From the IMG/VR virus record IMGVR_UViG_3300017528_000566: 64,000 nt of DNA. One strand, 5' to 3'. Below, one piece after another: positions 1 through 64,000 of the stretch; positions within the stretch are counted from its first letter, which is position 1, and each line of letters opens with the position of its first letter. The notes under the pieces were generated by a model. It had not been told where the DNA came from. It did not search any database and saw only the letters and a program-made list of their open reading frames with translations. Both the position numbers and the translations under genes were made by a program. This DNA is from an uncultured virus (IMG/VR IMGVR_UViG_3300017528_000566). Its lineage: Duplodnaviria; Heunggongvirae; Uroviricota; Caudoviricetes.

Positions 1-210
1 CTAGGCCGACCCGAATCTGTACGATATCCATGAGCCCCCGTCATGAACGGACCAGAGGAACCCAAGAGCATCAAGCCGAGCTGCGTCCTCAGCTGAGATC
101 TCTTCCTTGGTAATCCCCGCAATCTGGAGCACGTCGTGCTCGCAGTGAGTCGGGTGTTCTAGATCTTTGTACTTGGCAAAGATCTGCAGTGCTTCGATTA
201 GGTTGTGCAT
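1..210 (-). CDS. small hypothetical protein, phage-type (PTHCEHD motif)
   Basis: Complete 69-aa ATG ORF; PTHCEHDVL...LDALGF...SYRFGSA resembles small phage proteins. Confidence 0.7.
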   Translation of the reverse strand: MHNLIEALQIFAKYKDLEHPTHCEHDVLQIAGITKEEISAEDAARLDALGFLWSVHDGGSWISYRFGSA

Positions 211-235
211 TTGTTCCGGACCGTGGGCTTATGGG

Positions 236-829
236 TCATCCATTAATCGCCCGGCGTCTTTTCGAAGGCTTCCTCCCGCGCGAAATCGGAGTGACCGCTC
301 TGGATGCTGCAGCAGGGGCTCCCGCCTGCACGGCTGCAATGCCGGCGCGCAGGACGTCTTCAACGGATGCGAAACGGCCGATCTCGACTTGTTCCGCGGC
401 GGCGCGGGCGATGTCCTCGGGAAGGCTGGCGGGGTCGAACGGTTGGGTCTCCTCCCCTGGTCGCCGATACCCCCAGATCGCCGACTCAGCACCGGCAAGA
501 TCAACCACAGCAGGTAGCTGAGCTAGATCCGCCACATCTTGCCCGTAGAGCCACTGCAGGAACGGCTCGAACATAGGGCAGACCCAGACCTTGTGTTTGT
601 TGAGATCTGAGTGTGCGATCCCGTAGGGATTGATTCGGAAGTAGGCCCCTTCCCCAGTCTGCAGATCGAGGACCCAAAGGTTGCCGGGACCCCAACCAAT
701 CTCGCGCAGCAAAGGCAGCCCTGAGTCACTCACTGCAGAGCGGTAGCGCCACTCTTCTTGGTCAAATTTCCCAACCAGGAATTTTCCCCAATTGAACCCG
801 TTGGTGCACTCGACGATTTTGGTCTGCAT
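236..829 (-). CDS. hypothetical protein with C-terminal ParD/RHH-like segment
   Basis: 197-aa ATG ORF; C-terminal AEQVEIGRFASVEDVLRAGI resembles ribbon-helix-helix antitoxin helices. Confidence 0.65.
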   Translation of the reverse strand: MQTKIVECTNGFNWGKFLVGKFDQEEWRYRSAVSDSGLPLLREIGWGPGNLWVLDLQTGEGAYFRINPYGIAHSDLNKHKVWVCPMFEPFLQWLYGQDVADLAQLPAVVDLAGAESAIWGYRRPGEETQPFDPASLPEDIARAAAEQVEIGRFASVEDVLRAGIAAVQAGAPAAASRAVTPISRGRKPSKRRRAING

Positions 830-862
830 GGCGGCAAGGGTGCCTCTAACAGGGCTGGCGAT

Positions 863-1132
863 TCAACCTTCTTCCCAACCGTCAGCATCCAGCTCAAGGA
901 GCTTCTCATCCGTGCCAAACTCGTCGGGCTTGACCGGGATATCGACGTACTGTTGAGCGTCCAGTAGCTCTCGCAGCTTCTTGCGCTCTTCGCTGGGCAG
1001 TCTGGCGATGATAGGCAGCACGTCTTCAGCGATGAGGGGAGTCTCGGGACAACCGATGTCGTCCTCGAGTGGCTCAAGCATCGCCAAGACCGCGAGCAAC
1101 GATCGCTTCGGTGGATCAGGTGGGTCAGGCAT
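863..1132 (-). CDS. small acidic antitoxin-like protein
   Basis: ATG at 1132; RSLLAVLAMLEPLEDD and DVLPIIARLPSEERKKL...DADGWEE resemble antitoxin fragments. Confidence 0.5.
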   Translation of the reverse strand: MPDPPDPPKRSLLAVLAMLEPLEDDIGCPETPLIAEDVLPIIARLPSEERKKLRELLDAQQYVDIPVKPDEFGTDEKLLELDADGWEEG

Positions 1133-1221
1133 CCGGCAAACAGTAGAGGCCGCCCCCAAAAATTACCAAGGGACAATTCGCGAACCGCAGGCGCCGAAGA
1201 GGCGCGGGCGATCGCCGGGGG

Positions 1222-1245
1222 TGGGGGACAAGCTGGGGGACAAGC
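1222..1245 (+). repeat. perfect 12-bp tandem repeat TGGGGGACAAGC x2
   Basis: Read directly at 1222-1233 and 1234-1245. Confidence 0.85.
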
Positions 1246-1433
1246 TGGAGATGGCAGCGGCCAATTCCACAGAAACCGAAAGTCAAAACTTCTTCAGAAA
1301 ACGACCGTGCGCAAACTGGACTAGCCGTGTACCCCGTTTGCACACATGGTCATACATAATCGATCGGTTACACACCTTTCGCTGAATTCATTCTGTGTGG
1401 GGTGTACCGCCTACCCTGCGCACACACCGGCAA

Positions 1434-2142
1434 CGGGCGTGCCAGGAGTTTTTTCTTGACATCCGACTGCGCACGTTTTTTCGCGGGCGTGTGCGCGATA
1501 CCCCTTGCAAAGAAAAATTCTGGGGTACCACCTCGGAGAGAATTGACAACGGGCGTGTAATACGATCGTAGGTGGCACCCTCGAGAGGGGGTGGGGGTTA
1601 GCACTCACAGTAGCGGGCGATAGCAAGGGGATTCTTAGTCAAGGATTCTTTTTGCGTGCGGGGCTGGGGGTTGGGCAGTGGTTGCCTACACAGCGGTGAA
1701 TAGAGCCCCCTAACCCCCGTGGCTCCCCTGTAGGGGGTTCGCTTGGCTTGCTCGTTCGCTCGGGTCATGAGCCCCCGCGGGTGTCCGACGGCTTGCATCG
1801 ACGGGCGTTAGACGGCCCTGCATCGAGCTCTCTACATGAGACGTCGAAAGGGGGCTTGGCCGAGCCCCCCATCAGCCCCGCGAGCACAGTACGGCCGTGC
1901 TCCCTACGGCGTCAGCACGAGGGAGATTCACACCCGCGGATCGACCCTCACTACACCGCGGGCGTTAGCCAGCTGCGGGTTCAGCCTGTGCAACGGCGGG
2001 CGTGTGCCCTCGCCTGCGATGGCCTTCGAAGCGGGCGTTAGGCGGGGCCTGCACGAGGGGCGGCCAGCTCGTGCTCGAAAACGGGCGTTAGCCGCCGCTT
2101 GACTCAGCGGCGATCGCGCCGGGACCCCGCCTTAGCGGGCGT
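1434..2142 (+). repeat. dispersed direct repeats CGGGCGT(TAG), iteron-like
   Basis: CGGGCGT at 1434, 1484, 1550, 1802, 1959, 1997, 2032, 2082, 2136, all on the + strand; four copies extend to CGGGCGTTAG; no convincing ORF. Confidence 0.6.
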
Positions 2143-2645
2143 CGCGGCCCCCGTGGCCTTATTGCTTCGTACCCCTACAAACCGCCGTCAGTGGCGGTAG
2201 CGCGCCGCGATCGGCCGATTCCCCATTTAGGGACGGAGGGCTGAAGGCTTGCGCACATTGCCTCACCTAAATTTCCTGGTGGCGCTAGGCGGCTTGACAC
2301 CGCCGCGGGCGCCCCGGCCCCGCTCGACCTCGACACCGGGTGATGGCGCAGTGCGCAGTTTTCGGCCTCCAGAATACCCCGATTAACCGTGACACCACCT
2401 GATCCTCCCGGGATTCAGGGCGGTGTCACGATGGGCTTGCCTACATTACCCTACTGAACGAGGGCGTCCCGGGCGGGGGCCAAAATTACAGGCGGTAGAA
2501 AATGGAGGATCGGGCGGCTCTGGAGGTGGGCCTGGGCGCATACGAGCATACAGAGCAACCTGTGCAACGGCGATCACTCGAATCGGAGGTACTGCTTCTT
2601 TGATCGGATTCGCTGTTTTTAGCGTGAATTACTGCAGGCCCCGGC

Positions 2646-3242
2646 GTGTCTAGGCGTATGCCCAAACAAGCGCGCCCACTGCTTGACCACGAAATCGTGC
2701 GCCTCACGCGGGGCTGCTCGCTGCGCGATCGGGCGATCTGCTGGTGCTGCCTGGGGGCGGGCCTACGGGCCGCTGAGACGGCCGCGCTGCGTTGCGGCGA
2801 CGTTGGCAACGACGGCGCCGTCCTGGTGCGTGACGGCAAGGGCGGCGAGCCGCGGATCGTCTACCTCAGCGGGCAAGCCCTGGAGGCGGTCTCACAGCAC
2901 CGTGCGACTCTCGAGTTCACCGGCGAGGATGATCCCCTATTCCCTAGCCGCAAGAAGCGCCGCGGGCGTCCGGCGCCGATGAACCCGACCTCTGCAGTCG
3001 ACCTGATCAAGCACCTGATGACCGAGCGGGGGATCGAGAACGCGAGCTCGCACAGTCTGCGCCGCACGCACGCACAGGCTCTAGAGGTCCGGGGCGTGGG
3101 CATCCGCATCATCCAACGGCAGCTCGGGCACAGGCGCATCGAGACAACCGTGGAGTACTTGGCGGCGTATCCACCGGGGCACCGCGAGGCCGTGCGTACG
3201 TTGGAGTTCGAGGATCGCGAGCTGTCGGAGAAGCCCAAATAA
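2646..3242 (+). CDS. tyrosine recombinase, catalytic domain only
   Basis: GLRAAE (R), GKGG (K), HSLRRT (HxxR), LGH, TTVEY (Y); 198 aa with no N-terminal SAM-like domain; start is GTG 2646 or ATG 2658. Confidence 0.92.
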   Translation: MSRRMPKQARPLLDHEIVRLTRGCSLRDRAICWCCLGAGLRAAETAALRCGDVGNDGAVLVRDGKGGEPRIVYLSGQALEAVSQHRATLEFTGEDDPLFPSRKKRRGRPAPMNPTSAVDLIKHLMTERGIENASSHSLRRTHAQALEVRGVGIRIIQRQLGHRRIETTVEYLAAYPPGHREAVRTLEFEDRELSEKPK

Positions 3243-3586
3243 GGGCTGCTGGCCCGGCGTGCTAGAATGGGCGCATGGACGATCACGTGTGCGCACCCGG
3301 TGAGTCATGGCCCGAGTACGACGCGCAGCGCTGCTACTTGTGCCGTGTGTGCGACAAGTGCCGCAAGGCCAAGCTCTCCCGATACCGACCGGAGATCCTA
3401 ACAGGCTACACCCAGGCGGATGTAGACGAGCCGATTGAGCCGAACGATTGATGTTGACATCGAGCTCGACCCGTGAGCGAGCGAGGGCGTGTCGACTCTC
3501 GTGTTGACTTTTTCGTAGCTACAAGAGCTAGCCAACTGCCCCTTGACAAGGGAAAACAACGAGCTCACTCGTACACCGGCGGGCAG

Positions 3587-3624
3587 GGTCAATATTGATA
3601 CCAAGCTTTTGTCAAGTATTGACA
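3587..3624. promoter_or_regulatory. paired inverted repeats (GTCAATATTGAT; TGTCAA-GTA-TTGACA), candidate binding or recombination site
   Basis: Perfect IR at 3610-3624 in an AT-richer patch with many TTGAC/GTCAA words (3453, 3503, 3542, 3685). Confidence 0.45.
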
Positions 3625-3742
3625 TTCGGATAAACCGAGCTTTCCAGATTACGAGATTTTTCCAGGAATTCCGCCGCGTGCCGGCTTGACTTTTGGATCA
3701 TACCGCGAATGGTGACATGCGGCTAAATTGCCCCACGGCAAG

Positions 3743-3903
3743 GCCTGCTTCGCGGCGCGGCCCATGGGGGCTTGAGCTTGAGAGGCTTGGTCCTCTTGAG
3801 AGGCTTGGTCCTCATCGGGGGCTTGAGCTTGAGAGGCCTGGCGGGCGCCTGCTTCGCGGCGCGGCCAAGGGCTTGCTGGTGCTTGGGAGGCATGCTTCGC
3901 GGC
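3743..3903 (+). repeat. nested direct repeats
   Basis: GCCTGCTTCGCGGCGCGGCC at 3743 and 3847 (partial at 3893); GGGGGCTTGAGCTTGAGAGGC at 3766 and 3817; CTTGAGAGGCTTGGTCCTC at 3777 and 3795. Confidence 0.85.
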
Positions 3904-3918
3904 CCGATGCTCAGGGGG

Positions 3919-3953
3919 TTGAAGTTCTCTCCCCATCAGAGCGTATAGGGGGC
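3919..3953 (+). promoter_or_regulatory. TTGAAG-N18-GTATAG promoter-like motif
   Basis: Same layout as motifs at 39186(-), 39797, 40402, 54941 and 55224; GTG start 5 nt after the GTATAG box. Confidence 0.6.
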
Positions 3954-4250
3954 GTGGCGAACGAGACTTATCCAGCACAGATCGTCTTCATCGAGGATGA
4001 CCGCGGAGGGGCGTGGTACGGGCGGCTCTTCAATCTCCCTGCTTGCCTAGACACGGGCAATCACGGGAGGCCGGTCACGGGCACTCCGCGGTTCGATATC
4101 ATCGAGCGCGAGGACGGTCGATATCAGGCGACCATGCAGGGCGGTCCCAAGGGCAGCCGGCGTCACCGGACCTATCCCACGCTGAACGCTGCTCAGAAGG
4201 CGGCGATTCGATGGGCGGGGCGTAGGTTCCGGGTGCCGAGCGGGCGATAG
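3954..4250 (+). CDS. hypothetical protein
   Basis: 3' part of ORF 3693-4250; GTG start placed by the promoter motif (MANETYPAQ...). Confidence 0.65.
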   Translation: MANETYPAQIVFIEDDRGGAWYGRLFNLPACLDTGNHGRPVTGTPRFDIIEREDGRYQATMQGGPKGSRRHRTYPTLNAAQKAAIRWAGRRFRVPSGR

Positions 4251-4299
4251 GGGCTGGCCAGCTCCAGCTCGGGGAGCCAGCCGTGGTGTAGCCACTAGG

Positions 4300-5364
4300 A
4301 TGGCTCACAGTGTGGTCCTGGGGGATTGTAGGGATGTTCTCAAGACTCTAGAAGAGTGCTCCCTAGACTCGCTGGTCACGGATCCCCCAGCGGGGATCTC
4401 GTTCATGGGGAAGCGATGGGACTCGTACGAGTCTCTACGGCACTTCCAGCTCGAGCTGACCGAAGTGTTCACAGACTGCCTGCGAGTGCTGAAGCCAGGG
4501 TCACACGGGCTTGTGTGGGCACTTCCCAAGACTGCCCATTACACGGCGATGGCGCTCACGGATGCTGGCTTCGAGACTCGCGACATGGTCTTGCATCTGT
4601 TCGGGTCGGGCATGCCGAAGGCTCAAGATGTCTCGAGGGCTGGAGCGGGCGACGCTTGGGAGGGCTGGGGTACCGCGTTGAAGCCTGCGCACGAGGTGTG
4701 GTGGCTCGTGCGTAAGCCGCTGTTAGAGCCGACGGTAGTCAAGCAGGTGTTAGGCACCGGGACGGGGGCGTTGAATATCGACGGGTGCCGCGTGCCTACC
4801 GATGACTCCCTTGGGGGCGGTCCGAAGGCCCGTCCTCACGATATGAGCAATGCCTGTGGGGGAGCAGAGTGGGATCGGCCGTGGATGCATGATGAGTCGA
4901 GGCGGGAGCATTACGCACGAGAGGCGGCCCGCAAAATAGACAAATCAGAGGCGCTTGGGAGGTGGCCGGCGAACCTGGTGTTGTCTCATGCAGCTGAGTG
5001 CGAAGCAGCGTGTGTCCCTGGGTGTCCGGTTGCCGTCCTCGATGAGCAGCTCAAGGGGTGTGCTCGCTTCTTCTACACGGCGAAGGTGTCGAGTGGGGAG
5101 CGACTCCTGCGGGATGGGACGGTGAACCGGCATCCGACGGTCAAGCCTGTTCAGCTCATGCGTTACTTGGTGCGGCTCGTGACGCCTCCCCGCGGGGTTG
5201 TGCTTGACCCCTTCGCTGGGTCTGGGTCAACTGGGTGTGCGGCGCTCCGGGAGGGGTTTGGCTTCGTGGGCATCGAGCGGGACCGGGAGTACGCAAGGGT
5301 TGCGCAGCTTCGGTTGGACCAGGAGTGGGACACCTTCGACCTCTTGGACGAGCTCCGGGACTGA
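4300..5364 (+). CDS. N4/N6 DNA methyltransferase (beta class)
   Basis: GDCRDVL, VTDPPAG (DPPY-type motif IV), HPTVKP, VLDPFAGSGST (motif I), GIERD. Confidence 0.92.
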   Translation: MAHSVVLGDCRDVLKTLEECSLDSLVTDPPAGISFMGKRWDSYESLRHFQLELTEVFTDCLRVLKPGSHGLVWALPKTAHYTAMALTDAGFETRDMVLHLFGSGMPKAQDVSRAGAGDAWEGWGTALKPAHEVWWLVRKPLLEPTVVKQVLGTGTGALNIDGCRVPTDDSLGGGPKARPHDMSNACGGAEWDRPWMHDESRREHYAREAARKIDKSEALGRWPANLVLSHAAECEAACVPGCPVAVLDEQLKGCARFFYTAKVSSGERLLRDGTVNRHPTVKPVQLMRYLVRLVTPPRGVVLDPFAGSGSTGCAALREGFGFVGIERDREYARVAQLRLDQEWDTFDLLDELRD

Positions 5365-5367
5365 GCG

Positions 5368-6555
5368 TCATGGAGGCGGCGGAGCTGCTCGAACCCGGTC
5401 CAGTTCCAGGCCCCACCGAAGGTGCCCGCGGATTGTGTAACTGTCTGGGACGGTGATTCGATGGCTGATGTCCCTACTCTGCAGAGGTGGGACTTGCAGA
5501 TATACGGACTCATGGGGGGCTGCGACAACATCACAGCGATCTAGAGGGAGCCCCTCATCCTTGCTGGGGCAATCGAAGACTCGCACGCTCAGCTCTAGTC
5601 CCGTGACTGTGTGCTTGTTGTTCCGGTTACGCACGCGGGCGACGATGGTTGGGTATTGGCCTGTTGCTCCCGAGAGCCTTTCGTCTACCAGCTCGACCTG
5701 CTCGGTGGGGACTCGAGCGTACGAAGCAAGCCGCTCCGCCTCATCCTGGTGTTGCCGGTACATGATCAGTCCATAGACGCCGAGCGCCAGGAGCACGATA
5801 AGCGCCGCGAAGCCACCCAGGATACGTCTCCAGTGCTCGAACCCACGAAGGACCCACCAACAGCCCCACGGGAGAGCTCCAACTATGAATCCCCACGCGA
5901 GCTTCTCTACGTGGTTATCCCCGGTTGCGCTCACGGCGGCCAGCAAGCAGATAGACGACCACGTGGCTCCCACGGCGATCCCGACGCGTTTCCAGGCACT
6001 TGTTTTCCAAGCACTTGTCTTGGGGACTGTCGCGGTCGCTGTCTCTGTCGAGCTAGAGTCGGGTGTTAGCATTGGTTGATGTTTTCCGAGCCCCCACACC
6101 AAGCCGGATACAGCTGCGACATCGAGGAGAATGTGAGTGATGAGCGCTTTGGTGGTTGCCTTGTCAGCACCACCCAGACTCACACAGTGACTCCCTAACA
6201 ACAGCAGCGAGAACGCTATCATCAGGTATGCGGCGATTCTCGCGGGCCGGAGTGCGAGCCAGAGGGTGCCAGCAACGATCAGCCCGACATCCCACAGGGC
6301 CGAGTAGGTCCGCACGTAGATGACGCCGAAGAGGATCCACGCGGCGTGCCCCCAATACACGCTGATCGCCGCTGTGTAGGGGTAGAAGGCCTGTCTTCGA
6401 TTCAGCAGCCAGAAGACCGCAACAGCGACGAATCCGGGGAACATCATCCCGAGCCCGAGGTATTGCCCAATAGCGGACCCCACGAGACCCCCTAGCACTC
6501 GGAGATTTGTTGGCGGTTCCTCCTTAGCGGTGGTGGTCACCAGGCCATCTATCAA
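5368..6555 (-). CDS. multi-pass membrane protein with soluble C-terminal domain
   Basis: 395 aa with about 8 hydrophobic segments, then a beta-rich domain. Confidence 0.75.
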   Translation of the reverse strand: MIDGLVTTTAKEEPPTNLRVLGGLVGSAIGQYLGLGMMFPGFVAVAVFWLLNRRQAFYPYTAAISVYWGHAAWILFGVIYVRTYSALWDVGLIVAGTLWLALRPARIAAYLMIAFSLLLLGSHCVSLGGADKATTKALITHILLDVAAVSGLVWGLGKHQPMLTPDSSSTETATATVPKTSAWKTSAWKRVGIAVGATWSSICLLAAVSATGDNHVEKLAWGFIVGALPWGCWWVLRGFEHWRRILGGFAALIVLLALGVYGLIMYRQHQDEAERLASYARVPTEQVELVDERLSGATGQYPTIVARVRNRNNKHTVTGLELSVRVFDCPSKDEGLPLDRCDVVAAPHESVYLQVPPLQSRDISHRITVPDSYTIRGHLRWGLELDRVRAAPPPP

Positions 6556-6727
6556 CGCTCACTACTGTCATGCAAGCGTGATGGGGCAACCTTGACTTAG
6601 GCCCTATGTCAAGGACACCTGGCTCAACTAGCTTCGGGGGCCGGGGTCTTGATCGTGATACACCCGCGTGTTACCTGACGCTGGTGGGGCGCTGTGTGCA
6701 CGCGCTCCCATCACGAGAGGGTAACAG

Positions 6728-7639
6728 GTGTCGACTCGGAAATGTCCGTATTGCTGTGAGAAGATCCAAGCGAGGGCTAGTGTTTGCAGGCACTGTCATG
6801 CGTCGAGTCCGCCGATCAAGGCCATGGGCTTTTTTGGAATGCTGGGCCTAGCTGCAATGTCAGGTCTAGTCTTCTTCACGGTGCTCGGGCTTGTAGTTAG
6901 CAGGGGGAGCTCGGGAAGCACGGCGCGGAGCAACGCAAGCGCGTCGCAGAGCATCGCTGCAAACACCTCTGAGAGCACCGCAAGCCCGATGACTTCGGAC
7001 GAGCCCAAGTCACCGCGGCGCAAATCCTTGCTTCTACAGCTTGTGGAAGCCTCCGACCGCCAGGAGTCAGCCTCTACCGCCGCATGTCGACAGTGGTTTG
7101 ATCACCGCCCTAACCTCGGTTCAGCCTTGAGCGTTGAAGACTTGCCGGACTGGGCCTGTGGTACCCGCAGAACGGTCGAGACTGACAAGGGTAGCTACCT
7201 TTGCTACCTGAAGGACACCAAGGTCGTGACTATCTGGCACGTGACAGGGGACGATCGGGTCGCGGTGTTTCGTGCACCAAATTCCGAGTGTTCCGGCCAG
7301 ACGATCCTGAATCAGACCCGAGCAGCAGTTGGCGATGTCCCTGGGTACAAGGTAGTGGACATGGTTGCGCAACAGCTCGGTGGCCGGCGAGTCGGCGGCC
7401 AGAACATCAGTGTGATTGTGGGCAAGTTGCAGCCGACCACACCCGAAGCTGAGATGGAGCGGGTCGCAGGGGAGATCGCGCGCCGGGAAGATGCCACTGG
7501 ACCAGGTGATCACGTTTACGTTTACTGTAGCGACGCGGCACTCAAGGCGGACCGATCGGAGATTTTCAAGAAACAGCACCCGAATGCGGTGAGCTGCAAC
7601 CTAGGCGCATTTTACGACGGAGCCTTTCACCGGCTATGA
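6728..7639 (+). CDS. zinc-ribbon + TM membrane-anchored protein
   Basis: KCPYCCEKIQARASVCRHC, TM helix, Ser/Thr linker, Cys-containing ectodomain. Confidence 0.8.
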   Translation: MSTRKCPYCCEKIQARASVCRHCHASSPPIKAMGFFGMLGLAAMSGLVFFTVLGLVVSRGSSGSTARSNASASQSIAANTSESTASPMTSDEPKSPRRKSLLLQLVEASDRQESASTAACRQWFDHRPNLGSALSVEDLPDWACGTRRTVETDKGSYLCYLKDTKVVTIWHVTGDDRVAVFRAPNSECSGQTILNQTRAAVGDVPGYKVVDMVAQQLGGRRVGGQNISVIVGKLQPTTPEAEMERVAGEIARREDATGPGDHVYVYCSDAALKADRSEIFKKQHPNAVSCNLGAFYDGAFHRL

Positions 7640-7657
7640 GCTAAGGCAGCCCCGGTC

Positions 7658-7882
7658 GTGTGGCGCTCGCGTGGTATGGTGGCATGGGTGACTCGTAAAG
7701 AAGCCTACATACGGTTTTGCGCTGGCACCTACTATGCCCTTCAGTACCCATCCCAGCGGGCGCTCGCACACAGCAAGCATTTTGCCTACGCGCTACGCCG
7801 GGCGCGAAAGCTTGGCTACCACACCAGGGTGTACGTGGGATGGGGATCAACTGTGTATAAGCCAATCCAGGCGGCGCGATGA
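7658..7882 (+). CDS. small hypothetical protein
   Basis: Stop overlaps next ATG (ATGA); start uncertain, possibly GTG 7688. Confidence 0.45.
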   Translation: MWRSRGMVAWVTRKEAYIRFCAGTYYALQYPSQRALAHSKHFAYALRRARKLGYHTRVYVGWGSTVYKPIQAAR

Positions 7883-8127
7883 AGCGCAACGCAATCCCTA
7901 CCCGTGAGCGACTCAGGGCTCGGATCCTTCGGCTGCAGTACAGGTGGGACGAGACGCGCCGGGTGTCAGACCACGGGGAGAGCTGCCGCCTATGTCGGCG
8001 CGTGGATATGTATGCGGGCGAGGACGATCCGCGGGACGCGGAGGGTCATCCGCACTCGAGAGGTTGCCCGGCCAAGGGGCTACCCGCGGAGATCCGGCAT
8101 TACCAAGGCTTGCTCGTTCGGGAGTGA
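7879..8127 (+). CDS. small hypothetical protein (CxxC...HxxxC)
   Basis: 82 aa; SCRLCRR...HPHSRGCP. Confidence 0.6.
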   Translation: MKRNAIPTRERLRARILRLQYRWDETRRVSDHGESCRLCRRVDMYAGEDDPRDAEGHPHSRGCPAKGLPAEIRHYQGLLVRE

Positions 8128-8165
8128 GAAGCACCTTGTGCGCACACCTGCTAATCCAGGTGTGC

Positions 8166-8438
8166 ATGGACAGACGCTTCCTCACGGACAATGAGCCACC
8201 TCGGCCCCGAGCTGGAGCTTACAAAATTTTCGGGGTGGTGTTGCGCCTGCTCTACTGGTTGGTGGTCGCTGCCCCGGTGTGGGGCATAGTCGACAGAGCC
8301 TTGGGAAATCCGCCCCACTATGTCTGGGGGTTCCTGACGACATGCCTTTGGATCGGACTGTGGTACATGATTTACCGCCAGACATTCGACCCGCCGCACG
8401 ACGGGAACTCGGGTGGCGAAGGCGGCGGCGGTTGCTAA
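8166..8438 (+). CDS. small 2-TM membrane protein
   Basis: ATG 8166 within ORF 7944-8438; two hydrophobic helices. Confidence 0.6.
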   Translation: MDRRFLTDNEPPRPRAGAYKIFGVVLRLLYWLVVAAPVWGIVDRALGNPPHYVWGFLTTCLWIGLWYMIYRQTFDPPHDGNSGGEGGGGC

Positions 8439-8513
8439 CCCGGGCCAATGGTGGAACGTCAGGCTACAGCTGAACGCTTGACCAGCAACCGGAAGTGATC
8501 AAGCCTGGTCCCC

Positions 8514-8795
8514 ATGGAACCAGCGTTGGAACCCATCTCCAATACTCACGCACTCTCTTCACAGGGGCTGCATGCCAAGCACATCACACAGGGCTGGCAG
8601 TTGGTCCGCCCTATGGAGGCACACGAGCTCGCCAGAGTCCGCCTAGCGATCCGGCACTTGCCAGGGAAGGCAACCCAGCTCCTCGGGTACCTGGACCCCT
8701 CGAAGAGGTTGTCCCCTGTCGACTGCGCGGAGCAGTGGGCGCAAGACATCCTCCGGGAAGCAGTCGAGATCGAGGCGGACCTGATCGAGTGGTGA
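8514..8795 (+). CDS. hypothetical protein
   Basis: 93-aa ATG ORF. Confidence 0.55.
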   Translation: MEPALEPISNTHALSSQGLHAKHITQGWQLVRPMEAHELARVRLAIRHLPGKATQLLGYLDPSKRLSPVDCAEQWAQDILREAVEIEADLIEW

Positions 8796-8811
8796 GGCTA
8801 GCTAGACTGCC

Positions 8812-9333
8812 TCATGAGTAGTAGTGCCGCTTCCCGGGTGGCGCCTTCCAAGTAATCTCCAGGGGAGGTGGCAGCGGTAGCCGCCCCGAGCGCGCCGCCG
8901 CCATGGTCGCGCACATCTCAATGTCCTCTTCGTACTGCAGGGTGGCTCCGAAGAGCGCCATGAGCATCCGGTCAAGGAGCTCCAACGATGCCCTTGAATA
9001 GCCACCGACGATGCAGCCTGCGGCCAAGAGCACGGCCTCATTGAGCGCATCAATTCTTCCCCTCAGCTCTAGGCAACGCTCGGGTGTATCGGTACCGAGG
9101 TAGTCCTCCGCGAAGTGCTCGATGAATTCATGGTGGCATCGAGCACGCCGGTCTAGGGCCTCGCGCATCGATTGGACAACGGCCTCGGGGGACGAGCTCG
9201 ATTCTTGGCCTGCGGCGATTGCGGCACGCAGGTCGTCCAGCATGGTGGTGCGTTGGTACTGCAGCATTGGGACGCTCTGCCTCACCATTGGATCCAGCCA
9301 GTGCGCGAGGCAACGGACGGTTTGTGCACCCAA
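8812..9333 (-). CDS. hypothetical protein
   Basis: 173-aa ORF with helical composition; start uncertain. Confidence 0.55.
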   Translation of the reverse strand: MGAQTVRCLAHWLDPMVRQSVPMLQYQRTTMLDDLRAAIAAGQESSSSPEAVVQSMREALDRRARCHHEFIEHFAEDYLGTDTPERCLELRGRIDALNEAVLLAAGCIVGGYSRASLELLDRMLMALFGATLQYEEDIEMCATMAAARSGRLPLPPPLEITWKAPPGKRHYYS

Positions 9334-9507
9334 GGCCGGGTCACTTCGATCCCAGCTTTAGCCACAAGAGCCAGGCCACGCCGGGGAGCACCGCGAGGGT
9401 CCACCACACTGGGTAGTTCCGCTGTCTCGGCCGTTCAGGGGTTACTTGAGCGGTGGGCTTTCCGTTCGGCTGAATGCGCAAAGGTATGCGATAACCAGTC
9501 ACGGACT

Positions 9508-10986
9508 ATGGCGACCATACTCACTCAAGCGGAGTTTAACGAATCGATAGTCACGCAAGACACGGAGCCACAGTGGAGCGACGCCACACGTGGGCGCATT
9601 TTGGTGGTCGACGACGACCCGGGAAGCCGCGCGCTGCTCGCAGATGCACTGCGCGGAGAGGGCTACGAGGTCGAGACCGCTGCTGACGGTTTCAAAGCGC
9701 TGCCGAAGCTGCAGGAGTTCGCTCCCGACCTACTGCTCACGGATCTCAAGATGCCTGGTATGGACGGCATCCAGCTGATGCAGAAGGCCTTCGAGAGTGA
9801 GCCTGAGCCAGTGGCCATCCTGATAACAGGATCCAGCAGTGTTGACACAGCTGTGGCGGCGATGCGTGCTGGAGCGGAGGACTACATCACCAAGCCGATC
9901 AATATCGGCGAGCTACGCATCATCGTCCAACGGGCACTCGAACGCAGGCTGCTCACGCGAGAGGCTGGGCAACTTCGGGCACGAGTGGCGGCCCGTGATC
10001 GAATCGACAACATCGTTGGGCGCAGCGCTCCGATGCAGCAGGTCTTCGAGACCATCATGCAGGTGGCGCCTTCGCGAGCCTCGGTATTGATCTTGGGCGA
10101 ATCAGGCACCGGCAAGGAACTCGTCGCCGCGGCCATTCATCAGCATTCTCCACGAGCGAGCCAGCCGTTCATCAAACTGCATTGCGCCGCGCTGGCTGAA
10201 TCGCTGCTTGAGAGCGAGCTGTTTGGGCACGAACGCGGGGCCTTCACGGGTGCACTCATTCAACGTGACGGGCGTTTCAAGCAAGCCCACGGCGGCACGT
10301 TATTTCTCGATGAGATCGGGGAGATCTCGCCGGGCATCCAAGTCAAGCTTCTGCGCTTTCTCCAAGAGCGTGAGTTTGAACCAGTCGGCGGCAAGTACAC
10401 GGTCAAAGTCGACGTCCGAATCGTCGCAGCCACAAACCGAAACCTCGCAGAGGAAGTGAAAGCGGGGCGTTTCCGCGAGGACCTCTTCTATCGGCTGAAC
10501 GTGGTTACGATCGAGACCCCGCCGCTGCGTGCGCGGCCGTCGGACATCCCGCTTCTGGCCTTGCGCTTCCTGAAGAAGTTCGCCATCGAGAACGGGAAAG
10601 ACATAAGCAGCTTCACCATTGAAGCACTCCAACAGCTTCAGCTCTACAGCTGGCCTGGCAACGTGCGCGAGCTTGAGAACGCGATTGAACGGGCCGTCGT
10701 AGTGTGTCGGCACCACGAGGTGCGAACGCAAGACTTGGCCCAACATATCGTCAAAATCACGGGGCGAAACCCCGATGGGATGCCCATCATCCCGGGCGCT
10801 ACACTCGCCGAGCTCGAGCACTACGCGATATTGAAGACGCTAGAGCATACAGGCGGTGCGACGACTCGCGCCGCGGAGATGCTTGGCGTTTCAGCCCGCA
10901 CCATCCAGTACCGGCTGCGCGAATACGCAGAGAAAGCTGAAGCAAGCTCACAGTCGGGGCCTACAAGCAGGGGGACCCAAGTATGA
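9508..10986 (+). CDS. sigma54-dependent response regulator (NtrC/AtoC family; REC-AAA+-HTH)
   Basis: ILVVDDD...LLTDLKMPGMDG (REC), GESGTGKE, ELFGHERGAFTGA, LFLDEIGE, WPGNVRELEN, C-terminal Fis HTH (AAEMLGVSARTI). Confidence 0.96.
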   Translation: MATILTQAEFNESIVTQDTEPQWSDATRGRILVVDDDPGSRALLADALRGEGYEVETAADGFKALPKLQEFAPDLLLTDLKMPGMDGIQLMQKAFESEPEPVAILITGSSSVDTAVAAMRAGAEDYITKPINIGELRIIVQRALERRLLTREAGQLRARVAARDRIDNIVGRSAPMQQVFETIMQVAPSRASVLILGESGTGKELVAAAIHQHSPRASQPFIKLHCAALAESLLESELFGHERGAFTGALIQRDGRFKQAHGGTLFLDEIGEISPGIQVKLLRFLQEREFEPVGGKYTVKVDVRIVAATNRNLAEEVKAGRFREDLFYRLNVVTIETPPLRARPSDIPLLALRFLKKFAIENGKDISSFTIEALQQLQLYSWPGNVRELENAIERAVVVCRHHEVRTQDLAQHIVKITGRNPDGMPIIPGATLAELEHYAILKTLEHTGGATTRAAEMLGVSARTIQYRLREYAEKAEASSQSGPTSRGTQV

Positions 10987-11897
10987 CAAAGTGGTGGGCC
11001 AAAGTGGATGAGCTCAAGCGCATCGGTTTGAATCAGGCGCTGCAAAATGTGCGGCTCGTACCCGTAGGGGATGAGCTCGAGATCTACAGTGATGAGAGCT
11101 CGGCGAATGTAGTGACTCACGATCAGGCGCGGATCTACGCATGGTCCGCTGAGTGGTCACGTCTGGGCTTCCCGATTGTCCAGACGCCTCATCGATTTGC
11201 CGCGGCTCTTATGTGCACGGCGACGCCGCCCATGGACGATGGGGATATCCGGCCTCCGTGGCCCTATTTCATGATCAAGGTACCGAGCGGGCTACTGTCG
11301 ATCGCTGATAGCGACGGTAGACAGCGCGATATTGAGCACATTGGCTGCACCTATCACGCGGGGCATTGGGGCATCAATGCCTTCACCCCGGAGACCTTGC
11401 TAGCTGTACCGTGGAGTTCAACCGAATTCCTACGTGACGCCAAGCTTGCTGACTTGGATAGCACGGGTGTGGTCTTCCCCGAGCAACACGAGATGGCGCT
11501 CGACTCACAAGATGAGCGGGTGTTTCTCTGCCTTGCGCGGCTGATCCTGAACACGTGCCTGGCATTCAGCGACCCCCTGAACGTGCGCGAGGTCGGCAAG
11601 GGGCACACCAAGAAGGCCAGTGTGAGTCTGGCTCGGGCGGCGCTGGAGCCGCCTCCGCATCGGCTTTTCGAACTAGGCCGGCCAGTCACCGTCGATTGCC
11701 GCGAATACGTGCGCTCCTACGTCACCGGGGATCGGGCTAGGCTCGCAGTGCGACTGCTCGTACGAGGGTTCTGGAGAAACCAGCCTCACGGGCCTGGACG
11801 TGAGTTGCGCCGGCAACAGTGGATTGAGCCTTACTGGAAGGGCGATGTAGGGGCTCCGATTCTCTTGAGGCCGCACGAGCTACGTCGGACGCATTAG
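10983..11897 (+). CDS. hypothetical protein with VRGFWRxQ...WIxPYWKG C-terminal motif
   Basis: 304 aa; ATGA overlap with the regulator; C-terminal motif of a type seen in mobile-element proteins. Confidence 0.75.
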   Translation: MTKWWAKVDELKRIGLNQALQNVRLVPVGDELEIYSDESSANVVTHDQARIYAWSAEWSRLGFPIVQTPHRFAAALMCTATPPMDDGDIRPPWPYFMIKVPSGLLSIADSDGRQRDIEHIGCTYHAGHWGINAFTPETLLAVPWSSTEFLRDAKLADLDSTGVVFPEQHEMALDSQDERVFLCLARLILNTCLAFSDPLNVREVGKGHTKKASVSLARAALEPPPHRLFELGRPVTVDCREYVRSYVTGDRARLAVRLLVRGFWRNQPHGPGRELRRQQWIEPYWKGDVGAPILLRPHELRRTH

Positions 11898-11927
11898 GCC
11901 GGCCCCGCGGCGGTGTATTTCACTGGC

Positions 11928-12068
11928 ATGGGCGAACCTGATTGGGAGCCATGGCTCGAAGCACTGGGTGACTTCCTAGGCGAGCTCGTGGAGACGCAGC
12001 GGGGTGCGGTAGCAGTGGTGCTGTTCGTCGTCGCGCTAGGCGTCGGCTGCTATCTCTTGTGGGGCTAG
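11928..12068 (+). CDS. 46-aa single-TM small protein (not in ORF track)
   Basis: MGEPDWEPWLEALGDFLGELVETQRGAVAVVLFVVALGVGCYLLWG*; GGTGTA motif 10 nt upstream. Confidence 0.65.
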   Translation: MGEPDWEPWLEALGDFLGELVETQRGAVAVVLFVVALGVGCYLLWG

Positions 12069-12111
12069 GCGTGGGCACGTCCAGTGGCTCACATCCGGTG
12101 TATTAGGGGAA

Positions 12112-13449
12112 ATGTCCGTTCCCCCTCTCTACACACTAAACGGAGAACCTGTCTGTGTGCACATGGACTTGGTTCGCCACCTTGGGCCGCAAGACCTTGA
12201 TCTTGACCGAGCTCGCCATCAACTTGAGCACGTCGTTCGCAAGCTAGACCCGGGGACCACGATTCTACTCAAGGGCCGTCGGATCCTAGACTTCAGGAGG
12301 GCCAACAAGATTGCGACAAGGCTTGGCAGCAAGGTCAAGGTCTACCGTGCATCCTCGATCGAGCCGATTCGCAAAGCCTTGGCCGAGTTCGACAAGCGCA
12401 AGCAAGACGCCGCCAAGCACCTCGAGAGTCAAACGGAGATCGCATTTCCGGTCCCGACTCCAGCAGAGGTCTCGACTCCAGGGGATCAGCTAGGCCCGCT
12501 CGCTTTCGAAGGTCGACCGCTTCTAGTTCGCAAGGATGCCACGGGGCGTGGAGCCGTGTTGGTGCGTGATCTAGAGGACGTGTTGGACTACGCGCCCGGG
12601 AGCCTCGTCAAGCTGATCAACAGCGAGTGGTCTACAGAATTCCTGGAGGGGGATCGCTACGGGTACATGTCTCGCGCGGAGCTCGAAGCCGCGGATCGGC
12701 TCGCGGGTCGTCATTCTGTGACACAGAACTACGGTGCGCGAAACATGGTTCTGTACGAGCACGGCGTCTACCAAGTGGCCGTAAAGACTGAGAAAGATAA
12801 GGGTGTAGCGGTACGCGACTGGCTGACGCGGGACGTCATGACCGAGTTGAGACGTACGGGTCGCTACGAGTTGCCTTTGCAATCCGCGCCAGCCATCGCG
12901 CCCGCGGCGCCCCAGCTGGCTCCTCCCCTTCAAGTGATCAACGAGCAGATCCAACACTGGGACGCGTGGGGGGTGAATGCCAATTTCCGGAAGGACAGCA
13001 AAGGTGCGGGCCATATCGACATGCACCTTTGGCAGGTGCTGACCCACGAAGCTCCTGTCCGAGCCCTCAAAGCCGACGGCAAGACCCCCAAGCTCCGCCT
13101 TGAGGGGCGGCAGCGTTTCAACTCCCAAAACATTGCAAAAATGGCCCGGGAGCGCGGTCTAGGTCACCACATTGACCATTTGTTCATTGAGCGACTGCAG
13201 CTCGACCTGGGCATCCACGCGGGCAACTGGGTAGTCTATGAGACCCGAGGGGTACGGGTTGAAGAGGTTACCGACCAAGAGGGCGCTGATCTAATCCTAG
13301 ATCACTTGCATCAAACCAACCTCCAGCAGGGGGCTAGAGAAGTGCCCTTGGACGCCACTGGCCCGGCTGAGTTCTCGATTGATAGAGCAAACGAGCTAGC
13401 GGAGCAGTGGGATTCCAACGACTTGAACAGGCACCGAATCCGGGTCTGA
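12112..13449 (+). CDS. Bro-N domain (antirepressor-like) DNA-binding protein
   Basis: FEGRPLLV...VRDLEDVLDY...LYEHGVYQVAVKTEK...DWLTRDVMTELRRTGRY fits Bro-N. Confidence 0.8.
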   Translation: MSVPPLYTLNGEPVCVHMDLVRHLGPQDLDLDRARHQLEHVVRKLDPGTTILLKGRRILDFRRANKIATRLGSKVKVYRASSIEPIRKALAEFDKRKQDAAKHLESQTEIAFPVPTPAEVSTPGDQLGPLAFEGRPLLVRKDATGRGAVLVRDLEDVLDYAPGSLVKLINSEWSTEFLEGDRYGYMSRAELEAADRLAGRHSVTQNYGARNMVLYEHGVYQVAVKTEKDKGVAVRDWLTRDVMTELRRTGRYELPLQSAPAIAPAAPQLAPPLQVINEQIQHWDAWGVNANFRKDSKGAGHIDMHLWQVLTHEAPVRALKADGKTPKLRLEGRQRFNSQNIAKMARERGLGHHIDHLFIERLQLDLGIHAGNWVVYETRGVRVEEVTDQEGADLILDHLHQTNLQQGAREVPLDATGPAEFSIDRANELAEQWDSNDLNRHRIRV

Positions 13450-13462
13450 GAGCCGCCAGCCA

Positions 13463-13837
13463 TCAGGGCGCGGGCGGGCGTGGCTTCATCGATTGCATGA
13501 CAGCATCCACATAGGGGGCGATCTCCTCGTAACTACAATCGAGGCTGCGCGCCAGGTCTTGCACAATCACGGCTTTACGGCCCTCTAGTGAATTGAGCTC
13601 GCCAAGGGTCCTTTGCAGGAAGATGAAGCCGGCCGACACCGAGCCGTATCCGAGATCTGCGGCTTGCTGAAACTTCCTCTCACCGAGGCTTGCGTTCACG
13701 TGCGCCACCGCATTGGTGAGCTCGCCGAGGGCTTGAGCGACGCCAACCACAGCATTCATGGTGTCGTGATCAAGCGTCTCGATTGCCGTCGAGACGGCGG
13801 CGACAGCTGTGGCGGCGGCTTTGGGGTCAATGGGCAT
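13463..13837 (-). CDS. helical hypothetical protein, paralog of 52065-52397
   Basis: Shared A..LGY...S..F..LQR.LG...AR...CS.EE pattern. Confidence 0.7.
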   Translation of the reverse strand: MPIDPKAAATAVAAVSTAIETLDHDTMNAVVGVAQALGELTNAVAHVNASLGERKFQQAADLGYGSVSAGFIFLQRTLGELNSLEGRKAVIVQDLARSLDCSYEEIAPYVDAVMQSMKPRPPAP

Positions 13838-13928
13838 TGTCAGCACTTCCCTTGGACGCGCGAGCCTACCCTGTCGAGAGGCGGTCGGATAGGCTTGAGC
13901 TCTCCCCTGGCCCATGCATCATTGGGAC

Positions 13929-14108
13929 ATGCCCAAGAAAGCGTCCGAGCCGGTGCCGACATGGCAGGTCCCCTACCAGGAATGGCAAGAGACCACGAAA
14001 GAGCTGAAAAACCTCATCGGGAGGCTTTCGAGCTCTCAGGTGACTCCGGAGATTCAGCGGGCGGCACTAGCTCTGATTGCTGCGCTCAGGGCGACCAGGG
14101 GTGTGTAG
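13929..14108 (+). CDS. small hypothetical protein
   Basis: ATG 13929; amphipathic 59 aa. Confidence 0.5.
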   Translation: MPKKASEPVPTWQVPYQEWQETTKELKNLIGRLSSSQVTPEIQRAALALIAALRATRGV

Positions 14109-14121
14109 CCAAACTCGGTCC

Positions 14122-15057
14122 CTAGGGCCGCACCAAACGGATCGGCACGGCACTGTCTAATCTTCCGCCAATCTCGGCGGCGCTAACGTCATAGTACTTG
14201 AGCCCCACAAACCCTTGAGTGGGCACTCGTCCACACTTCTTGGGGCCACGGCGAGCTATCTCCTGCCGGTCCTCCGAGGGTATTTGGTCCCAGCCGTAGC
14301 AGCGATATCCGCGCCTCTCGTATCTTGGCACGGCCTCAGCACTCTCGATCGTCACGATCCGTAAATGCTGACTAGCCCGGCGACTGTGGGCAATTCTCTC
14401 GATGGATGCTTTGACTCGCTCGCCTGATTCTCGCGCCGCTTTCTCGGTCACCACAGAAGGGGCGCTGACTATCCGAAACGCTTTGCCCAACTGCTTCCCG
14501 GTTGCTGCCTTGTAGGCGTTCTGCTCCCTAGGTGTGTAGAGAGCTTCCGCCACTGTGCTCGGGGTGTTGATGAGCGTAAGGATGGTGCTCAGCTCAAAGG
14601 CTCCCACCATGACCTTTACCTGTTCGTCGCTCCGCCAGTGGTCTTGAGTGCAGAATCGTTTGGACGCCACCCTATCCCCGTCGAAGAACCAGCAGGTCAC
14701 GTTTAGCCGGTTCTCTTCGAGCCAGACTAGCCAGCCATGGCAAACCGCGTGCTGCTTGACGGCGGCCACTACCTCACCGCGATCGCTGGTGAGGTGATAA
14801 GCACGGGACGCTCCTGCGAACAGAAACAAGCTATCGAAGGGCAGACCAGCTCCCGATACGAGATCCCCGGGAGCCCACGGTTGGCCCACGAGATCGGCAA
14901 GGAAGCCTGCAGTCGCGTCTCCGACCCTACCGTGCGTCTCGGGTTCGATCACATAGAGCTTGGCGCGGCGGATGGCCTCCGGCGCATCGCGGTGCCCCTC
15001 GTGCTCCATGGTCTTGAGTCGTGTGAACCATTGCACCGCTAGAGCGCGCATATGCAA
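14122..15057 (-). CDS. hypothetical protein
   Basis: 311-aa ATG ORF. Confidence 0.7.
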   Translation of the reverse strand: MHMRALAVQWFTRLKTMEHEGHRDAPEAIRRAKLYVIEPETHGRVGDATAGFLADLVGQPWAPGDLVSGAGLPFDSLFLFAGASRAYHLTSDRGEVVAAVKQHAVCHGWLVWLEENRLNVTCWFFDGDRVASKRFCTQDHWRSDEQVKVMVGAFELSTILTLINTPSTVAEALYTPREQNAYKAATGKQLGKAFRIVSAPSVVTEKAARESGERVKASIERIAHSRRASQHLRIVTIESAEAVPRYERRGYRCYGWDQIPSEDRQEIARRGPKKCGRVPTQGFVGLKYYDVSAAEIGGRLDSAVPIRLVRP

Positions 15058-15098
15058 TCCAGCTTAGCATGGAGCCCTAGCCTGCGATACGGCGGTGG

Positions 15099-15503
15099 TC
15101 AGTAGTACCAAGGGCGCGCGATTGGCGCAGCTGTCTGTTTTTGGCTAGCTGTGGGTGGTTTTCTTGAGCCCACGTGACTAGGGCTAATTCGGCATTGCCT
15201 ATCTAGGGTGTCCAGCGCCGCCAAGACTTCGGCCGCGCTGAACCTAGCACTCAGCAATCGAAACAGACCTGGGAGGGCGTGCCTAGCGATGAACATCGTA
15301 TTGCCGGCTACAAAGAATGATCCAGGCTCGATCTCACTCTGAGGGGTCACGGGTTCGGCCATTTGGACAAGGACGGCCTCGACGGCTGTCACGAGCTCCG
15401 GATCGATCGGCGATGGTTTCGTGTTGACGGGGTCCCCCAAGACCACAGTACCGCCACCGTCACTATATGTACAGCCAAGGATTCTCACAGGGACGTCGCG
15501 CAC
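15099..15503 (-). CDS. hypothetical protein
   Basis: 134-aa ORF. Confidence 0.55.
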   Translation of the reverse strand: MRDVPVRILGCTYSDGGGTVVLGDPVNTKPSPIDPELVTAVEAVLVQMAEPVTPQSEIEPGSFFVAGNTMFIARHALPGLFRLLSARFSAAEVLAALDTLDRQCRISPSHVGSRKPPTASQKQTAAPIARPWYY

Positions 15504-15856
15504 TCGCCGACGCTAACCAGCAGTGCTGCAACCAGTGGTCCGAAGAAAAACCAGCACCCCACTTTGACAAATGGGTCGATATGTCCATGTGTCCAGCCTC
15601 TCTGCATGGCTCGATAGGTTGCCCAGGTAAGGCACGCGCCGCCCAAGGTGAAAAAGAGGCATAAGAACACGGGCCACGTGTGCCATGCGGCGAATCTCGG
15701 GCCGCTTATTAGTAAGAGGCCGGTGCCTCCATACAAAGCGGGGATAGAGGCCATTGCTCGAACATCTCGCCAGGTGATGGGCTGCATCGCCTTTTGCCGG
15801 CGCGCGTCCTCTAAGATTGAATCGTCCCGTAGGGTCCGCATTTGGCGCGAGAACAT
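15485..15856 (-). CDS. small membrane protein
   Basis: Three hydrophobic segments. Confidence 0.6.
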   Translation of the reverse strand: MFSRQMRTLRDDSILEDARRQKAMQPITWRDVRAMASIPALYGGTGLLLISGPRFAAWHTWPVFLCLFFTLGGACLTWATYRAMQRGWTHGHIDPFVKVGCWFFFGPLVAALLVSVGECATSL

Positions 15857-16095
15857 ACACCGCTCGATCGAACCAGCGTCCGCAACTTCACGTGACTAAG
15901 AGCCGATCCAGGGTTGCTCGCCGAGTTGCCCCAAGATCTGGCACGAGAATGACGGGGTATGCGTTCGCGATTCTGCCAACGGAGCGGCGGGCACTGAAGC
16001 GGCGGGGGCTAGGGCGCGAAGGTTCGCTGTGTCAAAACGCAGTAATCCATGCTCACCTTTTCGTGAGCGACGGCATACACTCTTGGGCTCAACCC

Positions 16096-16836
16096 ATGCC
16101 GGAGGTTTTTGTGGAGATCAAACGCGCCTCGACCAAGAGGTTCAGCCAGCCGCACGAGCTGCTGGACCGCATCATGTCAGTCTGGGACAAGCCATTCGAG
16201 CAGAAGCTCCCTGAGAGTCACGCCAAGCTCTTAGCGCAGGTGGCCATCGGGGTGGTGACCGCCGCGAAGCTGCTCATTCGGATGACGAACCGAGGGTGTC
16301 TCACGTGCACGCTTCCACGGGGCCTGGAGCATACAATCGAGCGGGCTTCAGACGATCTGATGCAAAACTACCAGAAGTCCGTGGAGCACGCGTGGCACGG
16401 GATGAGCATGACGTTGCGTGAGGTCCCCACGGTCCTATTCGGCGAGCAGGCTCCCAAACCGCGTCAAGCCAGATATAGCGGATTCGTGCGCCCATGGACC
16501 GAGTGGCGGTGGATCAATCCGCCCGCTAGCCTCAAGACTCCGATCCCTCAAGACCTCGCGGAGTTGCTCGATTCGGATGTTGTGCACGGGGATCAAATTG
16601 CGTACGAGATTACTGAGATCCTTTGGGATTCTCGACACAAGGCCATCGACATAGAGCGTGAGCTGATTTCTCAGTACTGTGCTGCATTTGCAGCCGCGAA
16701 GTGGAGCTTAACTTTGTGGGGCAACCACAGCCGCGCCGCTGTGATCGAGGGTCTGGCGGAAATAGCGAGCGCCTACATCTACGAACAGATCCAGACACAA
16801 GGCAGGGCCAAGGCCGCTGAAAACCCTTTAGCGTAA
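16096..16836 (+). CDS. paralog family A, copy 1
   Basis: VTAAKLLIRMTN...ISQYCAAFAAAKWSLTLWGN shared with 18180 and 19943; ATG 16096 matches paralog length. Confidence 0.85.
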   Translation: MPEVFVEIKRASTKRFSQPHELLDRIMSVWDKPFEQKLPESHAKLLAQVAIGVVTAAKLLIRMTNRGCLTCTLPRGLEHTIERASDDLMQNYQKSVEHAWHGMSMTLREVPTVLFGEQAPKPRQARYSGFVRPWTEWRWINPPASLKTPIPQDLAELLDSDVVHGDQIAYEITEILWDSRHKAIDIERELISQYCAAFAAAKWSLTLWGNHSRAAVIEGLAEIASAYIYEQIQTQGRAKAAENPLA

Positions 16837-16936
16837 GGGGTGACGGCTTGGATGTGCCTGGGGTGTACTAGGCCCCATGTACTTCTAGCTAGCCAGTTGA
16901 CGGGGGACCGCTCGAGATCCACAGTCGTGCAGCCCT

Positions 16937-17416
16937 ATGACGACGTACCAAGTCACTGAGCGGGACGGCGATCACTACATCATCGGTCTAGCTGACGCTA
17001 ATGAGCCGGATACGGTGTTCACGGTAGGCGGCAAGCATCCGCGGGATATGCTCCGGGCGCTCTATAGCCTTTTCCAGTGCCACGATGGTATGCGCTCGGG
17101 GGATCGGTTCGAGACGAGCTGCGGCGCGTTCGAATGCCGAGATGTCCATGTGGTGCCCGCGGATGGCCGAAGTCTCTCAGAGCCCGGCACGATTACGCTC
17201 CATCTAGAGACGATGGATGGGATCGACCGAACACATTCGTTCAAGACCTTGGATGAGGCGCGGGCCTTTGCTCATGAACGGGTGGGCCAAGCGCCCGACA
17301 TCTCACACACCTTCGATTACGCTGTGGGAGCCCATGGAGATGTGAAGATTAGCCCGGATGAAGGCTGCACTCTTATGGAACTGTTCCCTCTGAGCCATCA
17401 GGGTGAGGACGAATGA
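16937..17416 (+). CDS. hypothetical protein
   Basis: 159-aa ATG ORF. Confidence 0.7.
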   Translation: MTTYQVTERDGDHYIIGLADANEPDTVFTVGGKHPRDMLRALYSLFQCHDGMRSGDRFETSCGAFECRDVHVVPADGRSLSEPGTITLHLETMDGIDRTHSFKTLDEARAFAHERVGQAPDISHTFDYAVGAHGDVKISPDEGCTLMELFPLSHQGEDE

Positions 17417-18072
17417 TCGGTCTCCCACACACCGATGAAGTTTTCTTCGGGCGTGAAGGCTCGCGAGACCAGCCACCGGTAATAGTACTCTTGATGAGTC
17501 AAGCCTAGAATGGGCTTGTCCCGGTGCACCGTCATGTTGCCGATGAAAAGGTACCGTTTCACCAGCGGCAGGATTGACTCTTCGACCACTCCATGGGAGT
17601 TGCCCATGCGTGCAGGTTGCCGGGGGTCGTAGCGGTGGCTTACCCAGGCCGCGATCACGACCTCGGGTTTGAACTCCTGCACGGCTTCCTCGCCCGTGAA
17701 GGTGACAACATTCGGGCCGTACTTGACGGTAGGCTGCCGCGCAGCAGCGTAGTGGGCGGCGATCTCGGGCCATTCTTGCATCCGATTATCGGTCGCGGGG
17801 ATGCCCAGGCTCTTGGCCAGGACACCGTTGCCGGAGCCGATCTCGAGTGCGGTTTGTGTGCCGATCTCTTGCTTGAGCCAGGCGACCAGCTCTTGCGTAG
17901 GCAGGCAGTAGAAGGCATGGCGCACGCAAAACACCGCAATCTCGTTCTGGGTGAACTGCTGCCAGAACTCTGCGGGGTGCACCACTAGGCGGCCGTCGGG
18001 ACCGAGCGCCCCCATAACTGCCGGGTCTAGCTTGACCTCGTCAAGCCGTATTGATCGAACGCCAATCCCCAT
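17398..18072 (-). CDS. putative SAM-dependent methyltransferase-fold protein
   Basis: TALEIGSGNGVLAKSLG glycine-rich motif I; PEVVIAAW. Confidence 0.6.
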   Translation of the reverse strand: MGIGVRSIRLDEVKLDPAVMGALGPDGRLVVHPAEFWQQFTQNEIAVFCVRHAFYCLPTQELVAWLKQEIGTQTALEIGSGNGVLAKSLGIPATDNRMQEWPEIAAHYAAARQPTVKYGPNVVTFTGEEAVQEFKPEVVIAAWVSHRYDPRQPARMGNSHGVVEESILPLVKRYLFIGNMTVHRDKPILGLTHQEYYYRWLVSRAFTPEENFIGVWETDHSSSP

Positions 18073-18179
18073 GTCTCACCTTCCCTGCGGGTGCGAGCAT
18101 ACAGGATGCTTTTCGGGGCGGCTCGCTTTCCCGGCGTGGCGAGTGAAGGCTCATGGGGTGCGAGCTCTATAAGACTTGG

Positions 18180-18884
18180 ATGAGTCTAGAGCCCAAGACA
18201 TACAGTAGTCCGCAAGAGTTGATGAGGCGCTTCATTGGGGTATGGATCGAGGCCTTCACGCGGAGCTCGAGCCAGCCGAGCCGCGTGGCTGCGCAGTTGA
18301 CGATCGGGGCCGTCACGGCGGCAAAGCTTCTCGTCCGACTAACCAACCAAGGGGGACTCATCTCTACTCTGCGACCGGGGCTTGAGTACACGATCGAGCA
18401 GACATCAGACAGGCTGACAGAGATTTTTCAAAAGCAGCTAGAGGGGATGGGGCCAGGTACCGAGGAGCTGTTCCAGCTGTTCCCCACAATAGTGTTTGGC
18501 GAGCAGGACCCCAAGGCACACAAGGTCAAATTGTTGCGCCTTGTCCAACCGGGGGCGGCGTGGCGGTGGATAGCTCCACCGGCTGACGTGAGGGCACCCA
18601 TCCCGCAAGACTTGCAGGACTTGCTCGAACCGACCGGGGTAGATGTGAAGTCCATCAAGGTCGCTCAAGAGATTGCCGCGATCCTCGTCGACTCGCGTCA
18701 CAAGGCGACCGACAAAGGGCTTGAGATGATCGCTCAATACTGCGCCGTGTTTGCGATTGCGAAGTGGAGTCTCTCCTTGTGGGGCAATCAATCGCGAGCA
18801 GCTGCGGTTGAGTATTTGGCGGAGATAGCGAGCGCGCAGCTCTACGAGAAGGTCAAGGAGCGAAGGATCGAAAAGGCTGATTGA
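18180..18884 (+). CDS. paralog family A, copy 2
   Basis: VTAAKLLVRLTN...IAQYCAVFAIAKWSLSLWGN. Confidence 0.85.
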   Translation: MSLEPKTYSSPQELMRRFIGVWIEAFTRSSSQPSRVAAQLTIGAVTAAKLLVRLTNQGGLISTLRPGLEYTIEQTSDRLTEIFQKQLEGMGPGTEELFQLFPTIVFGEQDPKAHKVKLLRLVQPGAAWRWIAPPADVRAPIPQDLQDLLEPTGVDVKSIKVAQEIAAILVDSRHKATDKGLEMIAQYCAVFAIAKWSLSLWGNQSRAAAVEYLAEIASAQLYEKVKERRIEKAD

Positions 18885-18914
18885 CCTGTGCTCTGGGGTG
18901 TTAAGCTCGCCGCC

Positions 18915-19385
18915 ATGGACCTGACCTACACACAAGCCAACGGCTACGCTGTCTACACAGGCAAGACTTCCCGAGACTTTCCTGAACTTGCCAGGATAGT
19001 CGACTACCAGGACGAGCTCCGCGGTATGGGCTACGTCCGCCAGTGGCGGTACGCAGGGGGCGACGGTCAAGGGGATGAGGCGGAAGGCTTTGAGCTCGAA
19101 GACACGAACAAGTATGGGTTCCCCCGCTATCTAGTGGTCCTTTGGGATGAAAACAACGGTCACCACATCTACTGCGAGAATCCGGGTGACTTCTTCGCGC
19201 TCCGTATGGAGATGGCTCGCAACCACCAGGTCGCGAATCCCTTGCTTCTAGAGATGCTGGAAGTGGCGAGAAAGGCGTTTCGGGCGCTGCACGGGCACGA
19301 GCACGACACCATTTGCAAGAAGTGCGACCCCGATGGGTGGCGTGAGCAGCAAGAGGCGGCGATCGCCCGTTCCGCGAAGCGTTAG
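18915..19385 (+). CDS. hypothetical protein, paralog of 33471-33899 (HxH...CxxCDP)
   Basis: FPRYLV...IYC...AFRALHGH...CKKCDP. Confidence 0.75.
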   Translation: MDLTYTQANGYAVYTGKTSRDFPELARIVDYQDELRGMGYVRQWRYAGGDGQGDEAEGFELEDTNKYGFPRYLVVLWDENNGHHIYCENPGDFFALRMEMARNHQVANPLLLEMLEVARKAFRALHGHEHDTICKKCDPDGWREQQEAAIARSAKR

Positions 19386-19732
19386 GCTTCCTTGAGTACG
19401 TCCAGGTCCTTCTTGACACGTTCGACCAGCGAGCGATGCACCTCTAGTGCATCGGCTTCGGTAGCCGTTTCTTGCTCGCGGTATCCACTGAGCATCGTGC
19501 TTTCACGCAGGGCCACCGTACCGAAGATCAGGGGCCTGTCGACTCCCAGTTGCGACCCCACCGCGCCCATCCACAGGGTCAACACGCGTACCCCATCGAA
19601 CAGGTCTTCGGCGACGCAGCGATAGGCATAGTCGGCGCGTTTCTCGACCCAGGACCGCAACGAGATCGGTTGCCCTTCCCTGTCAAGGAACATCGGCGGG
19701 TCGTCTATGGTGTCGCGGAGATCGCCGTTCAT
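19382..19732 (-). CDS. hypothetical protein, phage-type
   Basis: 116 aa; DREGQPI...VAED...VLTLWMG...PLIFGT. Confidence 0.65.
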   Translation of the reverse strand: MNGDLRDTIDDPPMFLDREGQPISLRSWVEKRADYAYRCVAEDLFDGVRVLTLWMGAVGSQLGVDRPLIFGTVALRESTMLSGYREQETATEADALEVHRSLVERVKKDLDVLKEA

Positions 19733-19942
19733 TGGAGGCGCGCAATATACCGCAGACGGCGCTCGGTGTGACAGCTGTAGCCGCGGCTAGCCCTTGGTAG
19801 GACACCCGCATGAGCTGAATCTCTCGGGCGCCCCTGAAGTTTCGCCCCTCGCCAAGCGTATCTGGTGGCGCCCCAAGATAGCGTCCATTGGCTAACTGGA
19901 CTGCGCAATCAAGGTACACACAGAAGCGTCTCGGAGTAAAAG

Positions 19943-20728
19943 GTGGCGAAGAAAAAGAAGCACAGTAAGTCAGGCTCGGCGTCCAAAAAGCGTCGGCAAG
20001 CCGTGGGAACACAGCGCTCAACGGTCGAAGGCCCGCATGGGTGCAGCACGCCCCAGGAGCTGTTCGACCGCATTTTTGAGGCGGCATCTCAGGCCTTTCA
20101 GGAGAACAGTGAATGCGACCAGCGAGCGGCCTTTATCCACAAGACGATCGGGATGGTGACGGCGGCGAAGCTGCTTGTTCGACTCACGAACGGGGGCAGC
20201 CTTGCGTGCACGCTCCAACCAGGGGTCGAGTACTCGATCGAAAAGTGGTCCGACGAACTGCTGGAGACTTTTCAGAAGCAGCTGCAGGAGGGCGACGCTA
20301 GTGCACAGGAGATGATGCGTGCGTTTCCCGCGGTGGTGTTTGGCGAGACGGCCCCCAAGGAGCACCGGGTAAAATACCTTCGGCTTGTACGTCCGGGGAC
20401 AGACTGGCGGTGGGTACATCCACCGGTTCCGCTAGACGCTGTGATGCCACCGGACTTAGTGAAGATGTTCGACTCATCGGTGAAGGTAAACGTGTCGTCC
20501 ATGGAACTGGCGGAGAGGATCATCACCATCTTCGGGGAAGCCAGGGGGAAGGCAACCAATCAGATCAACGAAATGATCTCGCAGTACTGCGCTCTGTTTG
20601 CGGCGGCGAAGTGGAGTCTCACTCTGTGGGGGAACCAAGTGCGAGCGGCGATGGTCGAGTACCTGGCCGAGCTGGAAAGCGACCACATGTACAAGGAGCT
20701 CAAGGCGAGCAGCGAGGCGGAGCCCTAG
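19943..20728 (+). CDS. paralog family A, copy 3, with basic N-terminal tail
   Basis: MAKKKKHSK...; VTAAKLLVRLTN...ISQYCALFAAAKWSLTLWGN. Confidence 0.85.
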   Translation: MAKKKKHSKSGSASKKRRQAVGTQRSTVEGPHGCSTPQELFDRIFEAASQAFQENSECDQRAAFIHKTIGMVTAAKLLVRLTNGGSLACTLQPGVEYSIEKWSDELLETFQKQLQEGDASAQEMMRAFPAVVFGETAPKEHRVKYLRLVRPGTDWRWVHPPVPLDAVMPPDLVKMFDSSVKVNVSSMELAERIITIFGEARGKATNQINEMISQYCALFAAAKWSLTLWGNQVRAAMVEYLAELESDHMYKELKASSEAEP

Positions 20729-20801
20729 GCGGCCGATGTCGAATTCTCACTTTCTCTGCAACGCGGGGCCTGCTCGCGCACATGACAGAGTGGAGGTTCA
20801 G

Positions 20802-21074
20802 ATGACAGACGGTAACCAGGGACAGACCAGCACGAAGGGCAATGACAGCTTGACACCGGCCGCGGAGGCAGTGCTCGCCCAGGAGCTCCCGGCGCTCGAA
20901 GAGGCGCTCAAGCGGATCTTGGCATCGTTTGACACGACGTACACTCCGTGCTGCTCGTGCAACTTGAAGGTCGCTCGCGCATACAACGACACCAAGGCCG
21001 CGGAGATGTTCGCTGGCACCCTAAAGAAGGTTCGAGCCTACCGAGCACGGGTCGAGGCGCGGCGCGAGCGGTAG
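20802..21074 (+). CDS. small hypothetical protein (CxxC)
   Basis: GGAGG SD before ATG 20802. Confidence 0.6.
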   Translation: MTDGNQGQTSTKGNDSLTPAAEAVLAQELPALEEALKRILASFDTTYTPCCSCNLKVARAYNDTKAAEMFAGTLKKVRAYRARVEARRER

Positions 21075-21126
21075 GGGGATCCCGGTCTCCCTAGTGGCCG
21101 TGTGCCGCCACTCTTGACGCTCCCTA

Positions 21127-22089
21127 GTGTGTGCGTGGTATCGGGAGGCCGTGCACACCGACAACTGGATTTGGGAAGAATGCAACACGCGATCGCGCCG
21201 GCAGTTCATGCTCACCGGCGCGTTCTATTTCTTTGCCTACAAGCTGGTATCGGCCCGCTGGGGCCACATCGAGCCCTCAGATCTCTTCTGGGGAGCGGGA
21301 TTGCTCCTGCTCGGCTTGGTATTGACCGTCAATGCTGTTCGGGCCTTTCGAGTTTGGCGCAAGCCGGAGACTCACCCGACCATTGAACGCATCCTTCGGC
21401 GGGGCGACGATCTACTGCGGACCTCTACTAGGGTGTTGGCAGAGCTCAGACAGCCGATCGTCAAGACTTGGCGATGGGAGGCGACCAAGACGTATCTGGT
21501 GAAGTCGACCTTTCTCACCTTTGATGTGTCTCGATTCGATGAGCTCGTGTGGATTTGCAAGCAGGAGGTCGATCGAAGTGCTTGGATAATTCCACATCCC
21601 TTTGGCGCTTACGACGAAGCGCGCTTTCAGTTTGCCTCGCACAAGCTCGTTCTCCGGGCGAGTGAGAAAAAGGTGGACGCCGTGCTGGCTCACGCGGTCC
21701 AGGTGACTCCATGGGCCATGTATGGGGATAATCGACAGGTACGGCGGCTCTTCGATCAAGAGGGCTATGAGAATTCAGCCGCGAACACTTGGAAGCGTGC
21801 CGCCCATGACATGAAGGCGGTGCTCTACTTGACCGAGGCGGAAGCCGCGGCGGGGCTTGAGCGAGTGCTGCCTGTCCACTATCTGGCGCCCTGCCCCATT
21901 TGCGCTGGGGCCAATTGGTCATGCGCGGTGTGTAAAGGGTCTGGTGCCGCGGTGCTCTTGAGGGCACTCAGTGTCGCGGTGCCAGCAGGCGCCGAGCGTG
22001 GATATGGGATGACCTATCCGGGAGGTGGCATCCCCAAGACACCCTACGCAGACGCGGGCACCCTACGCGTCTGGTTTCTTATCGAGTGA
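21127..22089 (+). CDS. membrane protein with C-terminal DnaJ-like zinc finger and C-terminal-domain fragment
   Basis: Two N-terminal TMs; CPICAG...CAVCKGSG, LSVAVPAGAERG...YPGGG...GTL; start uncertain. Confidence 0.65.
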   Translation: MCAWYREAVHTDNWIWEECNTRSRRQFMLTGAFYFFAYKLVSARWGHIEPSDLFWGAGLLLLGLVLTVNAVRAFRVWRKPETHPTIERILRRGDDLLRTSTRVLAELRQPIVKTWRWEATKTYLVKSTFLTFDVSRFDELVWICKQEVDRSAWIIPHPFGAYDEARFQFASHKLVLRASEKKVDAVLAHAVQVTPWAMYGDNRQVRRLFDQEGYENSAANTWKRAAHDMKAVLYLTEAEAAAGLERVLPVHYLAPCPICAGANWSCAVCKGSGAAVLLRALSVAVPAGAERGYGMTYPGGGIPKTPYADAGTLRVWFLIE

Positions 22090-22164
22090 GAGCTCCGCGA
22101 GCAAGCGCCGCGACGCCGATAGGATCCGCTTTTGGCACTAGATCGAGAGTTGGTCAAGACTTGG

Positions 22165-22512
22165 CTATTTATCCAAGGTAGCAGCTTCAACCGCACTGAC
22201 TCCAATGGCGAAGCCCAGAACGCCAAAGATGCACACGATGATCGTTGAGACCACGGATCGCCACTCCGGTTCTAACGTAGCCCCGAGCCATCCGATCCAA
22301 GAGAATAGGCCGAAGAAAGGGCTGGCGACTACCACACAGCCGACGATGCCGCCAAGCACTTGGGGGACGAGCACGAGGCTGCCAACAACAAAGAAAGTGG
22401 CCGCGCACCAACCAAGTATGTTGGATAGGTTGGGTATCAGCGCGAGGGCTAGCATAAACAGAGCGTCTAAGATGCCAGCAATAAACAGCAGACCTATGAC
22501 CAAACCAAGCAT
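22165..22512 (-). CDS. small multi-pass membrane protein
   Basis: Hydrophobic C-terminal part of ORF 22165-22818 from ATG 22512. Confidence 0.6.
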   Translation of the reverse strand: MLGLVIGLLFIAGILDALFMLALALIPNLSNILGWCAATFFVVGSLVLVPQVLGGIVGCVVVASPFFGLFSWIGWLGATLEPEWRSVVSTIIVCIFGVLGFAIGVSAVEAATLDK

Positions 22513-22649
22513 CGCACAGGTCTGATAGAGAAAGGACCTTTCCGGGGTGGGACCACGCCACCCTGGCAGCTTGGTCGAATCAGAGCCACTGGACCGACCT
22601 CGACGCTCGTTGCGTTGACCCACTGACTTACTCCAATGTGCGCGGCGAT

Positions 22650-23330
22650 TTACCGAGGGTACGGAGGGGGACGACTTACGGTACGTAGACCAAGACCGAT
22701 GATGATCACCAGGGGTATGAGAAACGGTATCGCGAAGTGCGCCCATTCCGGCCACTGCAAGAGCGCCAAGCCCCACCGTATCCCGTAGCAGCCTGCGAAT
22801 ATCAGGCCTACGCAACAAACTACGAGCAGCCTCAGTAGCAACTCCGATCGCACCGTTGTATGATATTGATGAGCCTTCTCATATCGATCGGCTTGCCACC
22901 ACATAGGCAAAAAGATCAACACCGCCAGAACCGGGCACATCACGGCAATGATCGCAGTCGTCACAAATCCTTGGTAATCGATTGCCGCCCAGGCGGCGAG
23001 ACTTGCCGCCACCCACGCGTAGGTTGCGAGCCAGGTCTTTAGGACCTGTTTTCGTCGGAGCGGGACTCCACGGGTGTCGAGAAAGTCAACCTTGACCTGG
23101 CGGCCGTCGTCAGTTTCCCAAGTGTCGCTAGAAACGCGGTACGATCCTTGAGGAGCCAGTGGAAACCAGAAAAAGACGGTCCAGAGGGTGCGCACATGCG
23201 ATCTGCACGCCTCGCACCGGACCGCGCTTCCATAGAACACTTGGCTGCGCACGTGCATCTCATGCGGAGAGGGGGCTTTGTCGTAACCGTTTGAGCGATC
23301 CTTGCAAGTACGACAGAAGTCTATTGCCAT
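22650..23330 (-). CDS. zinc-ribbon membrane protein, tandem paralog 2
   Basis: FCRTC...RCEAC.S.V.T.W...FP..P.GSYR...RGVPL...QVL.TWL..Y...YQGFVT; 4 TMs. Confidence 0.8.
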   Translation of the reverse strand: MAIDFCRTCKDRSNGYDKAPSPHEMHVRSQVFYGSAVRCEACRSHVRTLWTVFFWFPLAPQGSYRVSSDTWETDDGRQVKVDFLDTRGVPLRRKQVLKTWLATYAWVAASLAAWAAIDYQGFVTTAIIAVMCPVLAVLIFLPMWWQADRYEKAHQYHTTVRSELLLRLLVVCCVGLIFAGCYGIRWGLALLQWPEWAHFAIPFLIPLVIIIGLGLRTVSRPPPYPR

Positions 23331-23359
23331 GAGGGGATGCTCCTTGCGTGACCGAGCGG

Positions 23360-24043
23360 CTAAGGCACCTGGAACCCGGGGGTTGGGGTTGCCCAATTAG
23401 AGCGATGCAGCCGTACCGACCCAGGGATGATGAAGGCTACGAGAGGGGACAGAGCTGCTGTCACAATTCTCGCTGCTTCCGGCCACTCGGAAAACCCCAA
23501 TCCCCACCAGACACAGAAAACCGCCGCAGCCCCAAGACCAGCCCAAAGAACGAGAAAGCAAAACAAGCCCAAGAAAAACATTGCAACGGCGGACAGGTCT
23601 TGCTCGGTTTTGAACAAACGGCCAGATAGAACGCGTGCAACGTCCATTGTCAACGACGCAAGACACGCGCCGATCAGGAGGCTAACTCCGGCGGTGACAA
23701 ACCCTTGATAGTTGCTAGCCGCCCAAATGCCGAGCCCCGCCAGCAGGCACACGTAAGCTACGAGCCAGGTCGTCAAGACTTGGCGCTTGTGAAGTGGGAC
23801 TCCGCGACTGTGCCACTTGGTAGCACCGTCGATATCTAGAATGCGGTACGAGCCCCGCGGGAACACAGGAAACAGCCCGAAAACCTGCCACACGGTCTTC
23901 ACGCGTGACTTGCAGGTCCCGCAGCGGTCGGTGCCTCCGTAGAGTTGCTCGCCGGCCCCCATGTTTGACTGCATAAACAGGTTACCAGTTGTTCGGTCGT
24001 CTGAGCTCGCGATGCAGTTAAGACAGAAGAGTTCGTTTGCCAT
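23360..24043 (-). CDS. zinc-ribbon membrane protein, tandem paralog 1
   Basis: FCLNC...RCGTC...GSYR...RGVPL...QVLTTWL...YQGFVT; 4 TMs. Confidence 0.8.
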   Translation of the reverse strand: MANELFCLNCIASSDDRTTGNLFMQSNMGAGEQLYGGTDRCGTCKSRVKTVWQVFGLFPVFPRGSYRILDIDGATKWHSRGVPLHKRQVLTTWLVAYVCLLAGLGIWAASNYQGFVTAGVSLLIGACLASLTMDVARVLSGRLFKTEQDLSAVAMFFLGLFCFLVLWAGLGAAAVFCVWWGLGFSEWPEAARIVTAALSPLVAFIIPGSVRLHRSNWATPTPGFQVP

Positions 24044-24077
24044 GGCTACTCCGAATGTAAGTGACGAGTGCTAGAGG

Positions 24078-25031
24078 CTAGCGAACCGACAAGAGAATCG
24101 GGTCTGACACCTTTTTAACGCGCTGGATGACCTCAGCCTCGTTCGCCAATGGGCCGATATCCGAGCCCACGGACACGATCAACAGCGTATCGCTTCGGGA
24201 GACCCAAACGACGGCGCAATTGAGCAGGGTGTCGCGATCGCCGCTCTCCCGGTGCAGCAGCGTGGCCATTCGGAAACGATTGCCCGCTGGGTTGTACTCA
24301 TTTTTTGTGTCGAGCGTCTCCCACGGCACACCGTGAGGTTGGGCGCAGGTCGCGGCGTATACAGCATCAAGGTCCTCTCGGCTGCTCGTACCGGCCTTCT
24401 CAATGTTCACGTTGAACAGGGACCACTGGGTCACGCCCCAGATCTTTGGCTCGGCAGTATCGGCGCCAGCTCTCATCCAGTTCTGTAGCGGCAAGTCAAC
24501 CTTGTAAGCGTCTTGTGGCGCGGTGAATGTGTAGGGAAACTCGGCTGCCATAGCCATTTGGCTTGCTGCGAGGCTGCCTGCGGAGAAGAACGCTATCAAG
24601 TTGAGAACCATCCCTCCTAGAACCCGCCCGATCTTGACCCGTCTATCGCCGTATAGACGCGCCAACAGTGCTCGCATGGCAAAATATCCGCTGAGAAGGA
24701 TCAAGACGCCGCAGACTGTCGCCGCGACCCAAGCACTCATGACCCCTAGCCCGAGATAGATCAGCAAGTTGAGTGACAGGGTCGAGAGGGTGAACGCCAT
24801 CAAGGCGAACGCCATCGGCAGTCCAGAGACCAATTGGCTGTGACTGCCATTCCTCCAAGTATAGACAACCCAAGCAGAGATGCTTAAAAATGGCACCATC
24901 AGCTTCATGAGCTCCCAACCGGCGTTCATGTCCCATTCTCCAAGTTTTGGTTCGGCAAGACCCGAACGGGGCACATGATTGATCTGGGCAAGAGCTCGCG
25001 CAACCGATGGAGAGATTTTCCAGTGTATCAT
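24078..25031 (-). CDS. membrane protein with C-terminal soluble domain
   Basis: About 4 TMs; start uncertain (ATG 24929 also plausible). Confidence 0.7.
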   Translation of the reverse strand: MIHWKISPSVARALAQINHVPRSGLAEPKLGEWDMNAGWELMKLMVPFLSISAWVVYTWRNGSHSQLVSGLPMAFALMAFTLSTLSLNLLIYLGLGVMSAWVAATVCGVLILLSGYFAMRALLARLYGDRRVKIGRVLGGMVLNLIAFFSAGSLAASQMAMAAEFPYTFTAPQDAYKVDLPLQNWMRAGADTAEPKIWGVTQWSLFNVNIEKAGTSSREDLDAVYAATCAQPHGVPWETLDTKNEYNPAGNRFRMATLLHRESGDRDTLLNCAVVWVSRSDTLLIVSVGSDIGPLANEAEVIQRVKKVSDPILLSVR

Positions 25032-25143
25032 GAGTAATCACGCGCGTTTTTGACGGTCACCAGCGTCCTCGAACGCGGACTATGCTAACCATTGGTTCAC
25101 CCCTATCTGGCGCTATTCGACTGATAACCGGTCGATAGTTAAG

Positions 25144-26274
25144 ATGCGTCCGTCCCCGATAGCAGTGGCACAGCGGTATCTCTTGGCCACTGCCGCCATC
25201 ACGCCCCAGCAGGCCCTGGCATTGGTTCAGCGGTACGAGCGGCAGCTGCTGGGCAAGATGGATGACCCCGCGGAGCTCAAGCGGCTCTATCTAGAGATGG
25301 CCGAGCAGATCCGGCCGCTGGCATCCGCATTGGACGGCGTTGTCATGCAGCGCACGGATGAGGCCCGCAAGCTCAAGAACGTCAAGAGCTGGCTCGCGAT
25401 GATTCGTCGACGCACGGATCCGACCAGCTTTGACGATACCCGGCCAGAGCGTTGGGACACAGCTGTGTCGGCCTGGCTCATCGATCTGACCGATGCTCTC
25501 AAGTCTCTCACTAGGGTCAAGGACCGTCTCACGGGCTACTCTAGTGTCGAGAAGGTGATCCCGCACGGCAAGTACGAGATCATCAACAAGCACGGCTACC
25601 GGCCCGAAGAGTACGCAGATGCGCTAGCCCTCCTGGATGATGCGTCCGAGAAGATCAAACAAGCGGGGTTCGGGCAAGCCGTCTACGGCACGGTTATCCT
25701 AGAAGCGCACACAGATCGTGGGTACGCCGGGATCTATCATCACGAGTCCGACGTGATCGGCCTTAACATGGCGGCCCGGAATCGAATCAACGGGGTTTAC
25801 ACACTCGTGCACGAGCTCGGGCACCGCGTATGGCACAAACTCGTGTCTGACCAGCAGAGGGATCGCTACGAGGATCTCTACTACGGGACCGCGCCCCTAT
25901 CCTTTTCGCTGCAGACCCGCGAGCTCTTCTGGGAAGCCTTGGAGGCGTCCAGTTGGGATGCCAGATCGGCGCGAGCTCGGCTTCCAAAAGAGCTGCAATC
26001 GGCATTCAGCGAATACTGGGCTGACTACAAGAAGGGCAACGTTCTTCCGAACCAAAAGAATCTCGGGGTTAGCCTAGAGGTGGTCCGCCAGCAGTTTGTT
26101 CGGCCGAAGCACCGTTACTATGTCATTGATCACAGGACACTCAGCTCGGTCACCGATTACGGGCAAACGAACGTAAAGGAGGACTTCGCAGAGGTCTTCG
26201 CTCACTACTGCTCAAAGATGCGTCTCACCCCGGATGCTGCGGAGCGATTCTTTGAGGCCACAGGGAAACGCTAG
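25144..26274 (+). CDS. zincin-like metallopeptidase domain protein
   Basis: TLVHELGH (HExxH) and SVTDYGQTNVKEDFAEVF third-ligand motif. Confidence 0.8.
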   Translation: MRPSPIAVAQRYLLATAAITPQQALALVQRYERQLLGKMDDPAELKRLYLEMAEQIRPLASALDGVVMQRTDEARKLKNVKSWLAMIRRRTDPTSFDDTRPERWDTAVSAWLIDLTDALKSLTRVKDRLTGYSSVEKVIPHGKYEIINKHGYRPEEYADALALLDDASEKIKQAGFGQAVYGTVILEAHTDRGYAGIYHHESDVIGLNMAARNRINGVYTLVHELGHRVWHKLVSDQQRDRYEDLYYGTAPLSFSLQTRELFWEALEASSWDARSARARLPKELQSAFSEYWADYKKGNVLPNQKNLGVSLEVVRQQFVRPKHRYYVIDHRTLSSVTDYGQTNVKEDFAEVFAHYCSKMRLTPDAAERFFEATGKR

Positions 26275-26319
26275 GGTCGGTCATTTTCAGCGTGCGAGCC
26301 GAGTGGTACTACCCACCGC

Positions 26320-26538
26320 GTGTCTCTGTGCGACCAATGCCGCCGCAAGATTTCGATCGCTACTCGGAGAGGCGTGCGCCGTGCGAAGGCGGCTGGGGTT
26401 CACACAGGCCGGCCGCGGACGGCTGTTAGCGACGCTGACCTCGAACGTGTTCGATCCGGCGCGCTGACCGCCCGTCAGCTGGCGGCTGAGATCGGCTGCA
26501 GTTCCATGACCGTTCGGCGGCGGTTGCGCGGGCGCTGA
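26320..26538 (+). CDS. stand-alone serine-resolvase C-terminal arm + HTH
   Basis: ISIATRRGVRRAKAAGVHTGRPR...TARQLAAEIGCSSMTVRRRL; no catalytic domain upstream. Confidence 0.65.
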   Translation: MSLCDQCRRKISIATRRGVRRAKAAGVHTGRPRTAVSDADLERVRSGALTARQLAAEIGCSSMTVRRRLRGR

Positions 26539-26562
26539 ATCAAGCATGGCGACGGGCAAGCG

Positions 26563-26994
26563 CTAATCTCGGTTCGCGACCCACCAATCCCGCAGTGCAC
26601 GAGCATCACTCAAGGCGTTGTGCGGGTTCTCTGGCGACAGCGCTGGCGTGTTGATCAGCCGCATCGTGAACGTGATGGGGTTGATCCAGTTGAGCGCCTT
26701 GCCGATGCGGCTCAAGCAACAGCACAGGTGCTCGAAGTCGGCGGGCCAATCAGCGACGATCTCGCAATCCTCGTGGGTCTGGAGCAGGAAGGCTAAAAGC
26801 AGACCGTCAAACTGCGGCTGCCCTATCGGCTCCTTCTCGAGCTGCGGCAGCACGTGCTCACGGACGAAATCACCCTGCGTATCCGGGATAGCGATCACCT
26901 CGTAGAACGAGTCACCACCTTCAGTGACAAGCGCCAACGAGATGAGCTCGCCGCCGAACTCGTTGAATTCAGTGTCGAGGAATAGGCGCTGCAT
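26563..26994 (-). CDS. DEDDh 3'-5' exonuclease-like protein
   Basis: LFLDTEF, ADWPADF, HNALSDARAL. Confidence 0.85.
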   Translation of the reverse strand: MQRLFLDTEFNEFGGELISLALVTEGGDSFYEVIAIPDTQGDFVREHVLPQLEKEPIGQPQFDGLLLAFLLQTHEDCEIVADWPADFEHLCCCLSRIGKALNWINPITFTMRLINTPALSPENPHNALSDARALRDWWVANRD

Positions 26995-27061
26995 GGTCGG
27001 GCTTTGGTTTCGAGAGAGGACGCCGCCAAGGGTTTCCTCAGCGGCGTCTCTTGGACAAGCG

Positions 27062-28609
27062 CTACACTACGTTGACGTGGCCATCAGGCACGAGGGCGCA
27101 CTCGCCACCATCGAAGCTGATTACTAGGTGGTGCGTGCGAACGAGGCCGCCGATTATTTGGGCTGCAGACTCGGGTGTCATGTTCGGCTGGGCGTCGTTC
27201 ACGTCCTGTGCGATCACGAAGAAGGTCCACAAGCCCCGGTCTTCACCGGTGAAGTACGTCGCACCTGTATAGAGGCCGTCGTTTGCCTTCGCATCGGGGT
27301 TGTAGTCCCCGTTGTCTTGCATCGGTAGGACTCGCCACTGTCCCGCGGGGCCGGACAGGAAGCATTGGACAAACAGCTGGCTACCCGTGAAGAGCCGCTT
27401 GTCAGCGTCGTAGAACCTCCCCTTGACGATGAAACGCTCACGCTTGTACGTCCGGACCACGTCCGGTGCTGTGATCTCGTAGCGTGACAGCGTGTGGATG
27501 TTGGCGTGCTCTTCCGTTGCCGCGTAGGAGAACGTTCCGCCCGTCGTGAGTCGCTGATATTCCCACTTGGCACCGACTTTGAACGGCCTACCGAGCGCCA
27601 CTGGTTCACCATACGACAGCTGGACATGCAGCTTCTCGGCGAGCGTGAGTATCCCGGCTGCGACCGGCGTGTGGTCCTGTCCTTTTCGGATGGGGTCTCT
27701 GATGTCTGACAGGCCGGCAGCCGTTGCGACTGCGGCTGCAGCGGCTACGAGGCCCGCGGCTATGTAGCTGGTTCCACCGCCTGACGGGGCCAAGCCACAG
27801 CAATCCGGGGTTGGGCTCCCCTCACCTCCTGGACCGCCACTCGTAGTGACCTCGCCGCTTCCATCGACGGCTTCAGCGATCGCCGCTGCGACCAGCAGAA
27901 GGAATGCGATGATGCACAGGAGGATTTTCCACCAAGGGTCTTGGAATGGCAAATCCCCGTACTGACCGAGGAACGCGGGGGTTTCGGTGATCTCGACTGA
28001 GAAATTGACCGGCAGGTATTGGGGCAAGCAGAAGGTGAAATCGCTTCTTTTGCCACTGGCGATACCGTCGCGCACGTAGTCGAGCACTGACCGGCGATGG
28101 TAGGCGCCCTCTGGATTCGGGTTCGGGTCTCTCTTTTTGCAGCAGCCACACCCTCGGTTTTTCCCAGGGCGCGCGAACCCGTGGAAGGTGATCGCAATGC
28201 GTCCTTCCGGAGTGTCCGCGGTAAAGGCTCCGGTGGCCGAGTTGAAACTCACCTTGGTAACGAAGATCTTCTTGATGATGCGGTGACGTTCGGCTCCATG
28301 CTCGATGATGAAGCTGAGGTAATGCACTCCCGGCGTGGCGCCGCTGAAATTAGCTGTCCAGCGAAACAGGTTGCTTACCCCGGGGACGGCGACCGGTAGA
28401 GAATAGGTTGCGGCGGTGACCACGATCCCTGGGTCGTCGACGCTCTCTATGTAGACCTTGGCACCCGAGACTGCCGCGCCGCCGCTGTTGACGAAATGAG
28501 CGTTGATGTTTTGGGTCCCGATGGTGGACTCAAAAATCCCGTCGGGGAGCATTAGGCCCGTGATCGGTTCCGACGCGAACGGGCGGTTCGGAATATTGAA
28601 GTCAAGCAT
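27062..28609 (-). CDS. Ig-like/membrane protein with C-terminal choice-of-anchor-X-like motif
   Basis: 515 aa; central hydrophobic pair; MQDNGDYNPDAKANDGLYTG. Confidence 0.7.
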   Translation of the reverse strand: MLDFNIPNRPFASEPITGLMLPDGIFESTIGTQNINAHFVNSGGAAVSGAKVYIESVDDPGIVVTAATYSLPVAVPGVSNLFRWTANFSGATPGVHYLSFIIEHGAERHRIIKKIFVTKVSFNSATGAFTADTPEGRIAITFHGFARPGKNRGCGCCKKRDPNPNPEGAYHRRSVLDYVRDGIASGKRSDFTFCLPQYLPVNFSVEITETPAFLGQYGDLPFQDPWWKILLCIIAFLLLVAAAIAEAVDGSGEVTTSGGPGGEGSPTPDCCGLAPSGGGTSYIAAGLVAAAAAVATAAGLSDIRDPIRKGQDHTPVAAGILTLAEKLHVQLSYGEPVALGRPFKVGAKWEYQRLTTGGTFSYAATEEHANIHTLSRYEITAPDVVRTYKRERFIVKGRFYDADKRLFTGSQLFVQCFLSGPAGQWRVLPMQDNGDYNPDAKANDGLYTGATYFTGEDRGLWTFFVIAQDVNDAQPNMTPESAAQIIGGLVRTHHLVISFDGGECALVPDGHVNVV

Positions 28610-29441
28610 TGTGCACCGCCGTGTTGATCACGAGAAGTGAGAGCCCGCCGACGGTGGCCTTGCGACCTTGATAGATTGCTTGCTGCTCGACGTGCAGTAA
28701 CGCGTACGCCCCCTCGAGCTTGCCTACGACGCTGAGACCTGTGCGTTGAGCTGGCCAAAGCTTCACCTCCTCCTTGTCCTTGCGTCCCTCCCAACCAGCC
28801 TCAAGATCCGGGCACGGGCCTTGGACAAAGCCCGGCTCGTGCACCACTCCGGGTTGATGCTGTTGCAAGATTTTGTAGAGGTGTGGGTAGCGTTTGGTTG
28901 CCCTTAAGAACTCCTTGTGGTCTCCCTTGCGCGTCACGAGTCGGAACTGGGCTTCGATTCGATTGGGGTTGTGGACCTCGAATGCGAGGTGGAACTTCCC
29001 AATGGCGACGATAACGTCGAGGTTGCGTTGCGCGACGTGTCGATCTGTCGGCACATCGAACGCATTTGTTGCGGGTAGCGGGTCGAGCTGCTGATGGAAG
29101 GCTTCCGCTAGCACGCACTCATGTCCGTTGTTCACGAAGGTGGGCACCCAAGGCGCTAGACAAAGCACGTCGCTTGAGGTGCTCGGGTCCAGGGTCACGT
29201 TAGATGAGCCGACTAGCGTGGCGGTTGTTCTATCGAAACCAACGCTTGGATTCGCCCAATAAAAGCGAACCTGGGCATTTTCGACTCGCGTGGCGCCGTC
29301 ATTTTGTACGCGAGCCCATAGGTAGCAAGGCTGTCCTACGACGGGTGTTCCGGGCAGCCCATCAGGAGCACTTGGAACTGTCCAGATGTCGTCACTCAAC
29401 CACCACGGAGACCCGTCAGAGACTTCGAGTTGCACGGCCAT
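28602..29441 (-). CDS. CARDB/Ig-like beta protein
   Basis: SPWWLSDDIW...YLWARVQN...VRFYWANPS...HECVLA...AQRNL; overlaps next gene by 8 nt. Confidence 0.75.
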   Translation of the reverse strand: MAVQLEVSDGSPWWLSDDIWTVPSAPDGLPGTPVVGQPCYLWARVQNDGATRVENAQVRFYWANPSVGFDRTTATLVGSSNVTLDPSTSSDVLCLAPWVPTFVNNGHECVLAEAFHQQLDPLPATNAFDVPTDRHVAQRNLDVIVAIGKFHLAFEVHNPNRIEAQFRLVTRKGDHKEFLRATKRYPHLYKILQQHQPGVVHEPGFVQGPCPDLEAGWEGRKDKEEVKLWPAQRTGLSVVGKLEGAYALLHVEQQAIYQGRKATVGGLSLLVINTAVHNA

Positions 29442-29542
29442 TTAGAACCCCTTGTCTTAGGTTGTTTGGTGCAGCCGGGGGTCTCTAGCATGTGCTGTTC
29501 GGCGAAGTCGACCGTGTTTGTGTGGGGCTAAGATCGTTCTCA

Positions 29543-29584
29543 GCTCTCTAGTCTTGAGCAACCGGTGACCCGAGACTAGAGAGC
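29543..29584. promoter_or_regulatory. inverted repeat GCTCTCTAGTCTTG / CGAGACTAGAGAGC
   Basis: 14-bp arms with 1 mismatch in a divergent intergenic region. Confidence 0.55.
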
Positions 29585-29847
29585 TTGAAGTGCGCCTATT
29601 CGAATACTTGTAGGCACTTTCTACTTCACCACGGGGCGAGTCCTGGCATCCCTCGATTGTGCTCCTGCCTTAAGATGTCAATGCCCGACGCGTGGCCAGT
29701 CAGATTGAATCAAGCTAGCTTGAGCTCCAGGGTTGTAGGGCTCACCGGTCACTCAAAATGGCCCACGATGGCTATCTTGGCTACGTGTCGATTCTAGCTC
29801 GCGAGAGGCGTGTCGCGTTGAGCCTGAGCTGATGTAGAGTGCGGCCT

Positions 29848-30786
29848 ATGACGCACTCTCATGAGAGGACGCTGCTGGCAAACCTTGGCTTCGGGGACAA
29901 GGACAAGCGAAACCCCCGGCATGACCTGGCATGTCAATACCTGGCTCAAGCCCCGGTGTTTGCCAAGCTCATGGCACCGTGCTTGGCACCTAAGTGTGAC
30001 GTGCAGAGCGCGACGATCAAACACGAGCACCACATCACCAAGGGGCAAGCGCATTACAAGACGACCATTGGTTTTGCCGACCTCTATACTAGGGACTGCC
30101 TGCTTACGAAGCGGGTCGCGGCCCCTGAGCGCATTCTTTGCCCGCCGTTTTTAGTGACGGAGGCACACGATGAGCCCACGGCGCCCTCCGGCATCATGGA
30201 TGCAGCTGCGTTGAACAGCTTCGCTCAAGGCCTCTTCGAGAGCATGGCGCGTGTAGTGCAACGCCAACGAGCCATAGAAAAGCGCCGGCAAGAGGCTTGG
30301 TTGGCATGGGAGGCGGCCACTGCTCGCGCCCCTATGACTGAGTTCTTGGTGTTCGCCAACATTTCGGTGCTGATCGAGGTCAAGATCGAGCGAGTCTCGG
30401 TTGGAGACATTTTGAGGCAGATGCGGCTCTATTCGGAGTACCTGGCAGAGGATCTGGGTCGTGTGGCTCGGGCCTATGCGATCCCTCCTGCGATCGCTGG
30501 TACCCCTCGTTACCTCGACTGTCCCCGGCCGACCGACGACTTTGGGTATGCCAATCCGGAGGTGTGCCGATGCTCGGCTGGGCACGGTTTGCGTCGCCAC
30601 CACTTTGGCGACCCCGACACCTGGGTGCAGAGCCACCAGATCGTGGTCACAGACTTCTCACTCACCAGCGATGAAGTTGAGACTTTGCGCTCGGCGGGTA
30701 TCGCGCATGCTCGGCTAGGGTCTGGCTTCGAGGCCTACCTGGCTTCCCAAGTAGTGAGCAGAGCTCATGAGTCCCCCCGGATTTAG
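29848..30786 (+). CDS. PD-(D/E)xK nuclease-like protein with insertions
   Basis: EHHI...GFADL...LIEVK...LRQMRLY. Confidence 0.6.
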   Translation: MTHSHERTLLANLGFGDKDKRNPRHDLACQYLAQAPVFAKLMAPCLAPKCDVQSATIKHEHHITKGQAHYKTTIGFADLYTRDCLLTKRVAAPERILCPPFLVTEAHDEPTAPSGIMDAAALNSFAQGLFESMARVVQRQRAIEKRRQEAWLAWEAATARAPMTEFLVFANISVLIEVKIERVSVGDILRQMRLYSEYLAEDLGRVARAYAIPPAIAGTPRYLDCPRPTDDFGYANPEVCRCSAGHGLRRHHFGDPDTWVQSHQIVVTDFSLTSDEVETLRSAGIAHARLGSGFEAYLASQVVSRAHESPRI

Positions 30787-30974
30787 GGCGATGGCCAAAC
30801 CCCAATCGACAAAACCACGGATCGACTGGCACTTGGTTGTCTCTTTGCTGATGATCGGGCTCGCGTTCGTGGTCGGTGTCTGGACCCAGGCATGGTTGCT
30901 GCCATGGCTCCGCGGCGACGTTTGAGAGGATCCCTTTAGGGTCAAAAAAGACTTTGTGTGGATGGCTTATCGAG

Positions 30975-33446
30975 ATGCCATCCACAAGAAACCCAGTCGC
31001 CGTAGTCCAACCCGGGCCAGGACGTTTGCCTGCCGGGACTGTATCGGCAACATCTCTGTCTTTTGATCCATCTAGTGGAGGTGGTTCTGCCTCTCTTGAG
31101 GCACACCTTACCGACCCGAGCGGCGCTCACGCTGCCTCAGCGATATCAACGCTGGCGCTCACTGGTGAGCGGTGGAGCATTGGCGCTGACGACGTTCAGG
31201 ACACGCTGAAGAAGAGCTACGACGGGCTCAACGCTCGCGCGTACTGGGTCTTGGATGCCAATTCAGCCAACCTCGATGCGGACTTCAGCGGCCCACAAGC
31301 GCTCGACAATGCTGTTGCAGCCTTCGCGACAAGTCCCCGCAAGCCAGCCCTCTACTTACGCGCCGGGGTGTATTCGTGGGCTAACCAACCAAGCACTGTT
31401 TTGGATCGCGTCCGGATCTTAGGCGCTGGCGCGGGGCTTCCGGCCCCGACCAACACCCCAGTAGTCCAGATCAATGCCGTCAGCAATATGTTGATTGGCT
31501 ATGGGACAGTGATTGAAGGCGTGACTGTGTTCGCGGGTACCATCAATCTGGCTGGTGGTTGGGCTACATTGCGACGCGTAAGCCTGAATGCGTCTGCTGC
31601 ATTCAACAACTCGTCTGCCAACAACGTGCTTGAGTCCGTGTTTGTGAATGTCACAGCGTCGCAGACGCTAACGCTGTCCGGCGCGAATTTTTCGTGCCTT
31701 GGCGAGACAACCCTTACCTGCGCTGGCGCATCCACGATTGTGCAGTCAGGCAACCGCGGCAGTTTTATCGGCGGCAAGTGGTCCGCGGCGACGATCTCTG
31801 TCACCGGCACCAACAACACGTTTGTCGGTGTTGAACTCGCCGGCACGCTGAATCAAGGCACCAACAACTTCTACCTAACCCCAACGTCTACTACTACGGG
31901 AAACGTTACGGTCAGCGGAGCCCTTCAAGTCAACGGCAACACCGGAATACAGGACAACCTAACTGTCGGCAGTGATGGGACAGGAACTCTTGTGGTCAAT
32001 GGGCCGATCTTCGCATCAGGCGCTTCGGGCAACATCTCTGCTGATGGCAACTTGACGGTTGGTAATGACGGCTCTGGCAACCTTCAAGTCAACGGTACGA
32101 TCAGCTCGACGGGAGACGTAACAGTCGGCAGCGATGGATCTGGGAACCTTATAGTCAACGGCACGATCAGCACCTTTGTGAACCCGCTGACTGTGAACAG
32201 CAGCCTGAACGTTAGAGACGATGTAACAGTCGGCAGCGACGGCACTGGCAACCTTCAAGTCAATGGCACCATCGGCTCGACCGGCGACGTAACAGTTGGA
32301 ACCGACGGATCGGGGAATCTCTCGGTCAATGGCACGACAACCGGCAACGTCGTGAGCTCGAGCACTCCGACATATCAGATAGCGCAGTCAGCGCACAATC
32401 ATCCGGGCGTTCCGGCCAATCGATGGAAGCTCATAAGCGACTGGACACTCAGTGACGGCATACACGTTCGGGACTTCAGCGGAGAGGGCCAGTTTGCCGG
32501 CGGTACCGGATCCACTTGGTGTCGCACGCATAATGCAAGCTGGAACCCTGCGACTCAACAGTGGAGCCGAGACAATAACGGGCAAGAAGCGAACATCCTT
32601 CAGTGCGAGTACGGCGAACTGAAATGGTATGGGCAGGCAGCGGGTAGCGGGGCTTGGTCAGATGACTCTGGCTGGAGCAGCCCGGCCCGCGGCAATCTCA
32701 TGGTGGGGGACACGGTTGCCGCTCGGAACGTGACATCGAGTGGCCCGATGACAGTTGGGAACGGTCTGACTGTCAGCAGTGGTGGGATCACTCTCAACGG
32801 TACTGGTACGACCTCTTTAGGCGGGAACCTCGACGTCAATGGTAATGCCGACGTTTTGGGCGGCGACCTGCGTGTCCTAAACAGTCACAACTTCTCCGCC
32901 AATCAGATTACTGGAAACGCCTATAAGCTTGCCGGGGCTGCGACGGGCGTCGATCGTACAGGCTCCGTAGCCCAGAGGACGCATTGGCAAACGATTGACT
33001 TTGGTAACTGGGTACCAGGCATACCAGTCGCCTCAGCGATCGTCATGGACCACACTACCGGTGGTCTTGCGGCCAATACCTTCATCACTGCAGGCTCGGA
33101 TTTTTTCATTCGCATCCCGATGCGCTTTGTGAGTGGAACGCAGATCACGAGAATTCAGGCTTTTCACAAGAACACGGGGAGCACCCCCAATCAGTTCTCA
33201 CTTGTTAGAGTTGCAAGAAACTGGAGTTCCGGCGGGTCATCGATGACTAAGCCTATTAACGCGACATCCAGCGTTGCAGCGGGCACCGGGACGCTGGAGA
33301 TATTCGACGTCTTGCCTCTATACTCTCCGGCCACCATCAATAACGATTCAGATGCCTGGTACATTGAGATCAATCTGCAGGTAGCGGGTTCCTGGATTGA
33401 TGGTTTGCGTGTGGAGATTGTTGACCCCGGGCCGCGCAACGTCTAA
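30975..33446 (+). CDS. tail-fibre/adhesin-like structural protein
   Basis: AHLTDPSGAHAASAI motif, G/T/N/S-rich beta-helix composition, five internal (G/D)xxTVGxDG(S/T)GxLxVNG repeats. Confidence 0.75.
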   Translation: MPSTRNPVAVVQPGPGRLPAGTVSATSLSFDPSSGGGSASLEAHLTDPSGAHAASAISTLALTGERWSIGADDVQDTLKKSYDGLNARAYWVLDANSANLDADFSGPQALDNAVAAFATSPRKPALYLRAGVYSWANQPSTVLDRVRILGAGAGLPAPTNTPVVQINAVSNMLIGYGTVIEGVTVFAGTINLAGGWATLRRVSLNASAAFNNSSANNVLESVFVNVTASQTLTLSGANFSCLGETTLTCAGASTIVQSGNRGSFIGGKWSAATISVTGTNNTFVGVELAGTLNQGTNNFYLTPTSTTTGNVTVSGALQVNGNTGIQDNLTVGSDGTGTLVVNGPIFASGASGNISADGNLTVGNDGSGNLQVNGTISSTGDVTVGSDGSGNLIVNGTISTFVNPLTVNSSLNVRDDVTVGSDGTGNLQVNGTIGSTGDVTVGTDGSGNLSVNGTTTGNVVSSSTPTYQIAQSAHNHPGVPANRWKLISDWTLSDGIHVRDFSGEGQFAGGTGSTWCRTHNASWNPATQQWSRDNNGQEANILQCEYGELKWYGQAAGSGAWSDDSGWSSPARGNLMVGDTVAARNVTSSGPMTVGNGLTVSSGGITLNGTGTTSLGGNLDVNGNADVLGGDLRVLNSHNFSANQITGNAYKLAGAATGVDRTGSVAQRTHWQTIDFGNWVPGIPVASAIVMDHTTGGLAANTFITAGSDFFIRIPMRFVSGTQITRIQAFHKNTGSTPNQFSLVRVARNWSSGGSSMTKPINATSSVAAGTGTLEIFDVLPLYSPATINNDSDAWYIEINLQVAGSWIDGLRVEIVDPGPRNV

Positions 33447-33470
33447 CCGCTTCAGGTGTAGCTAGGCTCC

Positions 33471-33899
33471 ATGCCGCCCCGCGCGATCCTCTACAGCCAG
33501 TCCAAGGGCTTCTCTGACTACCGGGTGCCCAAGCTTCTCCAGGTGCCCGAGGGTGTAGAGCTCAAGGCCTTTGGTTATCTGCGGCTGTGGCGTCACCATG
33601 ATTTTGGCACAGGGGCGCAGCAGGTGACCGCCTATGACTTTCGTAAGCCGTTGGCTTCTCAGTTTCCCCGTTATCTGGTCGCCGTCGAGATAGGGGACAA
33701 CTTCCGAGAGACGATCTACTGCCGGTCACGGGCAGACCTGATGGCTCTGTATCTAGCGTTTACCCCTACGGCCGCGATCAGCCAGAACCTCGCGCTCATT
33801 GAGGGCACCTTCAGACGTGCCTTTGAAGCGTGGCACCGCCACTCGCCCTATGTCTCGTGCGTGGTCTGCGATCCGGGTGCGATACTTGCGAAAGGGTAA
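33471..33899 (+). CDS. hypothetical protein, paralog of 18915-19385
   Basis: FPRYLV...IYC...AFEAWHRH...CVVCDP; GGTGTA motif 10 nt upstream. Confidence 0.75.
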   Translation: MPPRAILYSQSKGFSDYRVPKLLQVPEGVELKAFGYLRLWRHHDFGTGAQQVTAYDFRKPLASQFPRYLVAVEIGDNFRETIYCRSRADLMALYLAFTPTAAISQNLALIEGTFRRAFEAWHRHSPYVSCVVCDPGAILAKG

Positions 33900-33999
33900 A
33901 CAACCCGTCGCTTTTCGTCGGTAATGAGCTCGGCTCAAATTGATACCGCCCCCCTTGGGCACAGGGGCTGCTCCTAATGCCCAAGGGGGCGAAGACCCC

Positions 34000-34551
34000 T
34001 CACGAAGGCTTTGTGGTATTCGCCTTTGCCGCAATGATTTGGACCATGCCGAGTACCTCTGGTGGCAGGGTTGCTCGTTCGGCAGGCGTGGCCGGGCGTG
34101 GTGTCAGGGTGGTGTCAAAGCGCAGAACCGCGGCACAGTGCCCGCAAACGCAAAACTCCCGGGCGCGTGGCTTTGCCACGTCCAGTGTTCCTCTCGAGTT
34201 GAGGTTTGCGCCACATTGAGGACATGGGATCGCCGTTACAGCCTTCTTAGGGTGAGATTCTCCGCTGATAGCGCGCTTGAGCCCGAACACGATCTCGAGG
34301 CAAACCTCTGCCTGCGCAACTGTGCCTTCGCCATTGGTTGCAGCGTCCATCGTACGGAGTAATTCGCGTGTCTTGTGGCTGCCCCCTACGCGCCGGATCA
34401 GTTCAGGGACGAGCCCAGCGAGCACAGAAGTACCCCCTGGATACCCGAGTGGGTGAAACACGAGCTCGGTGCCCGGGTTGTCCGCACGCCATGCCTTGGC
34501 TGCAGCAAGCATCCGCTGGGCGTCGCGCTCGTAGCTTTCGGGGGTGACCAT
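34000..34551 (-). CDS. hypothetical protein with zinc ribbon
   Basis: CPQCG...CVCGHC. Confidence 0.7.
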   Translation of the reverse strand: MVTPESYERDAQRMLAAAKAWRADNPGTELVFHPLGYPGGTSVLAGLVPELIRRVGGSHKTRELLRTMDAATNGEGTVAQAEVCLEIVFGLKRAISGESHPKKAVTAIPCPQCGANLNSRGTLDVAKPRAREFCVCGHCAAVLRFDTTLTPRPATPAERATLPPEVLGMVQIIAAKANTTKPS

Positions 34552-34577
34552 TGTGCTCGTTTCCCTAGGTTGCTCGA

Positions 34578-35414
34578 CTAATGGGCAGCACTATGCGCCG
34601 CCGCGCTTATGATGCCATTGGCTTGGCTGCTGGCACCATTACCATTGATCGCTCGCGGCTCCCCGTGCGGAGCATCGGCGCCGAACCGAACTTTGTACGT
34701 GTCGATCGCTTTGTAGATCTTGCCCTTCCCGCACTTGTACCGGCGCATGAGTTTGGCAACATTGAGCTTCCCTTCTAGATATGCGTGAACCTCAGCATCG
34801 GAGGGGCCAGGCTTGGGTGCTCGGGCACCTGCTCCTGCCACGGCTGTTTTGGATTGGGCTTTGCCCTTGCTCGCTTCCAAGGCAGCCATTGCGACTCCCT
34901 TGGTCTTGTCGACGCGCAGCACATCCCGATCGTGATCCCACGCGGGCTTGCCTTTGACAATGTAGCCGATGCCCTTCTGCCAACGCCGGCCGTCATCAGG
35001 CATGCCAATGATGTCTTGGACTCGGCGGCGCAGCACTGACGTTGCAATACCCAGCTTCTCGCAGAGCTGGTGGGGAGCTACGTCACCACGGATGTTCTTC
35101 AGCACTTGCGATACGGGCACGTCCTTCCAGGTGCTGTTGCGCTTGCCTTTGAACGGGTCTGCCGCTGTTGCGGTTACCGCTGGGGATGGCTTAGTGCCAT
35201 CGGGCTTGGCCTTGGATTTGGGCTTAGGCTTGGCCTCGACTATCTCGATACCAGGCTGCGATATGATGACATCGTTGGTACTACTCAGTGCACGTAGTTT
35301 GTCTCGTGCCAGCTTTGCAGCTAGCTGAGTGCGTTCTACTTCAAGCGCCGCCGCCACAATAGGTCGGCAGTGGCCACATAACAGGGCATCGATTTGAGGG
35401 TCCATGCCGCGCAA
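34578..35414 (-). CDS. basic protein with two HTH-like segments
   Basis: PHQLCEKLGIATSVLRRR; NVAKLMRRYKCGKGKIYKAI. Confidence 0.65.
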   Translation of the reverse strand: MRGMDPQIDALLCGHCRPIVAAALEVERTQLAAKLARDKLRALSSTNDVIISQPGIEIVEAKPKPKSKAKPDGTKPSPAVTATAADPFKGKRNSTWKDVPVSQVLKNIRGDVAPHQLCEKLGIATSVLRRRVQDIIGMPDDGRRWQKGIGYIVKGKPAWDHDRDVLRVDKTKGVAMAALEASKGKAQSKTAVAGAGARAPKPGPSDAEVHAYLEGKLNVAKLMRRYKCGKGKIYKAIDTYKVRFGADAPHGEPRAINGNGASSQANGIISAAAHSAAH

Positions 35415-35438
35415 GATACTCCGCAGGCAGGCGGGGAG

Positions 35439-35454
35439 ACAAGACTAGTCTTGT
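35439..35454. promoter_or_regulatory. perfect 16-bp palindrome ACAAGACTAGTCTTGT
   Basis: Read directly; lies between the distal end of the array and the start of the 35414 gene. Confidence 0.6.
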
Positions 35455-35591
35455 TCTCCAGTCAACGACCTGTTCATCAATTCCTAGTCGCGTCCTAGTC
35501 ATAAGCGGCACATTTTAGCTTCCGCGCACTAGGGGTAGTCTAATCGCTGTAGGATGACCTAGGCAGAAGGATACAATGGGGCACGCTAACA

Positions 35592-36640
35592 GTCTCTACG
35601 TCTATACCTTTTGCAAAGGAGTAGAGCATCCATGCCGCCCGAGCATCACTTCAGTCATGCGTTCAGCTGTGTCGCGGCCACAAAAAGAGCCAGGCAACCC
35701 TGCAATGCTACACAGTCGCTGCAGCGAGAGAGCGGCGCAGTCATTTCGGCGATCTGAAGACCCACGGAGTCTCAGCTGCGAAAGCGATGAGCAACCGACG
35801 CAGCGCAACTTCTACGTGTCTCAACTTCCAAGGGAGCCGGAAACCGAGTCGGTGTCCCAGCGTTATCTAAAGCCTTGTAGGAGCCGAGCATCCATTCACG
35901 ATCGCTTGCGGGAGTCGTCGACCACCGCGTTGTGGTCTTAGCCCCCAAGGCCCTAAGCAGCTTATTCAGGGACGCTTTTCCAGGTGTCGGTCATGTCGTC
36001 TCAGTGACATCCCGAGGATTCTGAGCATCCCAGCCGCAAATCACTATGTCTGCGTGTGCTGCCAATCCATGTCGCTGCGCTTGCGCTGTGGATGACCTGT
36101 CTCAGCCGCGAAGGCCTCGGAGCATCCATTTTCGTCACAAGCTCCGCAGAAAGTTCTGAGCGTCTATCGACGGTGCCCCCAGTCCATGTCGCCGTTGTCG
36201 GCGCGCTGGAGCTTCGCTACGCGCCTATTCGGCCTCGTAGCAGCCGTCTCCATGCGGGCAGGTCCCAGTCCTGCGCTCGAAGGCTTTGAGCGGTCTTCCG
36301 TGCACCTGCTTGTCTCAGCGCGTTTCCCGCGTTCGCGGGTCTCAGCGTCAAAGGATCTGAGCACTCCTCCACTCACGGCTCCGCTGACATGGGGCGCTCG
36401 AATACGTCTCGGCGTCGGGTCAGTGTCGTCTCACCCTATTTCCACCGTTGACTGAGCGTCTATTCTGACGATGCCGGCGCAAATAGCGTGCCTACATCAG
36501 GGTACCGCGATCGAAGGCGCGGAGCATCCATTCCCAGTGTGCAGAGGTTCCAGTCCATGTCTCAGCTCCTAAGAATCTGAGCACCCATGCTGGCAGCCCA
36601 TGAGGCACACCGGTCACGATTCTAAACGTCGTAGTGCAGC
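35592..36640 (-). CRISPR. degenerate, hairpin-conserved CRISPR-like array
   Basis: On + strand, units GT-stem-loop-stem-CAYCC(ATT): clearest at 35715, 35769, 35935, 35998, 36099, 36339, 36502, 36559; weaker at 35592, 35671, 35818, 35865, 36134, 36188, 36268, 36428, 36613; unique intervening sequence; directly downstream of the cas12-like gene; no long ORF. Confidence 0.7.
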
Positions 36641-36776
36641 ACTGAGAGGCGATGCCGCTTTGGCGCATCGATCCCCTGGTCTGTGGTGAGCCCGATCTAG
36701 CGGGGTATCTCCGGCAGAGCCGCCTACGCATTCAATTGTCAGATAGCTTGGCCGAGCTCCATCGCACCGGCCACTG

Positions 36777-38810
36777 TCACTCAGCAGCTTCATCCTCCAA
36801 CGTCATCGCTAGCACGTTGAGCGCCGTGTTCTCATCTTGGTCAAAAAGCACCCCGCAGTGAGCACACTTGATGTAGATGGCCTGAGCTCGGTCAGCCTTG
36901 TGGGTGTGCCCGCACGCGTGATGAACCTCGCTGATTCCCCGCTCACTCTGCAGCACCATCGGGGTCTTTACAATCTCCACACCGGCGTTTCTCGCTGCCA
37001 GCTTGAGTGCCGCCATCAACTCGCCTTGTGCCGCCGTGTTGAAGTTCACGCGGTGGGCACGCTCAAGGTCGGACTCACCCTGTTCTGGTTTCGCTTTGTG
37101 CTTCTGCTCCGCGAAGTTTTGCGATGGCACTCGGATCGTCGCGTATTGCTGACACACCTCATGGGCTTCGCGTCGATAGCGGTCCTTGCGTCGACCATAC
37201 GCTTTGTGCCGAACGCCGGCTTCGTGCTGGCGCCCGTGGCGATCTTCCTGTGCCCACTTGTACAGCTCGCCGTAAATCTCCGCATCCCCCTCGAAGCGGT
37301 TTGCGCGCCAATGCGAGACGAGACTGTTGAGGCGCTCGATTGACTTCCATTGGCTTATCGTGCTGCGCGCAGAACGCTCACGTAGCCAGCTTGGCGTGAG
37401 GTCTTGGTGTTCACGTAGCCAACTCACGAGCTGGCCACGTACGGCTTCCAAGCCGGCACGCTGGTCTATTTGCTGGCTCCATCGGACGAGCACCTCGTAG
37501 ATCTCTTGGTCACCCCTGAAGCGGTTTCGTTGCTTTGCCCAGCGCTCGACCAGCTGTTCAAGGCGCCGGACGCTTGTGCTCTCCGCCAACGACTCTGAAG
37601 AAGTGCGAGTCAAGAGCCACTTGGGCGCATGGTCTTGATGATCACGTAGCCAGATCCGGAGCTGTTCTTTAGCGACGTTAAACCCGCGGTCCCGTTTGCC
37701 GTGTCGACCGTCCGCCCAGTCGAGCGAATCCTGGATCCCTTCACACGTAATTTGTCGCGAGCCCCCGTCGGTACCCACAAGGTATGCGACCCGCAAGACA
37801 TCTCCACCGGGGAGCTTCCGGAACCCAAAATTGATCGCAGCGATGTGCCCGTGGATTTTGAGCGGAACGTCAAAGCTTTTGTGCTCTAGCGAAAACCCGC
37901 AATCCCAGACCCGCTGGTCATCAGGGTGGCCCCATTGCCCCTTTGCCTCATGCTTACTGCGCCGGACCCATATCCACTTGATCTGCGCCCCGGGCGGCAG
38001 GGGGCGATGATATTTTAGTGGGAACTTCGCCCACACTGGCTGACGTCCCCCCTCCTTGGTCCCGACGCGTAACCACAGTTTGGCTTCGGTTGGATCTTTG
38101 GACGGGAACAGGAGCCGAGCTCGCGTGTCGGAACAAGCCAACAACGCCTCGGTGGTTAAGCCCTTGGATTGGTTAGCGGCACTGCTCTGGATCTGAACCG
38201 CCAACGATCCGGTGCGCTCATACCTCCGGAACTCTGGGGGCGCGCCTCTCCCGGCGTCCTTCAGGGAGTCCTCTACTCGAAGGTACGTGCCCCAAAAGGG
38301 GGCGTCTTCAGATTTGCGGGCCGCTCGGTTGGCTTCATAGGACCACTCTTGAGCGGCCTCTATGGCGGGCGATCTAGTTTGTCTATACTTAGCGTTAGCT
38401 AGCTCTTCTCTCAACCCGAAACCCGGACCACGCTCGGAGGTCTTGCGTCCAAGGAGTTGCTTGATCTGTTCGATGCGTTTCCGCTTTAGCGGATCAACAG
38501 GAACTCGAGCCCGTTGAGTCTGTCGGGGAGTCTTGATGGCCTCCCGCAGCGCTTCCATCTCTTGAGCTAGCTGCTCAATATTCTCGGTGAGCGCCGCTAC
38601 TTCGGGGAATTGCACGATCGCTTCATTGTAGCGCCGCCGTCGCGCTCGCTCGATTTCGACCAAGCGATTGCGGTAACGGTGCGCCAACAGCAGTTGGTCC
38701 TCAACTTGATCGCGTCCCTCGATCTCTACCTGGTGACTGAAAATCCCATATTTGTAAACTTTACTCGGGATTGCACTAGTCTTGCGTGCTCGGCTCTTCT
38801 TAGCTGCCAT
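36777..38810 (-). CDS. cas12m: Cas12m/type V-U1-like RNA-guided DNA-binding protein, RuvC predicted inactive
   Basis: VYKYG...LAHRYRNRLVEIER, FWGTY, GSLAVQIQ, FPLKYHRPLP, RuvC-I AINFGFR, QWKS.ERL, RHKAYGRRKDRYR, Zn finger HHACGH...CAHCG, RuvC-III FDQDENTA; motif order matches Cas12m as recalled. Confidence 0.82.
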   Translation of the reverse strand: MAAKKSRARKTSAIPSKVYKYGIFSHQVEIEGRDQVEDQLLLAHRYRNRLVEIERARRRRYNEAIVQFPEVAALTENIEQLAQEMEALREAIKTPRQTQRARVPVDPLKRKRIEQIKQLLGRKTSERGPGFGLREELANAKYRQTRSPAIEAAQEWSYEANRAARKSEDAPFWGTYLRVEDSLKDAGRGAPPEFRRYERTGSLAVQIQSSAANQSKGLTTEALLACSDTRARLLFPSKDPTEAKLWLRVGTKEGGRQPVWAKFPLKYHRPLPPGAQIKWIWVRRSKHEAKGQWGHPDDQRVWDCGFSLEHKSFDVPLKIHGHIAAINFGFRKLPGGDVLRVAYLVGTDGGSRQITCEGIQDSLDWADGRHGKRDRGFNVAKEQLRIWLRDHQDHAPKWLLTRTSSESLAESTSVRRLEQLVERWAKQRNRFRGDQEIYEVLVRWSQQIDQRAGLEAVRGQLVSWLREHQDLTPSWLRERSARSTISQWKSIERLNSLVSHWRANRFEGDAEIYGELYKWAQEDRHGRQHEAGVRHKAYGRRKDRYRREAHEVCQQYATIRVPSQNFAEQKHKAKPEQGESDLERAHRVNFNTAAQGELMAALKLAARNAGVEIVKTPMVLQSERGISEVHHACGHTHKADRAQAIYIKCAHCGVLFDQDENTALNVLAMTLEDEAAE

Positions 38811-38885
38811 CGGCCACTTCTCCGTTCGTCACCTACGGATGGGCTACCAGGCCGACGTTGCACTATGCGCTCGCCAATTTCAACA

Positions 38886-39152
38886 TCAGTATTCCTCGGG
38901 GAGTATTACCGTCGTTGAGCTACGGTTTGCTTCTGTGATGACCCAGAACACTTGCGTGCCGTCTCTATAGACCGACATGAGCCTGGAGCCGTCCTTGACG
39001 GCACGTTCATTCACCTGGCGGTCATGGTGATCCACGTCGCCCCAATCACCTTGAGCGTGCCGGGCGATTGCGATGAATACCGCGTCGGTGCTGATTCGTT
39101 CCGCAACACCGCAAGTCGTGATTAGCGCACCAAGGGGAAACCGTTCCATCAT
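38886..39152 (-). CDS. conserved plasmid/phage-related small protein
   Basis: FPLG...RHAQGDWGD...RLMSVY...WVITEANRSSTTVILPEEY. Confidence 0.85.
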   Translation of the reverse strand: MMERFPLGALITTCGVAERISTDAVFIAIARHAQGDWGDVDHHDRQVNERAVKDGSRLMSVYRDGTQVFWVITEANRSSTTVILPEEY

Positions 39153-39186
39153 GCCCTTTATACAAGCTAGCTCCGGAGTTCTTCAA
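39153..39186 (-). promoter_or_regulatory. TTGAAG-N17-GTATAA-AGGGC-ATG promoter-like motif
   Basis: Reverse complement of 39153-39186; same geometry as other copies; could drive the 39152 gene and cas12m. Confidence 0.65.
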
Positions 39187-39781
39187 CGAGGCGGCGCTGG
39201 GAGCGCCGTCGCGTAAGCGCCAGCAGAGCCTTCTTGCGGTGCTTAGTGCAGTGCGCGTACGGCTCGTTCGTGTGTGGGTTGATCTCGCAGGACTTACCAC
39301 AGGTGATGCAACACCCCTCCGCACGCCAGCGGGCTTTGCACTCGGCGACCCGCCTCGCGACATTCGCTGGCGGTTCGTTTCGCGAGCCCGAGCGTTTGCG
39401 GCTTCGCGTGATGGTACGGCGTTTGGCGATCGGCAGAGCCGCCCACTGAGCGCGACCGAGCCCGAGGCAGTGGTCGCAGAGGGTCATGCCATCTTCTGGC
39501 ACGTCGCCGCATTTTGGGCAGAGTCCGTCTAGCCGCCTATTTTCCTGCAGTTCCGCGGCGCGATTCGAGAAGTAATCGAGGCACTGCTGGCACGATTTGC
39601 GGCGCGCCGCCCGCTTACGCCCGCATTTACACAGCTTCTGGCTGCGCCGATGAGCAACCCGAGCTCGCAGCTTTGCATTGATCTCGGAGCGGCAGGGGTC
39701 GCACCGCTTGAAGCCCTTCGGCTGGGGTCGAATGTTGCAGGCGGTGCACTTCGGTTTCTTCACGGGGGCGGTTTCTAGCAC
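39167..39781 (-). CDS. Cys/Arg-rich multi-zinc-finger protein
   Basis: About 8 CxxC-type pairs. Confidence 0.7.
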   Translation of the reverse strand: MLETAPVKKPKCTACNIRPQPKGFKRCDPCRSEINAKLRARVAHRRSQKLCKCGRKRAARRKSCQQCLDYFSNRAAELQENRRLDGLCPKCGDVPEDGMTLCDHCLGLGRAQWAALPIAKRRTITRSRKRSGSRNEPPANVARRVAECKARWRAEGCCITCGKSCEINPHTNEPYAHCTKHRKKALLALTRRRSQRRLVEELRS

Positions 39782-39796
39782 AACGCTCGAATGGCT

Positions 39797-39830
39797 TTGA
39801 AGATCGCCGTTTGTAGAGTGTATCTAGGGT
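39797..39830 (+). promoter_or_regulatory. TTGAAG-N17-GTATCT-AGGGT-ATG promoter-like motif
   Basis: Nearly identical layout at 40402-40435. Confidence 0.65.
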
Positions 39831-40097
39831 ATGAAACAACGGGACGTGAAAATCGGGCAAGTCTACCTCACCAAGATTACCCCACATGTAGACCTGCAAG
39901 AGGTTGTGGTTGTAGACCAGATCCAAGACTCTTTCAGCGGTCGCATCAGGTTCCGGATTCGGCGCAACCTCTCAGGGACGTCAGTGCTTCCCAAGTCGCG
40001 CGCAGCATCGGCCTTGCATGAGCTCCCCGTTTCCCCGCAGCCAGTGACGCTGGAGGCGAGTAGCGTGACAATGGTGGACTCCGAGACTCCCTGCTGA
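39831..40097 (+). CDS. small SH3-like hypothetical protein
   Basis: MKQRDVKIGQVYLTKI... Confidence 0.7.
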   Translation: MKQRDVKIGQVYLTKITPHVDLQEVVVVDQIQDSFSGRIRFRIRRNLSGTSVLPKSRAASALHELPVSPQPVTLEASSVTMVDSETPC

Positions 40098-40186
40098 AGA
40101 GATAGGCCGCAACTGGTTGGTTGCGGCCTTATCTTTTTGGTGCCCATGATTCGCCCTGTCGAGCTCTGTCGCTCTACGGGGGTGCG

Positions 40187-40405
40187 ATGGACAAGGTCGT
40201 CAAGGTCGGCGAGTTAAAGGGCGGTCAGTGGTTCCGCGAGGCCCACGGCGAGCATCCCTACCTCGTTATCTCTTTGTCCGCGGCTCGCTACCACGGGTTG
40301 CCCGAGGGTCGCGTATACAGCCTCTCCCTAGAGACCGGAACCATGGCGGCGTTCGACCCGGAAGCCGAAGTTGTCCTCGTCTCTTGGAAGCCCTCCGTTG
40401 CTTGA
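40187..40405 (+). CDS. small hypothetical protein
   Basis: ATG 40187 with GGGGG SD-like tract. Confidence 0.6.
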   Translation: MDKVVKVGELKGGQWFREAHGEHPYLVISLSAARYHGLPEGRVYSLSLETGTMAAFDPEAEVVLVSWKPSVA

Positions 40406-40435
40406 AGATTCGGCCAGCTCAAGTGTATCTAGGGC

Positions 40436-40654
40436 ATGAGCTACGCTGCCGAATACGACCGCTACCACGCAGGCCCTGATATCGACGACGGCCAACTGAT
40501 GCCGCTGCCAGAGGGCGCCGCAGATCGCCAACAGCTGTTGGCACAGTTTCGCGCCGACATGGAGCACTGTGAGGTCGAGACCTACACGATCGAACACTGG
40601 TGCGAAGACAACGCCTACGACGGTGATGTACTCGCCTGGCTGCAGGCGCAGTGA
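40436..40654 (+). CDS. small acidic hypothetical protein
   Basis: 72 aa behind TTGAAG/GTATCT motif. Confidence 0.7.
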   Translation: MSYAAEYDRYHAGPDIDDGQLMPLPEGAADRQQLLAQFRADMEHCEVETYTIEHWCEDNAYDGDVLAWLQAQ

Positions 40655-40699
40655 GGGGGAACAAGCGGCAGTCTAAGGGCTGCCGCTTTCGTTTTAAGT

Positions 40700-40942
40700 A
40701 TGAACAAGATCACTCCATTCCGCCTCCTGGTGCTGCGCCAGATGGTCGCTGAGAAGGGCGCGCTTCCCCCGGGGGGCTATCCCACGGCAGGTCGAGACGC
40801 GGCTCGTTGGTGGGGCGCCGTCCGCTGGCTGCGTGAGAACGGGTACTGTGCGCCGCACGTGAGTGGCGGCCGTTCGGTGCATGCGACTGACGCGGGTCGG
40901 GAACTGTCTCGCACCGCCGAGCTGCCTTTGGTAGAAAGCTGA
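40700..40942 (+). CDS. small winged-helix-like protein
   Basis: WLRENGYC...VHATDAGRE wing pattern. Confidence 0.6.
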   Translation: MNKITPFRLLVLRQMVAEKGALPPGGYPTAGRDAARWWGAVRWLRENGYCAPHVSGGRSVHATDAGRELSRTAELPLVES

Positions 40943-40950
40943 TCGACACA

Positions 40951-41202
40951 ATGCCTAGCACCCTCAACGACCAGTATTCCTTCTGCGAGCCGTCGCACGC
41001 CGGCCCCCTGGCGCGATGGTGCGTGAGACCACTCACCGAGAAGGGGCGCAAGCTTGGCGGCGGCGTGGACACTCCGAGCCTCTGTGGACGAGTGGACCCG
41101 GCTAAAGGCGGGGGGTGGGATCTTTCCGCTAAGTGTGAAGTGTCGGCCGATCACCCACACATGTGCCCTCGATGCCGGGAGAAGTTGCTGCAGGGCGCCT
41201 AG
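40951..41202 (+). CDS. small zinc-finger protein
   Basis: SLCG...MCPRC. Confidence 0.65.
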   Translation: MPSTLNDQYSFCEPSHAGPLARWCVRPLTEKGRKLGGGVDTPSLCGRVDPAKGGGWDLSAKCEVSADHPHMCPRCREKLLQGA

Positions 41203-41280
41203 CTTGAAGTCTCCCGGGTCCCGACTCGGTTGGCTTGAACTATTGGCTCGCCCAACCGTATCTAGCCTGGAGGAGTTCCT

Positions 41281-41556
41281 GTGTACCAAATCGCCTGTTT
41301 GAAGTTCTTCAGCAACGACAGCCGCATGTGTGATCGGACGGGTAGCTTATTTCCGCGGACCTACGATTCGCTGCAATCCGCGGCAGCGGCGGTCGCGGAG
41401 GCACTCGGCTGGGCAGAGTACACCATCGGGTCCTTGGAAGTTACCGACCAAGAGACGTGCTCTGTGTTCCCGAGCGGCGCTGATCCCGGCAGCTTCCTTG
41501 TTCCGACGCCGCAAGTGCGGCTTACGGTCAACAAGGTTAGCTCTTGCGAGATCTAG
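41281..41556 (+). CDS. hypothetical protein
   Basis: GGAGGAG SD; TTGAAC-N17-GTATCT at 41235. Confidence 0.65.
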   Translation: MYQIACLKFFSNDSRMCDRTGSLFPRTYDSLQSAAAAVAEALGWAEYTIGSLEVTDQETCSVFPSGADPGSFLVPTPQVRLTVNKVSSCEI

Positions 41557-41616
41557 AAGAGTGGACCCGCCTCAAGCGCTGGTGCGAGCACCAAAGCGAG
41601 GCGGGTCCGATTTTAA

Positions 41617-41865
41617 TTAGCCGCCGATGATGCCGCGCATGGGCGGATCCGTCGCGAACCCAGTCGTACCCGGGAACGACGACCGCAGACACGCTGCGGG
41701 AAAGTCGCCGGACACGACGATACCATTGACAATCCACACACACTGGATAAGGCCGACCTCACCTTCGACGGTCGATACCCCAATTCCGCGGATCGTCATC
41801 TCTGGCGAGCCCGACTTGAGATAACACAACCCGCCAACCACAATATCTACAGTAGGTAACGACAT
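41617..41865 (-). CDS. YodC/DUF2158-family protein
   Basis: LKSGSPEMTI...QCVW...GDFP; SD GGAGG. Confidence 0.8.
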   Translation of the reverse strand: MSLPTVDIVVGGLCYLKSGSPEMTIRGIGVSTVEGEVGLIQCVWIVNGIVVSGDFPAACLRSSFPGTTGFATDPPMRGIIGG

Positions 41866-41898
41866 AGGACCTCCATACCTAGAATCTGATAAGAAGAT

Positions 41899-42153
41899 TC
41901 AACGCCGCTCGATGCCGCGGGTTGGCGGATGCGGCAGGAACCCTGGGCCTGAAGGCCTCAGTGTCAGAGTGTTGTGGAGAAAGTCTCCGGATTGCACCCA
42001 ACCATTTACAATCCAGACGCAGTGAACCAATGGGTTTAGGCCCTCTATCACCTCGGCTTCACCAACACCGCGTACGGTCATCGCCGGTGAACCCGACTTC
42101 AGGTACACAATCTGACCGACAACGAATTCTGTAGAATCAACAGGAATAGTCAT
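41899..42153 (-). CDS. YodC/DUF2158-family protein, tandem paralog
   Basis: VGQIVYLKSGSPAMTV...HCVW...GDF; identical GGAGGTCCTATG leader. Confidence 0.8.
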   Translation of the reverse strand: MTIPVDSTEFVVGQIVYLKSGSPAMTVRGVGEAEVIEGLNPLVHCVWIVNGWVQSGDFLHNTLTLRPSGPGFLPHPPTRGIERR

Positions 42154-42231
42154 AGGACCTCCATTAGGCAGAGATCCACAAAAGGATTGCCGCGTCGGGC
42201 TGCAGCACCTTGCGTAGGTGTAGGAGGCGAG

Positions 42232-42921
42232 ATGAACTTGCTACGTCTATTACGAGACTGGGCTCGTCTTCCTTCCCCGGTTGACTTAGGGTGGTCAGAA
42301 ACCGACGGACTAGGATTGCGCCAGTTCACGCCTTATCAAGAAGGTAGGACTTGGGAAGATTGGGACGACTACGTGCGGGCCGAGTATCCGGGTCGATACT
42401 TTCTCGTTGAGAGGGTGCCGCGATGGTTCCGGCGTTGGTTTGTGTGGCCGTTGAGGCACTTCCGTGATCTGGTGCTTGATCACGTGCTTCCGAGCCGCCG
42501 CTATCATCGCCTGGACCTGCGTGGCATCGATTCCCTGTCTGCCTACCGCCACGGTTACCTCGACCCTAGTGAGGTGTTCTGGCTCGCCGGCTGGGCGTCT
42601 TTGATGCGCTGGCATGGCGAGAATCGCAAGCGCCGCGAGAGAAGCCAGGCGAAAGGAGAGCTCGAACCTGAATCGACGCACTCTCAGCAGTATTACGAAG
42701 CTCTAGATTTGGTCCGCTATTGGACCGTTGTTCGTATGGAGCGTGAGAAACACTGCGACACGCTTCGAGCGGCTGTAGATGCAATTCTACCTACGTTGGC
42801 CAACCGTGATAGCTACGAAGCCGCTCAAGACGCCTGGCTCCACCATTTTCGGGAGAGCCAGGACCTCGAGCAAAAGATGTGGTTGCGCTTAGCGGCGCTT
42901 CGGACGTTCCTTTGGACCTAG
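42232..42921 (+). CDS. hypothetical protein, phage-type
   Basis: ATG 42232 after GGTGTA/GGAGG; ends LAALRTFLWT. Confidence 0.75.
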   Translation: MNLLRLLRDWARLPSPVDLGWSETDGLGLRQFTPYQEGRTWEDWDDYVRAEYPGRYFLVERVPRWFRRWFVWPLRHFRDLVLDHVLPSRRYHRLDLRGIDSLSAYRHGYLDPSEVFWLAGWASLMRWHGENRKRRERSQAKGELEPESTHSQQYYEALDLVRYWTVVRMEREKHCDTLRAAVDAILPTLANRDSYEAAQDAWLHHFRESQDLEQKMWLRLAALRTFLWT

Positions 42922-43161
42922 TGTGGACAGACCTGGAGCTCGTTCTCGGATCACACGTTCCACTATTTCCCGAGCTCTCTCTGGGGTAACCGCGGGGTAA
43001 ATGGTCGCCGCCTGTGCGAGGACACCGTCGATGATGGCCAGGCCCAATTTGACCATCTCTTCATCGGGTTCGTGCGCGCCTGTACTTGGAGGCTCCGGAG
43101 AAGCCGGCCGCGGTCGTTTAGCGGCACCCGCTTTCGACTTCTTGTTTACTGGCTTGCTCAT
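42889..43161 (-). CDS. small basic hypothetical protein
   Basis: ATG 43161. Confidence 0.5.
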   Translation of the reverse strand: MSKPVNKKSKAGAAKRPRPASPEPPSTGAHEPDEEMVKLGLAIIDGVLAQAATIYPAVTPERAREIVERVIRERAPGLSTLGPKERPKRR

Positions 43162-43441
43162 CCTGATCCACCCGTTTATCGTTTCTTGTGCCTTCTTACA
43201 CCCCAGCCCAACTTCTTCAAGAAACTCTCGCGGCACCTCTTGCCTATTGTAGCTGTAAAGAGGCGCTTTTAGCTCGATGTTGGGCTTTGCTTGAGACCGC
43301 AGGCGTCTGTGACGAGGCCTTCTATGAACGTCATCTCCGGCTCAAAGGCGCCGGGAACAACCTCGATCAAGCCTTGGTCCGCTACGATCAGACGTGGGCC
43401 GAGCAAGTGATCCACGATGCGCTTCGGTTGCTATCGCAACC

Positions 43442-43738
43442 CTAGCTTTCGGCCCCGCCCTTCTTTACCCACTTCGTGCCCCAGAGGCGTTCCTGCTCCA
43501 GGCGACTCTTGCGCATCTCCGGAGACTCGGGGGTCAACGCCGCGCCCGAGACCTCGTATCGGTCATTCGAAAACGAAGCCTCCACGCGCCACATGTCTGG
43601 GTCGTCATGGCCCTCGATCGCGTCGATCACGCGCACGTGAGTCTCGACGACTTTGCGCTCTGGTCGAGTCCACTGCACGCGAGCTATGTAGTAGTCGCCG
43701 ACCACGATTGGGGACTTTGAAGCCGAAGTCATCATCAC
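43442..43738 (-). CDS. hypothetical protein
   Basis: 98 aa, coupled to upstream stop. Confidence 0.6.
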   Translation of the reverse strand: MMMTSASKSPIVVGDYYIARVQWTRPERKVVETHVRVIDAIEGHDDPDMWRVEASFSNDRYEVSGAALTPESPEMRKSRLEQERLWGTKWVKKGGAES

Positions 43739-44076
43739 TCCTCTACTTCCGGAAATGTGTCTTCGATCGACTCGTGCTGTGGCCCGTCGAGCTCGTAGTC
43801 AGCGGAGATGCGCCCCTTGAAGACGGCGAACCGCAACATCAGGTTGTTCCCAGGCCCAAGCTGGTTATCTAGCCAGCCAACGCAGGGCACCTCCTTACCG
43901 ACCATGCTCTCATGGCAGGCCATGATCCTCATCTCGCCGACGAACCGCGGCTCACCGGGCCGCGCGATCGTATTCGTGAGATTGCGATGCTGGTCCGGGC
44001 AGTACCCGTTCGGAATGTCGTACGGGTCAGTGGTGACTTTCCACGGACACTTTGCGCATTGTCGACGTTTCGCCAC
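43735..44076 (-). CDS. Cys/His metal-binding protein (DUF6283-like)
   Basis: CAKCPW...MACHES...CVGWL. Confidence 0.7.
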   Translation of the reverse strand: MAKRRQCAKCPWKVTTDPYDIPNGYCPDQHRNLTNTIARPGEPRFVGEMRIMACHESMVGKEVPCVGWLDNQLGPGNNLMLRFAVFKGRISADYELDGPQHESIEDTFPEVEE

Positions 44077-44129
44077 GCCGCCTAAACTAGCACAGATGGG
44101 GTGGCCTAGTTAGGCCTTTGGCGGCGCGC

Positions 44130-44492
44130 CTATCCCTGCTGTGAGCTGACACTTGCCACGATCTTGGCAGCCTCATCTGTGCCGATGCGTAAGATCAGCC
44201 TGACGAACTCCTGCCTAAGATCGGGTGCGGTAGAGCTGTGCCCATTGCTCGGCGGTCGCCCTGGCCCACGTCGATTCACCGTGGCGGGTTGCTGGACCTG
44301 CTCCACCAGCACCACCTCCGTCGTCGGGGTCGACACCGCCGCCTTCTTAGCGGTTGAGCGTGCAGTGTAGACCTGAGCAGCGGTGAGCTCGATCCCCTCT
44401 TTACGGCCTTTGAGTACGAGCTCTTGAGCCGAAATTGTCAGGGGTTGCGAGCGTATCCACTTCGACTTATTCACACGTTTTGGACTATTCAC
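44130..44492 (-). CDS. putative nucleoid/DNA-binding protein with AT-hook-like RRGPGRPP
   Basis: NKSKWIRSQP...AQELV...GIELTAAQVYTARS; start probably GTG 44492. Confidence 0.65.
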   Translation of the reverse strand: MNSPKRVNKSKWIRSQPLTISAQELVLKGRKEGIELTAAQVYTARSTAKKAAVSTPTTEVVLVEQVQQPATVNRRGPGRPPSNGHSSTAPDLRQEFVRLILRIGTDEAAKIVASVSSQQG

Positions 44493-44636
44493 GCGCGCAT
44501 GGCAGCACATGAACGGTGTCGGGTCAAGTGTCCAATCCCTCTCATGTGGTATATTCAACCACGAAGGTGGTTCTCTACCTCTACTCGATTGGTTTGAAGT
44601 CCTGGCATCTGCCGGCGTGTATGTACTCGGGAGCGT

Positions 44637-45080
44637 ATGCAGCAATACCGAATCGAATGGCCGAATGACGTCCGCGCAGAGATGGTCAAGGACCAACGGT
44701 TTCCCACGAAGGAGGCCGCGCTCAAGCGATGCCAAGATCTTTGGGGTGGTTGTTTTGACCTCTGGCTCAAGGCCGACCAAGAGCCTGGTCACTATTACTG
44801 TGCGCCTCTGCATTTCACCGAACCGGGCCGCTCCAGCCCGCGGGTTGTCCCGGCCTCGCAGTATGAAGTTCGCTACATGGCCGGCAACTGCAGCAGCGGC
44901 GGCGCTCGCACCGGGACTAAATGGCACGTCCTCTCGACTCCTATTCACGGCGGCGGCCATCGGCCTAGGTCGCTCTGCGGCAAGACCCCGAGCATCCAGT
45001 GGAGCGATACGCGTGAAGGACAGCCAGCTACATGTCCTGCTTGTCTCAAACGGCTCCAGACGACAAACTCGGTTCCATGA
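44637..45080 (+). CDS. hypothetical protein with C-terminal zinc finger
   Basis: KWHV...SLCG...ATCPAC. Confidence 0.65.
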   Translation: MQQYRIEWPNDVRAEMVKDQRFPTKEAALKRCQDLWGGCFDLWLKADQEPGHYYCAPLHFTEPGRSSPRVVPASQYEVRYMAGNCSSGGARTGTKWHVLSTPIHGGGHRPRSLCGKTPSIQWSDTREGQPATCPACLKRLQTTNSVP

Positions 45081-45343
45081 CCGTCAAGTTCACTGCAGAG
45101 GATCTGGAGTTCTTCAAGGACAGCAGAACCCTTTGGATCAACGGTCCGGATGGGCTGATCGCGCGCTTTGGTGCCCTCGGGATCGACATCCACCTCGACG
45201 GCAGTTGCTCCGGTGGCTTTTGCACACATTCGCTGACCACGAATCAAGATTGGGAGCTCTTCAAGGAGAAGATGCTTGAGATCTACCAGTTAGTTGTCAC
45301 TGACGAGCATAAGCCAGACCGTTTGATTCTTGACAATTCATAG
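45077..45343 (+). CDS. hypothetical protein
   Basis: ATGA-coupled; LWING...ARFG..GIDIH. Confidence 0.65.
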   Translation: MTVKFTAEDLEFFKDSRTLWINGPDGLIARFGALGIDIHLDGSCSGGFCTHSLTTNQDWELFKEKMLEIYQLVVTDEHKPDRLILDNS

Positions 45344-45491
45344 AGCGCTGCTGCCAAACCGCTTTTCGCTCTATCCAGACTTCTGGTAGGCTTCTGTACG
45401 ATCTAAGCCCGGCGGCGCTCGATTCTGAGCGCCTCTCTGGCCACCCCATTTATGAGGGACGCTGCGCCACAAGCGCAGCCGTCATCATCCC

Positions 45492-45788
45492 ATGCAAATC
45501 ACGCTCTGGGGGTGCCTGTGCTGGTGCGTGCTAAGTGCCTGTGTCGGCTTCGTATTCGGGCGCTTGTGGATCGACATCAAGCGCTTTGCCATGGCTGTAC
45601 AGGACCCCAGTAGGAAGGCATGCCAAGTCTTTTGTCCCTGCTGTCTAGTTGACCTCGCGTCAGGGCCGTCCGTTTGTTGGGATGGCCGTGACGGCTTAGT
45701 TTACTACACTTGCGAGTGCGGCGTTAAAAGCAGGTGGGACTTCGACTCGCCGGTGCCGGTGCTTGTCGACGTCTCTCGTTCCGTCTGA
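45492..45788 (+). CDS. TM + zinc-finger small protein
   Basis: N-terminal TM; CPCC...CECG...SRWDFDSPVP. Confidence 0.65.
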   Translation: MQITLWGCLCWCVLSACVGFVFGRLWIDIKRFAMAVQDPSRKACQVFCPCCLVDLASGPSVCWDGRDGLVYYTCECGVKSRWDFDSPVPVLVDVSRSV

Positions 45789-45804
45789 ACTCAAGGGGAC
45801 TTTG

Positions 45805-46113
45805 ATGCAGAAAACAATCGAGATTGGAGCGTGCTTCTTTTCTTGGGGAGCCGAGCTCCAGCAGGATGATCAGGCCTTCTACGGTGTTGCCATCCACTTC
45901 GGACCATTCCGGTGGGCCTTTCTGGGCATCGGCATTGACAGTCATGAACAACCCCACAGAGATGAGCGGCAGAGGCTATTGCGGATTTTTGGTGACCTCG
46001 AGACGCTCTTGTGGGCTCGCTCGTCTGAGGGTTCGATCGCAACTGCGGCCGTTCGTGAGGTGCTCGAACGCACCAATGGCCCCCGCCGTTGGGATCAAGT
46101 CGACGTTGGCTAG
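45805..46113 (+). CDS. hypothetical protein
   Basis: AAGGGG SD before ATG 45805. Confidence 0.55.
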   Translation: MQKTIEIGACFFSWGAELQQDDQAFYGVAIHFGPFRWAFLGIGIDSHEQPHRDERQRLLRIFGDLETLLWARSSEGSIATAAVREVLERTNGPRRWDQVDVG

Positions 46114-46354
46114 CGACTGACGTTTGCAGGGGTCGTTTGAACTCTAGGCTCTGTGGAACGTCTCTCGGTTATGGGGTCCAGAGCGAAAGTCCTTGCCGCG
46201 AGAACGTTCGCCGCCGCTCATAGGCCCATGCCTTTCGCTGCCTATCTCCGGGTGTGCTATTTGATGCGAGTGTTGTTTACATAGGACACTCGGAGCTTCT
46301 CGCCGCCTCCGGAAACCTGCTGCAGCGCTAGACAGCTCATGTTAACGTCGCGCG

Positions 46355-46699
46355 ATGCCCAACCAGTCTATTGTAAGAATGATCATTGGTGAGGTAGCGG
46401 AACGGGAACGGAATCGGCGCCTAGATGCCCTCGCAGAGGCCTCCATCAAGGCACTTGAGACCGTAGAACGTGAAATGGCGGCGGCCGTTGTCACGCACCC
46501 TATTCCGCTTCGCCTCTCGCGTGCCACGCTAGAATCTGCACTACCTCACGCGAGCCATGAGCTCGATTTGCGGCTCATCAAGCTCCAGCTTCGGCTACTT
46601 GACCAGGGGAAGGCGAAGCCCTCGGGTAGCAACCTGGATTTTGAGATCTTCCGCGAGATCTTGGCGCAGCACAGTATCGACATCGGAATTGGGCCGTAA
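46355..46699 (+). CDS. hypothetical protein
   Basis: 114-aa ATG ORF. Confidence 0.55.
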   Translation: MPNQSIVRMIIGEVAERERNRRLDALAEASIKALETVEREMAAAVVTHPIPLRLSRATLESALPHASHELDLRLIKLQLRLLDQGKAKPSGSNLDFEIFREILAQHSIDIGIGP

Positions 46700-46727
46700 A
46701 GCAAATGTTGCTCATGGTGAACCCAAG

Positions 46728-47183
46728 ATGACCAGCCTTTCAGCTAGCGGCGCGCTCGACACATTGGGACGTCCGCCTCAGCGATCGGTAGATCGTGCGA
46801 TCGCCGTTCATGAATGCGGGCACGCCGTCGTAGGGCTTCTTCGGAAGTTGCTCATCATCAACGTTGTCTTAGGTGACAACATCGGAGGGACGATCGTGCA
46901 GGGACACGGCGAAATCCCTACAGGGCTGCTGCAAATGCTCTACGCCGGTTATTGCGCCGAAGTCGAGTTCGGGATCGACCCAGCAGCGGCCCGGCGCAGC
47001 TCGCGATCCGACATAGAGACAGCCAGCCTTCTGTTCCCTAGTCACAGTCCTTCAATCGAGGTGGCCAAGACCCGCTCGATTGTGCACTACCATAGAGACG
47101 TGATTCATCGAGCCTCACAAGAGCTTCTGACTGCGCGAAAACTCGGTCGCGACACGATCTTGAAGTTGCTCGAAGACGCTTGA
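46728..47183 (+). CDS. stand-alone FtsH/peptidase M41-like domain
   Basis: IAVHECGHAVV...LYAGYCAE...SDIETA. Confidence 0.75.
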   Translation: MTSLSASGALDTLGRPPQRSVDRAIAVHECGHAVVGLLRKLLIINVVLGDNIGGTIVQGHGEIPTGLLQMLYAGYCAEVEFGIDPAAARRSSRSDIETASLLFPSHSPSIEVAKTRSIVHYHRDVIHRASQELLTARKLGRDTILKLLEDA

Positions 47184-47188
47184 GCGCA

Positions 47189-47455
47189 TCAGCGGGGCCA
47201 TTTGTCGGGCTTCAACTTCAATCGTACAAGGTGCGTCTGTTTGAACTCGTCAGATAGCTTGGCGACCCGAACGGCGATGGTCCCCGTGTCATCACGTTGG
47301 ATCACGCAGTGGAGCTCGAGCTCGATCGCCTCTACCGATGCCTCTCCGGTGGGGGTTTTCCCATTCGTCGGCTTCAGCTCTTGGCGAACAGCATCGAGCA
47401 CCTCTGATAAACTCAGAGTCTGCGTTCTAATTGCTTCCGTGAGACGCGCCGACAT
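47189..47455 (-). CDS. Trypco2-like small protein
   Basis: LSEVLDAVRQEL...VEAIELELHCVI...THLVRLKLKP. Confidence 0.6.
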   Translation of the reverse strand: MSARLTEAIRTQTLSLSEVLDAVRQELKPTNGKTPTGEASVEAIELELHCVIQRDDTGTIAVRVAKLSDEFKQTHLVRLKLKPDKWPR

Positions 47456-47528
47456 GGTGCGGAGCGTACAGCACGGCCCTGTAAAACGAAAGGGCCAGCT
47501 TTCGCCGGCCCTTTCCACACGGAGGACA

Positions 47529-47569
47529 CTAGGGGGTGGCGCTGCGGGACGTTCAGCGCAACCCCCTAG
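47529..47569 (-). terminator. strong stem-loop directly after the AAA ATPase stop
   Basis: CTAGGGGGTGGCGCTG-N9-CAGCGCAACCCCCTAG; no U-tract. Confidence 0.5.
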
Positions 47570-47570
47570 G

Positions 47571-49841
47571 CTAGAGAGCTTCGCTGACCACCACCTTGGG
47601 CGCGATAGGCTTGGCACCGTTTGAAAGCCCATTCACGATAGCGCTCACGCTGGAGACGCGGATCATGCCGCTTACGATGGTGTCAGCTGCCTTCTCGAGA
47701 TCACTGCGCTCATCCGCTGGAGGATCTTCCAAGAGTCGGATATGGGAGATCATGCCTTGGGCTGCGATCCGCAGGTCCTCACCCTCAAGAAGGATCTGAT
47801 CGGTGTCGTCAGCGCGACAAATCGCAGCCAACTTGCTGCGCTCAACGACCTCTCGGATGATGGCCGGGATCTGTCCAGCCAGCTGCTCTGCTGCTGCTAA
47901 CAGTGCCCCATCGGTTGCGTGATCCAGCAGGCCGTTGGCATAATGCCGCATCAGCCGGATCACGGCGCTCTCATCAGGCGGGTCAACCGGTATCACGACG
48001 TCGAGACGTCCCGGGCGAAGCATCGCCTTATTGATCTTCTCTAGGAAGTTCGTCGTGAGCACCACCATGAGCTCGGCGTGCTTCATGTCGACGCCGTCGA
48101 TGGTGTTCAGAATGTCGTTCATCGCCTGGTCGCGGGCGCTCCCTTCCTTTTGCTCCATCGCCCGATCTATGTCTTCCGCGAAGATCACGGCGGGGGCGTA
48201 GCGGTTCGCAAAGCGCATCGCCCGGTCGAGGTCAGCGACGTCCTTCAGGTAGACGAACGTCCAGCCATTTTGGATGCAAAGCCGGCTCAACAAGGAAGCG
48301 GTGAGCGTCTTTCCGGTGCCGTACTTACCCGCCAACAGGACGCCGCGCTTCAATGGGATCCCGAGCTTGCGGCACCTCGCGGTATGTATGACTGGCGCAA
48401 ACAGATTGGTCTCGATCTGTTCTTGGACGTGGTCGCTCAGGATGAGCTGATCTTGTGGGTCAGCGACATCGATGAACTTCGGCGCGTAGTCCTTCGGATG
48501 GTAGCCGCGCTGTGCGGCCTCTTCGTCGCTTGGGAACGTGACCATAAAAGCCTTGCCCTTGTAGATGGACCCGACTTTGAGCTCCTCGCGGACCTGCGCG
48601 GCGATCTCGTCCATGATGGGCTTGTACTTGCGCTTGATCTTCCCCGTGAGCTGAAAAAAGAGTTGCTTCTCTCTGTAATCAACCCCGGCTTCGATCTTGC
48701 AATCGGGCATCAGAGGGATCGTGAAATGGCCCCACGGCACGTGCTGTACCTGGTTCACCCCTACCTGGACCTCGATCATGTACGGCGGGACCTCTCGATC
48801 GCCGAAGAAGGTCTGTTCAGTAGCGCCGGACTTGATCGCCGACCCAAAGCGCCGCTCAAGCACACGGCGCAATGCCAAAGCCCCGTCGAGCGGGTAAGCA
48901 TCGAAGCCGGCGCTCCATTGAATCTCCTGCTCCTTGCTCCTTTCGTCATTGGTGAGCCACTCGCGCGCTTTGGCGTGACTCATACCCGCTGGCAGGTGGA
49001 TGGTCTCATCCGGACTCTCTGCGATGGTGACGTTCGTGAACTGCAGTGTGGAACTTTGAGGCGTCGTCATCTGTGCTTCTGGCCCTTTCTGGAGGATCTT
49101 GGGAGCCCTGGTTGTTGGTTCTGGAACGATTACGCCGGAGGTGTCTTCGAGTTGCTTCAGGTTCCGGTCATCGACGTGGAACCTAAATCCTTGTTCGCGG
49201 GCGCGAAGCATCGCCTCCCGCAGTGCGCCATCCTTACGATCGATTTGGGGAACGACCGAGCCGTCTTCATACCAGCGGGACACGACGCTTGTGTCGGTCG
49301 CGATAACGAACACAAGCGCCGGTATTGTCGTGCTGTGCTCGGCTGTCGTGCCGCGTTCGGACAAATAGAGCTCAAAACCTTTATGGTCGACCCGAGTGCC
49401 TCCTAAGTAGAGAGCTTGGTCGCGTACCGGGATCCCATGGACCATCTCGGGTAACTCGCTACGCAGAGCAGGCATACGACCCGTTTCGACCCTGGGGTTA
49501 CTCTCGGGGAGTAATCCATCTGCAATCGCTCGCTCTAAGCCAACCTGAATGACATGAAAACTATCACTATCGATGTCCGCGACTCCTTCGGAATAGGCAT
49601 CCCAATTGGTCGAATCGGAGTACTGCCGGAGAGCCAAGATCCTCGCACTTTGCCGATCTTCGTCGCCTTCGTCCCACACAAGGTAGAGATCGAAATCCGC
49701 GTCGGGAGCCAAGAACTGGTACCAGGTTCCTGAATTCCAGCCCTCCGCAGCAAAGTACTCGTGGATATTCCAACGCGGCTGCTCACTAGTCACTCGGCGC
49801 CTCCCCTTTGGTTGGACAGCGACGGCGTTTCTATCATGCAC
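47571..49841 (-). CDS. AAA+ ATPase with long N-terminal extension
   Basis: RGVLLAGKYGTGKT (Walker A), IFAEDID (Walker B), LTTN, MLRPGRLD (SRH); alternative start ATG 49070. Confidence 0.9.
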   Translation of the reverse strand: MHDRNAVAVQPKGRRRVTSEQPRWNIHEYFAAEGWNSGTWYQFLAPDADFDLYLVWDEGDEDRQSARILALRQYSDSTNWDAYSEGVADIDSDSFHVIQVGLERAIADGLLPESNPRVETGRMPALRSELPEMVHGIPVRDQALYLGGTRVDHKGFELYLSERGTTAEHSTTIPALVFVIATDTSVVSRWYEDGSVVPQIDRKDGALREAMLRAREQGFRFHVDDRNLKQLEDTSGVIVPEPTTRAPKILQKGPEAQMTTPQSSTLQFTNVTIAESPDETIHLPAGMSHAKAREWLTNDERSKEQEIQWSAGFDAYPLDGALALRRVLERRFGSAIKSGATEQTFFGDREVPPYMIEVQVGVNQVQHVPWGHFTIPLMPDCKIEAGVDYREKQLFFQLTGKIKRKYKPIMDEIAAQVREELKVGSIYKGKAFMVTFPSDEEAAQRGYHPKDYAPKFIDVADPQDQLILSDHVQEQIETNLFAPVIHTARCRKLGIPLKRGVLLAGKYGTGKTLTASLLSRLCIQNGWTFVYLKDVADLDRAMRFANRYAPAVIFAEDIDRAMEQKEGSARDQAMNDILNTIDGVDMKHAELMVVLTTNFLEKINKAMLRPGRLDVVIPVDPPDESAVIRLMRHYANGLLDHATDGALLAAAEQLAGQIPAIIREVVERSKLAAICRADDTDQILLEGEDLRIAAQGMISHIRLLEDPPADERSDLEKAADTIVSGMIRVSSVSAIVNGLSNGAKPIAPKVVVSEAL

Positions 49842-49928
49842 ATCTGGGGACTACCACAGCGCAATAGACTCGAATTCAAGGTGGCCGTTTCATTCTACCC
49901 AATAGCCCCAGGAGCTAGTCATCGTGAC

Positions 49929-50273
49929 TCATAACTCTCGTGCCGGCAGTTCCCCGATAAGAGTCCAAAGAAGGCGCTTGTTGATGTTGAGGGCCTCCCC
50001 AACACTAAAGATGGCGGCGGCCACGCCATCATAGTTGTCACCACCGCCAGGGGACCCTTCTATGCCGACCGCTTGGCCGGCGAAAATACCAGCACCCGAT
50101 ACTCCCGTCCCGGCCCCTGTGTGTCCATATACAACGGCTCGAGTGCCGTTGACTCGAATCACAAGGAGCTGGGCGGCTGCGTTGCTCTCAGGCGTCTGAA
50201 GCAGGATCGGCCATTCGTCGGTATCTAAGGTTTTAGGCGCGCTCGCGGTGAGGAGTATGCTGATTTTGGGCAT
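49929..50273 (-). CDS. hypothetical protein, paralog of 53483-54007 N-terminus
   Basis: DEWP...AG...F.V.EAL...W..I..LP. Confidence 0.7.
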   Translation of the reverse strand: MPKISILLTASAPKTLDTDEWPILLQTPESNAAAQLLVIRVNGTRAVVYGHTGAGTGVSGAGIFAGQAVGIEGSPGGGDNYDGVAAAIFSVGEALNINKRLLWTLIGELPAREL

Positions 50274-50319
50274 GGAAGGCGAGAGTACACCACTGCTCGC
50301 CTTCCACTAGACCCGGGCA

Positions 50320-50538
50320 CTAGTCACTAATTGCTCTGGCGGCGGCTCTCGCGAACCTCGTGAAGAACTCTTTGGTTTCTTCTTCGGCTTCATCCCATGG
50401 GATGCTTAGAAAGCCGTCATCTATAGCGGCTTGGTACAGGGCTTCCGCTATCTTTGACTCACGCCGCTCACAGTCGTTTTCGCAGACCATGGTTGTGAAC
50501 ACGGGCACCATCTGACCGCTGCAAATAGGGCATTGCAT
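50320..50538 (-). CDS. small zinc-ribbon protein
   Basis: CPICSGQMVPVFTTMVCENDC. Confidence 0.7.
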   Translation of the reverse strand: MQCPICSGQMVPVFTTMVCENDCERRESKIAEALYQAAIDDGFLSIPWDEAEEETKEFFTRFARAAARAISD

Positions 50539-50568
50539 ACCAGTGCCGCGCTACAAACCAAACCGCGC

Positions 50569-50823
50569 TCAAGCACTGCCTCGCTTGACTGCCGTCGAAA
50601 CCCCATCTTGCATGATCTCGATCGTCATCTCGCCGTTGGTGAGCCCCTGCAGGCTGAAGAACTCCGCGGGCTCGATTGCGATCACGATCTCGCCGTCCTC
50701 GGTCACGCCTAAAACCGCGGATTGCGCACCGCCATTCTTAAACGTCTCGAGTAACTTGTGGCCCTCCTCCACTGTAGAGACGGCTATCACGATCGTCCCT
50801 TCGGGGAGCTGCATCTCATCCAT
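50569..50823 (-). CDS. small acidic hypothetical protein
   Basis: 84 aa; AGTGTA 10 nt upstream. Confidence 0.65.
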   Translation of the reverse strand: MDEMQLPEGTIVIAVSTVEEGHKLLETFKNGGAQSAVLGVTEDGEIVIAIEPAEFFSLQGLTNGEMTIEIMQDGVSTAVKRGSA

Positions 50824-50858
50824 GCCAGCCCTCTACACTGGCTGACAAGGGGTCGAGC

Positions 50859-51104
50859 TCACTCGCGGGGATCGCGGTCCTTAAACTTGCCTTGGTTCTC
50901 TGCGATGAACTGGCGGATCGTCTCTGACATGTCTAGCAACTTGAGCCATTGCTCCTTATAGAGCGTGACCGGGAATCGCCCTAGTCCATAGACCGAGAGG
51001 CCGCCCTTTTCTGCCACCTTCAGCTTGATAGCAAGGGTGCTACCTTTCTTTAGCTTCTCGTTCTCTGCACGTAGACGCTTGAGTTCTGCTTCTAGGTCTT
51101 CCAT
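50859..51104 (-). CDS. conserved coiled-coil small protein
   Basis: LRAENEKLK...KVAEKGGLSVYGLGRFPVTLYKEQWLKLLD. Confidence 0.85.
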   Translation of the reverse strand: MEDLEAELKRLRAENEKLKKGSTLAIKLKVAEKGGLSVYGLGRFPVTLYKEQWLKLLDMSETIRQFIAENQGKFKDRDPRE

Positions 51105-51841
51105 AGGAGGTGTGGTAGTACGGGTTAATCATGGCGGCCGATCCGCTCATCCACATGTAATGAGAGCGGTTTATGACCGGGTCGGTGATACTAGTGCAAC
51201 CTATTGTTGCGCGCCAGGAGAGCACAAGAGATCCGAATTCCAAGAAAAAGGAAGTGCTAACTGGGACCGCCGCGGGCCATGTTCCGACTGGCTAGCCAAG
51301 AGCTGAGGTGTGCTTATTTTGCTGTGGCGCTTGAGTTGGGCGCTCTAGTATGCCACGTGTTTTCCAAGCTCTCTAACTCTTGCGGCCGAGCTATCCCCTA
51401 CACACACTCCGCGCATCCCACATGACTCCAAGTGGAACAACCCGGTAATGGCTCTCTTTGCTCTCTACCGTATTTTCCCGGCAGTAGGGCAGATGCGCAT
51501 TTTCATATCCGACATGCGCCCCGACAGACATTCAGTTCAACACCATTGTGTTCTGCCCGCTCTTCCATCGCTCCTTCCGGAGCTGACCGGAGAGCTCGGG
51601 GTTATAGGATTCGTCAAAGAGTTTGAGCGGCGCCGCGACCAGGATGATGAGATCAGCTACTTCACGGTTCATCGGATCCCGGCCACTGGTGACCCGAGCT
51701 CGGCGGACGCGATCTATGCAGTGTGCACCCGCCATGGGCTCAATCCGCGAATCGTGACGCATCATGGGTGCCGTTTGCCAATCCCCGCCGTTGCGGGCGG
51801 GTCATCACACAAAAATGCTCTGACAGATGTGAAGGAAAGCC

Positions 51842-52078
51842 ATGCCAGCACTCAAGCAACCCTCCACGGACGATGATGACCCTAAGAAGCATCGTGAGAC
51901 TTGTCCCGTCTGCTCGACCCTAGGCGTTCGGCGTGACGCCCACCAGTTCTCCGTTCGCGAATTTACCCCGGGCGGCCAGATCGTTGAGTTGACCATTACG
52001 CAAGAGGATGAGCCGCTCGAAGACCAGGACATCACGTGGGCTCTACAGCACGCCGCTTCGCTGTTCAAACAGGAGTGA
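51842..52078 (+). CDS. small hypothetical protein
   Basis: AAGGA SD; CPVC. Confidence 0.55.
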   Translation: MPALKQPSTDDDDPKKHRETCPVCSTLGVRRDAHQFSVREFTPGGQIVELTITQEDEPLEDQDITWALQHAASLFKQE

Positions 52079-52397
52079 CCTGTTGGCGCGACCGCAGGTA
52101 TAGTCGGGCCTCCTCCGCGGAGCAGTTCCGATTGCGAGCGACCTCCCCTATCACGATCTCCTCGTCGATTAACAGCGCTTGTACGCCGCCAAGGCAGCGC
52201 TGGAGCTCGACAAAAGCGAGGCTGATCTCCTGGTAGCCGAGCATCGAGGCGCGCTCGTAGTCCTTTTCCCGGAGCGCCTGCTCAAGCGTGGCGACTTGAT
52301 TCCGCAGCTCATCCGCGGCTGACATTGTACTTGAGGCCTCTTGTTCCATCTCACGTGCAATGGCTGTTGCGGCGTCCACAAAGTCTTGAAGGCTCAT
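52065..52397 (-). CDS. helical hypothetical protein, paralog of 13463-13837
   Basis: ASMLGYQEISLAFVELQRCLG...VARNRNCSAEEA. Confidence 0.75.
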   Translation of the reverse strand: MSLQDFVDAATAIAREMEQEASSTMSAADELRNQVATLEQALREKDYERASMLGYQEISLAFVELQRCLGGVQALLIDEEIVIGEVARNRNCSAEEARLYLRSRQQVTPV

Positions 52398-52406
52398 GCG
52401 CCGAGC

Positions 52407-52425
52407 TACACCTCTCGCTGGTGTA
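52407..52425. promoter_or_regulatory. back-to-back GGTGTA motifs (TACACC-N7-GGTGTA) between divergent genes
   Basis: Motifs lie 9 and 10 nt from ATGs at 52397(-) and 52436(+). Confidence 0.65.
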
Positions 52426-52435
52426 ATTGGTGGCC

Positions 52436-52756
52436 ATGTCCATCATCGTTCGGCAGAAAACCGTCATCACGTTGAGCGAGTTCCTGAGCGCCCATGGCCT
52501 AACCCTTCTGGTTCGAGAGACCGGAGCTTCAACATGGGAAGCCAGCTTCGATCCCGAGGTTCTAGAGGAGACTGGAGAAGAAGATGAGGAAGGGGAAGAA
52601 GTGGTTGCCCCGGTTATGACAGTTGGGGAGTCGACTATAGATGCCATTCGGATGGTGTGCGACGTCTTGAGTGGTCACGAAAACCTCTGCATAGATGAGG
52701 ACGCCCCCCTCGACCTCGACCTGCACTACACGAAGGTGGTGTGCGATCAGGAGTGA
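52436..52756 (+). CDS. acidic hypothetical protein
   Basis: ATG 52436. Confidence 0.7.
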   Translation: MSIIVRQKTVITLSEFLSAHGLTLLVRETGASTWEASFDPEVLEETGEEDEEGEEVVAPVMTVGESTIDAIRMVCDVLSGHENLCIDEDAPLDLDLHYTKVVCDQE

Positions 52757-52989
52757 GCGCCATGCCTAGCGAACACATGGCCAGGCTGCAGCTCCTCTGG
52801 CAGTACTTCCTTGCGGTAGGCGCTACCGACCAATACCTGCATGAGCTGGTCACGCTCGCACAGGACATGGAGTGCGACCGGATCGCATCTCTCCTTGATG
52901 AGATGGTCGCAAAAGTAGACCCGCGTACCGCGAGCCTGTTGGGCGCGTTACGCGACACCTTACGGACCCGCGGGCATAGGCCAGCATAA
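52741..52989 (+). CDS. small hypothetical protein
   Basis: Likely start ATG ~52761 after AGGAG. Confidence 0.55.
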   Translation: MRSGVSAMPSEHMARLQLLWQYFLAVGATDQYLHELVTLAQDMECDRIASLLDEMVAKVDPRTASLLGALRDTLRTRGHRPA

Positions 52990-53001
52990 GGATTTCGTGG
53001 A

Positions 53002-53481
53002 ATGAGCCTTTTCGACCTCGTCAAAGACTCCGAGCTCGCCGAGCGCATTGTAGAGGTTGAGGCACCTTCTGACGCCGATGCACCTGTCGCAGTCCCTGGA
53101 TCGACCCTGCCTGTCGAGATTCAGCGTTTGCGACAGCGTGCTCAAGTGACAGACTCTCGTGCGCCGGCCGCCGCCTCCAACAAGCCACAATCCTCGGACG
53201 CGCTGGTGGAGACATTCCTTCGGGTGTGCTTGGAGGCAGCGGCAGCGGCGGCCGAAGCTCCACAAAACGACGCGCCAGACTTCCGAGATCCCGTGTACCC
53301 CTCGATCGTACGGGTAGTCACTGTCCCGTTGATCGTCGGAGACTGGGATACTGTTGTTGATGGCCGAGAGGCGGCGATAGAGGCGGCCATTGCCCTAACT
53401 CTTCGGGGGTACGCCAGTCCCACGTACAGGTTTCACCGAAATGGTCCCGATTGGTTCCTGATCCTCCAGTTCGGCTACTGA
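53002..53481 (+). CDS. hypothetical protein
   Basis: 159-aa ATG ORF. Confidence 0.65.
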   Translation: MSLFDLVKDSELAERIVEVEAPSDADAPVAVPGSTLPVEIQRLRQRAQVTDSRAPAAASNKPQSSDALVETFLRVCLEAAAAAAEAPQNDAPDFRDPVYPSIVRVVTVPLIVGDWDTVVDGREAAIEAAIALTLRGYASPTYRFHRNGPDWFLILQFGY

Positions 53482-53482
53482 C

Positions 53483-54007
53483 TCACCAGACAGGGTCATC
53501 CTCTGCCAGGGCAACAACGGTGCGCTCCACTGGCTCGAGCGGCAGCTCGGTACCTGTCACAAACTCATACAGGTCTCTAGAGATCCCTAGGCAGCGCACC
53601 ACCTCATGTGGCGCCGCACCGCGAGACAACAGGTCGCGGATGGGAGCCTCAAAGATCTCAACATCACTGATCTTGACCCCGCAGTCAGTGAACGTTGGGA
53701 GCTGCTCAATGAATGGCCAAACATCTTGAGACGGCACTCCTAGTGCCTCCGCCACGTTGAACAGCTCCTCCGAGACACTCTTGTAGAGCCCGGCTTCTGC
53801 GTAGCTCCTTAGCGCCCCTCGACCGGCGTACCGGACAACGTCCCCCTGCACAACCTTGGCGTTTACGTAGGCCGCTTGCTGCTTTTCGTTCATCCGTACC
53901 TCTACAGAGAAGCCTAGAGATGGCAGGTCGTAGTGATGCTTGACCGGCCACTCATCTCCGTTGAGGGTTAGGATGTGCTCCGTCATTCGGAGTTGAATGA
54001 GCTTCAT
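53483..54007 (-). CDS. DEWP-family protein with C-terminal HTH-like segment
   Basis: Similar to 49929-50273; C-terminal APHEVVRCLGISRDLY. Confidence 0.7.
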   Translation of the reverse strand: MKLIQLRMTEHILTLNGDEWPVKHHYDLPSLGFSVEVRMNEKQQAAYVNAKVVQGDVVRYAGRGALRSYAEAGLYKSVSEELFNVAEALGVPSQDVWPFIEQLPTFTDCGVKISDVEIFEAPIRDLLSRGAAPHEVVRCLGISRDLYEFVTGTELPLEPVERTVVALAEDDPVW

Positions 54008-54089
54008 GTGGCTCGACAATACCCGAGAAGTTCGCTTCATCGCGACGGCCCTAGACAGCCAGCCAACAGAGGCCACTTGTGGTTGCACC

Positions 54090-54290
54090 CTAGCAATGCA
54101 CGGCGACTTCTACGAGCAGGCATAACATCGCGAATAAGAGCATCTGTCGCGAGGCATGCTTCGCAGTCGAACCCGCCTGGGGGTCCTCGGTCCGCGGAGT
54201 GAGCGCCGCTACTATCGATAGCACTACCCCACCGACGGAGGCTACGAGGGCACAAAATACGAGAGCTGCGTCTAGCCGAGCCAGGTTCAT
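54090..54290 (-). CDS. small 2-TM protein
   Basis: ATG 54290 with GGTGTA 9 nt upstream. Confidence 0.6.
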   Translation of the reverse strand: MNLARLDAALVFCALVASVGGVVLSIVAALTPRTEDPQAGSTAKHASRQMLLFAMLCLLVEVAVHC

Positions 54291-54353
54291 GCGATCAAAT
54301 ACACCGAAACTAAATCTCCACACTTCGGTCGGCTCTCCGGTGTACTAGTGAAC

Positions 54354-54944
54354 ATGAACTGCGAACGATGCAACCGAGCCATGACCCCGCTCTTTCTGAG
54401 CTGGGTCTGCGACTTTTGTGACAAGGCATTGCCACAGCCGTCAGGTGGCGACGCTCTCCCCGTCAAGGATGTCGATAAGCCTGACGGGTACCCAACCGGC
54501 TTCAAGGCCTTGGATCGCATCACAAGCACCGCCGGCTACCCGATCGGAGCCATCACCGAGCTATTTGGCAATGACACGGCTCTGCTCGACAAGTGCTGGG
54601 AGAAGCTCCCTTGTCGGATGGGGGTCGACCTGGATTGGCGAACCGAGGACCTGCTGACTCAAGTAGGCCACATGTTGGCGACTATCCCGATGGTCGGGAT
54701 CAAAGTCTACGGCGGCGACGGGAAGCGATACGCTGATTTCGCGACCGGGCTGAATGACCTCATGCTGCAAAGCAAGTCAGGGGTAGTGCTATTCAACGAG
54801 GCCGTTCGGACCTCCCCGCTCTGCAGCGTTGCCCCTCGGGCAGTCAAGGTCCTTGCGTCGCTTCGTATCCGCCTCATGCAGGGGTATGCCGTGGTAGTTA
54901 AGAGCCGATGGGGTGACGATTGCTTGATGTGCCGGTTGCCTTGA
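54354..54944 (+). CDS. zinc ribbon fused to truncated RecA-like domain lacking Walker A
   Basis: YPTGFKALDRITSTAGYPIGAITELFG, VVLFNE, AVKVLASLRIRL, VVKSR mirror RecA motifs; no GKT. Confidence 0.7.
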   Translation: MNCERCNRAMTPLFLSWVCDFCDKALPQPSGGDALPVKDVDKPDGYPTGFKALDRITSTAGYPIGAITELFGNDTALLDKCWEKLPCRMGVDLDWRTEDLLTQVGHMLATIPMVGIKVYGGDGKRYADFATGLNDLMLQSKSGVVLFNEAVRTSPLCSVAPRAVKVLASLRIRLMQGYAVVVKSRWGDDCLMCRLP

Positions 54945-54974
54945 AGTTTAGCGACCGCGAAGCGTATTGAGCCC

Positions 54975-55169
54975 ATGCACAAGACGTTCAAGGCTGCGGT
55001 CCGGGTCACAGACTACAAGCTCATCGCGCAATGTGTGCGTGAGTACACGACCGCGGGGAAGCTCACAGAGCGGGAGATCTTCCGCCTCGCTCTGGCGGCG
55101 GAACCCGAGCTCGCATTCGACACGTGGTCCGACATCGTCAAGACTGCGATTGAGCGGCACCCGTCGTGA
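54975..55169 (+). CDS. small hypothetical protein
   Basis: Behind TTGAAG-N17-GTATTG motif at 54941. Confidence 0.65.
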   Translation: MHKTFKAAVRVTDYKLIAQCVREYTTAGKLTEREIFRLALAAEPELAFDTWSDIVKTAIERHPS

Positions 55170-55257
55170 TCCACTCTCTGTGACGGGGCTGGCTTGAGTG
55201 GCTGGCCCCTGTCGCAGAGCGACTTGAAGTTCTACTTAGCTGGACTGTATTGAAGCC

Positions 55258-55425
55258 ATGCTCAAGGATCTCAACAGGGCCGTCAAAGCGCAGCGCCTTG
55301 CCGGAATTGATATCTGGGAGTCTCGGCACGTGGTCGGCGGTCGAGAGAGGCGTCGCGATGCGAAGCGTTCCAACAAGCGCGCCCGTCGCCGGCTCGACAA
55401 AGCCCTGATCCGCGAGGCCTGCTAA
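55258..55425 (+). CDS. 55-aa Arg-rich small protein (not in ORF track)
   Basis: MLKDLNRAVKAQRLAGIDIWESRHVVGGRERRRDAKRSNKRARRRLDKALIREAC*; TTGAAG-N17-GTATTG at 55224. Confidence 0.6.
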   Translation: MLKDLNRAVKAQRLAGIDIWESRHVVGGRERRRDAKRSNKRARRRLDKALIREAC

Positions 55426-55465
55426 GCGGGGCAATAAGTGTGCCGACGGTGGCCTATGGCGACCG

Positions 55466-55729
55466 TTGGTGGTAGAATGTAGGGTGAGCGATCACCCAAG
55501 GAGCACCCTGGTGTCTGAAGTGAAGCACGAGAATGTTCGCATAACCGAGTGCCGCGCCTGCAATGGCTATTATCGCTTGCCGGATGAGCCGGGTTTATCC
55601 TGTAGGTACTGCAACGGCGATGGGTACACGCGCGAAAGGGTGGCACGTGCATTGACCGCTGATGAACAGGCATACATCCAAAGATTGATCAAAGACGGCG
55701 AGCTCGAGGCCGATTGGAACGAGGTTTGA
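55466..55729 (+). CDS. DnaJ-type zinc-finger small protein
   Basis: CRACNG...CRYCNGDG; start uncertain. Confidence 0.6.
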   Translation: MVVECRVSDHPRSTLVSEVKHENVRITECRACNGYYRLPDEPGLSCRYCNGDGYTRERVARALTADEQAYIQRLIKDGELEADWNEV

Positions 55730-55735
55730 TTAGGT

Positions 55736-56134
55736 ATGAAAGCAAAAAAAGTCTTCACGTTCACCGACTACGATGAAGATGGCGACGAGATCGAAGTCGA
55801 GATGGAGCTCCCCATCAAGATGGAGCTCTGCAACGACTGTGAGGGCTTCGGGACCGTGTTGAACGCCTCGATGCGGCACCACGCGTATACACAAGAAGAA
55901 TTCAACGAGTTCTCCGCTGAAGATCGCGAAGCGTACTTCACTCCAGGCAGCCACTATCACGAGCAGTGCCCGACCTGTGCCGGGAAAAACGTAGTCGCGG
56001 TCGTGCACGAGCCCAGTCTTACGAAGGAGCAAAAGGCCTTCTTCAAGAAGCTGCAGGATCGGGAGGAGGCTGAGGCAAGGGACAACGCAGACGACGCCTT
56101 CACTCGCCGCATGGAATCTGGCGGGTACGGGTGA
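55736..56134 (+). CDS. phage-type zinc-finger protein
   Basis: CNDCEGFG...YHEQCPTCAGK. Confidence 0.75.
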   Translation: MKAKKVFTFTDYDEDGDEIEVEMELPIKMELCNDCEGFGTVLNASMRHHAYTQEEFNEFSAEDREAYFTPGSHYHEQCPTCAGKNVVAVVHEPSLTKEQKAFFKKLQDREEAEARDNADDAFTRRMESGGYG

Positions 56135-56379
56135 AACGGCGAGCGAAACAGAAGTTCCTGCAAGGTAAACCCGCAGCCGAGGCGATGACGGGTCGGACCA
56201 TCGTGCGCGCCGATCTCCATGCCTGGGATGACTCGGAGGTGCTGGATAATCCGGCTATGGCGCGGACATGTCACACCTTGGTTCTGCACCTCGACAACGG
56301 GGCACGCGTGGAATTTCTGGTTGAAGAGAATGAGCTCATGGCGTCTGGGGTGTCGCCGATCTACTGCCCGAATGGTTGA
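56131..56379 (+). CDS. hypothetical protein
   Basis: GTGA-coupled 82 aa. Confidence 0.6.
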   Translation: MKRRAKQKFLQGKPAAEAMTGRTIVRADLHAWDDSEVLDNPAMARTCHTLVLHLDNGARVEFLVEENELMASGVSPIYCPNG

Positions 56380-56600
56380 TTACCCCCGGCGTGCGGCAGT
56401 CGCAGGATGCGGCTGCCCGCCTGAAGTTTCGGCCCCCTCGATTGTCTGGGAAGCATGGGCGACTACGACCAAGAGATGCGCGCCCAGCTAGCGGCGGCCA
56501 AGATCGTGGGCGACCGGAGAACAGCCGCCCTGATGCTTTCAGCCCTGCGGGGACGTAACCGGGGCGACCGTCGCGAAGCGGAAGCCATCTGCCGTGCTAA

Positions 56601-56873
56601 ATGGAGGGCCGACGAGTCATGAAATTTGTTCTGACGCTGAAGCACTTCGACCAGGCGCAAATCCGTACGTTCGTTCGCGAGGTGCGTGAGAAGTGGGGGC
56701 AGATGTGGGATCTGTGCGGTCCCGAAGTGCGAAAAGCGTTCATCGACCAGTATGTTGTAACGCTTGTGTTGACTCTTGGTGGACATAATGTGGACAAGGC
56801 CGTGCTGCGCGAGGCGCGAAACGCGATGATGCTTGAGGCTGGGCTTGTCGAGCCTTTCGATGGTGGGGGGTGA
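56601..56873 (+). CDS. hypothetical protein
   Basis: 90 aa, coupled to the next ORF. Confidence 0.6.
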   Translation: MEGRRVMKFVLTLKHFDQAQIRTFVREVREKWGQMWDLCGPEVRKAFIDQYVVTLVLTLGGHNVDKAVLREARNAMMLEAGLVEPFDGGG

Positions 56874-57187
56874 CTATGGCGATCCAGAATAGATACCTCC
56901 TGGCGTACCTCGCGGAGCCAACTCCTAAGAAGTGGGCTGAAGTCATGCGTGCGATCTTTCCCTTTGATCCATCGATCGACTACCAGCACGGGACTCTTGT
57001 CACGGTCGGCAACGAGCTTTTCCGGTTGGAGAGCGCCCCGCGGGGGCCTCGCGCCCGCCGCTTCAACCGGGCCGGCAAGCGCTTCATCCGAAACTCTGTG
57101 TCGCTCGCACACTTCAAGATGTACGTTCGGCAAAACCCGCCCAAGAAGGCTGTGCTCAAGACGGTTCCCGAGGTCGAGAATGTCTAA
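56870..57187 (+). CDS. hypothetical protein
   Basis: 105 aa. Confidence 0.6.
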   Translation: MTMAIQNRYLLAYLAEPTPKKWAEVMRAIFPFDPSIDYQHGTLVTVGNELFRLESAPRGPRARRFNRAGKRFIRNSVSLAHFKMYVRQNPPKKAVLKTVPEVENV

Positions 57188-57386
57188 CTTGCCACCACTC
57201 AAAGGCTGGGCCTACAGCATGCGCATGTACGGCAGGACCTACTACCGTAAGCTCCTGCAGGTCCAAGAGCTCGACAGCCAGTGGTATTGCTGGGTGCAGG
57301 GGTGTCCGGAGCAAGTGCCTCACCCGACCATGGAGGCCGCTTGCGAGCAAGCTATGAAACTGGCCCGATCCAAGTTTCCTGAGTAG
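57180..57386 (+). CDS. small hypothetical protein
   Basis: ATG 57180 overlapping previous stop. Confidence 0.55.
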   Translation: MSNLPPLKGWAYSMRMYGRTYYRKLLQVQELDSQWYCWVQGCPEQVPHPTMEAACEQAMKLARSKFPE

Positions 57387-57445
57387 CCCCGCCAATCAGT
57401 TCTTGGTGTAGAGCGCCCTAGCCCTTGACGGTCTGGGGCGCTTGC

Positions 57446-57748
57446 ATGTTGGATACATTTACTCCCTCTTATCGCGTCATACGACGTGAGTGTGTGGCGC
57501 TTTTCCGGCTGTACGGCGGTGAGAAAGACCAGCGGCGTGACTACATTCAAGTTCCGCCCGGAACCGTAGGCTTCGTTACACATGAAGTCCTTGATGAAGA
57601 TGGAATCACGTATCTCATCGTCAAGTTTCGAATCGGGACCCGCATCATCCACGTGAGGTGCGCTCCATCGATGGTCGAGCTCGGGCCGGTCACAGTGGAC
57701 AGCGCTAACGAACCTGGCACGGGGCAAGAGGACACACAGGGCTCTTAG
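57446..57748 (+). CDS. SH3-like hypothetical protein
   Basis: VPPGTVGFV...YLIVKF. Confidence 0.6.
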   Translation: MLDTFTPSYRVIRRECVALFRLYGGEKDQRRDYIQVPPGTVGFVTHEVLDEDGITYLIVKFRIGTRIIHVRCAPSMVELGPVTVDSANEPGTGQEDTQGS

Positions 57749-58008
57749 TCCAGGTCCTGTGGTGCCATGGCTAGCAGCGGCAGAGTCTGCGTCGAATCCC
57801 TAATCTCGACGCGAGACAAGCCCGCGGTCGGGTTTGCGAGCAACTTGGCGACGCACACAGAGGCCGTCTCACCTGAATTGGTCACGTAGGTGTTGACCGG
57901 GGACTCTGGATGCTTCGCCACGTACACGTTGATTTGGTAGCGCTTCGCCGACGCGATCCGTTCGGCAGCGGATGCGAGCAACGACAGGATGACAGGGCTG
58001 GTGGGCAT
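57745..58008 (-). CDS. hypothetical protein
   Basis: GGTGTA 12 nt upstream. Confidence 0.6.
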   Translation of the reverse strand: MPTSPVILSLLASAAERIASAKRYQINVYVAKHPESPVNTYVTNSGETASVCVAKLLANPTAGLSRVEIRDSTQTLPLLAMAPQDLD

Positions 58009-58077
58009 GGTGGCCCCAATTACACCGCTGGCGCTCCTTAGAGCTCGGCCACCGGACCGGTGTACGCAGGGGCTATC

Positions 58078-58302
58078 ATGAAGACAATTGTTGCGATCAT
58101 TCTAGGGCTACTCGCCTTCGTTGTGTCCGCCTGTGTGCTCGGAGCTATCGTATCGCTCCCAACGATGTGGCTTTGGAACTGGGTCGTGCCGACGATCTTT
58201 CACTTGCCAACGATCGACGTATGGCAAGCGTGGGGGCTGTTGTTTCTGAGCGCGCTCCTGCTCAAGTCCGGAGCCTCTGAATCATCGTCCAAGAGTCAAT
58301 GA
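58078..58302 (+). CDS. small membrane protein, phage-type
   Basis: PTMWLWNWVVPTIFHLPTIDVWQAWGL. Confidence 0.75.
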   Translation: MKTIVAIILGLLAFVVSACVLGAIVSLPTMWLWNWVVPTIFHLPTIDVWQAWGLLFLSALLLKSGASESSSKSQ

Positions 58303-58670
58303 GTGAGCTGCCCCCCGCGCCCGGTGTAGAGGCCGCGGTGGACTTCAAAAACGCAGCAGAACGTCGTGCCTGGTTGCTCGCGCGAGTCGAAGAGGTGGAG
58401 CAGCGGCGCAATGCCGGCTCCAAGATTCGGCAGATTCTGCAAAACAGCAATCGCGCCAGGGTCCGAGCCTACATACGGTCAATCCCAGGGTCCACTGTCC
58501 AGCAGATCGCATCAGCGCTTGGCCTAACGCCGGCTCAAGTATGGGGGACAGACCTCCAGCACGATCCCGGCTTCTACCAGACCAGCGGGACCCCGCCGCG
58601 GCGTGGGCACCCGGTACGTTGGTGGCCGGTTACGGGTCCGAGCTCAGAAGCCCAGCCGGAGGGGCTATAG
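58299..58670 (+). CDS. winged-HTH-like protein
   Basis: YIRSIPGSTVQQIASALGLT. Confidence 0.65.
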   Translation: MSELPPAPGVEAAVDFKNAAERRAWLLARVEEVEQRRNAGSKIRQILQNSNRARVRAYIRSIPGSTVQQIASALGLTPAQVWGTDLQHDPGFYQTSGTPPRRGHPVRWWPVTGPSSEAQPEGL

Positions 58671-58694
58671 CGGTTTTGTGGGATCCGTCTATAG

Positions 58695-59363
58695 ATGGGT
58701 CCCGCCGAAAAAGTAGCCCGTAGGTTTGCGTCACAGCAGTTGGTAACCTTGGTTGAATCCAAAGAAACCGGTGACATCTACCGTGGGTATGAGGACTATG
58801 AAGATGCGTGGAAAGGGACGCGCAAAGAGCTTGCCGGCTATGCGAAGGCTTGCGAGCGCTGGGCACCCCTATACCGTCGCATCTCCGATGCAATCATGAC
58901 TCCGAAGATCGCCGACTACGCTGACCTGATGGATGCTCGGGTCCGGGAGATTCATGAAGCAGAGCTGCTGTGTGCGAAATTGGTTCATCAGGCTAAAGTG
59001 TTGGATCAGGAGCTCAAGGCACTAGAGATCCCAGACGAGACCCCGGATGAGCAACTCACCGCAATGGTGACCGAGCTGCCTAGCTACGCCCCCTCTGTCA
59101 GTACCGCGTCAAGCATTGAAGCGATTCATCGGCAGTGGGCGGCTGAAGATGAACATGGCTACTTTGACACGAGCCTCGAAGAGTACCTTTTTGATGGTAA
59201 GCTTCGCAGCCGCCTTTCGCGCGGAGCCCTTCCGAGCAGTCTCAACGACGTAGTTGATCTCAAGACCATAGCGTTCGGGTATCTGCAGGGGGTGCTCAGT
59301 CCGGACACGATCCGCGAGTACGCCATCGAGTACGACTCGGAGGGAGACGAACCCGATGCCTAA
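58695..59363 (+). CDS. hypothetical protein with N-terminal KVARRF motif
   Basis: 222-aa ATG ORF. Confidence 0.75.
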   Translation: MGPAEKVARRFASQQLVTLVESKETGDIYRGYEDYEDAWKGTRKELAGYAKACERWAPLYRRISDAIMTPKIADYADLMDARVREIHEAELLCAKLVHQAKVLDQELKALEIPDETPDEQLTAMVTELPSYAPSVSTASSIEAIHRQWAAEDEHGYFDTSLEEYLFDGKLRSRLSRGALPSSLNDVVDLKTIAFGYLQGVLSPDTIREYAIEYDSEGDEPDA

Positions 59364-59895
59364 GTTCGGCGAGGACTGGATCGCATTGCTGCGCACCCGA
59401 ATCGTTGATGTTGGGTCGCTGGCAGACTTGTTCCGCAAGGTGGGTACGGAGATCGAGTCCCCAAAAGTCATTCGGCAGGCGCAGCTACTTGACCGCTACT
59501 CACAGGGCCTGGAACAGCTCATCAAGCTATCCGTGAAGATGGGGGACCTCGGTGAGCAGTTGCGTGTTCGAGCGCAACGGCAGGACCCTCGGAAGGACCC
59601 AGAGTCTGCGCCGGTCATCAAAGAGCTCCAAAAGACATGCACGGAGGCCGAACGCCTTGCTCATAAGGTATTCGGAATGTCTGTGGATTGGACCCTCGAA
59701 GAGGACATCGGCAGTGGAACGGGGCTCTCTGAGTTTCTGAACAAGAGGCGTCAGCAAGATGACAGGGAGCTGGAGGAGCTGTTCGGGGGAGACCTGAACG
59801 AGCTGGTAGACGACTTTTTAGAGGAAATCACCCGTCGCCGGTACGACTTCCGCCCTCTGCAGTCACGCCCATCCCTTCTGCGACGCCGGCTCTAG
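59356..59895 (+). CDS. coiled-coil hypothetical protein
   Basis: 179 aa, overlaps previous stop. Confidence 0.7.
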   Translation: MPKFGEDWIALLRTRIVDVGSLADLFRKVGTEIESPKVIRQAQLLDRYSQGLEQLIKLSVKMGDLGEQLRVRAQRQDPRKDPESAPVIKELQKTCTEAERLAHKVFGMSVDWTLEEDIGSGTGLSEFLNKRRQQDDRELEELFGGDLNELVDDFLEEITRRRYDFRPLQSRPSLLRRRL

Positions 59896-60416
59896 CGACC
59901 GCGAAACCAAGAGACGAGCAGCGCGACTTGCTTATCGCACATCGCTCGACCCGACCATCGCTCTTGCTTGAGGCAATCGAAGGCGTCCTGGACGATCGTG
60001 GCGGCGGGGGGTGTCCATCGGGTGGCGATGCTTAGGTTCTTCTGCGTGCTGTGCATGATCGGCTCCGGATAGTCGTCCCACAGCTCGAGCGTCTGTCCCG
60101 CCAAGAAGGTGACGCGTGCCGCATCGATCTCCAGCAGGTCGCCGGCTCCCGATGAGATTTGATCGAAGTGTTCGGACACCACGTCAGTGAGCGAGATCCC
60201 CCGCCAGCGCTGGAGCCCGGGGAACGTCTTTGGGCTGTAGCCAAGGGTCACTAGGTGAGCTGCCTCATGGAGGCAAAACTCGATCAAATTGAGGGGCCGG
60301 TACAAATAGGCGCCCGTCATGGTGCTGTTTTCAAGGGTCGTTAGCTTGATCCCGAGCTGTCGAGCTCGACGTTGAGCGACCTTGAACTCGGCGTCTAGAT
60401 TCTCCTTGGCAGCCAT
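59892..60416 (-). CDS. HExxH-motif protein
   Basis: CLHEAAHLV...LEIDA. Confidence 0.65.
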   Translation of the reverse strand: MAAKENLDAEFKVAQRRARQLGIKLTTLENSTMTGAYLYRPLNLIEFCLHEAAHLVTLGYSPKTFPGLQRWRGISLTDVVSEHFDQISSGAGDLLEIDAARVTFLAGQTLELWDDYPEPIMHSTQKNLSIATRWTPPAATIVQDAFDCLKQERWSGRAMCDKQVALLVSWFRGR

Positions 60417-60492
60417 GACTCCAGTCTAGATGCAGCCGCGCACGCCTGCTACCGTGGCTCCCTGGCTAATCATTCTTTGCCCATCGTTAGGT

Positions 60493-61059
60493 ATGGAAAC
60501 CCATCGGGATGTGTGCAGCTTCTTTCGCGAGCGGTTGCTGCAAGCCCTCGCAGCCCTTGATGTATGGGCCACGGAGCCCATCGAGGAGTATCTCGTAAAT
60601 CTACTGTCTTCCTTCACGCAACCGGAACGGGTCCAAGAGCTACATACCCCGTTCGTTGATTCGTTGACCCAAGCGTATTCGACCCGCGGGTTTGAGCGTG
60701 TCTCTCGCCTACGCGGGATTGGTGACTCGGCGCTGTTTCTGTCCGGCTTCTTGTCCGATGCCATGGATTACCGCGGCGTCACCCGCACGTACTGCATTGC
60801 GGTCGGGCAGCGAGCCTATGGTGAGGCTGGGCGGCAGGTTTTCGATATCGGCCCCGGCCCCGACGTGTTCCTTGATCTGGCGCGCCGGTTCGGCGCCTTT
60901 GTGCGAGTACTAGATGAGATCCGCGAGCAAACGTCGCACCGAACGGACGGCGAGCTCCTGCATCTTTATGAACGCTGGCTGGTGAGTGGTAGCCCCGAGC
61001 TCCTTCAGAGACTCGGTCGCCATGGCGTGAGCGTGAGCCGTAACGACGCTGAGGCATGA
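60493..61059 (+). CDS. conserved bacterial hypothetical protein (host-like)
   Basis: YLVNLL...LRGIGDSALFLSGF...Y...G..AY...LLHLYERWL.SGS. Confidence 0.8.
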   Translation: METHRDVCSFFRERLLQALAALDVWATEPIEEYLVNLLSSFTQPERVQELHTPFVDSLTQAYSTRGFERVSRLRGIGDSALFLSGFLSDAMDYRGVTRTYCIAVGQRAYGEAGRQVFDIGPGPDVFLDLARRFGAFVRVLDEIREQTSHRTDGELLHLYERWLVSGSPELLQRLGRHGVSVSRNDAEA

Positions 61060-61347
61060 TCCCGTCCTTGGCTGGCGCCGCTATAATTCGGAGAAAACAT
61101 ACAGTGCTTGGCTGCTAGCCAAAAGCTCTAATAACGGGTCGAGGAAGGACGTCATCGTTGCGGTCCCAGCGCCGGGGGGGGTTGGGCGCTCTTGGGTCCG
61201 GGAACTATAGCGGTGACGTCCTCCTCGAGGAACAGCTAGAGCGGGCTGCCAGCTCCAACCGATCACCCGGGCACTCAACTAATCCCAAACGTGACTTAGA
61301 TCAACACCTTTTGAGTCCGAACATCAGAGCCGCCGAAAAGAGGGACG

Positions 61348-61731
61348 CTACACGGTCTTGAGCTCGCTAGCCGTGGCCTTTGTAGCCGTGGGTTTTGGCG
61401 GATAAGGCCGCAGCTTTCGATCGCACCATGGGCATTTCGGTCGCAGCGTCCTAGTGCTCGCGATGATGTCTAGCGAGATCCAAGTTAAGAACTCGCTCTC
61501 GCTCAGCTGTGCGCAGTCGCTAGCTTTCCTACGGACCTTTTCACACTGTTTCGTGCATGTGTACGGCCATAGTCCGAATTGACATTCGAGATAGTGCCGC
61601 ATGCACATCCAGCGCTGCTCTGACCTCTTCTTGGGTGGCCGGGTCAAGTCCATCGACCACAGAAGGCGGTAGACGACCCCTTTCGCGACGGCAGGATCTC
61701 CGCAACGGCGGCACGGTTTTGTCTTTTTCAC
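61348..61731 (-). CDS. Cys-rich zinc-finger protein
   Basis: CRRC, CMRH, CTKQC, CPWC. Confidence 0.6.
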   Translation of the reverse strand: MKKTKPCRRCGDPAVAKGVVYRLLWSMDLTRPPKKRSEQRWMCMRHYLECQFGLWPYTCTKQCEKVRRKASDCAQLSESEFLTWISLDIIASTRTLRPKCPWCDRKLRPYPPKPTATKATASELKTV

Positions 61732-61808
61732 GATCGTTCCCTTTTCGCTTCATACACCTGTTAGTCGGGATCACTCTACCCTTACATCGGCTCCACAAAA
61801 CACCTGTA

Positions 61809-62333
61809 ATGAGTGGCCTACTAGACTATGGTGCGTATAGTAGGCTCGGAAGAACTATGGACTCCCGCCACATATCCCGGGCCGCCCAATGCGACACTCA
61901 ACTACGGCGGCGAGTAGCCCCTTGCACCGAAGTGCTGCCAGCGAAGCCGAAGAAGCCCTCTGTGTATCATCGTGTGTTGCAGGTGATAGAGGCTTTCCAC
62001 ACGATCGGCTCCCCACTGGACGGCCGTAGTATTGGTGCCGGCTATCGCGTGACTGTCATGAGTGCTCGTCCGTCGGGCTCAATCCACGCTACTTTCCAGG
62101 TTCAGAACGATGGCCGCTATGCCGTAGACTTTCGTCTAGAGGTGATCCCGCCAACCGACGAGGAACGGAGTGAGATTAGTTACACTTGCGTGTCCGCGAC
62201 AAACATCCGGGCCTTCGAGGCACTCTTTGACCTGATGGCGATCAGAAGCCGAGTGCCTACATTTGAGCCGGATGAGGTCGGACAGGTACAGATGGCGTTC
62301 GACTCGATTTTCGGTTGCCGTGACATGACTTGA
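61809..62333 (+). CDS. hypothetical protein
   Basis: 3' part of ORF 61557-62333; start uncertain. Confidence 0.55.
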   Translation: MSGLLDYGAYSRLGRTMDSRHISRAAQCDTQLRRRVAPCTEVLPAKPKKPSVYHRVLQVIEAFHTIGSPLDGRSIGAGYRVTVMSARPSGSIHATFQVQNDGRYAVDFRLEVIPPTDEERSEISYTCVSATNIRAFEALFDLMAIRSRVPTFEPDEVGQVQMAFDSIFGCRDMT

Positions 62334-62401
62334 ACTTTCAGGGTGGTTGCAACGTATTTGTCACAGTAAAGATCGGCAGTGCCGATCGGCAGGAGTACGC
62401 C

Positions 62402-62740
62402 ATGAGCACACAATTCCCTCAAAGTAATCCATCACCTACAGAGCTTCGGGATCGGCAACCAACGCCCCGTAAGCTGGCAAGAGCGCACTATAATGTTCTC
62501 TCCAGGATGGCGGCCAATCCTGAGAACCCTTTGCGCAAGCTTCAGGGGGGCTTTTGGGTTGTCGACCCAGATGCCGATGAGTATCGAGAGGGTGAGTGGT
62601 TCGCCAGCACTCCAGCAGTATCGGCGATGTTGCGTCTCGGCTTCCTGATTGAGCAGGACCCACCGAAGGCCCTAGAGCTCACGCCTCTTGGAATCGAAGC
62701 TCTCAGAACTGGCGTGTATACGCCACGCTCAACCAAGTAA
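62402..62740 (+). CDS. winged-helix-like small protein
   Basis: AGGAG SD; AMLRLGFL...LELTPLGIEAL; TTGAAC-N18-GTATTT at 62330. Confidence 0.65.
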   Translation: MSTQFPQSNPSPTELRDRQPTPRKLARAHYNVLSRMAANPENPLRKLQGGFWVVDPDADEYREGEWFASTPAVSAMLRLGFLIEQDPPKALELTPLGIEALRTGVYTPRSTK

Positions 62741-62968
62741 CCGAGTGCCTGCAACTAAGAGCGGCGAACCCAGCACCCCCTACTTGCGGAGTTGATTGCG
62801 ACACCCCAAGCTGTGTCAGCATTTTCACGTAGGGGGACCCTAGATGAGCCCTGACAAATGGCTCTTGTTCGCAATGCTGGTCGCTGCACCAGGTATTATC
62901 ACGTTGAGTCACCGACTGGCTCTCATAGGCTTGCGGTCCATGGCATGTCGAGCTCGCGCCCGGCGACT

Positions 62969-63373
62969 TTACACAAGCCTGAGATGAGGCTTTTGTTTCG
63001 GAGCTAGGTGCGGACACATCTCGCGCGTGATCGTTACCGCTGGGCCGGCGTGAAGCTCCTGTCGGAGCCACTCGTAGACCGCAATCGAATGCCGGATCAC
63101 GTCGCCGGCTGACATTTGCGTGAAAGCTTGCAGCGACGCGAATACCTGAGCCGCATCTTGGTCCAACGTTAGATGTAGGCTTGCCCCGCCCGGCGGCAAC
63201 CCTTGTTCTTCTATGGCTAGGTCAGCCATCTGCATGGCATGCCTTCTTGCGTCCTCCATCACCTGCTGGCGATGCCTCGCCGGGATCGACTTCGGCGTGT
63301 AATTATGCGTGGTCAACCACATGAGTAGGGCTTGGGTGTAAGCGGAGGCCCAGGCATCGTCGTGCGTGCTCAT
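62969..63373 (-). CDS. hypothetical protein with RHH-like C-terminal half
   Basis: LHLTLD...SAGDVIRHSIAVYEWL; GGTGTA 12 nt upstream. Confidence 0.65.
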   Translation of the reverse strand: MSTHDDAWASAYTQALLMWLTTHNYTPKSIPARHRQQVMEDARRHAMQMADLAIEEQGLPPGGASLHLTLDQDAAQVFASLQAFTQMSAGDVIRHSIAVYEWLRQELHAGPAVTITREMCPHLAPKQKPHLRLV

Positions 63374-63413
63374 GTTGTACTGGCCTACACCAACATGTTA
63401 GGTTCCCGATCCC

Positions 63414-63968
63414 ATGCAACAGCGGCGCCAACTCGAGCGGGAGTTCTTCCACGGAGCGGCCGTTCGACTCGTCTGGGATGTTTCGCAGGAAGTTCTTGAC
63501 GGCCGTCTTCGGATTGGCGGTCGTGCGGGACCAGTGATGCACATCGCGAACCTGTGTCACGAAATGGCACACTTCGTTGAGATCGATGACAGCCGCTGCG
63601 GCGTACTCGGGTGGGGCCTTCGCATCCGGAAGATCTGGGTGATCGATCAGCTGTGCATAGAACCTCTGACGCACCAGGGGACCGATCGAGAGTGCCGAGT
63701 AGCCGCCTACCAGCTCAACTTGATGCGTCACCTCGGATTGCGGGCCACTCCGGAGAAGCTCGTTCGACCGTTTCACTACCAAGCGGATTGGTGGAACGTG
63801 CCAGGCGGCCCTGGTGACAAGGGTCGTCTCCGCTGGTGCGCCGATCAGGTCAAGGCGTTGAGCGACAAGCCAGAATACCAGATCGACGCATTCACTCGGG
63901 AATGGTGGCGCAAGAATCATGTGCTGGCGCATCGCTACGAGGCGCTGGCACAACGCTACGGCTCGTGA
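63414..63968 (+). CDS. HExxH-motif protein
   Basis: NLCHEMAHFVE...DRECRV. Confidence 0.7.
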   Translation: MQQRRQLEREFFHGAAVRLVWDVSQEVLDGRLRIGGRAGPVMHIANLCHEMAHFVEIDDSRCGVLGWGLRIRKIWVIDQLCIEPLTHQGTDRECRVAAYQLNLMRHLGLRATPEKLVRPFHYQADWWNVPGGPGDKGRLRWCADQVKALSDKPEYQIDAFTREWWRKNHVLAHRYEALAQRYGS

Positions 63969-64000
63969 TTGTTGGTGTAGTTGTGAGACGTGGCGGATCA

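Follow-up and report, generated by a model that had tools for sequence, protein, structure and literature searches.

Can the array of a Cas12m locus serve as anything other than a memory of past infections? This question is raised by a locus in a 64,000-nucleotide record of an uncultured virus (IMG/VR IMGVR_UViG_3300017528_000566), which was analysed over its whole length and is called the window in the following. Cas12m is under study both for its natural CRISPRi activity and as a compact scaffold for editing, and its arrays in nature are taken to be immune memories. A sequence-only reading of positions 35592-38810 had described a stand-alone, nuclease-dead Cas12m-like effector followed by a cryptic guide array on a phage-like element, and had proposed that the two form a multi-guide repressor. 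All features of the locus given below lie on the minus strand.

The effector gene occupies positions 36777-38810 and encodes 677 aa. It is a true, divergent member of the Cas12m (type V-M) family. A family profile (A1) was aligned to the chain 23vw_A over positions 10-562 of 568 (E 1e-137), and to further solved chains over the full length, namely Cas12m2 (2e-80), 8pm4 (2.4e-75) and UnCas12m4a (1.3e-54). The next best match after Cas12m was a TnpB-like chain at 8.5e-13, and ISDra2 TnpB reached 2.9e-6. When the 677-aa protein was used as a single query, all five matches were Cas12m chains, the best with an E value of 9.3e-31. An AF2 model of the protein (pLDDT 77, pTM 0.52) was compared with known structures using Foldseek, which returned four Cas12m structures at ranks 1 to 4 (8hhl, 8pm4, 8hio and 8hhm, 8.7e-24 to 4e-18), followed by Cas12f at 1.6e-10; the global TM score with the Cas12m structures was just 0.32-0.42. 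The sequence-only reading had called the ORF Cas12m-like and had suggested comparing it by HMM and structure with Cas12m, Cas12f and TnpB, and in both types of comparison Cas12m was the best match.

The catalytic motifs were found as the same reading had described them. At the RuvC-I position Asn327 replaces Asp (AINFGFR, 37830-37832), at the RuvC-II position Pro562 replaces Glu/Asp such that no acidic residue is present (IRVPSQNF, 37125-37127), and at RuvC-III Asp659 is retained (FDQDEN, 36834-36836) and is invariant in alignment A4. In alignment A1, 9 of the 12 relatives carry D at the position of Asn327. Pro at the RuvC-II position is shared by P0002, P0003, P0013 and P0014, the last three of which are N-P-D proteins as well, and the other relatives have E or D there. 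Other parts of the protein that mark a Cas12m are preserved. His268-Arg269 of the WED domain (YHRPLP, 38004-38009) align with His269/Arg270 of Cas12m2 (VHRWLP), and R269 is invariant among the aligned relatives. In Cas12m2 these two residues read C(-1), the last base of the handle, together with the G(-23):A(-2) pair (PMC10442227, in part). The zinc-finger ligands of the TNB domain, H630-x2-C633 and C649-x2-C652 (36855-36923), of which C633, C649 and C652 are invariant in A4, correspond to the HCCC zinc finger that the same source, in part, gives for the TNB domain of Cas12m2.

Between RuvC-I and RuvC-II a helical insertion is present as a tandem duplication. Copy 1 covers aa 383-447 (37470-37664) and copy 2, the one that matches the relatives in the alignment, aa 460-522 (37245-37433); BLASTP gives 45% identity between them over 65 aa (E 4e-18). 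Among the aligned proteins the extra copy is confined to P0001 and P0002. With this lineage-specific duplication of about 65 aa the protein measures 677 aa, compared with roughly 580-615 aa in the solved Cas12m chains.

Regarding its activity, a non-cutting RuvC domain is the norm in Cas12m, and N at RuvC-I was already described, as far as the available parts of PMC10442227 and PMC11013384 go. None of the tested members with D-E-D, H-D-D or N-D-D triads cut DNA (PMC11013384, in part). The nuclease-dead state is therefore not the special feature of this locus. By analogy with these members the N-P-D protein would bind dsDNA without cleaving it.

Behind the stop codon follow 1,185 bases (35592-36776), in which no family-matching ORF was found and which comprise a 182-nt leader and about 12 degenerate Cas12m-type repeats. 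The roughly 1 kb of repeat-containing non-coding DNA that had been noticed earlier is thus real, and its repeats have the architecture of Cas12m crRNAs (see below). The leader extends from the stop codon to the first repeat (36595-36776), in agreement with the gene-to-array gap of roughly 160-190 nt in relatives. It is conserved in L013, a syntenic, 84%-identical ortholog that is collinear with the window over 33.3-44.1 kb: the segment 36608-36899, which holds the 3' end of the gene and about 170 nt of the leader, is 79% identical between the two. The predicted fold of the leader is ordinary (z 0.17). Over 35300-39300, leader included, a search found no sigma-70 consensus or promoter, and terminator-like sites were no commoner than in shuffled sequences (at or below the shuffle level). 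An Rfam search of 34500-39500 returned no relevant family.

The degenerate array itself covers 35592-36594. Its units were identified from repeat motifs, from a handle pattern (TGCT, a stem of at least 4 bp and GAC) and from a covariance model, R1, that was built from 29 foreign repeats only. Starting from the leader, unit a (36559-36593; R1 match 36559-36594) has a full handle with the stem CTCAG/CTGAG that ends in AC, and unit b (36339-36373) has a full handle found by both pattern and R1. The handle of unit S1 (36262-36299) has the stem CUCA/UGGG and a 6-nt insertion relative to L013; its guide (36230-36261) is identical to L013 8456-8487 at 32 of 32 positions. Unit d (36099-36135) has a weak stem and a guide start with 9 of 12 bases conserved. 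A handle stub, GCGAC, precedes guide d2 (together 36055-36075), which keeps 15 of 16 bases in L013, as does guide e (35982-35997) next to the full, pattern-matching handle of unit e (35998-36037). Unit f (35935-35969), the best R1 match in the window (E 0.037), has a full handle with the compensatory stem CTTAG/CTAAG. Unit g (35854-35900) was found by the pattern and has a full handle with a long loop, and 13 of 16 bases of its guide (35838-35853) are conserved. These are followed by unit i (35769-35803; full handle, pattern and R1), unit k (35715-35750; handle ending in GCGAC, R1 match with E 0.21) and unit j (35592-35638), the last full handle, which was found by the pattern and has the stem CTCTAC/GTAGAG; guide j (35576-35591) again retains 13 of 16 bases in L013. 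Units a2, c and h are fragments.

Handle ends are irregularly spaced at 26-220 nt, the repeats resemble each other in short cores only, and internal duplications of segments occur (families D3, D5 and D7). A k-mer array finder detected periodic repeats in 52 of 96 relative loci, in most of which they follow the gene at once and recur every 73 nt or so, and found none in the window, in L012 or in L013. The 36-nt repeats of the relatives fold as the published pseudoknot, with 88.9% of cells paired and covariation at 9 of 9 pairs. Two features characterise Cas12m arrays: a regular succession of near-identical repeats with unique spacers of about 36 nt, which is absent here, and a repeat of about 36 nt with a pseudoknot ending in AC, which is present.

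The latter statement is supported by several statistics. In 1,061 nt on the strand of the gene the handle pattern was found 7 times, compared with 33 times on both strands of the rest of the window, an approximately 25-fold excess (Poisson P 2e-8). Five of the best nine R1 matches in the window (E up to 1.1) fall within 35715-36594 on the strand of the gene, and five of the best nine in L013 within 8244-8893. When 18 units from the two loci were compared with the pseudoknot, 89.7% of the pairs were formed, compared with 78.4% in shuffled units (none of 500 shuffles was as high), and the value fell to 25-58% when the units were slid. The underlying MAFFT alignment (A5) misaligns the 3' end of S1, which was retained and lowers the pairing figure. 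Since 14 of the 18 units were chosen by their stem, the pairing of helix 2 is partly by construction; helix 1, which was not used in picking units, is 85.2% paired. All 18 units end in GAC. The handles of the array thus keep the crRNA architecture of Cas12m, i.e. a pseudoknot and a terminal AC.

How the array evolves was seen from the comparison with L013, the single independent ortholog compared (L012 has the same sequence). Between the two cas12m genes dS is 1.37, dN/dS 0.069 and pS 0.63. Synonymous sites are hence near saturation, such that neutral DNA should be unalignable. Nevertheless, in 5 of 10 paired units (S1, d2, e, g and j) 13-16 of the 16 bases next to the handle are conserved, whereas non-orthologous guide pairings agree at 3.9 of 16 positions on average and at 11 at most. 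The guides of 4 of the 10 paired units are unconserved (2-7 of 16). The conserved blocks begin exactly at the AC of the handle. In four of the five, mismatches accumulate from about position 13-17 onwards, and S1 is kept throughout its 32 bases. A conserved length of about 13-17 is in agreement with the 17-bp heteroduplex of Cas12m2 (PMC10442227, in part). The handles in turn hold their pairing via compensatory changes. This shows that purifying selection acts on the protein as well as on the guide starts.

On a shorter time scale the array was compared among contigs from four soil or rhizosphere runs of four different studies, one sample contig covering 35400-38860. The array was the same in all of them apart from point changes and small indels. 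Its unit content was unchanged, with no gain or loss of a unit in these contigs, which drop rare variants.

Targets of the guides were sought inside and outside the window. Sliding 20-mers with up to 3 mismatches gave 12 matches at 7 places of the window, about the chance level. Exact seeds of at least 11 nt from 12 of 13 unit starts had no match in the window or in L013 outside the array, and a pattern search with the start of S1 in the window gave no match. An 18-mer match at 12313 was judged to be due to chance, since it extends into the handle and its centre contains two mismatches. Searches of all 96 loci with 18-mers gave chance-level results. Neither the 32-mer of guide S1 nor a 22-mer of it had a match in IMG/VR, and with up to 3 mismatches guide S1 was absent from 806 genomes sampled from two phyla (0/4, 0/401 and 0/401). 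The whole array had no match among the INPHARED phages.

The surroundings of the locus were characterised from the remaining ORFs. Among 111 non-nested ORFs of at least 70 aa besides the effector, a Pfam search found no Cas1, Cas2, Cas4 or Y1 transposase (TnpA), as had been stated before. The window encodes a methylase, an RNase H, a fragment of an integrase and a domain resembling anti-repressors. When 106 of its ORFs were scanned against PHROGs, no phage hallmark (capsid, terminase, portal or tail) turned up. The idea of a stand-alone effector on a mobile element holds; the carrier is a large soil mobile element whose phage nature is putative.

Taken together, the locus is probably a silencer that is non-adaptive and hard-wired with several guides, and its fixed targets would lie outside the 64-kb window. 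In this reading Cas12m, the leader and a former CRISPR array travel together on the mobile element. The array no longer behaves as an adaptive one, its repeats having drifted apart and its spacing having become irregular, while each unit retains the part that Cas12m grips, the pseudoknotted handle ending in AC. The region would be transcribed from the leader and the transcript cut into crRNA-like RNAs. In the studied Cas12m proteins crRNA processing is independent of RuvC. The RNAs may then be loaded onto the N-P-D protein, and the complex may bind PAM-flanked sites that match the guide, where it would block transcription or replication but leave the DNA uncut. In this scheme we infer the expression, the loading with RNA, the non-cutting mode of binding and the choice of targets. 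A more specific version can be put forward only tentatively: unit by unit, the array may have become a vertically inherited set of fixed guides, each about 16 nt long, that serve a RuvC-dead Cas12m whose helical (REC2-like) module is duplicated. The large mobile element would use them to silence particular genes of its host or of rivals, and the system would then be a CRISPR-derived, multi-target counterpart of TldR.

An unlikely alternative is that the array is a decaying remnant, i.e. a formerly ordinary array of a phage-borne Cas12m, which erodes after losing its supply of spacers, with the conserved blocks being promoters, binding sites or traces of recent recombination between elements. 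Decay would be in line with the irregular spacing, the fragmentary handles and the internally duplicated segments, with the four unconserved guides, with the negative target searches and with the shortened units that also occur inside the otherwise regular arrays of L071, L003, L001 and L092. However, a remnant leaves unexplained why purifying selection acts so strongly on the protein, why the blocks start at the AC of the handle and thin out at similar positions in four of five cases despite the divergence of synonymous sites, and why compensatory changes maintain the pairing of the handles. Another possibility, that the array is merely odd-looking and still adaptive, being supplied in trans by the adaptation module of a host, is very improbable. 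Virus-borne CRISPR loci usually lack cas1 and cas2 yet hold many spacers, as in the arrays of 20-30 repeats of L001, L003 and L068. Here, however, the divergence among the repeats by far exceeds that in the array of any relative, the array finder misses them, unit order and five guides are common to both loci across the dS between them, and no unit came or went in the contigs of the four runs.

It is also quite improbable that the units act on Cas proteins rather than as guides for outside targets, either by autoregulating cas12m or by sequestering a host Cas12m like RNA anti-CRISPRs. The hallmark of regulatory mini-arrays is the presence of degenerate, stand-alone repeats whose short seeds are conserved (10.1101/2023.03.03.530964, in part). 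Against such a role, no seed match of at least 11 nt lies near cas12m, elsewhere in the window or in L013, including the cas promoter region to which the seeds of an autoregulatory mini-array would be complementary; the units follow the gene and a normal leader, at the usual place of arrays in the family; and a pure decoy would leave the conserved guide starts unexplained. Finally, the protein could be an ordinary IS200/IS605 TnpB with an omega RNA inside IS ends, which the sequence-only reading had named as an outcome that would overturn it. Weak matches to the transposase family phrog_506 (1.9e-7) and to a Cas12f1-like TNB domain, the latter below the cut-off of Pfam, point in this direction. 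The NCBIfam model IS200_TnpB, by comparison, scores 15 bits at a cut-off of 425. This identity has practically no probability and is refuted by the full-length matches, which are to Cas12m only, by the absence of TnpA from the scanned ORFs, by the gene occupying the same syntenic place in L013, and by the RNA elements, which are crRNA handles and not an omega-RNA scaffold overlapping the end of the gene.

How the locus relates to described systems depends on which part is considered. With the characterised Cas12m systems (MmCas12m2 8hhl, GoCas12m 8pm4, PmCas12m, 23vw_A) it shares full-length homology and fold, the WED His-Arg pair, the zinc finger, the order of gene, leader and array, the handle, and the lack of tracrRNA-like or adaptation genes nearby. 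The altered RuvC site has parallels in the HDD, NDD, NED, DND and HEK/HQK variants, while the triads named in the available parts of PMC10442227 and PMC11013384 do not include N-P-D with its Pro at RuvC-II. In contrast to ordinary Cas12m spacers, which turn over, several guides are fixed here over deep divergence, in an irregular array of mutually unlike repeats. Mini-arrays and cr-like RNAs resemble it in their degenerate repeats, in seed-end conservation and in the non-immune use of a Cas effector. They consist of 1-2 spacers, accompany a normal array and in most cases target a cas promoter (10.1101/2023.03.03.530964, in part), whereas at this locus all of the array, with its about 12 units, is degenerate and has no match to the cas12m region.

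What sets this locus apart from the characterised Cas12m systems is the eroded, fixed array together with the duplicated helical module; an altered RuvC triad is ordinary in Cas12m. TldR proteins, which are derived from TnpB, are much smaller, use one omega-RNA-type guide and target the promoter beside their own locus. They share with the proposed system the concept of an RNA-guided RuvC-family protein that has lost cutting and represses transcription by DNA binding with inherited, fixed guides (PMC10705468, in part). The protein here differs from them as a 677-aa Cas12m with several crRNA-type guides, none of which matches the window, rather than a TnpB-sized protein with a single omega-type guide that matches an adjacent promoter.

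If the array is indeed frozen, the locus would be a case in which CRISPR immunity on a mobile element is being domesticated for the regulation of genes. Signs of such domestication would be that the repeats drift while the handle still folds and that the guide starts stay constant near synonymous saturation. The locus would furthermore provide a natural test of the minimal repeat and guide of Cas12m, i.e. a handle plus about 13-16 nt, and the N-P-D protein with its duplicated helical module a new natural variant of the scaffold.

Cas12m also occurs on other mobile elements, with Cas12m loci on 11 IMG/VR contigs. Like these contigs and the Cas12m of the myxophage MV-1 (10.64898/2026.09.14.751636), the present locus is a mobile, effector-only locus that has its array behind the gene and no identified targets. 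MV-1 is a phage, whereas the carrier here is putatively one, and the MV-1 locus combines a D-E-D triad with a regular array of eight spacers and one consensus repeat, in contrast to the eroded and fixed array described here.

The 677-aa ORF at 36777-38810 (minus strand) is barely visible to library models: a Cas12f1-like TNB domain reached 21 bits, under the Pfam cut-off, the NCBIfam TnpB model 15 bits with a cut-off of 425, and a transposase PHROG matched at 1.9e-7. A family profile was built from 12 relatives, all that a word-indexed search yielded. It matched solved Cas12m chains over their full length (23vw_A, 1e-137; Cas12m2, 2e-80; 8pm4, 2.4e-75; UnCas12m4a, 1.3e-54), the best chain after Cas12m being a TnpB-like protein at 8.5e-13. 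A search with the single sequence returned five chains, all of them Cas12m (top 9.3e-31). For the AlphaFold2 model (mean pLDDT 77, pTM 0.52) Foldseek placed Cas12m structures at ranks 1-4 (8.7e-24 to 4e-18), followed by Cas12f at 1.6e-10. All three comparisons ranked Cas12m first, in line with the Cas12m-like effector proposed by the sequence-only reading. In the alignment the protein retains the WED His-Arg pair (YHRPLP), which in Cas12m2 recognises the final base of the crRNA handle according to the accessible text of PMC10442227, as well as all zinc-finger ligands (H630, C633, C649, C652). By exhaustive HMMER search the family comprises 2,876 cluster representatives at E ≤0.001 and 831 at ≤1e-30. 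The C-terminus of many members, that of the window protein included (36777-36790; protein alignments A1 and A4), is a short acidic tail, ...(E/A)AAE, for which we know of no assigned function.

The same reading had called the effector nuclease-dead, and its three motif assignments hold: RuvC-I reads AINFGFR with Asn327 (codon 37830-37832, minus strand), RuvC-II reads IRVPSQNF with Pro562 and no acidic residue there, and RuvC-III reads FDQDEN with Asp659 intact. Translation of the fetched loci gave 67 family proteins, of which 34 carry the triad D-E-D, six N-D-D, five N-E-D, three N-A-D and 16 other combinations. The N-P-D triad occurs in three: the window, its identical copy L012 and L013, a separate metagenome locus with a syntenic ortholog. 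Asparagine and proline also recur in the nearest representatives, P0013 (51% identity), P0003 (49%) and P0014 (44%), while in P0015-P0017 N is combined with I or Q instead. The available text of PMC10442227 records the Cas12m triads HEK/HQK, HDD, DED/NED and DND; in that of PMC11013384, D-E-D, H-D-D and N-D-D members all bind and none cut, and pre-crRNA processing does not need RuvC. Because altered triads and non-cutting members are already published, a dead-looking RuvC site is ordinary for Cas12m, and on the aligned sequences the proline at RuvC-II is one more triad variant in the family. Relatives with degenerate triads, e.g. L021, L003, L006, L039 and L055, possess regular arrays, so an altered triad is no explanation for the odd array of the window. 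The window clade forms a long branch (stem 1.46, support 100; FastTree, 67 rows), whose place within the family the tree does not settle.

Between RuvC-I and RuvC-II the protein carries a helical insertion with tandem copies at residues 383-447 and 460-522 (45% identical, E 4e-18). In the alignments the extra copy is limited to the window protein and to the ortholog 84% identical to it. We take the insertion as the putative counterpart of the REC2 region, going by profile alignment and the accessible part of PMC10442227 rather than by superposition; there, the REC2 region of Cas12m2 touches the PAM-distal heteroduplex.

Repeat-containing DNA had been noted behind the gene, and indeed several repeat families occupy 35592-36776, 1,185 bases in which no ORF matched a family. 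The lack of adaptation genes and tnpA was likewise confirmed, with no Cas1, Cas2, Cas4 or TnpA family (Pfam) in the 111 other ORFs. Periodic arrays with a period of about 73 follow the gene in 52 of 96 fetched relative loci, many of the remainder being contigs that end near the end of the gene. The 29 distinct 36-nt repeats of these relatives align almost without gaps, end in AC, and adopt the published pseudoknot fold (pairing in 88.9% of cells, compensatory changes in 9 of 9 pairs, 0 of 500 shuffles as high), with pairings taken from the available text of PMC10442227 and of preprint 10.64898/2026.03.26.714355. A covariance model (R1) trained on these foreign repeats only placed five of its nine best matches in the window (E ≤1.1) within 35715-36594 on the gene's strand, less than 1% of the sequence searched; in L013, five of nine fell within 8244-8893. 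The pattern TGCT, a stem of at least 4 bp and GAC occurred at 7 sites in 1,061 nt, compared with 33 across the remainder of the two strands (Poisson P 2e-8).

Read along the strand, the array holds about 12 repeat (handle) units. Stems are intact in seven (a, b, e, f, g, i, j) and weakened or truncated in S1, d, d2, k, a2 and h. They vary in sequence yet stay complementary (CTCAG/CTGAG, CTTAG/CTAAG, CTCTAC/GTAGAG, CTCGGC/GCTGGG). In a set of 18 units drawn from both the window and L013, pairing across the pseudoknot reached 89.7%, compared with 78.4% in shuffles (0 of 500 as high) and 25-58% for slid partners; helix 2 was partly a criterion for selecting units and the 3' end of S1 is out of alignment in this test, and helix 1, unused in unit choice, was 85.2% paired. 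The 182 nt from the stop codon to the first unit, which we read as a putative leader, are conserved in L013 and fit the gene-to-array gap of the family in length. All protein features tested, together with the handle, identify the locus as Cas12m; the sole family habit it fails is the regular array. Single shortened units (spacing 47-60 versus about 73) also interrupt the otherwise regular arrays of L071, L003, L001, L092 and L095, and therefore partial erosion seems common in the family. Handle-like sequences outside the array, one, with a 5-bp stem, from a regex search and three as R1 matches at E 0.15-0.46, lie at 53701-53732 (+), 27704-27730 (-), 52185-52220 (+) and 59457-59488 (-); they may be chance occurrences or solitary repeats.

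L013 is part of a 44-kb metagenome contig that is collinear with about 33.3-44.1 kb of the window, and the two loci are therefore orthologous. Their cas12m genes share 84% protein identity (dS 1.37, dN 0.094, dN/dS 0.069; 676 codons). Since 63% of synonymous sites differ, unconstrained DNA should be unalignable. For ten units matched by their position in the two arrays, we compared the 16 guide bases that immediately follow the AC of the handle. Guide S1 was identical at 16/16 positions and at 32/32 overall, d2 and e matched at 15/16, g and j at 13/16 and d at 9/12 of its first bases. Guides a, h, i and k matched at 2-7/16, not above the control of 90 non-orthologous pairings (mean 3.9, maximum 11). 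From roughly position 13-17 onward, guides d2, e, g and j are densely mismatched, which fits the 17-bp heteroduplex given for Cas12m2 in the accessible text of PMC10442227. With handle ends at intervals of 50-102 nt, the array of L013 is the shorter and more regular of the two; judging from its repeat families D3, D5 and D7, the window array is enlarged by internal duplications. Four studies each contributed one soil or rhizosphere run whose contigs match the window's array at >99% identity, with no differences other than point changes and small indels (11 nt at 36461, 7 nt at 36603, a few of 1-4 nt). No gained or lost units were seen in these contigs, one of which covers 35400-38860; as contigs drop rare variants this describes the common array form, and one run may be the sample of origin. 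The S1 guide (36230-36261, minus strand) has GGAGAC at positions 11-16, and its 32 nt may represent a stack of two 16-nt guides, in which case the first would terminate in a handle-like 3' end.

The most economical account is that the locus would provide a non-adaptive, hard-wired guide set for a DNA-binding Cas12m that silences by binding, because the protein is intact and constrained, the residues gripping the handle are kept, the handles retain their fold and at least five PAM-proximal guide ends are constant. The array would be transcribed from the leader, the transcript processed without RuvC and the RNAs loaded onto the protein, which would then bind DNA in a PAM-dependent manner and silence as tested family members do. 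Plain decay of the array would agree with its fragmentary units, its duplications and the four unconserved guides; we consider it unlikely, as it leaves unexplained that conservation begins at the AC and thins from around position 13-17 onward. That the units act in autoregulation or as decoys is a rather improbable reading, given that no seed match was found near cas12m. Both the order of units, which the two loci share, and the invariance of the array speak against adaptation still ongoing in trans, and we give it very little credence. An ordinary IS200/605 TnpB has practically no probability and was excluded.

For the guides of this proposed hard-wired set no match beyond chance was found within the 64-kb window, and none in the other relative loci or in IMG/VR or INPHARED phages; the 32-nt guide S1 matched 0 of 806 genomes sampled from two phyla. 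In concept the locus resembles TldR and regulatory cr-like RNAs, though it is a member of neither. A phage-borne Cas12m has been reported once (available text of preprint 10.64898/2026.09.14.751636), with a regular array, in contrast to the irregular one here. None of the literature searched described a Cas12m array as frozen or eroded.

The phage-like carrier proposed from sequence stood in part: it is likely a mobile element, but no capsid, terminase, portal or tail family that would mark a phage was found in the window ORFs scanned. Eleven relatives of the cas12m gene lie on IMG/VR viral contigs. Many window ORFs are without family match; others encode an RNase H, an anti-repressor-like domain and, on the plus strand, a 198-aa tyrosine-integrase fragment (Pfam, 4.6e-24) near an N6/N4 DNA methylase (2646-3242 and 4300-5364). 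An 856-aa plus-strand protein (30876-33446) with many GSDGxGNLxVNGxI-like motif copies, fibre-like by eye, matched no Pfam or PHROG family. On the minus strand (47189-49841) a 147-aa protein with a Trypco2 domain lies immediately after a 756-aa AAA/nSTAND3 ATPase (phrog_10440, E 1.6e-112); together they look like a candidate defence-type gene pair within the element. Upstream of cas12m, an 88-aa ORF at a distance of 75 nt on the same strand (38886-39152, minus) is kept in L013 (71%, tblastx); the Cys-rich 204-aa ORF further upstream (39167-39781) had no tblastx match in L013, which has other DNA there. Two adjacent small DUF2158 proteins (41617-42153, minus strand) and a DUF6283 protein (43735-44076) are conserved in L013. 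Amid ORFs without family match lies a complete sigma-54-dependent response regulator with receiver, AAA+ and Fis-type HTH domains (9172-10986, plus strand), an odd cargo for a phage-like element.

Follow-up and report, generated by a model that had tools for sequence, protein, structure and literature searches.

Can a row of hairpins, no two of them identical, be a CRISPR array, and, if it is, does it still acquire spacers, is it dying, or does it encode a fixed set of guide RNAs? The locus that raises this question lies in a 64,000-nucleotide window (the whole stretch of DNA analysed here, part of a 433,843-bp contig). On its minus strand, at 35592-36594, are 12 repeat units that covariance models detect and about six more degenerate ones, directly downstream of a cas12m homologue and on the same strand as that gene. 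The original prediction drew on nine units, all of which are where it placed them, and held that selection keeps a single hairpin rather than a sequence. A fold is indeed conserved; the single hairpin gives way to a predicted two-helix pseudoknot, with a second helix of the GGAT/ATCC type. The conservation described below suggests a fixed guide-RNA set, not a dying array.

The Cas12m homologue

The gene at 36777..38810 (minus strand) encodes a protein of 677 aa, P0001. In phmmer searches of the PDB it matches 23vw_A, 'Cas12m' (E 9e-31), as well as Cas12m2 (8hhl) and the GoCas12m entry 8pm4, both with an E of 1.5e-20. The PADLOC profile Cas12u1 matches it at E 1e-73, and 2876 representative homologues are found at E<=1e-3. 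P0001 is a member of the Cas12m/V-U1 family.

Is it still a nuclease? Aligned with its relatives, P0001 has the degenerate RuvC-like triad N327/P563/D659. In this sequence alignment position 327 is N where the relatives have D, position 563 is P where P0021 and P0037 have E, and D659 is invariant among the aligned relatives. The zinc-finger TNB is retained in the same alignment, with C633, C649 and C652 invariant. We read the RuvC domain as non-canonical or inactivated, the TNB as retained and the protein as one that is probably nuclease-dead. A 65-aa internal duplication, found elsewhere only in P0002, distinguishes it from canonical V-M effectors.

To what degree is the gene constrained? We compared it with that of L002, a syntenic relative whose flanks are collinear across window positions 42120-34027; the orthologue comparison, here and below, is one of two lineages. 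The L002 Cas12m is 84% identical to that of the window. The dN/dS is 0.069 at a dS of 1.36, and the fourfold sites are 45% identical (263 sites). We conclude that cas12m is intact in both lineages and strongly constrained.

PADLOC identified no Cas1, Cas2 or Cas4 among the 88 ORFs of the window, and no Tn7-like gene was found among these ORFs (PADLOC), among 21 ORFs examined with Pfam or in the flanks. A second array that might serve cas12m was sought within the 64 kb with both covariance models described below, and none was found.

The repeat units and their fold

The type V-M architecture proposed for the units, a stem on the gene strand followed by a 3'-AC, was examined with R1, a covariance model for which 46 canonical V-M repeats, all from other loci, were the only input. 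It was run on the complete window (128 kb of strand space) with its filters switched off and a limit of E<=10. Seven of its 34 window matches fall in 35715-36594, all on the minus strand, where the background rate predicts about 0.2. The top four of its 32 matches in L002 fall within the array, on the gene strand. An isolated R1 match of 17.8 bits in the window (40906-40934) falls in coding sequence that is conserved, is unseen by the lineage covariance model R2, and was treated as chance.

The cryo-EM pairs reported for the PmCas12m crRNA join -28..-26 with -17..-15 and -23..-20 with -6..-3 (bioRxiv 10.64898/2026.03.26.714355), and the helix positions in our units equal these base pairs. Helix B has at least four of five pairs in 18 of 20 units of the pair table, and helix A at least three of four in 15 of 20. 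The 46 canonical repeats have 89.3% of their cells paired; shuffles have 62%, and none of 500 reaches the observed value. For the regular units of the two arrays (window and L002), 14 in all, the figure is 81.7%, against 74.6% (1/500), and their covariation score is 0.316, against 0.191 (0/500). Pairing above shuffles, together with some two-sided pair changes, bears out the idea that the fold is kept with compensatory changes. The stems originally quoted are present, those at 35715, 35769 and 36099 with a mismatch on the gene strand. We conclude from these alignments that the units are type V-M repeats with a GAC end and a predicted two-helix pseudoknot, on the gene strand downstream of cas12m.

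How different are the repeats from one another? The mean pairwise identity of seven regular window units is 0.58 (range 0.47-0.72), and, as first noted, no two are identical. The expectation that identity-based tools would miss such an array holds: TRF gives 0 rows and no period on it, and a 10-mer chain finder that flagged 75 of 106 related loci reports nothing at the window array. Motif enrichment over shuffles is a divided matter. The heptamer GTCTCAG occurs eight times in the 64-kb window, both strands counted, which is not above shuffles (mean 11.8); the signal is therefore one of clustering and strand bias, with six of the eight copies in 35769-36565, all on the plus strand. Likewise, GAGCATCC has 10 exact matches, of which five are in 35624-36529, all plus. 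The conserved 5' motif of the units is GAATGGATGCTC.

Two simpler identities were considered and rejected. Against a REP-like hairpin family spread over the genome, no R2 match elsewhere in the window exceeds 14.2 bits; against a protein-coding gene concealed in the array, tblastx shows no similarity to L002 from 35543 to 36640, and no reading frame in the array is conserved between the two. The only Rfam match is a spurious lncRNA inside cas12m.

Layout of the array

All features of the locus are on the minus strand. From the cas12m stop codon to the first unit runs a leader (36595..36776) that is 84% identical to L002. Since its tblastx similarity extends to all frames, it is conserved at the nucleotide and not the protein level. 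It contains a repeat-like element, 'W0' (ATGGAGCTCGGC...GCCGGAGATAC), which may be simply conserved leader, and after this a block of 41 nt (36666-36706) that matches L002 exactly.

W1 (36559..36594) has helix B 5/5 and helix A 4/4, including G-U pairs, and scores 15.6 bits with R1 and 37.4 with R2. W2 (36502..36537), detected by R2, has a shifted stem (CCGCG/CGCGG) and the 3' end TAC, and W3 (36428..36469) is weak, with a long loop (R2 11.6 bits). W4 (36339..36374; R1, R2 and pair table) is followed immediately by a partial repeat, W4b (36312-36338). W5 (36262..36303; R1 and R2) is followed by a block of 32 nt (36230-36261), 32/32 identical in L002, that extends into W6 (36215..36250). The latter is a variant hairpin, GCTACG...CGTAGC, kept in L002 with a longer stem and another loop. 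W6b (36188-36213) is degenerate, with a weak R1 match at 36188-36218, and W7 (36134-36172), degenerate with a shifted stem, was read by eye.

W8 (36099..36135; R1 and R2) is followed by 10 nt (36089-36098) of which nine are identical in L002. W8b (36071..36098), a degenerate unit ending in GCGAC, was recognized from a weak R1 match and the L002 comparison; the 13 nt after it, ATGGATTGGCAGC, are identical in L002 and may be the 5' part of a next repeat, not a guide. W9 (35998..36038) has helix B 5/5 and scores 21.5 bits with R2 without belonging to its training set; its helix A is 3/4 in the aligned register and 4/4 (GGAT/ATCC) by eye. L002 agrees with it at 15/16 positions of the guide-like segment (35982-35997) and beyond that at background level. 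W10 (35935..35970; pair table), with the compensated stem CUUAG/CUAAG, is the best R1 match, at 19.3 bits. The long-looped W11 (35854..35901; R2 20.9 bits, outside the training set) has its 5' 22 nt identical in L002 and a guide-like segment (35841-35853) that is 12/13 identical.

W12 (35769..35804) is supported by R1, R2 and the pair table. W13 (35715..35750; R1 and pair table) has a broken helix A and strain SNPs in its stems. The last unit, W15 (35592..35639; R2 25.7 bits, outside the training set), has the compensated stem CUCUAC/GUAGAG, kept in L002, and 11 of the next 12 nt (35580-35591) are identical there. A syntenic gene of 278 aa with no family match (34578..35414) ends the locus. 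Unit ends lie from ~27 to 123 nt apart, some units abut without a spacer, and loop lengths range between 11 and about 30 nt. The spacing is as irregular as originally described, with a smallest start-to-start distance of ~54 nt, not 35.

In the strict sense this is not a CRISPR array: the direct repeats are not near-identical, the units do not alternate regularly with unique spacers of similar length, and neither the comparison with L002 nor the soil contigs described below show spacer turnover or acquisition.

Conservation between two lineages

If the repeats have diverged so far within the array, how do they behave between lineages? Variant units such as CUCUAC/GUAGAG occur in both the window and L002 at collinear places, and on this sequence evidence we take the two arrays to be orthologous. 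Overall they are 60% identical, against 51% for shuffled sequence, and have exact runs of 15-41 nt in common.

The 14 nt that follow each unit end were compared without gaps between the window and L002, for all 247 pairings. On average 3.8/14 agree; the collinear pairs give 14, 14, 13, 13, 12, 12 and 9. In W8b, W9, W11 and W15 positions 1-12 are 11-12/12 identical and positions 18-40 only 7-8/23. Measured from the repeat end, the first 10-16 nt of four units (W8, W9, W11 and W15) are 90-94% identical, and then identity falls to ~30%. The heteroduplex of Cas12m2 and of PmCas12m is reported to be 17 nt long. Such short-range identity, next to near-saturated neutral sites, fits guide segments under purifying selection. 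This unit-by-unit conservation, guides included, is the strongest evidence of selection at the locus, above the compensation within the array. Among the seven conserved junction blocks, three can be read in more than one way. The ATGGAYTGG after W1, W6b and W8b resembles the 5' motif of the repeat itself; the 32-nt block after W5 extends into W6, and W0 may be plain leader.

Might the array be a decaying relic, once regular, which stopped acquiring and is now eroding, its hairpins and blocks functionless leftovers? The state of several units is what decay would leave: spacing is irregular, partial repeats lack spacers, helix A of W13 is lost and the stems of W2 and W7 are shifted. Single units fold no more stably than shuffles, with z from -1.34 to +1.25 and below -2 in 0/12. 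Contigs from three of four soil runs bridge most of the array, keep its unit order and differ by SNPs and small indels only; the strain-level indels are at W3 and in the stretch just upstream of W1. An 11-nt deletion removes the 5' part of W3 in contigs of two runs, and for this reason we regard part of the array as decaying. SNP density in the array (11 positions per 1003 nt) is about that of cas12m (17 per 2034 nt), or slightly above. The target searches reported below, which gave no target, are also what a relic would give. However, exact runs of 15-41 nt and junctions at 11-12/12 stand beside ~30% identity, and they cannot be neutral survivals; neutral sites between the two lineages are near saturation (45% at fourfold sites, dS 1.36). 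Moreover cas12m is intact in both lineages (dN/dS 0.07), with no other array within 64 kb to serve it. We consider decay of the array as a whole improbable.

Could the conserved blocks be functional without being guides, as promoter or leader signals, protein-binding sites or unrelated small RNAs? The two longest, one of 41 nt in the leader and one of 38 nt spanning W5/W6, contain hairpins of their own, the stretch from W15 to the downstream gene is also conserved (72%), and the ATGGAYTGG blocks can be read as parts of repeats. Against this, conservation in seven collinear pairs begins in or at the repeat 3' end; in W8, W9, W11 and W15 it ends after 10-16 nt, the geometry of a guide, in a sequence specific to each unit; and Rfam recognizes no known RNA family at the array. 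This explanation seems to us distinctly unlikely.

Very hard to credit is an ordinary adaptive array, still acquiring through Cas1-2 encoded elsewhere and tolerating sloppy repeats: V-M loci do generally have long arrays without adaptation genes of their own, yet acquisition duplicates the leader-proximal repeat, so that repeats stay alike, and here units average 58% identity, the variant units and the sequences after them are common to a lineage at dS 1.36, no unit or spacer is gained or lost in the soil contigs of three runs, which span most of the array, and the 88 window ORFs include no Cas1, Cas2 or Cas4.

Searches for targets and signals

What might the guides recognize? In 64 kb of the 433,843-bp contig and 10 kb of L002, 18-mers with up to four mismatches and 13-mers with up to two gave matches at chance level only, and three matches for one guide near 56100-56425 look like chance on reading the sequence. 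Searching both arrays by blastn-short against the masked window and L002 gave no target. Plasmid and phage collections held nothing significant (best E 0.3), and two exact patterns had 0 matches each in viral contigs. No complementarity to the region upstream of cas12m was found, and with <=2 mismatches per 13 nt no match in the window or in 10 kb of L002 was convincing, seeds below ~11 nt being indistinguishable from chance. In yielding no target the window differs from TldR, whose targets are known, at other loci besides flagellin.

No sigma-70-like promoter was found in 35300-39300, leader included. The terminator scan marks two candidate sites, both within the gene, and shuffled sequence has more of them; the tRNA scan gave none. 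Among the 22 sequencing runs listed with this sequence none is of RNA.

Comparison with known systems

Canonical V-M systems (MmCas12m2, GoCas12m and PmCas12m) have a homologous effector with a degenerate RuvC and a zinc-finger TNB, an array directly downstream on the gene strand, repeats with a GAC end and the same two-helix pseudoknot, and neither an expected tracrRNA nor adjacent cas1/cas2. The type is further marked by processing of its own crRNAs to about 50 nt and by DNA binding that depends on a PAM and does not lead to cutting. They differ in that their 36-nt repeats are near-identical, with a period of about 73 nt, as in most of the V-M relatives that we fetched, whereas the window units are 58% identical, irregular and variable in loop length, with guide segments that are conserved between species and show no turnover. 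The original prediction attributed the drift to a lack of Cas1-2. That does not suffice, because V-M loci generally lack Cas1-2 (the class is described in PMC10691335 as having no other cas genes) and most relatives have kept uniform repeats.

Other V-M arrays are heterogeneous. Those of L033, L020, L003 and L012 also have non-identical repeats that keep the pseudoknot, and irregular or short spacing. L033 has 33 distinct repeats, with 98.5% of their cells paired and one pair that is CG in 17 and UA in 15. Unlike the window's, the repeats within each of these arrays are far more alike, and L033 has a regular period of 46-49 nt.

TldR offers a second comparison: a nuclease-dead protein of the TnpB/Cas12 family beside a conserved guide RNA gene, with targets that include flagellin (bioRxiv 10.1101/2023.11.30.569447). 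By analogy, a conserved guide beside a nuclease-dead protein implies that the DNA targets would be fixed and repressed by binding. TldR has one long omega-type RNA with one guide, whereas the window has a dozen tandem units of the crRNA type.

In the CreR and crRNA-like RNAs, degenerate repeats still load the effector and spacers fixed by selection regulate by binding, not cleavage, the targets described being a cas promoter or a toxin gene; each is a single unit, one spacer between two repeats, that accompanies a normal array (bioRxiv 10.1101/2023.03.10.532045; PMC10120712). The window, by contrast, has no normal array, and the one that it has is degenerate throughout.

The V-K and I-F3 CRISPR-associated transposons likewise have a cleavage-dead effector and short, non-acquiring arrays in which a divergent repeat is joined to a conserved homing guide. 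They differ from the window in their Tn7-like genes and in having one such unit where the window has many. The arrays of V-K are short (PMC10691335).

Discussion

The reading that we favour, as on balance probable, is that this V-M array encodes hard-wired crRNAs for a Cas12m that binds DNA, and that it is inherited vertically and acquires no spacers. Such an array would no longer be adaptive: it would pass from generation to generation without gaining spacers while its units diverged from one another. Purifying selection on the repeats would keep the two-helix pseudoknot to which Cas12m presumably binds, and in at least four units the 10-16 nt after the 3' GAC, nearly unchanged, would correspond to the seed and core of the 17-nt Cas12m guide.

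How might such an array act? The minus strand would be transcribed from the leader, and Cas12m would cut out crRNAs of about 50 nt. Guided by one of these crRNAs, the protein, dead for cleavage, would bind at a fixed DNA site and might block transcription or replication there. The sites might lie in conserved host genes, which would be regulated, or in a persistent mobile element.

A bolder proposal, which we advance tentatively, is that this Cas12m has been domesticated as a multiplex RNA-guided transcription factor, repressing fixed promoters of the host or of resident elements through a selected, hard-wired array common to different species. Each diverged crRNA gene would then, perhaps, have its own scaffold variant as well as its own guide.

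If the hard-wired array is real, a natural CRISPR effector runs on a fixed, inherited guide set. The locus would link adaptive V-M systems with the single-guide repressors derived from TnpB, as their multi-guide counterpart. The conserved guide segments are short and exact, so the idea is directly testable against a complete genome. Should the multiplex proposal also prove true, then, with arrays of the L033 type, some V-M arrays would evolve as their guide units are duplicated and diverge, rather than through spacer acquisition by Cas1-2.

Arrays can thus escape identity-based CRISPR finders and yet be under selection, and surveys of 'array-less' Cas12m or TnpB-like proteins may consequently undercount functional guide loci. 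Finally, nature has in effect run a mutational scan on the crRNA handle of Cas12m: the scaffold variants tolerated here, with loops of 11 to about 30 nt and swapped stem pairs, would be useful in engineering this compact DNA binder.

Results

What does the locus encode? No convincing gene occupies the 1.36 kb at 35415-36776. This gap is bounded by minus-strand ORFs, a 278-aa ORF call downstream of the array (34578-35414) and the 677-aa ORF P0001 (36777-38810), which has matches in PDB and PADLOC. By homology P0001 is a Cas12m: its best PDB sequence match is 23vw_A, 'CRISPR-associated DNA-binding protein Cas12m' (E = 9e-31), Cas12m2 (8hhl) and entry 8pm4 both score 1.5e-20, and its PADLOC match is Cas12u1 (1e-73), the former name of V-M. 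Pfam adds only a weak Cas12f1-like TNB domain. The family numbers 2876 representatives (E<=1e-3). In the alignment the RuvC-like triad reads N327, P563 and D659, against D, E and D in some relatives. Since it is degenerate, as in published Cas12m proteins, reported to bind DNA and leave it uncut (PMC10442227, PMC11013384), P0001 should bind without cutting. None of the 88 window ORFs matches Cas1, Cas2 or Cas4 in PADLOC; V-M loci are described as normally free of adaptation genes (PMC10691335).

Several other features of the window were recorded. P0001 contains an internal tandem duplication of ~65 aa between the RuvC-I and RuvC-II motifs (residues about 387-522; 37221-37658, minus strand; 27/61 identical, E = 1e-17); in a 10-protein alignment it occurs only in P0001 and one relative (P0002), and is absent from P0003, P0013 and P0014. 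Neighbouring genes at 9172-10986 (+), 47571-49841 (-) and 4300-5364 (+) encode a response-regulator/sigma-54 activator (PADLOC RtcR/PspF-type model, E = 4e-115), an AAA/nSTAND3 NTPase and an N6/N4 DNA methylase; 17 of the 21 larger ORFs are unmatched in Pfam. Within the 278-aa gene, 88 nt at 35194-35283 are exchanged for 85 other letters in contigs from two soil runs, a patch variable at strain level. A CGGGCGTTAG-type motif is loosely repeated in direct orientation at 1430-2110 (+), at intervals of 35-85 nt, with other short G-rich repeats close by.

Are the array units genuine V-M repeats? Every unit listed in the original prediction was found in the sequence. GTCTCAG has six of its eight window occurrences within 35769-36565, all on one strand, and GAGCATCC has five of its ten exact occurrences within 35624-36529. 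For a test independent of the window we collected 106 loci encoding Cas12m relatives. Directly 3' of the gene, 75 carry a 10-mer repeated in a chain three or more times, with a spacing of mostly 70-77 nt. These loci yielded 46 distinct 36-nt repeats; one further locus, whose consensus had no exact copy, was omitted. The repeats covary strongly in two helices, with 89.3% of cells paired versus 62.0% after shuffling (0/500 as high) and a covariation score of 0.70 versus 0.20. The covarying pairs are those of the PmCas12m crRNA as reported by cryo-EM, -28..-26/-17..-15 and -23..-20/-6..-3 (bioRxiv 10.64898/2026.03.26.714355). R1, the covariance model of these repeats, was limited to helix B because pseudoknots cannot be modelled. 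An unfiltered scan of the entire window returned 34 R1 matches at E<=10, seven of them within 35715-36594 and all seven on the minus strand. This clustering identifies the units as V-M repeats in the correct place and orientation, and bears out the V-M architecture that had been proposed. A lone R1 match at 40906-40934 (minus strand; 17.8 bits, E = 0.058), ~2 kb upstream of cas12m and coding-conserved in the relative's locus L002, is probably chance, as the lineage model R2 does not find it.

The consensus unit, in minus-strand orientation, runs 5'-GAAUGGAUGCUC, stem arm, loop, stem arm, GAGAC-3'. Helix B is the hairpin originally predicted (CUCAG/CUGAG and variants); that prediction had overlooked helix A, in which GGAU pairs with AUCC just 3' of the helix B 5' arm. 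R2, trained on 14 units of regular length from the window and L002, recovers four untrained long-loop units (35592-35639, 35998-36038 and 35854-35901, minus strand, and L002 6919-6968; E 1e-3 to 2e-2) and two weaker untrained ones, with no match above 14.2 bits in the rest of the window. By our count the array comprises 12 model-supported units and about six degenerate or partial ones. Their pairwise identity is 47-72% (mean 58%), and both TRF and a k-mer finder are blind to the array, as had been foreseen for identity-based tools.

Is the fold conserved through compensation, as had been claimed? Over the 14 units of regular length, 81.7% of cells are paired versus 74.6% after shuffling (1/500), the covariation score is 0.316 versus 0.191 (0/500), and one helix-A pair takes six distinct standard pair types. 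At least four of five helix B pairs form in 18/20 units, and at least three of four helix A pairs in 15/20. Pairing and covariation therefore uphold the claim, but single units fold no better than shuffled sequence (z from -1.34 to +1.25; below -2 in 0/12), so that support for the fold is positional and comparative, not energetic.

How old is this divergence? The 44-kb metagenome contig L002, whose Cas12m is 84% identical to P0001, shares collinear flanks with the window on either side (42120-34027 versus 1-8562) and carries a degenerate array of the same kind at 6244-6968, which contains the best four of 32 R1 matches. Between the two cas12m genes dN/dS is 0.069, dS is 1.36 and fourfold sites are 45% identical (263 sites); unconstrained sequence should therefore be nearly unrecognisable. 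The arrays are 60% identical overall, versus 51% for shuffled sequence with the same aligner, and share exact runs of 15, 38, 17, 17, 22, 12, 20 and 19 nt, with 16 and 41 nt in the leader. A hidden gene does not account for this conservation, as tblastx against L002 finds no similarity at 35543-36640. Variant units, CUCUAC/GUAGAG (the last), GCUACG/CGUAGC, GCUCGGCUCCUACAAGGC and GCUCAAAGCCUUCGA, occupy collinear positions in both, which indicates that the repeats diverged before the split and that each variant has been retained since.

What is conserved beyond the units? We compared, ungapped, the 14 nt 3' of 19 window and 13 L002 unit ends. The 247 pairs average 3.8/14, whereas collinear pairs score 14, 14, 13, 13, 12, 12 and 9. 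Eight of the 247 reach at least 10, and the two non-collinear ones both involve an ATGGAYTGG motif. After W9 (35998-36038), W11 (35854-35901) and W15 (35592-35639), 11/12 of positions 1-12 are identical and 7/23 of positions 18-40; after W8 (36099-36135) it is 9/10, then background. A 17-bp heteroduplex is reported for Cas12m2 and PmCas12m (PMC10442227; bioRxiv 10.64898/2026.03.26.714355), and trimming of the PmCas12m guide at position 17-18 (bioRxiv 10.64898/2026.03.26.714355). Unit-specific stretches that are conserved for 10-16 nt past the repeat and no further are what should be expected of a selected guide. After W1 (36559-36594), W6b and W8b comes the block ATGGAYTGG, which is similar to the 5' motif of the repeat itself and, since in L002 a unit end follows it directly, may be a repeat remnant. 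The 32-nt conserved block after W5 (36262-36303) extends into W6 (36215-36250), and the leader block (39-41 nt) is preceded only by a repeat-like element. Four conserved junctions are clean and three ambiguous. The 41-nt leader block itself (36666-36706, minus strand), identical in window and L002 against only 45% at cas12m fourfold sites, holds a small CCCG/CGGG hairpin.

Does the array vary within populations? The sequence or parts of it occur in 22 DNA runs, mostly soil and rhizosphere; no RNA run is listed among them, and contigs of four were compared. In three of these, contigs reach across most of the array. They differ at about a dozen SNP positions and by several small indels, with no gain or loss of units. 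An 11-nt deletion in two runs removes the 5' part of W3 (36428-36469), and several indels fall at 36593-36610, immediately upstream of W1. Positions 1-12 of the conserved segments are free of differences, which is not significant because differences are so few (about 1.2 expected). Parts of the array thus decay while others are kept.

Can the absence of Cas1-2 explain the drift, as had been proposed? It is insufficient, since the V-M class lacks adaptation genes and most relatives still keep uniform repeats. The closest relatives with DNA (33-35% identity; e.g. locus L007) have regular arrays. A heterogeneous array is nevertheless not unique to the window among Cas12m loci. L033 (2853-4535) has at least 33 tandem units with a period of 46-49 nt, each a ~28-nt core plus ~18 nt of variable sequence, in an array that reaches the contig end; its 33 distinct repeats pair in 98.5% of cells and show compensated stem-pair swaps, one pair being split CG 17/UA 15. 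Non-identical repeats with irregular or short spacing (45-100 nt) occur in L003 (2880-3518), L020 (2492-2765) and L012 (3431-3562), and L003 contains duplicated spacer-plus-repeat blocks. These arrays hint that some V-M arrays grow by unit duplication and divergence, a route raised as a way in which type V arrays arose (PMC10691335).

Discussion

By protein and repeat fold the window's system belongs to type V-M, but its array departs from a strict CRISPR array: the repeats differ from one another, their spacing is irregular and the spacers show no turnover. In function it would, by analogy, most resemble fixed-guide systems. CASTs carry an atypical repeat and a homing spacer. A fixed guide is likewise reported for TldR repressors (bioRxiv 10.1101/2023.11.30.569447) and for CreR-type degenerate mini-arrays (bioRxiv 10.1101/2023.03.10.532045, PMC10120712). 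From all three the present array differs by its dozen tandem units, which stand in place of the normal array. In the literature searched on Cas12m, and on degenerate repeats with conserved spacers in type V, no such array is described.

What might such an array do? No target was found in plasmid, phage or viral-contig collections, in 10 kb of L002, or in the window, which covers 64 kb of a 433,843-bp contig. On balance we lean slightly towards a V-M array that is inherited vertically, acquires no spacers and provides a fixed crRNA set for a cleavage-dead, strongly constrained Cas12m. The analysis shows the family of the protein, the fold of the repeats, the orthology of the two arrays and the pattern of selection; we infer that the array is transcribed and processed, that its crRNAs are loaded and that they have targets. 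Each fixed crRNA would bring Cas12m to a conserved DNA site, where its binding would block transcription or replication, as reported for other Cas12m proteins (PMC10442227, PMC11013384, bioRxiv 10.64898/2026.03.26.714355).
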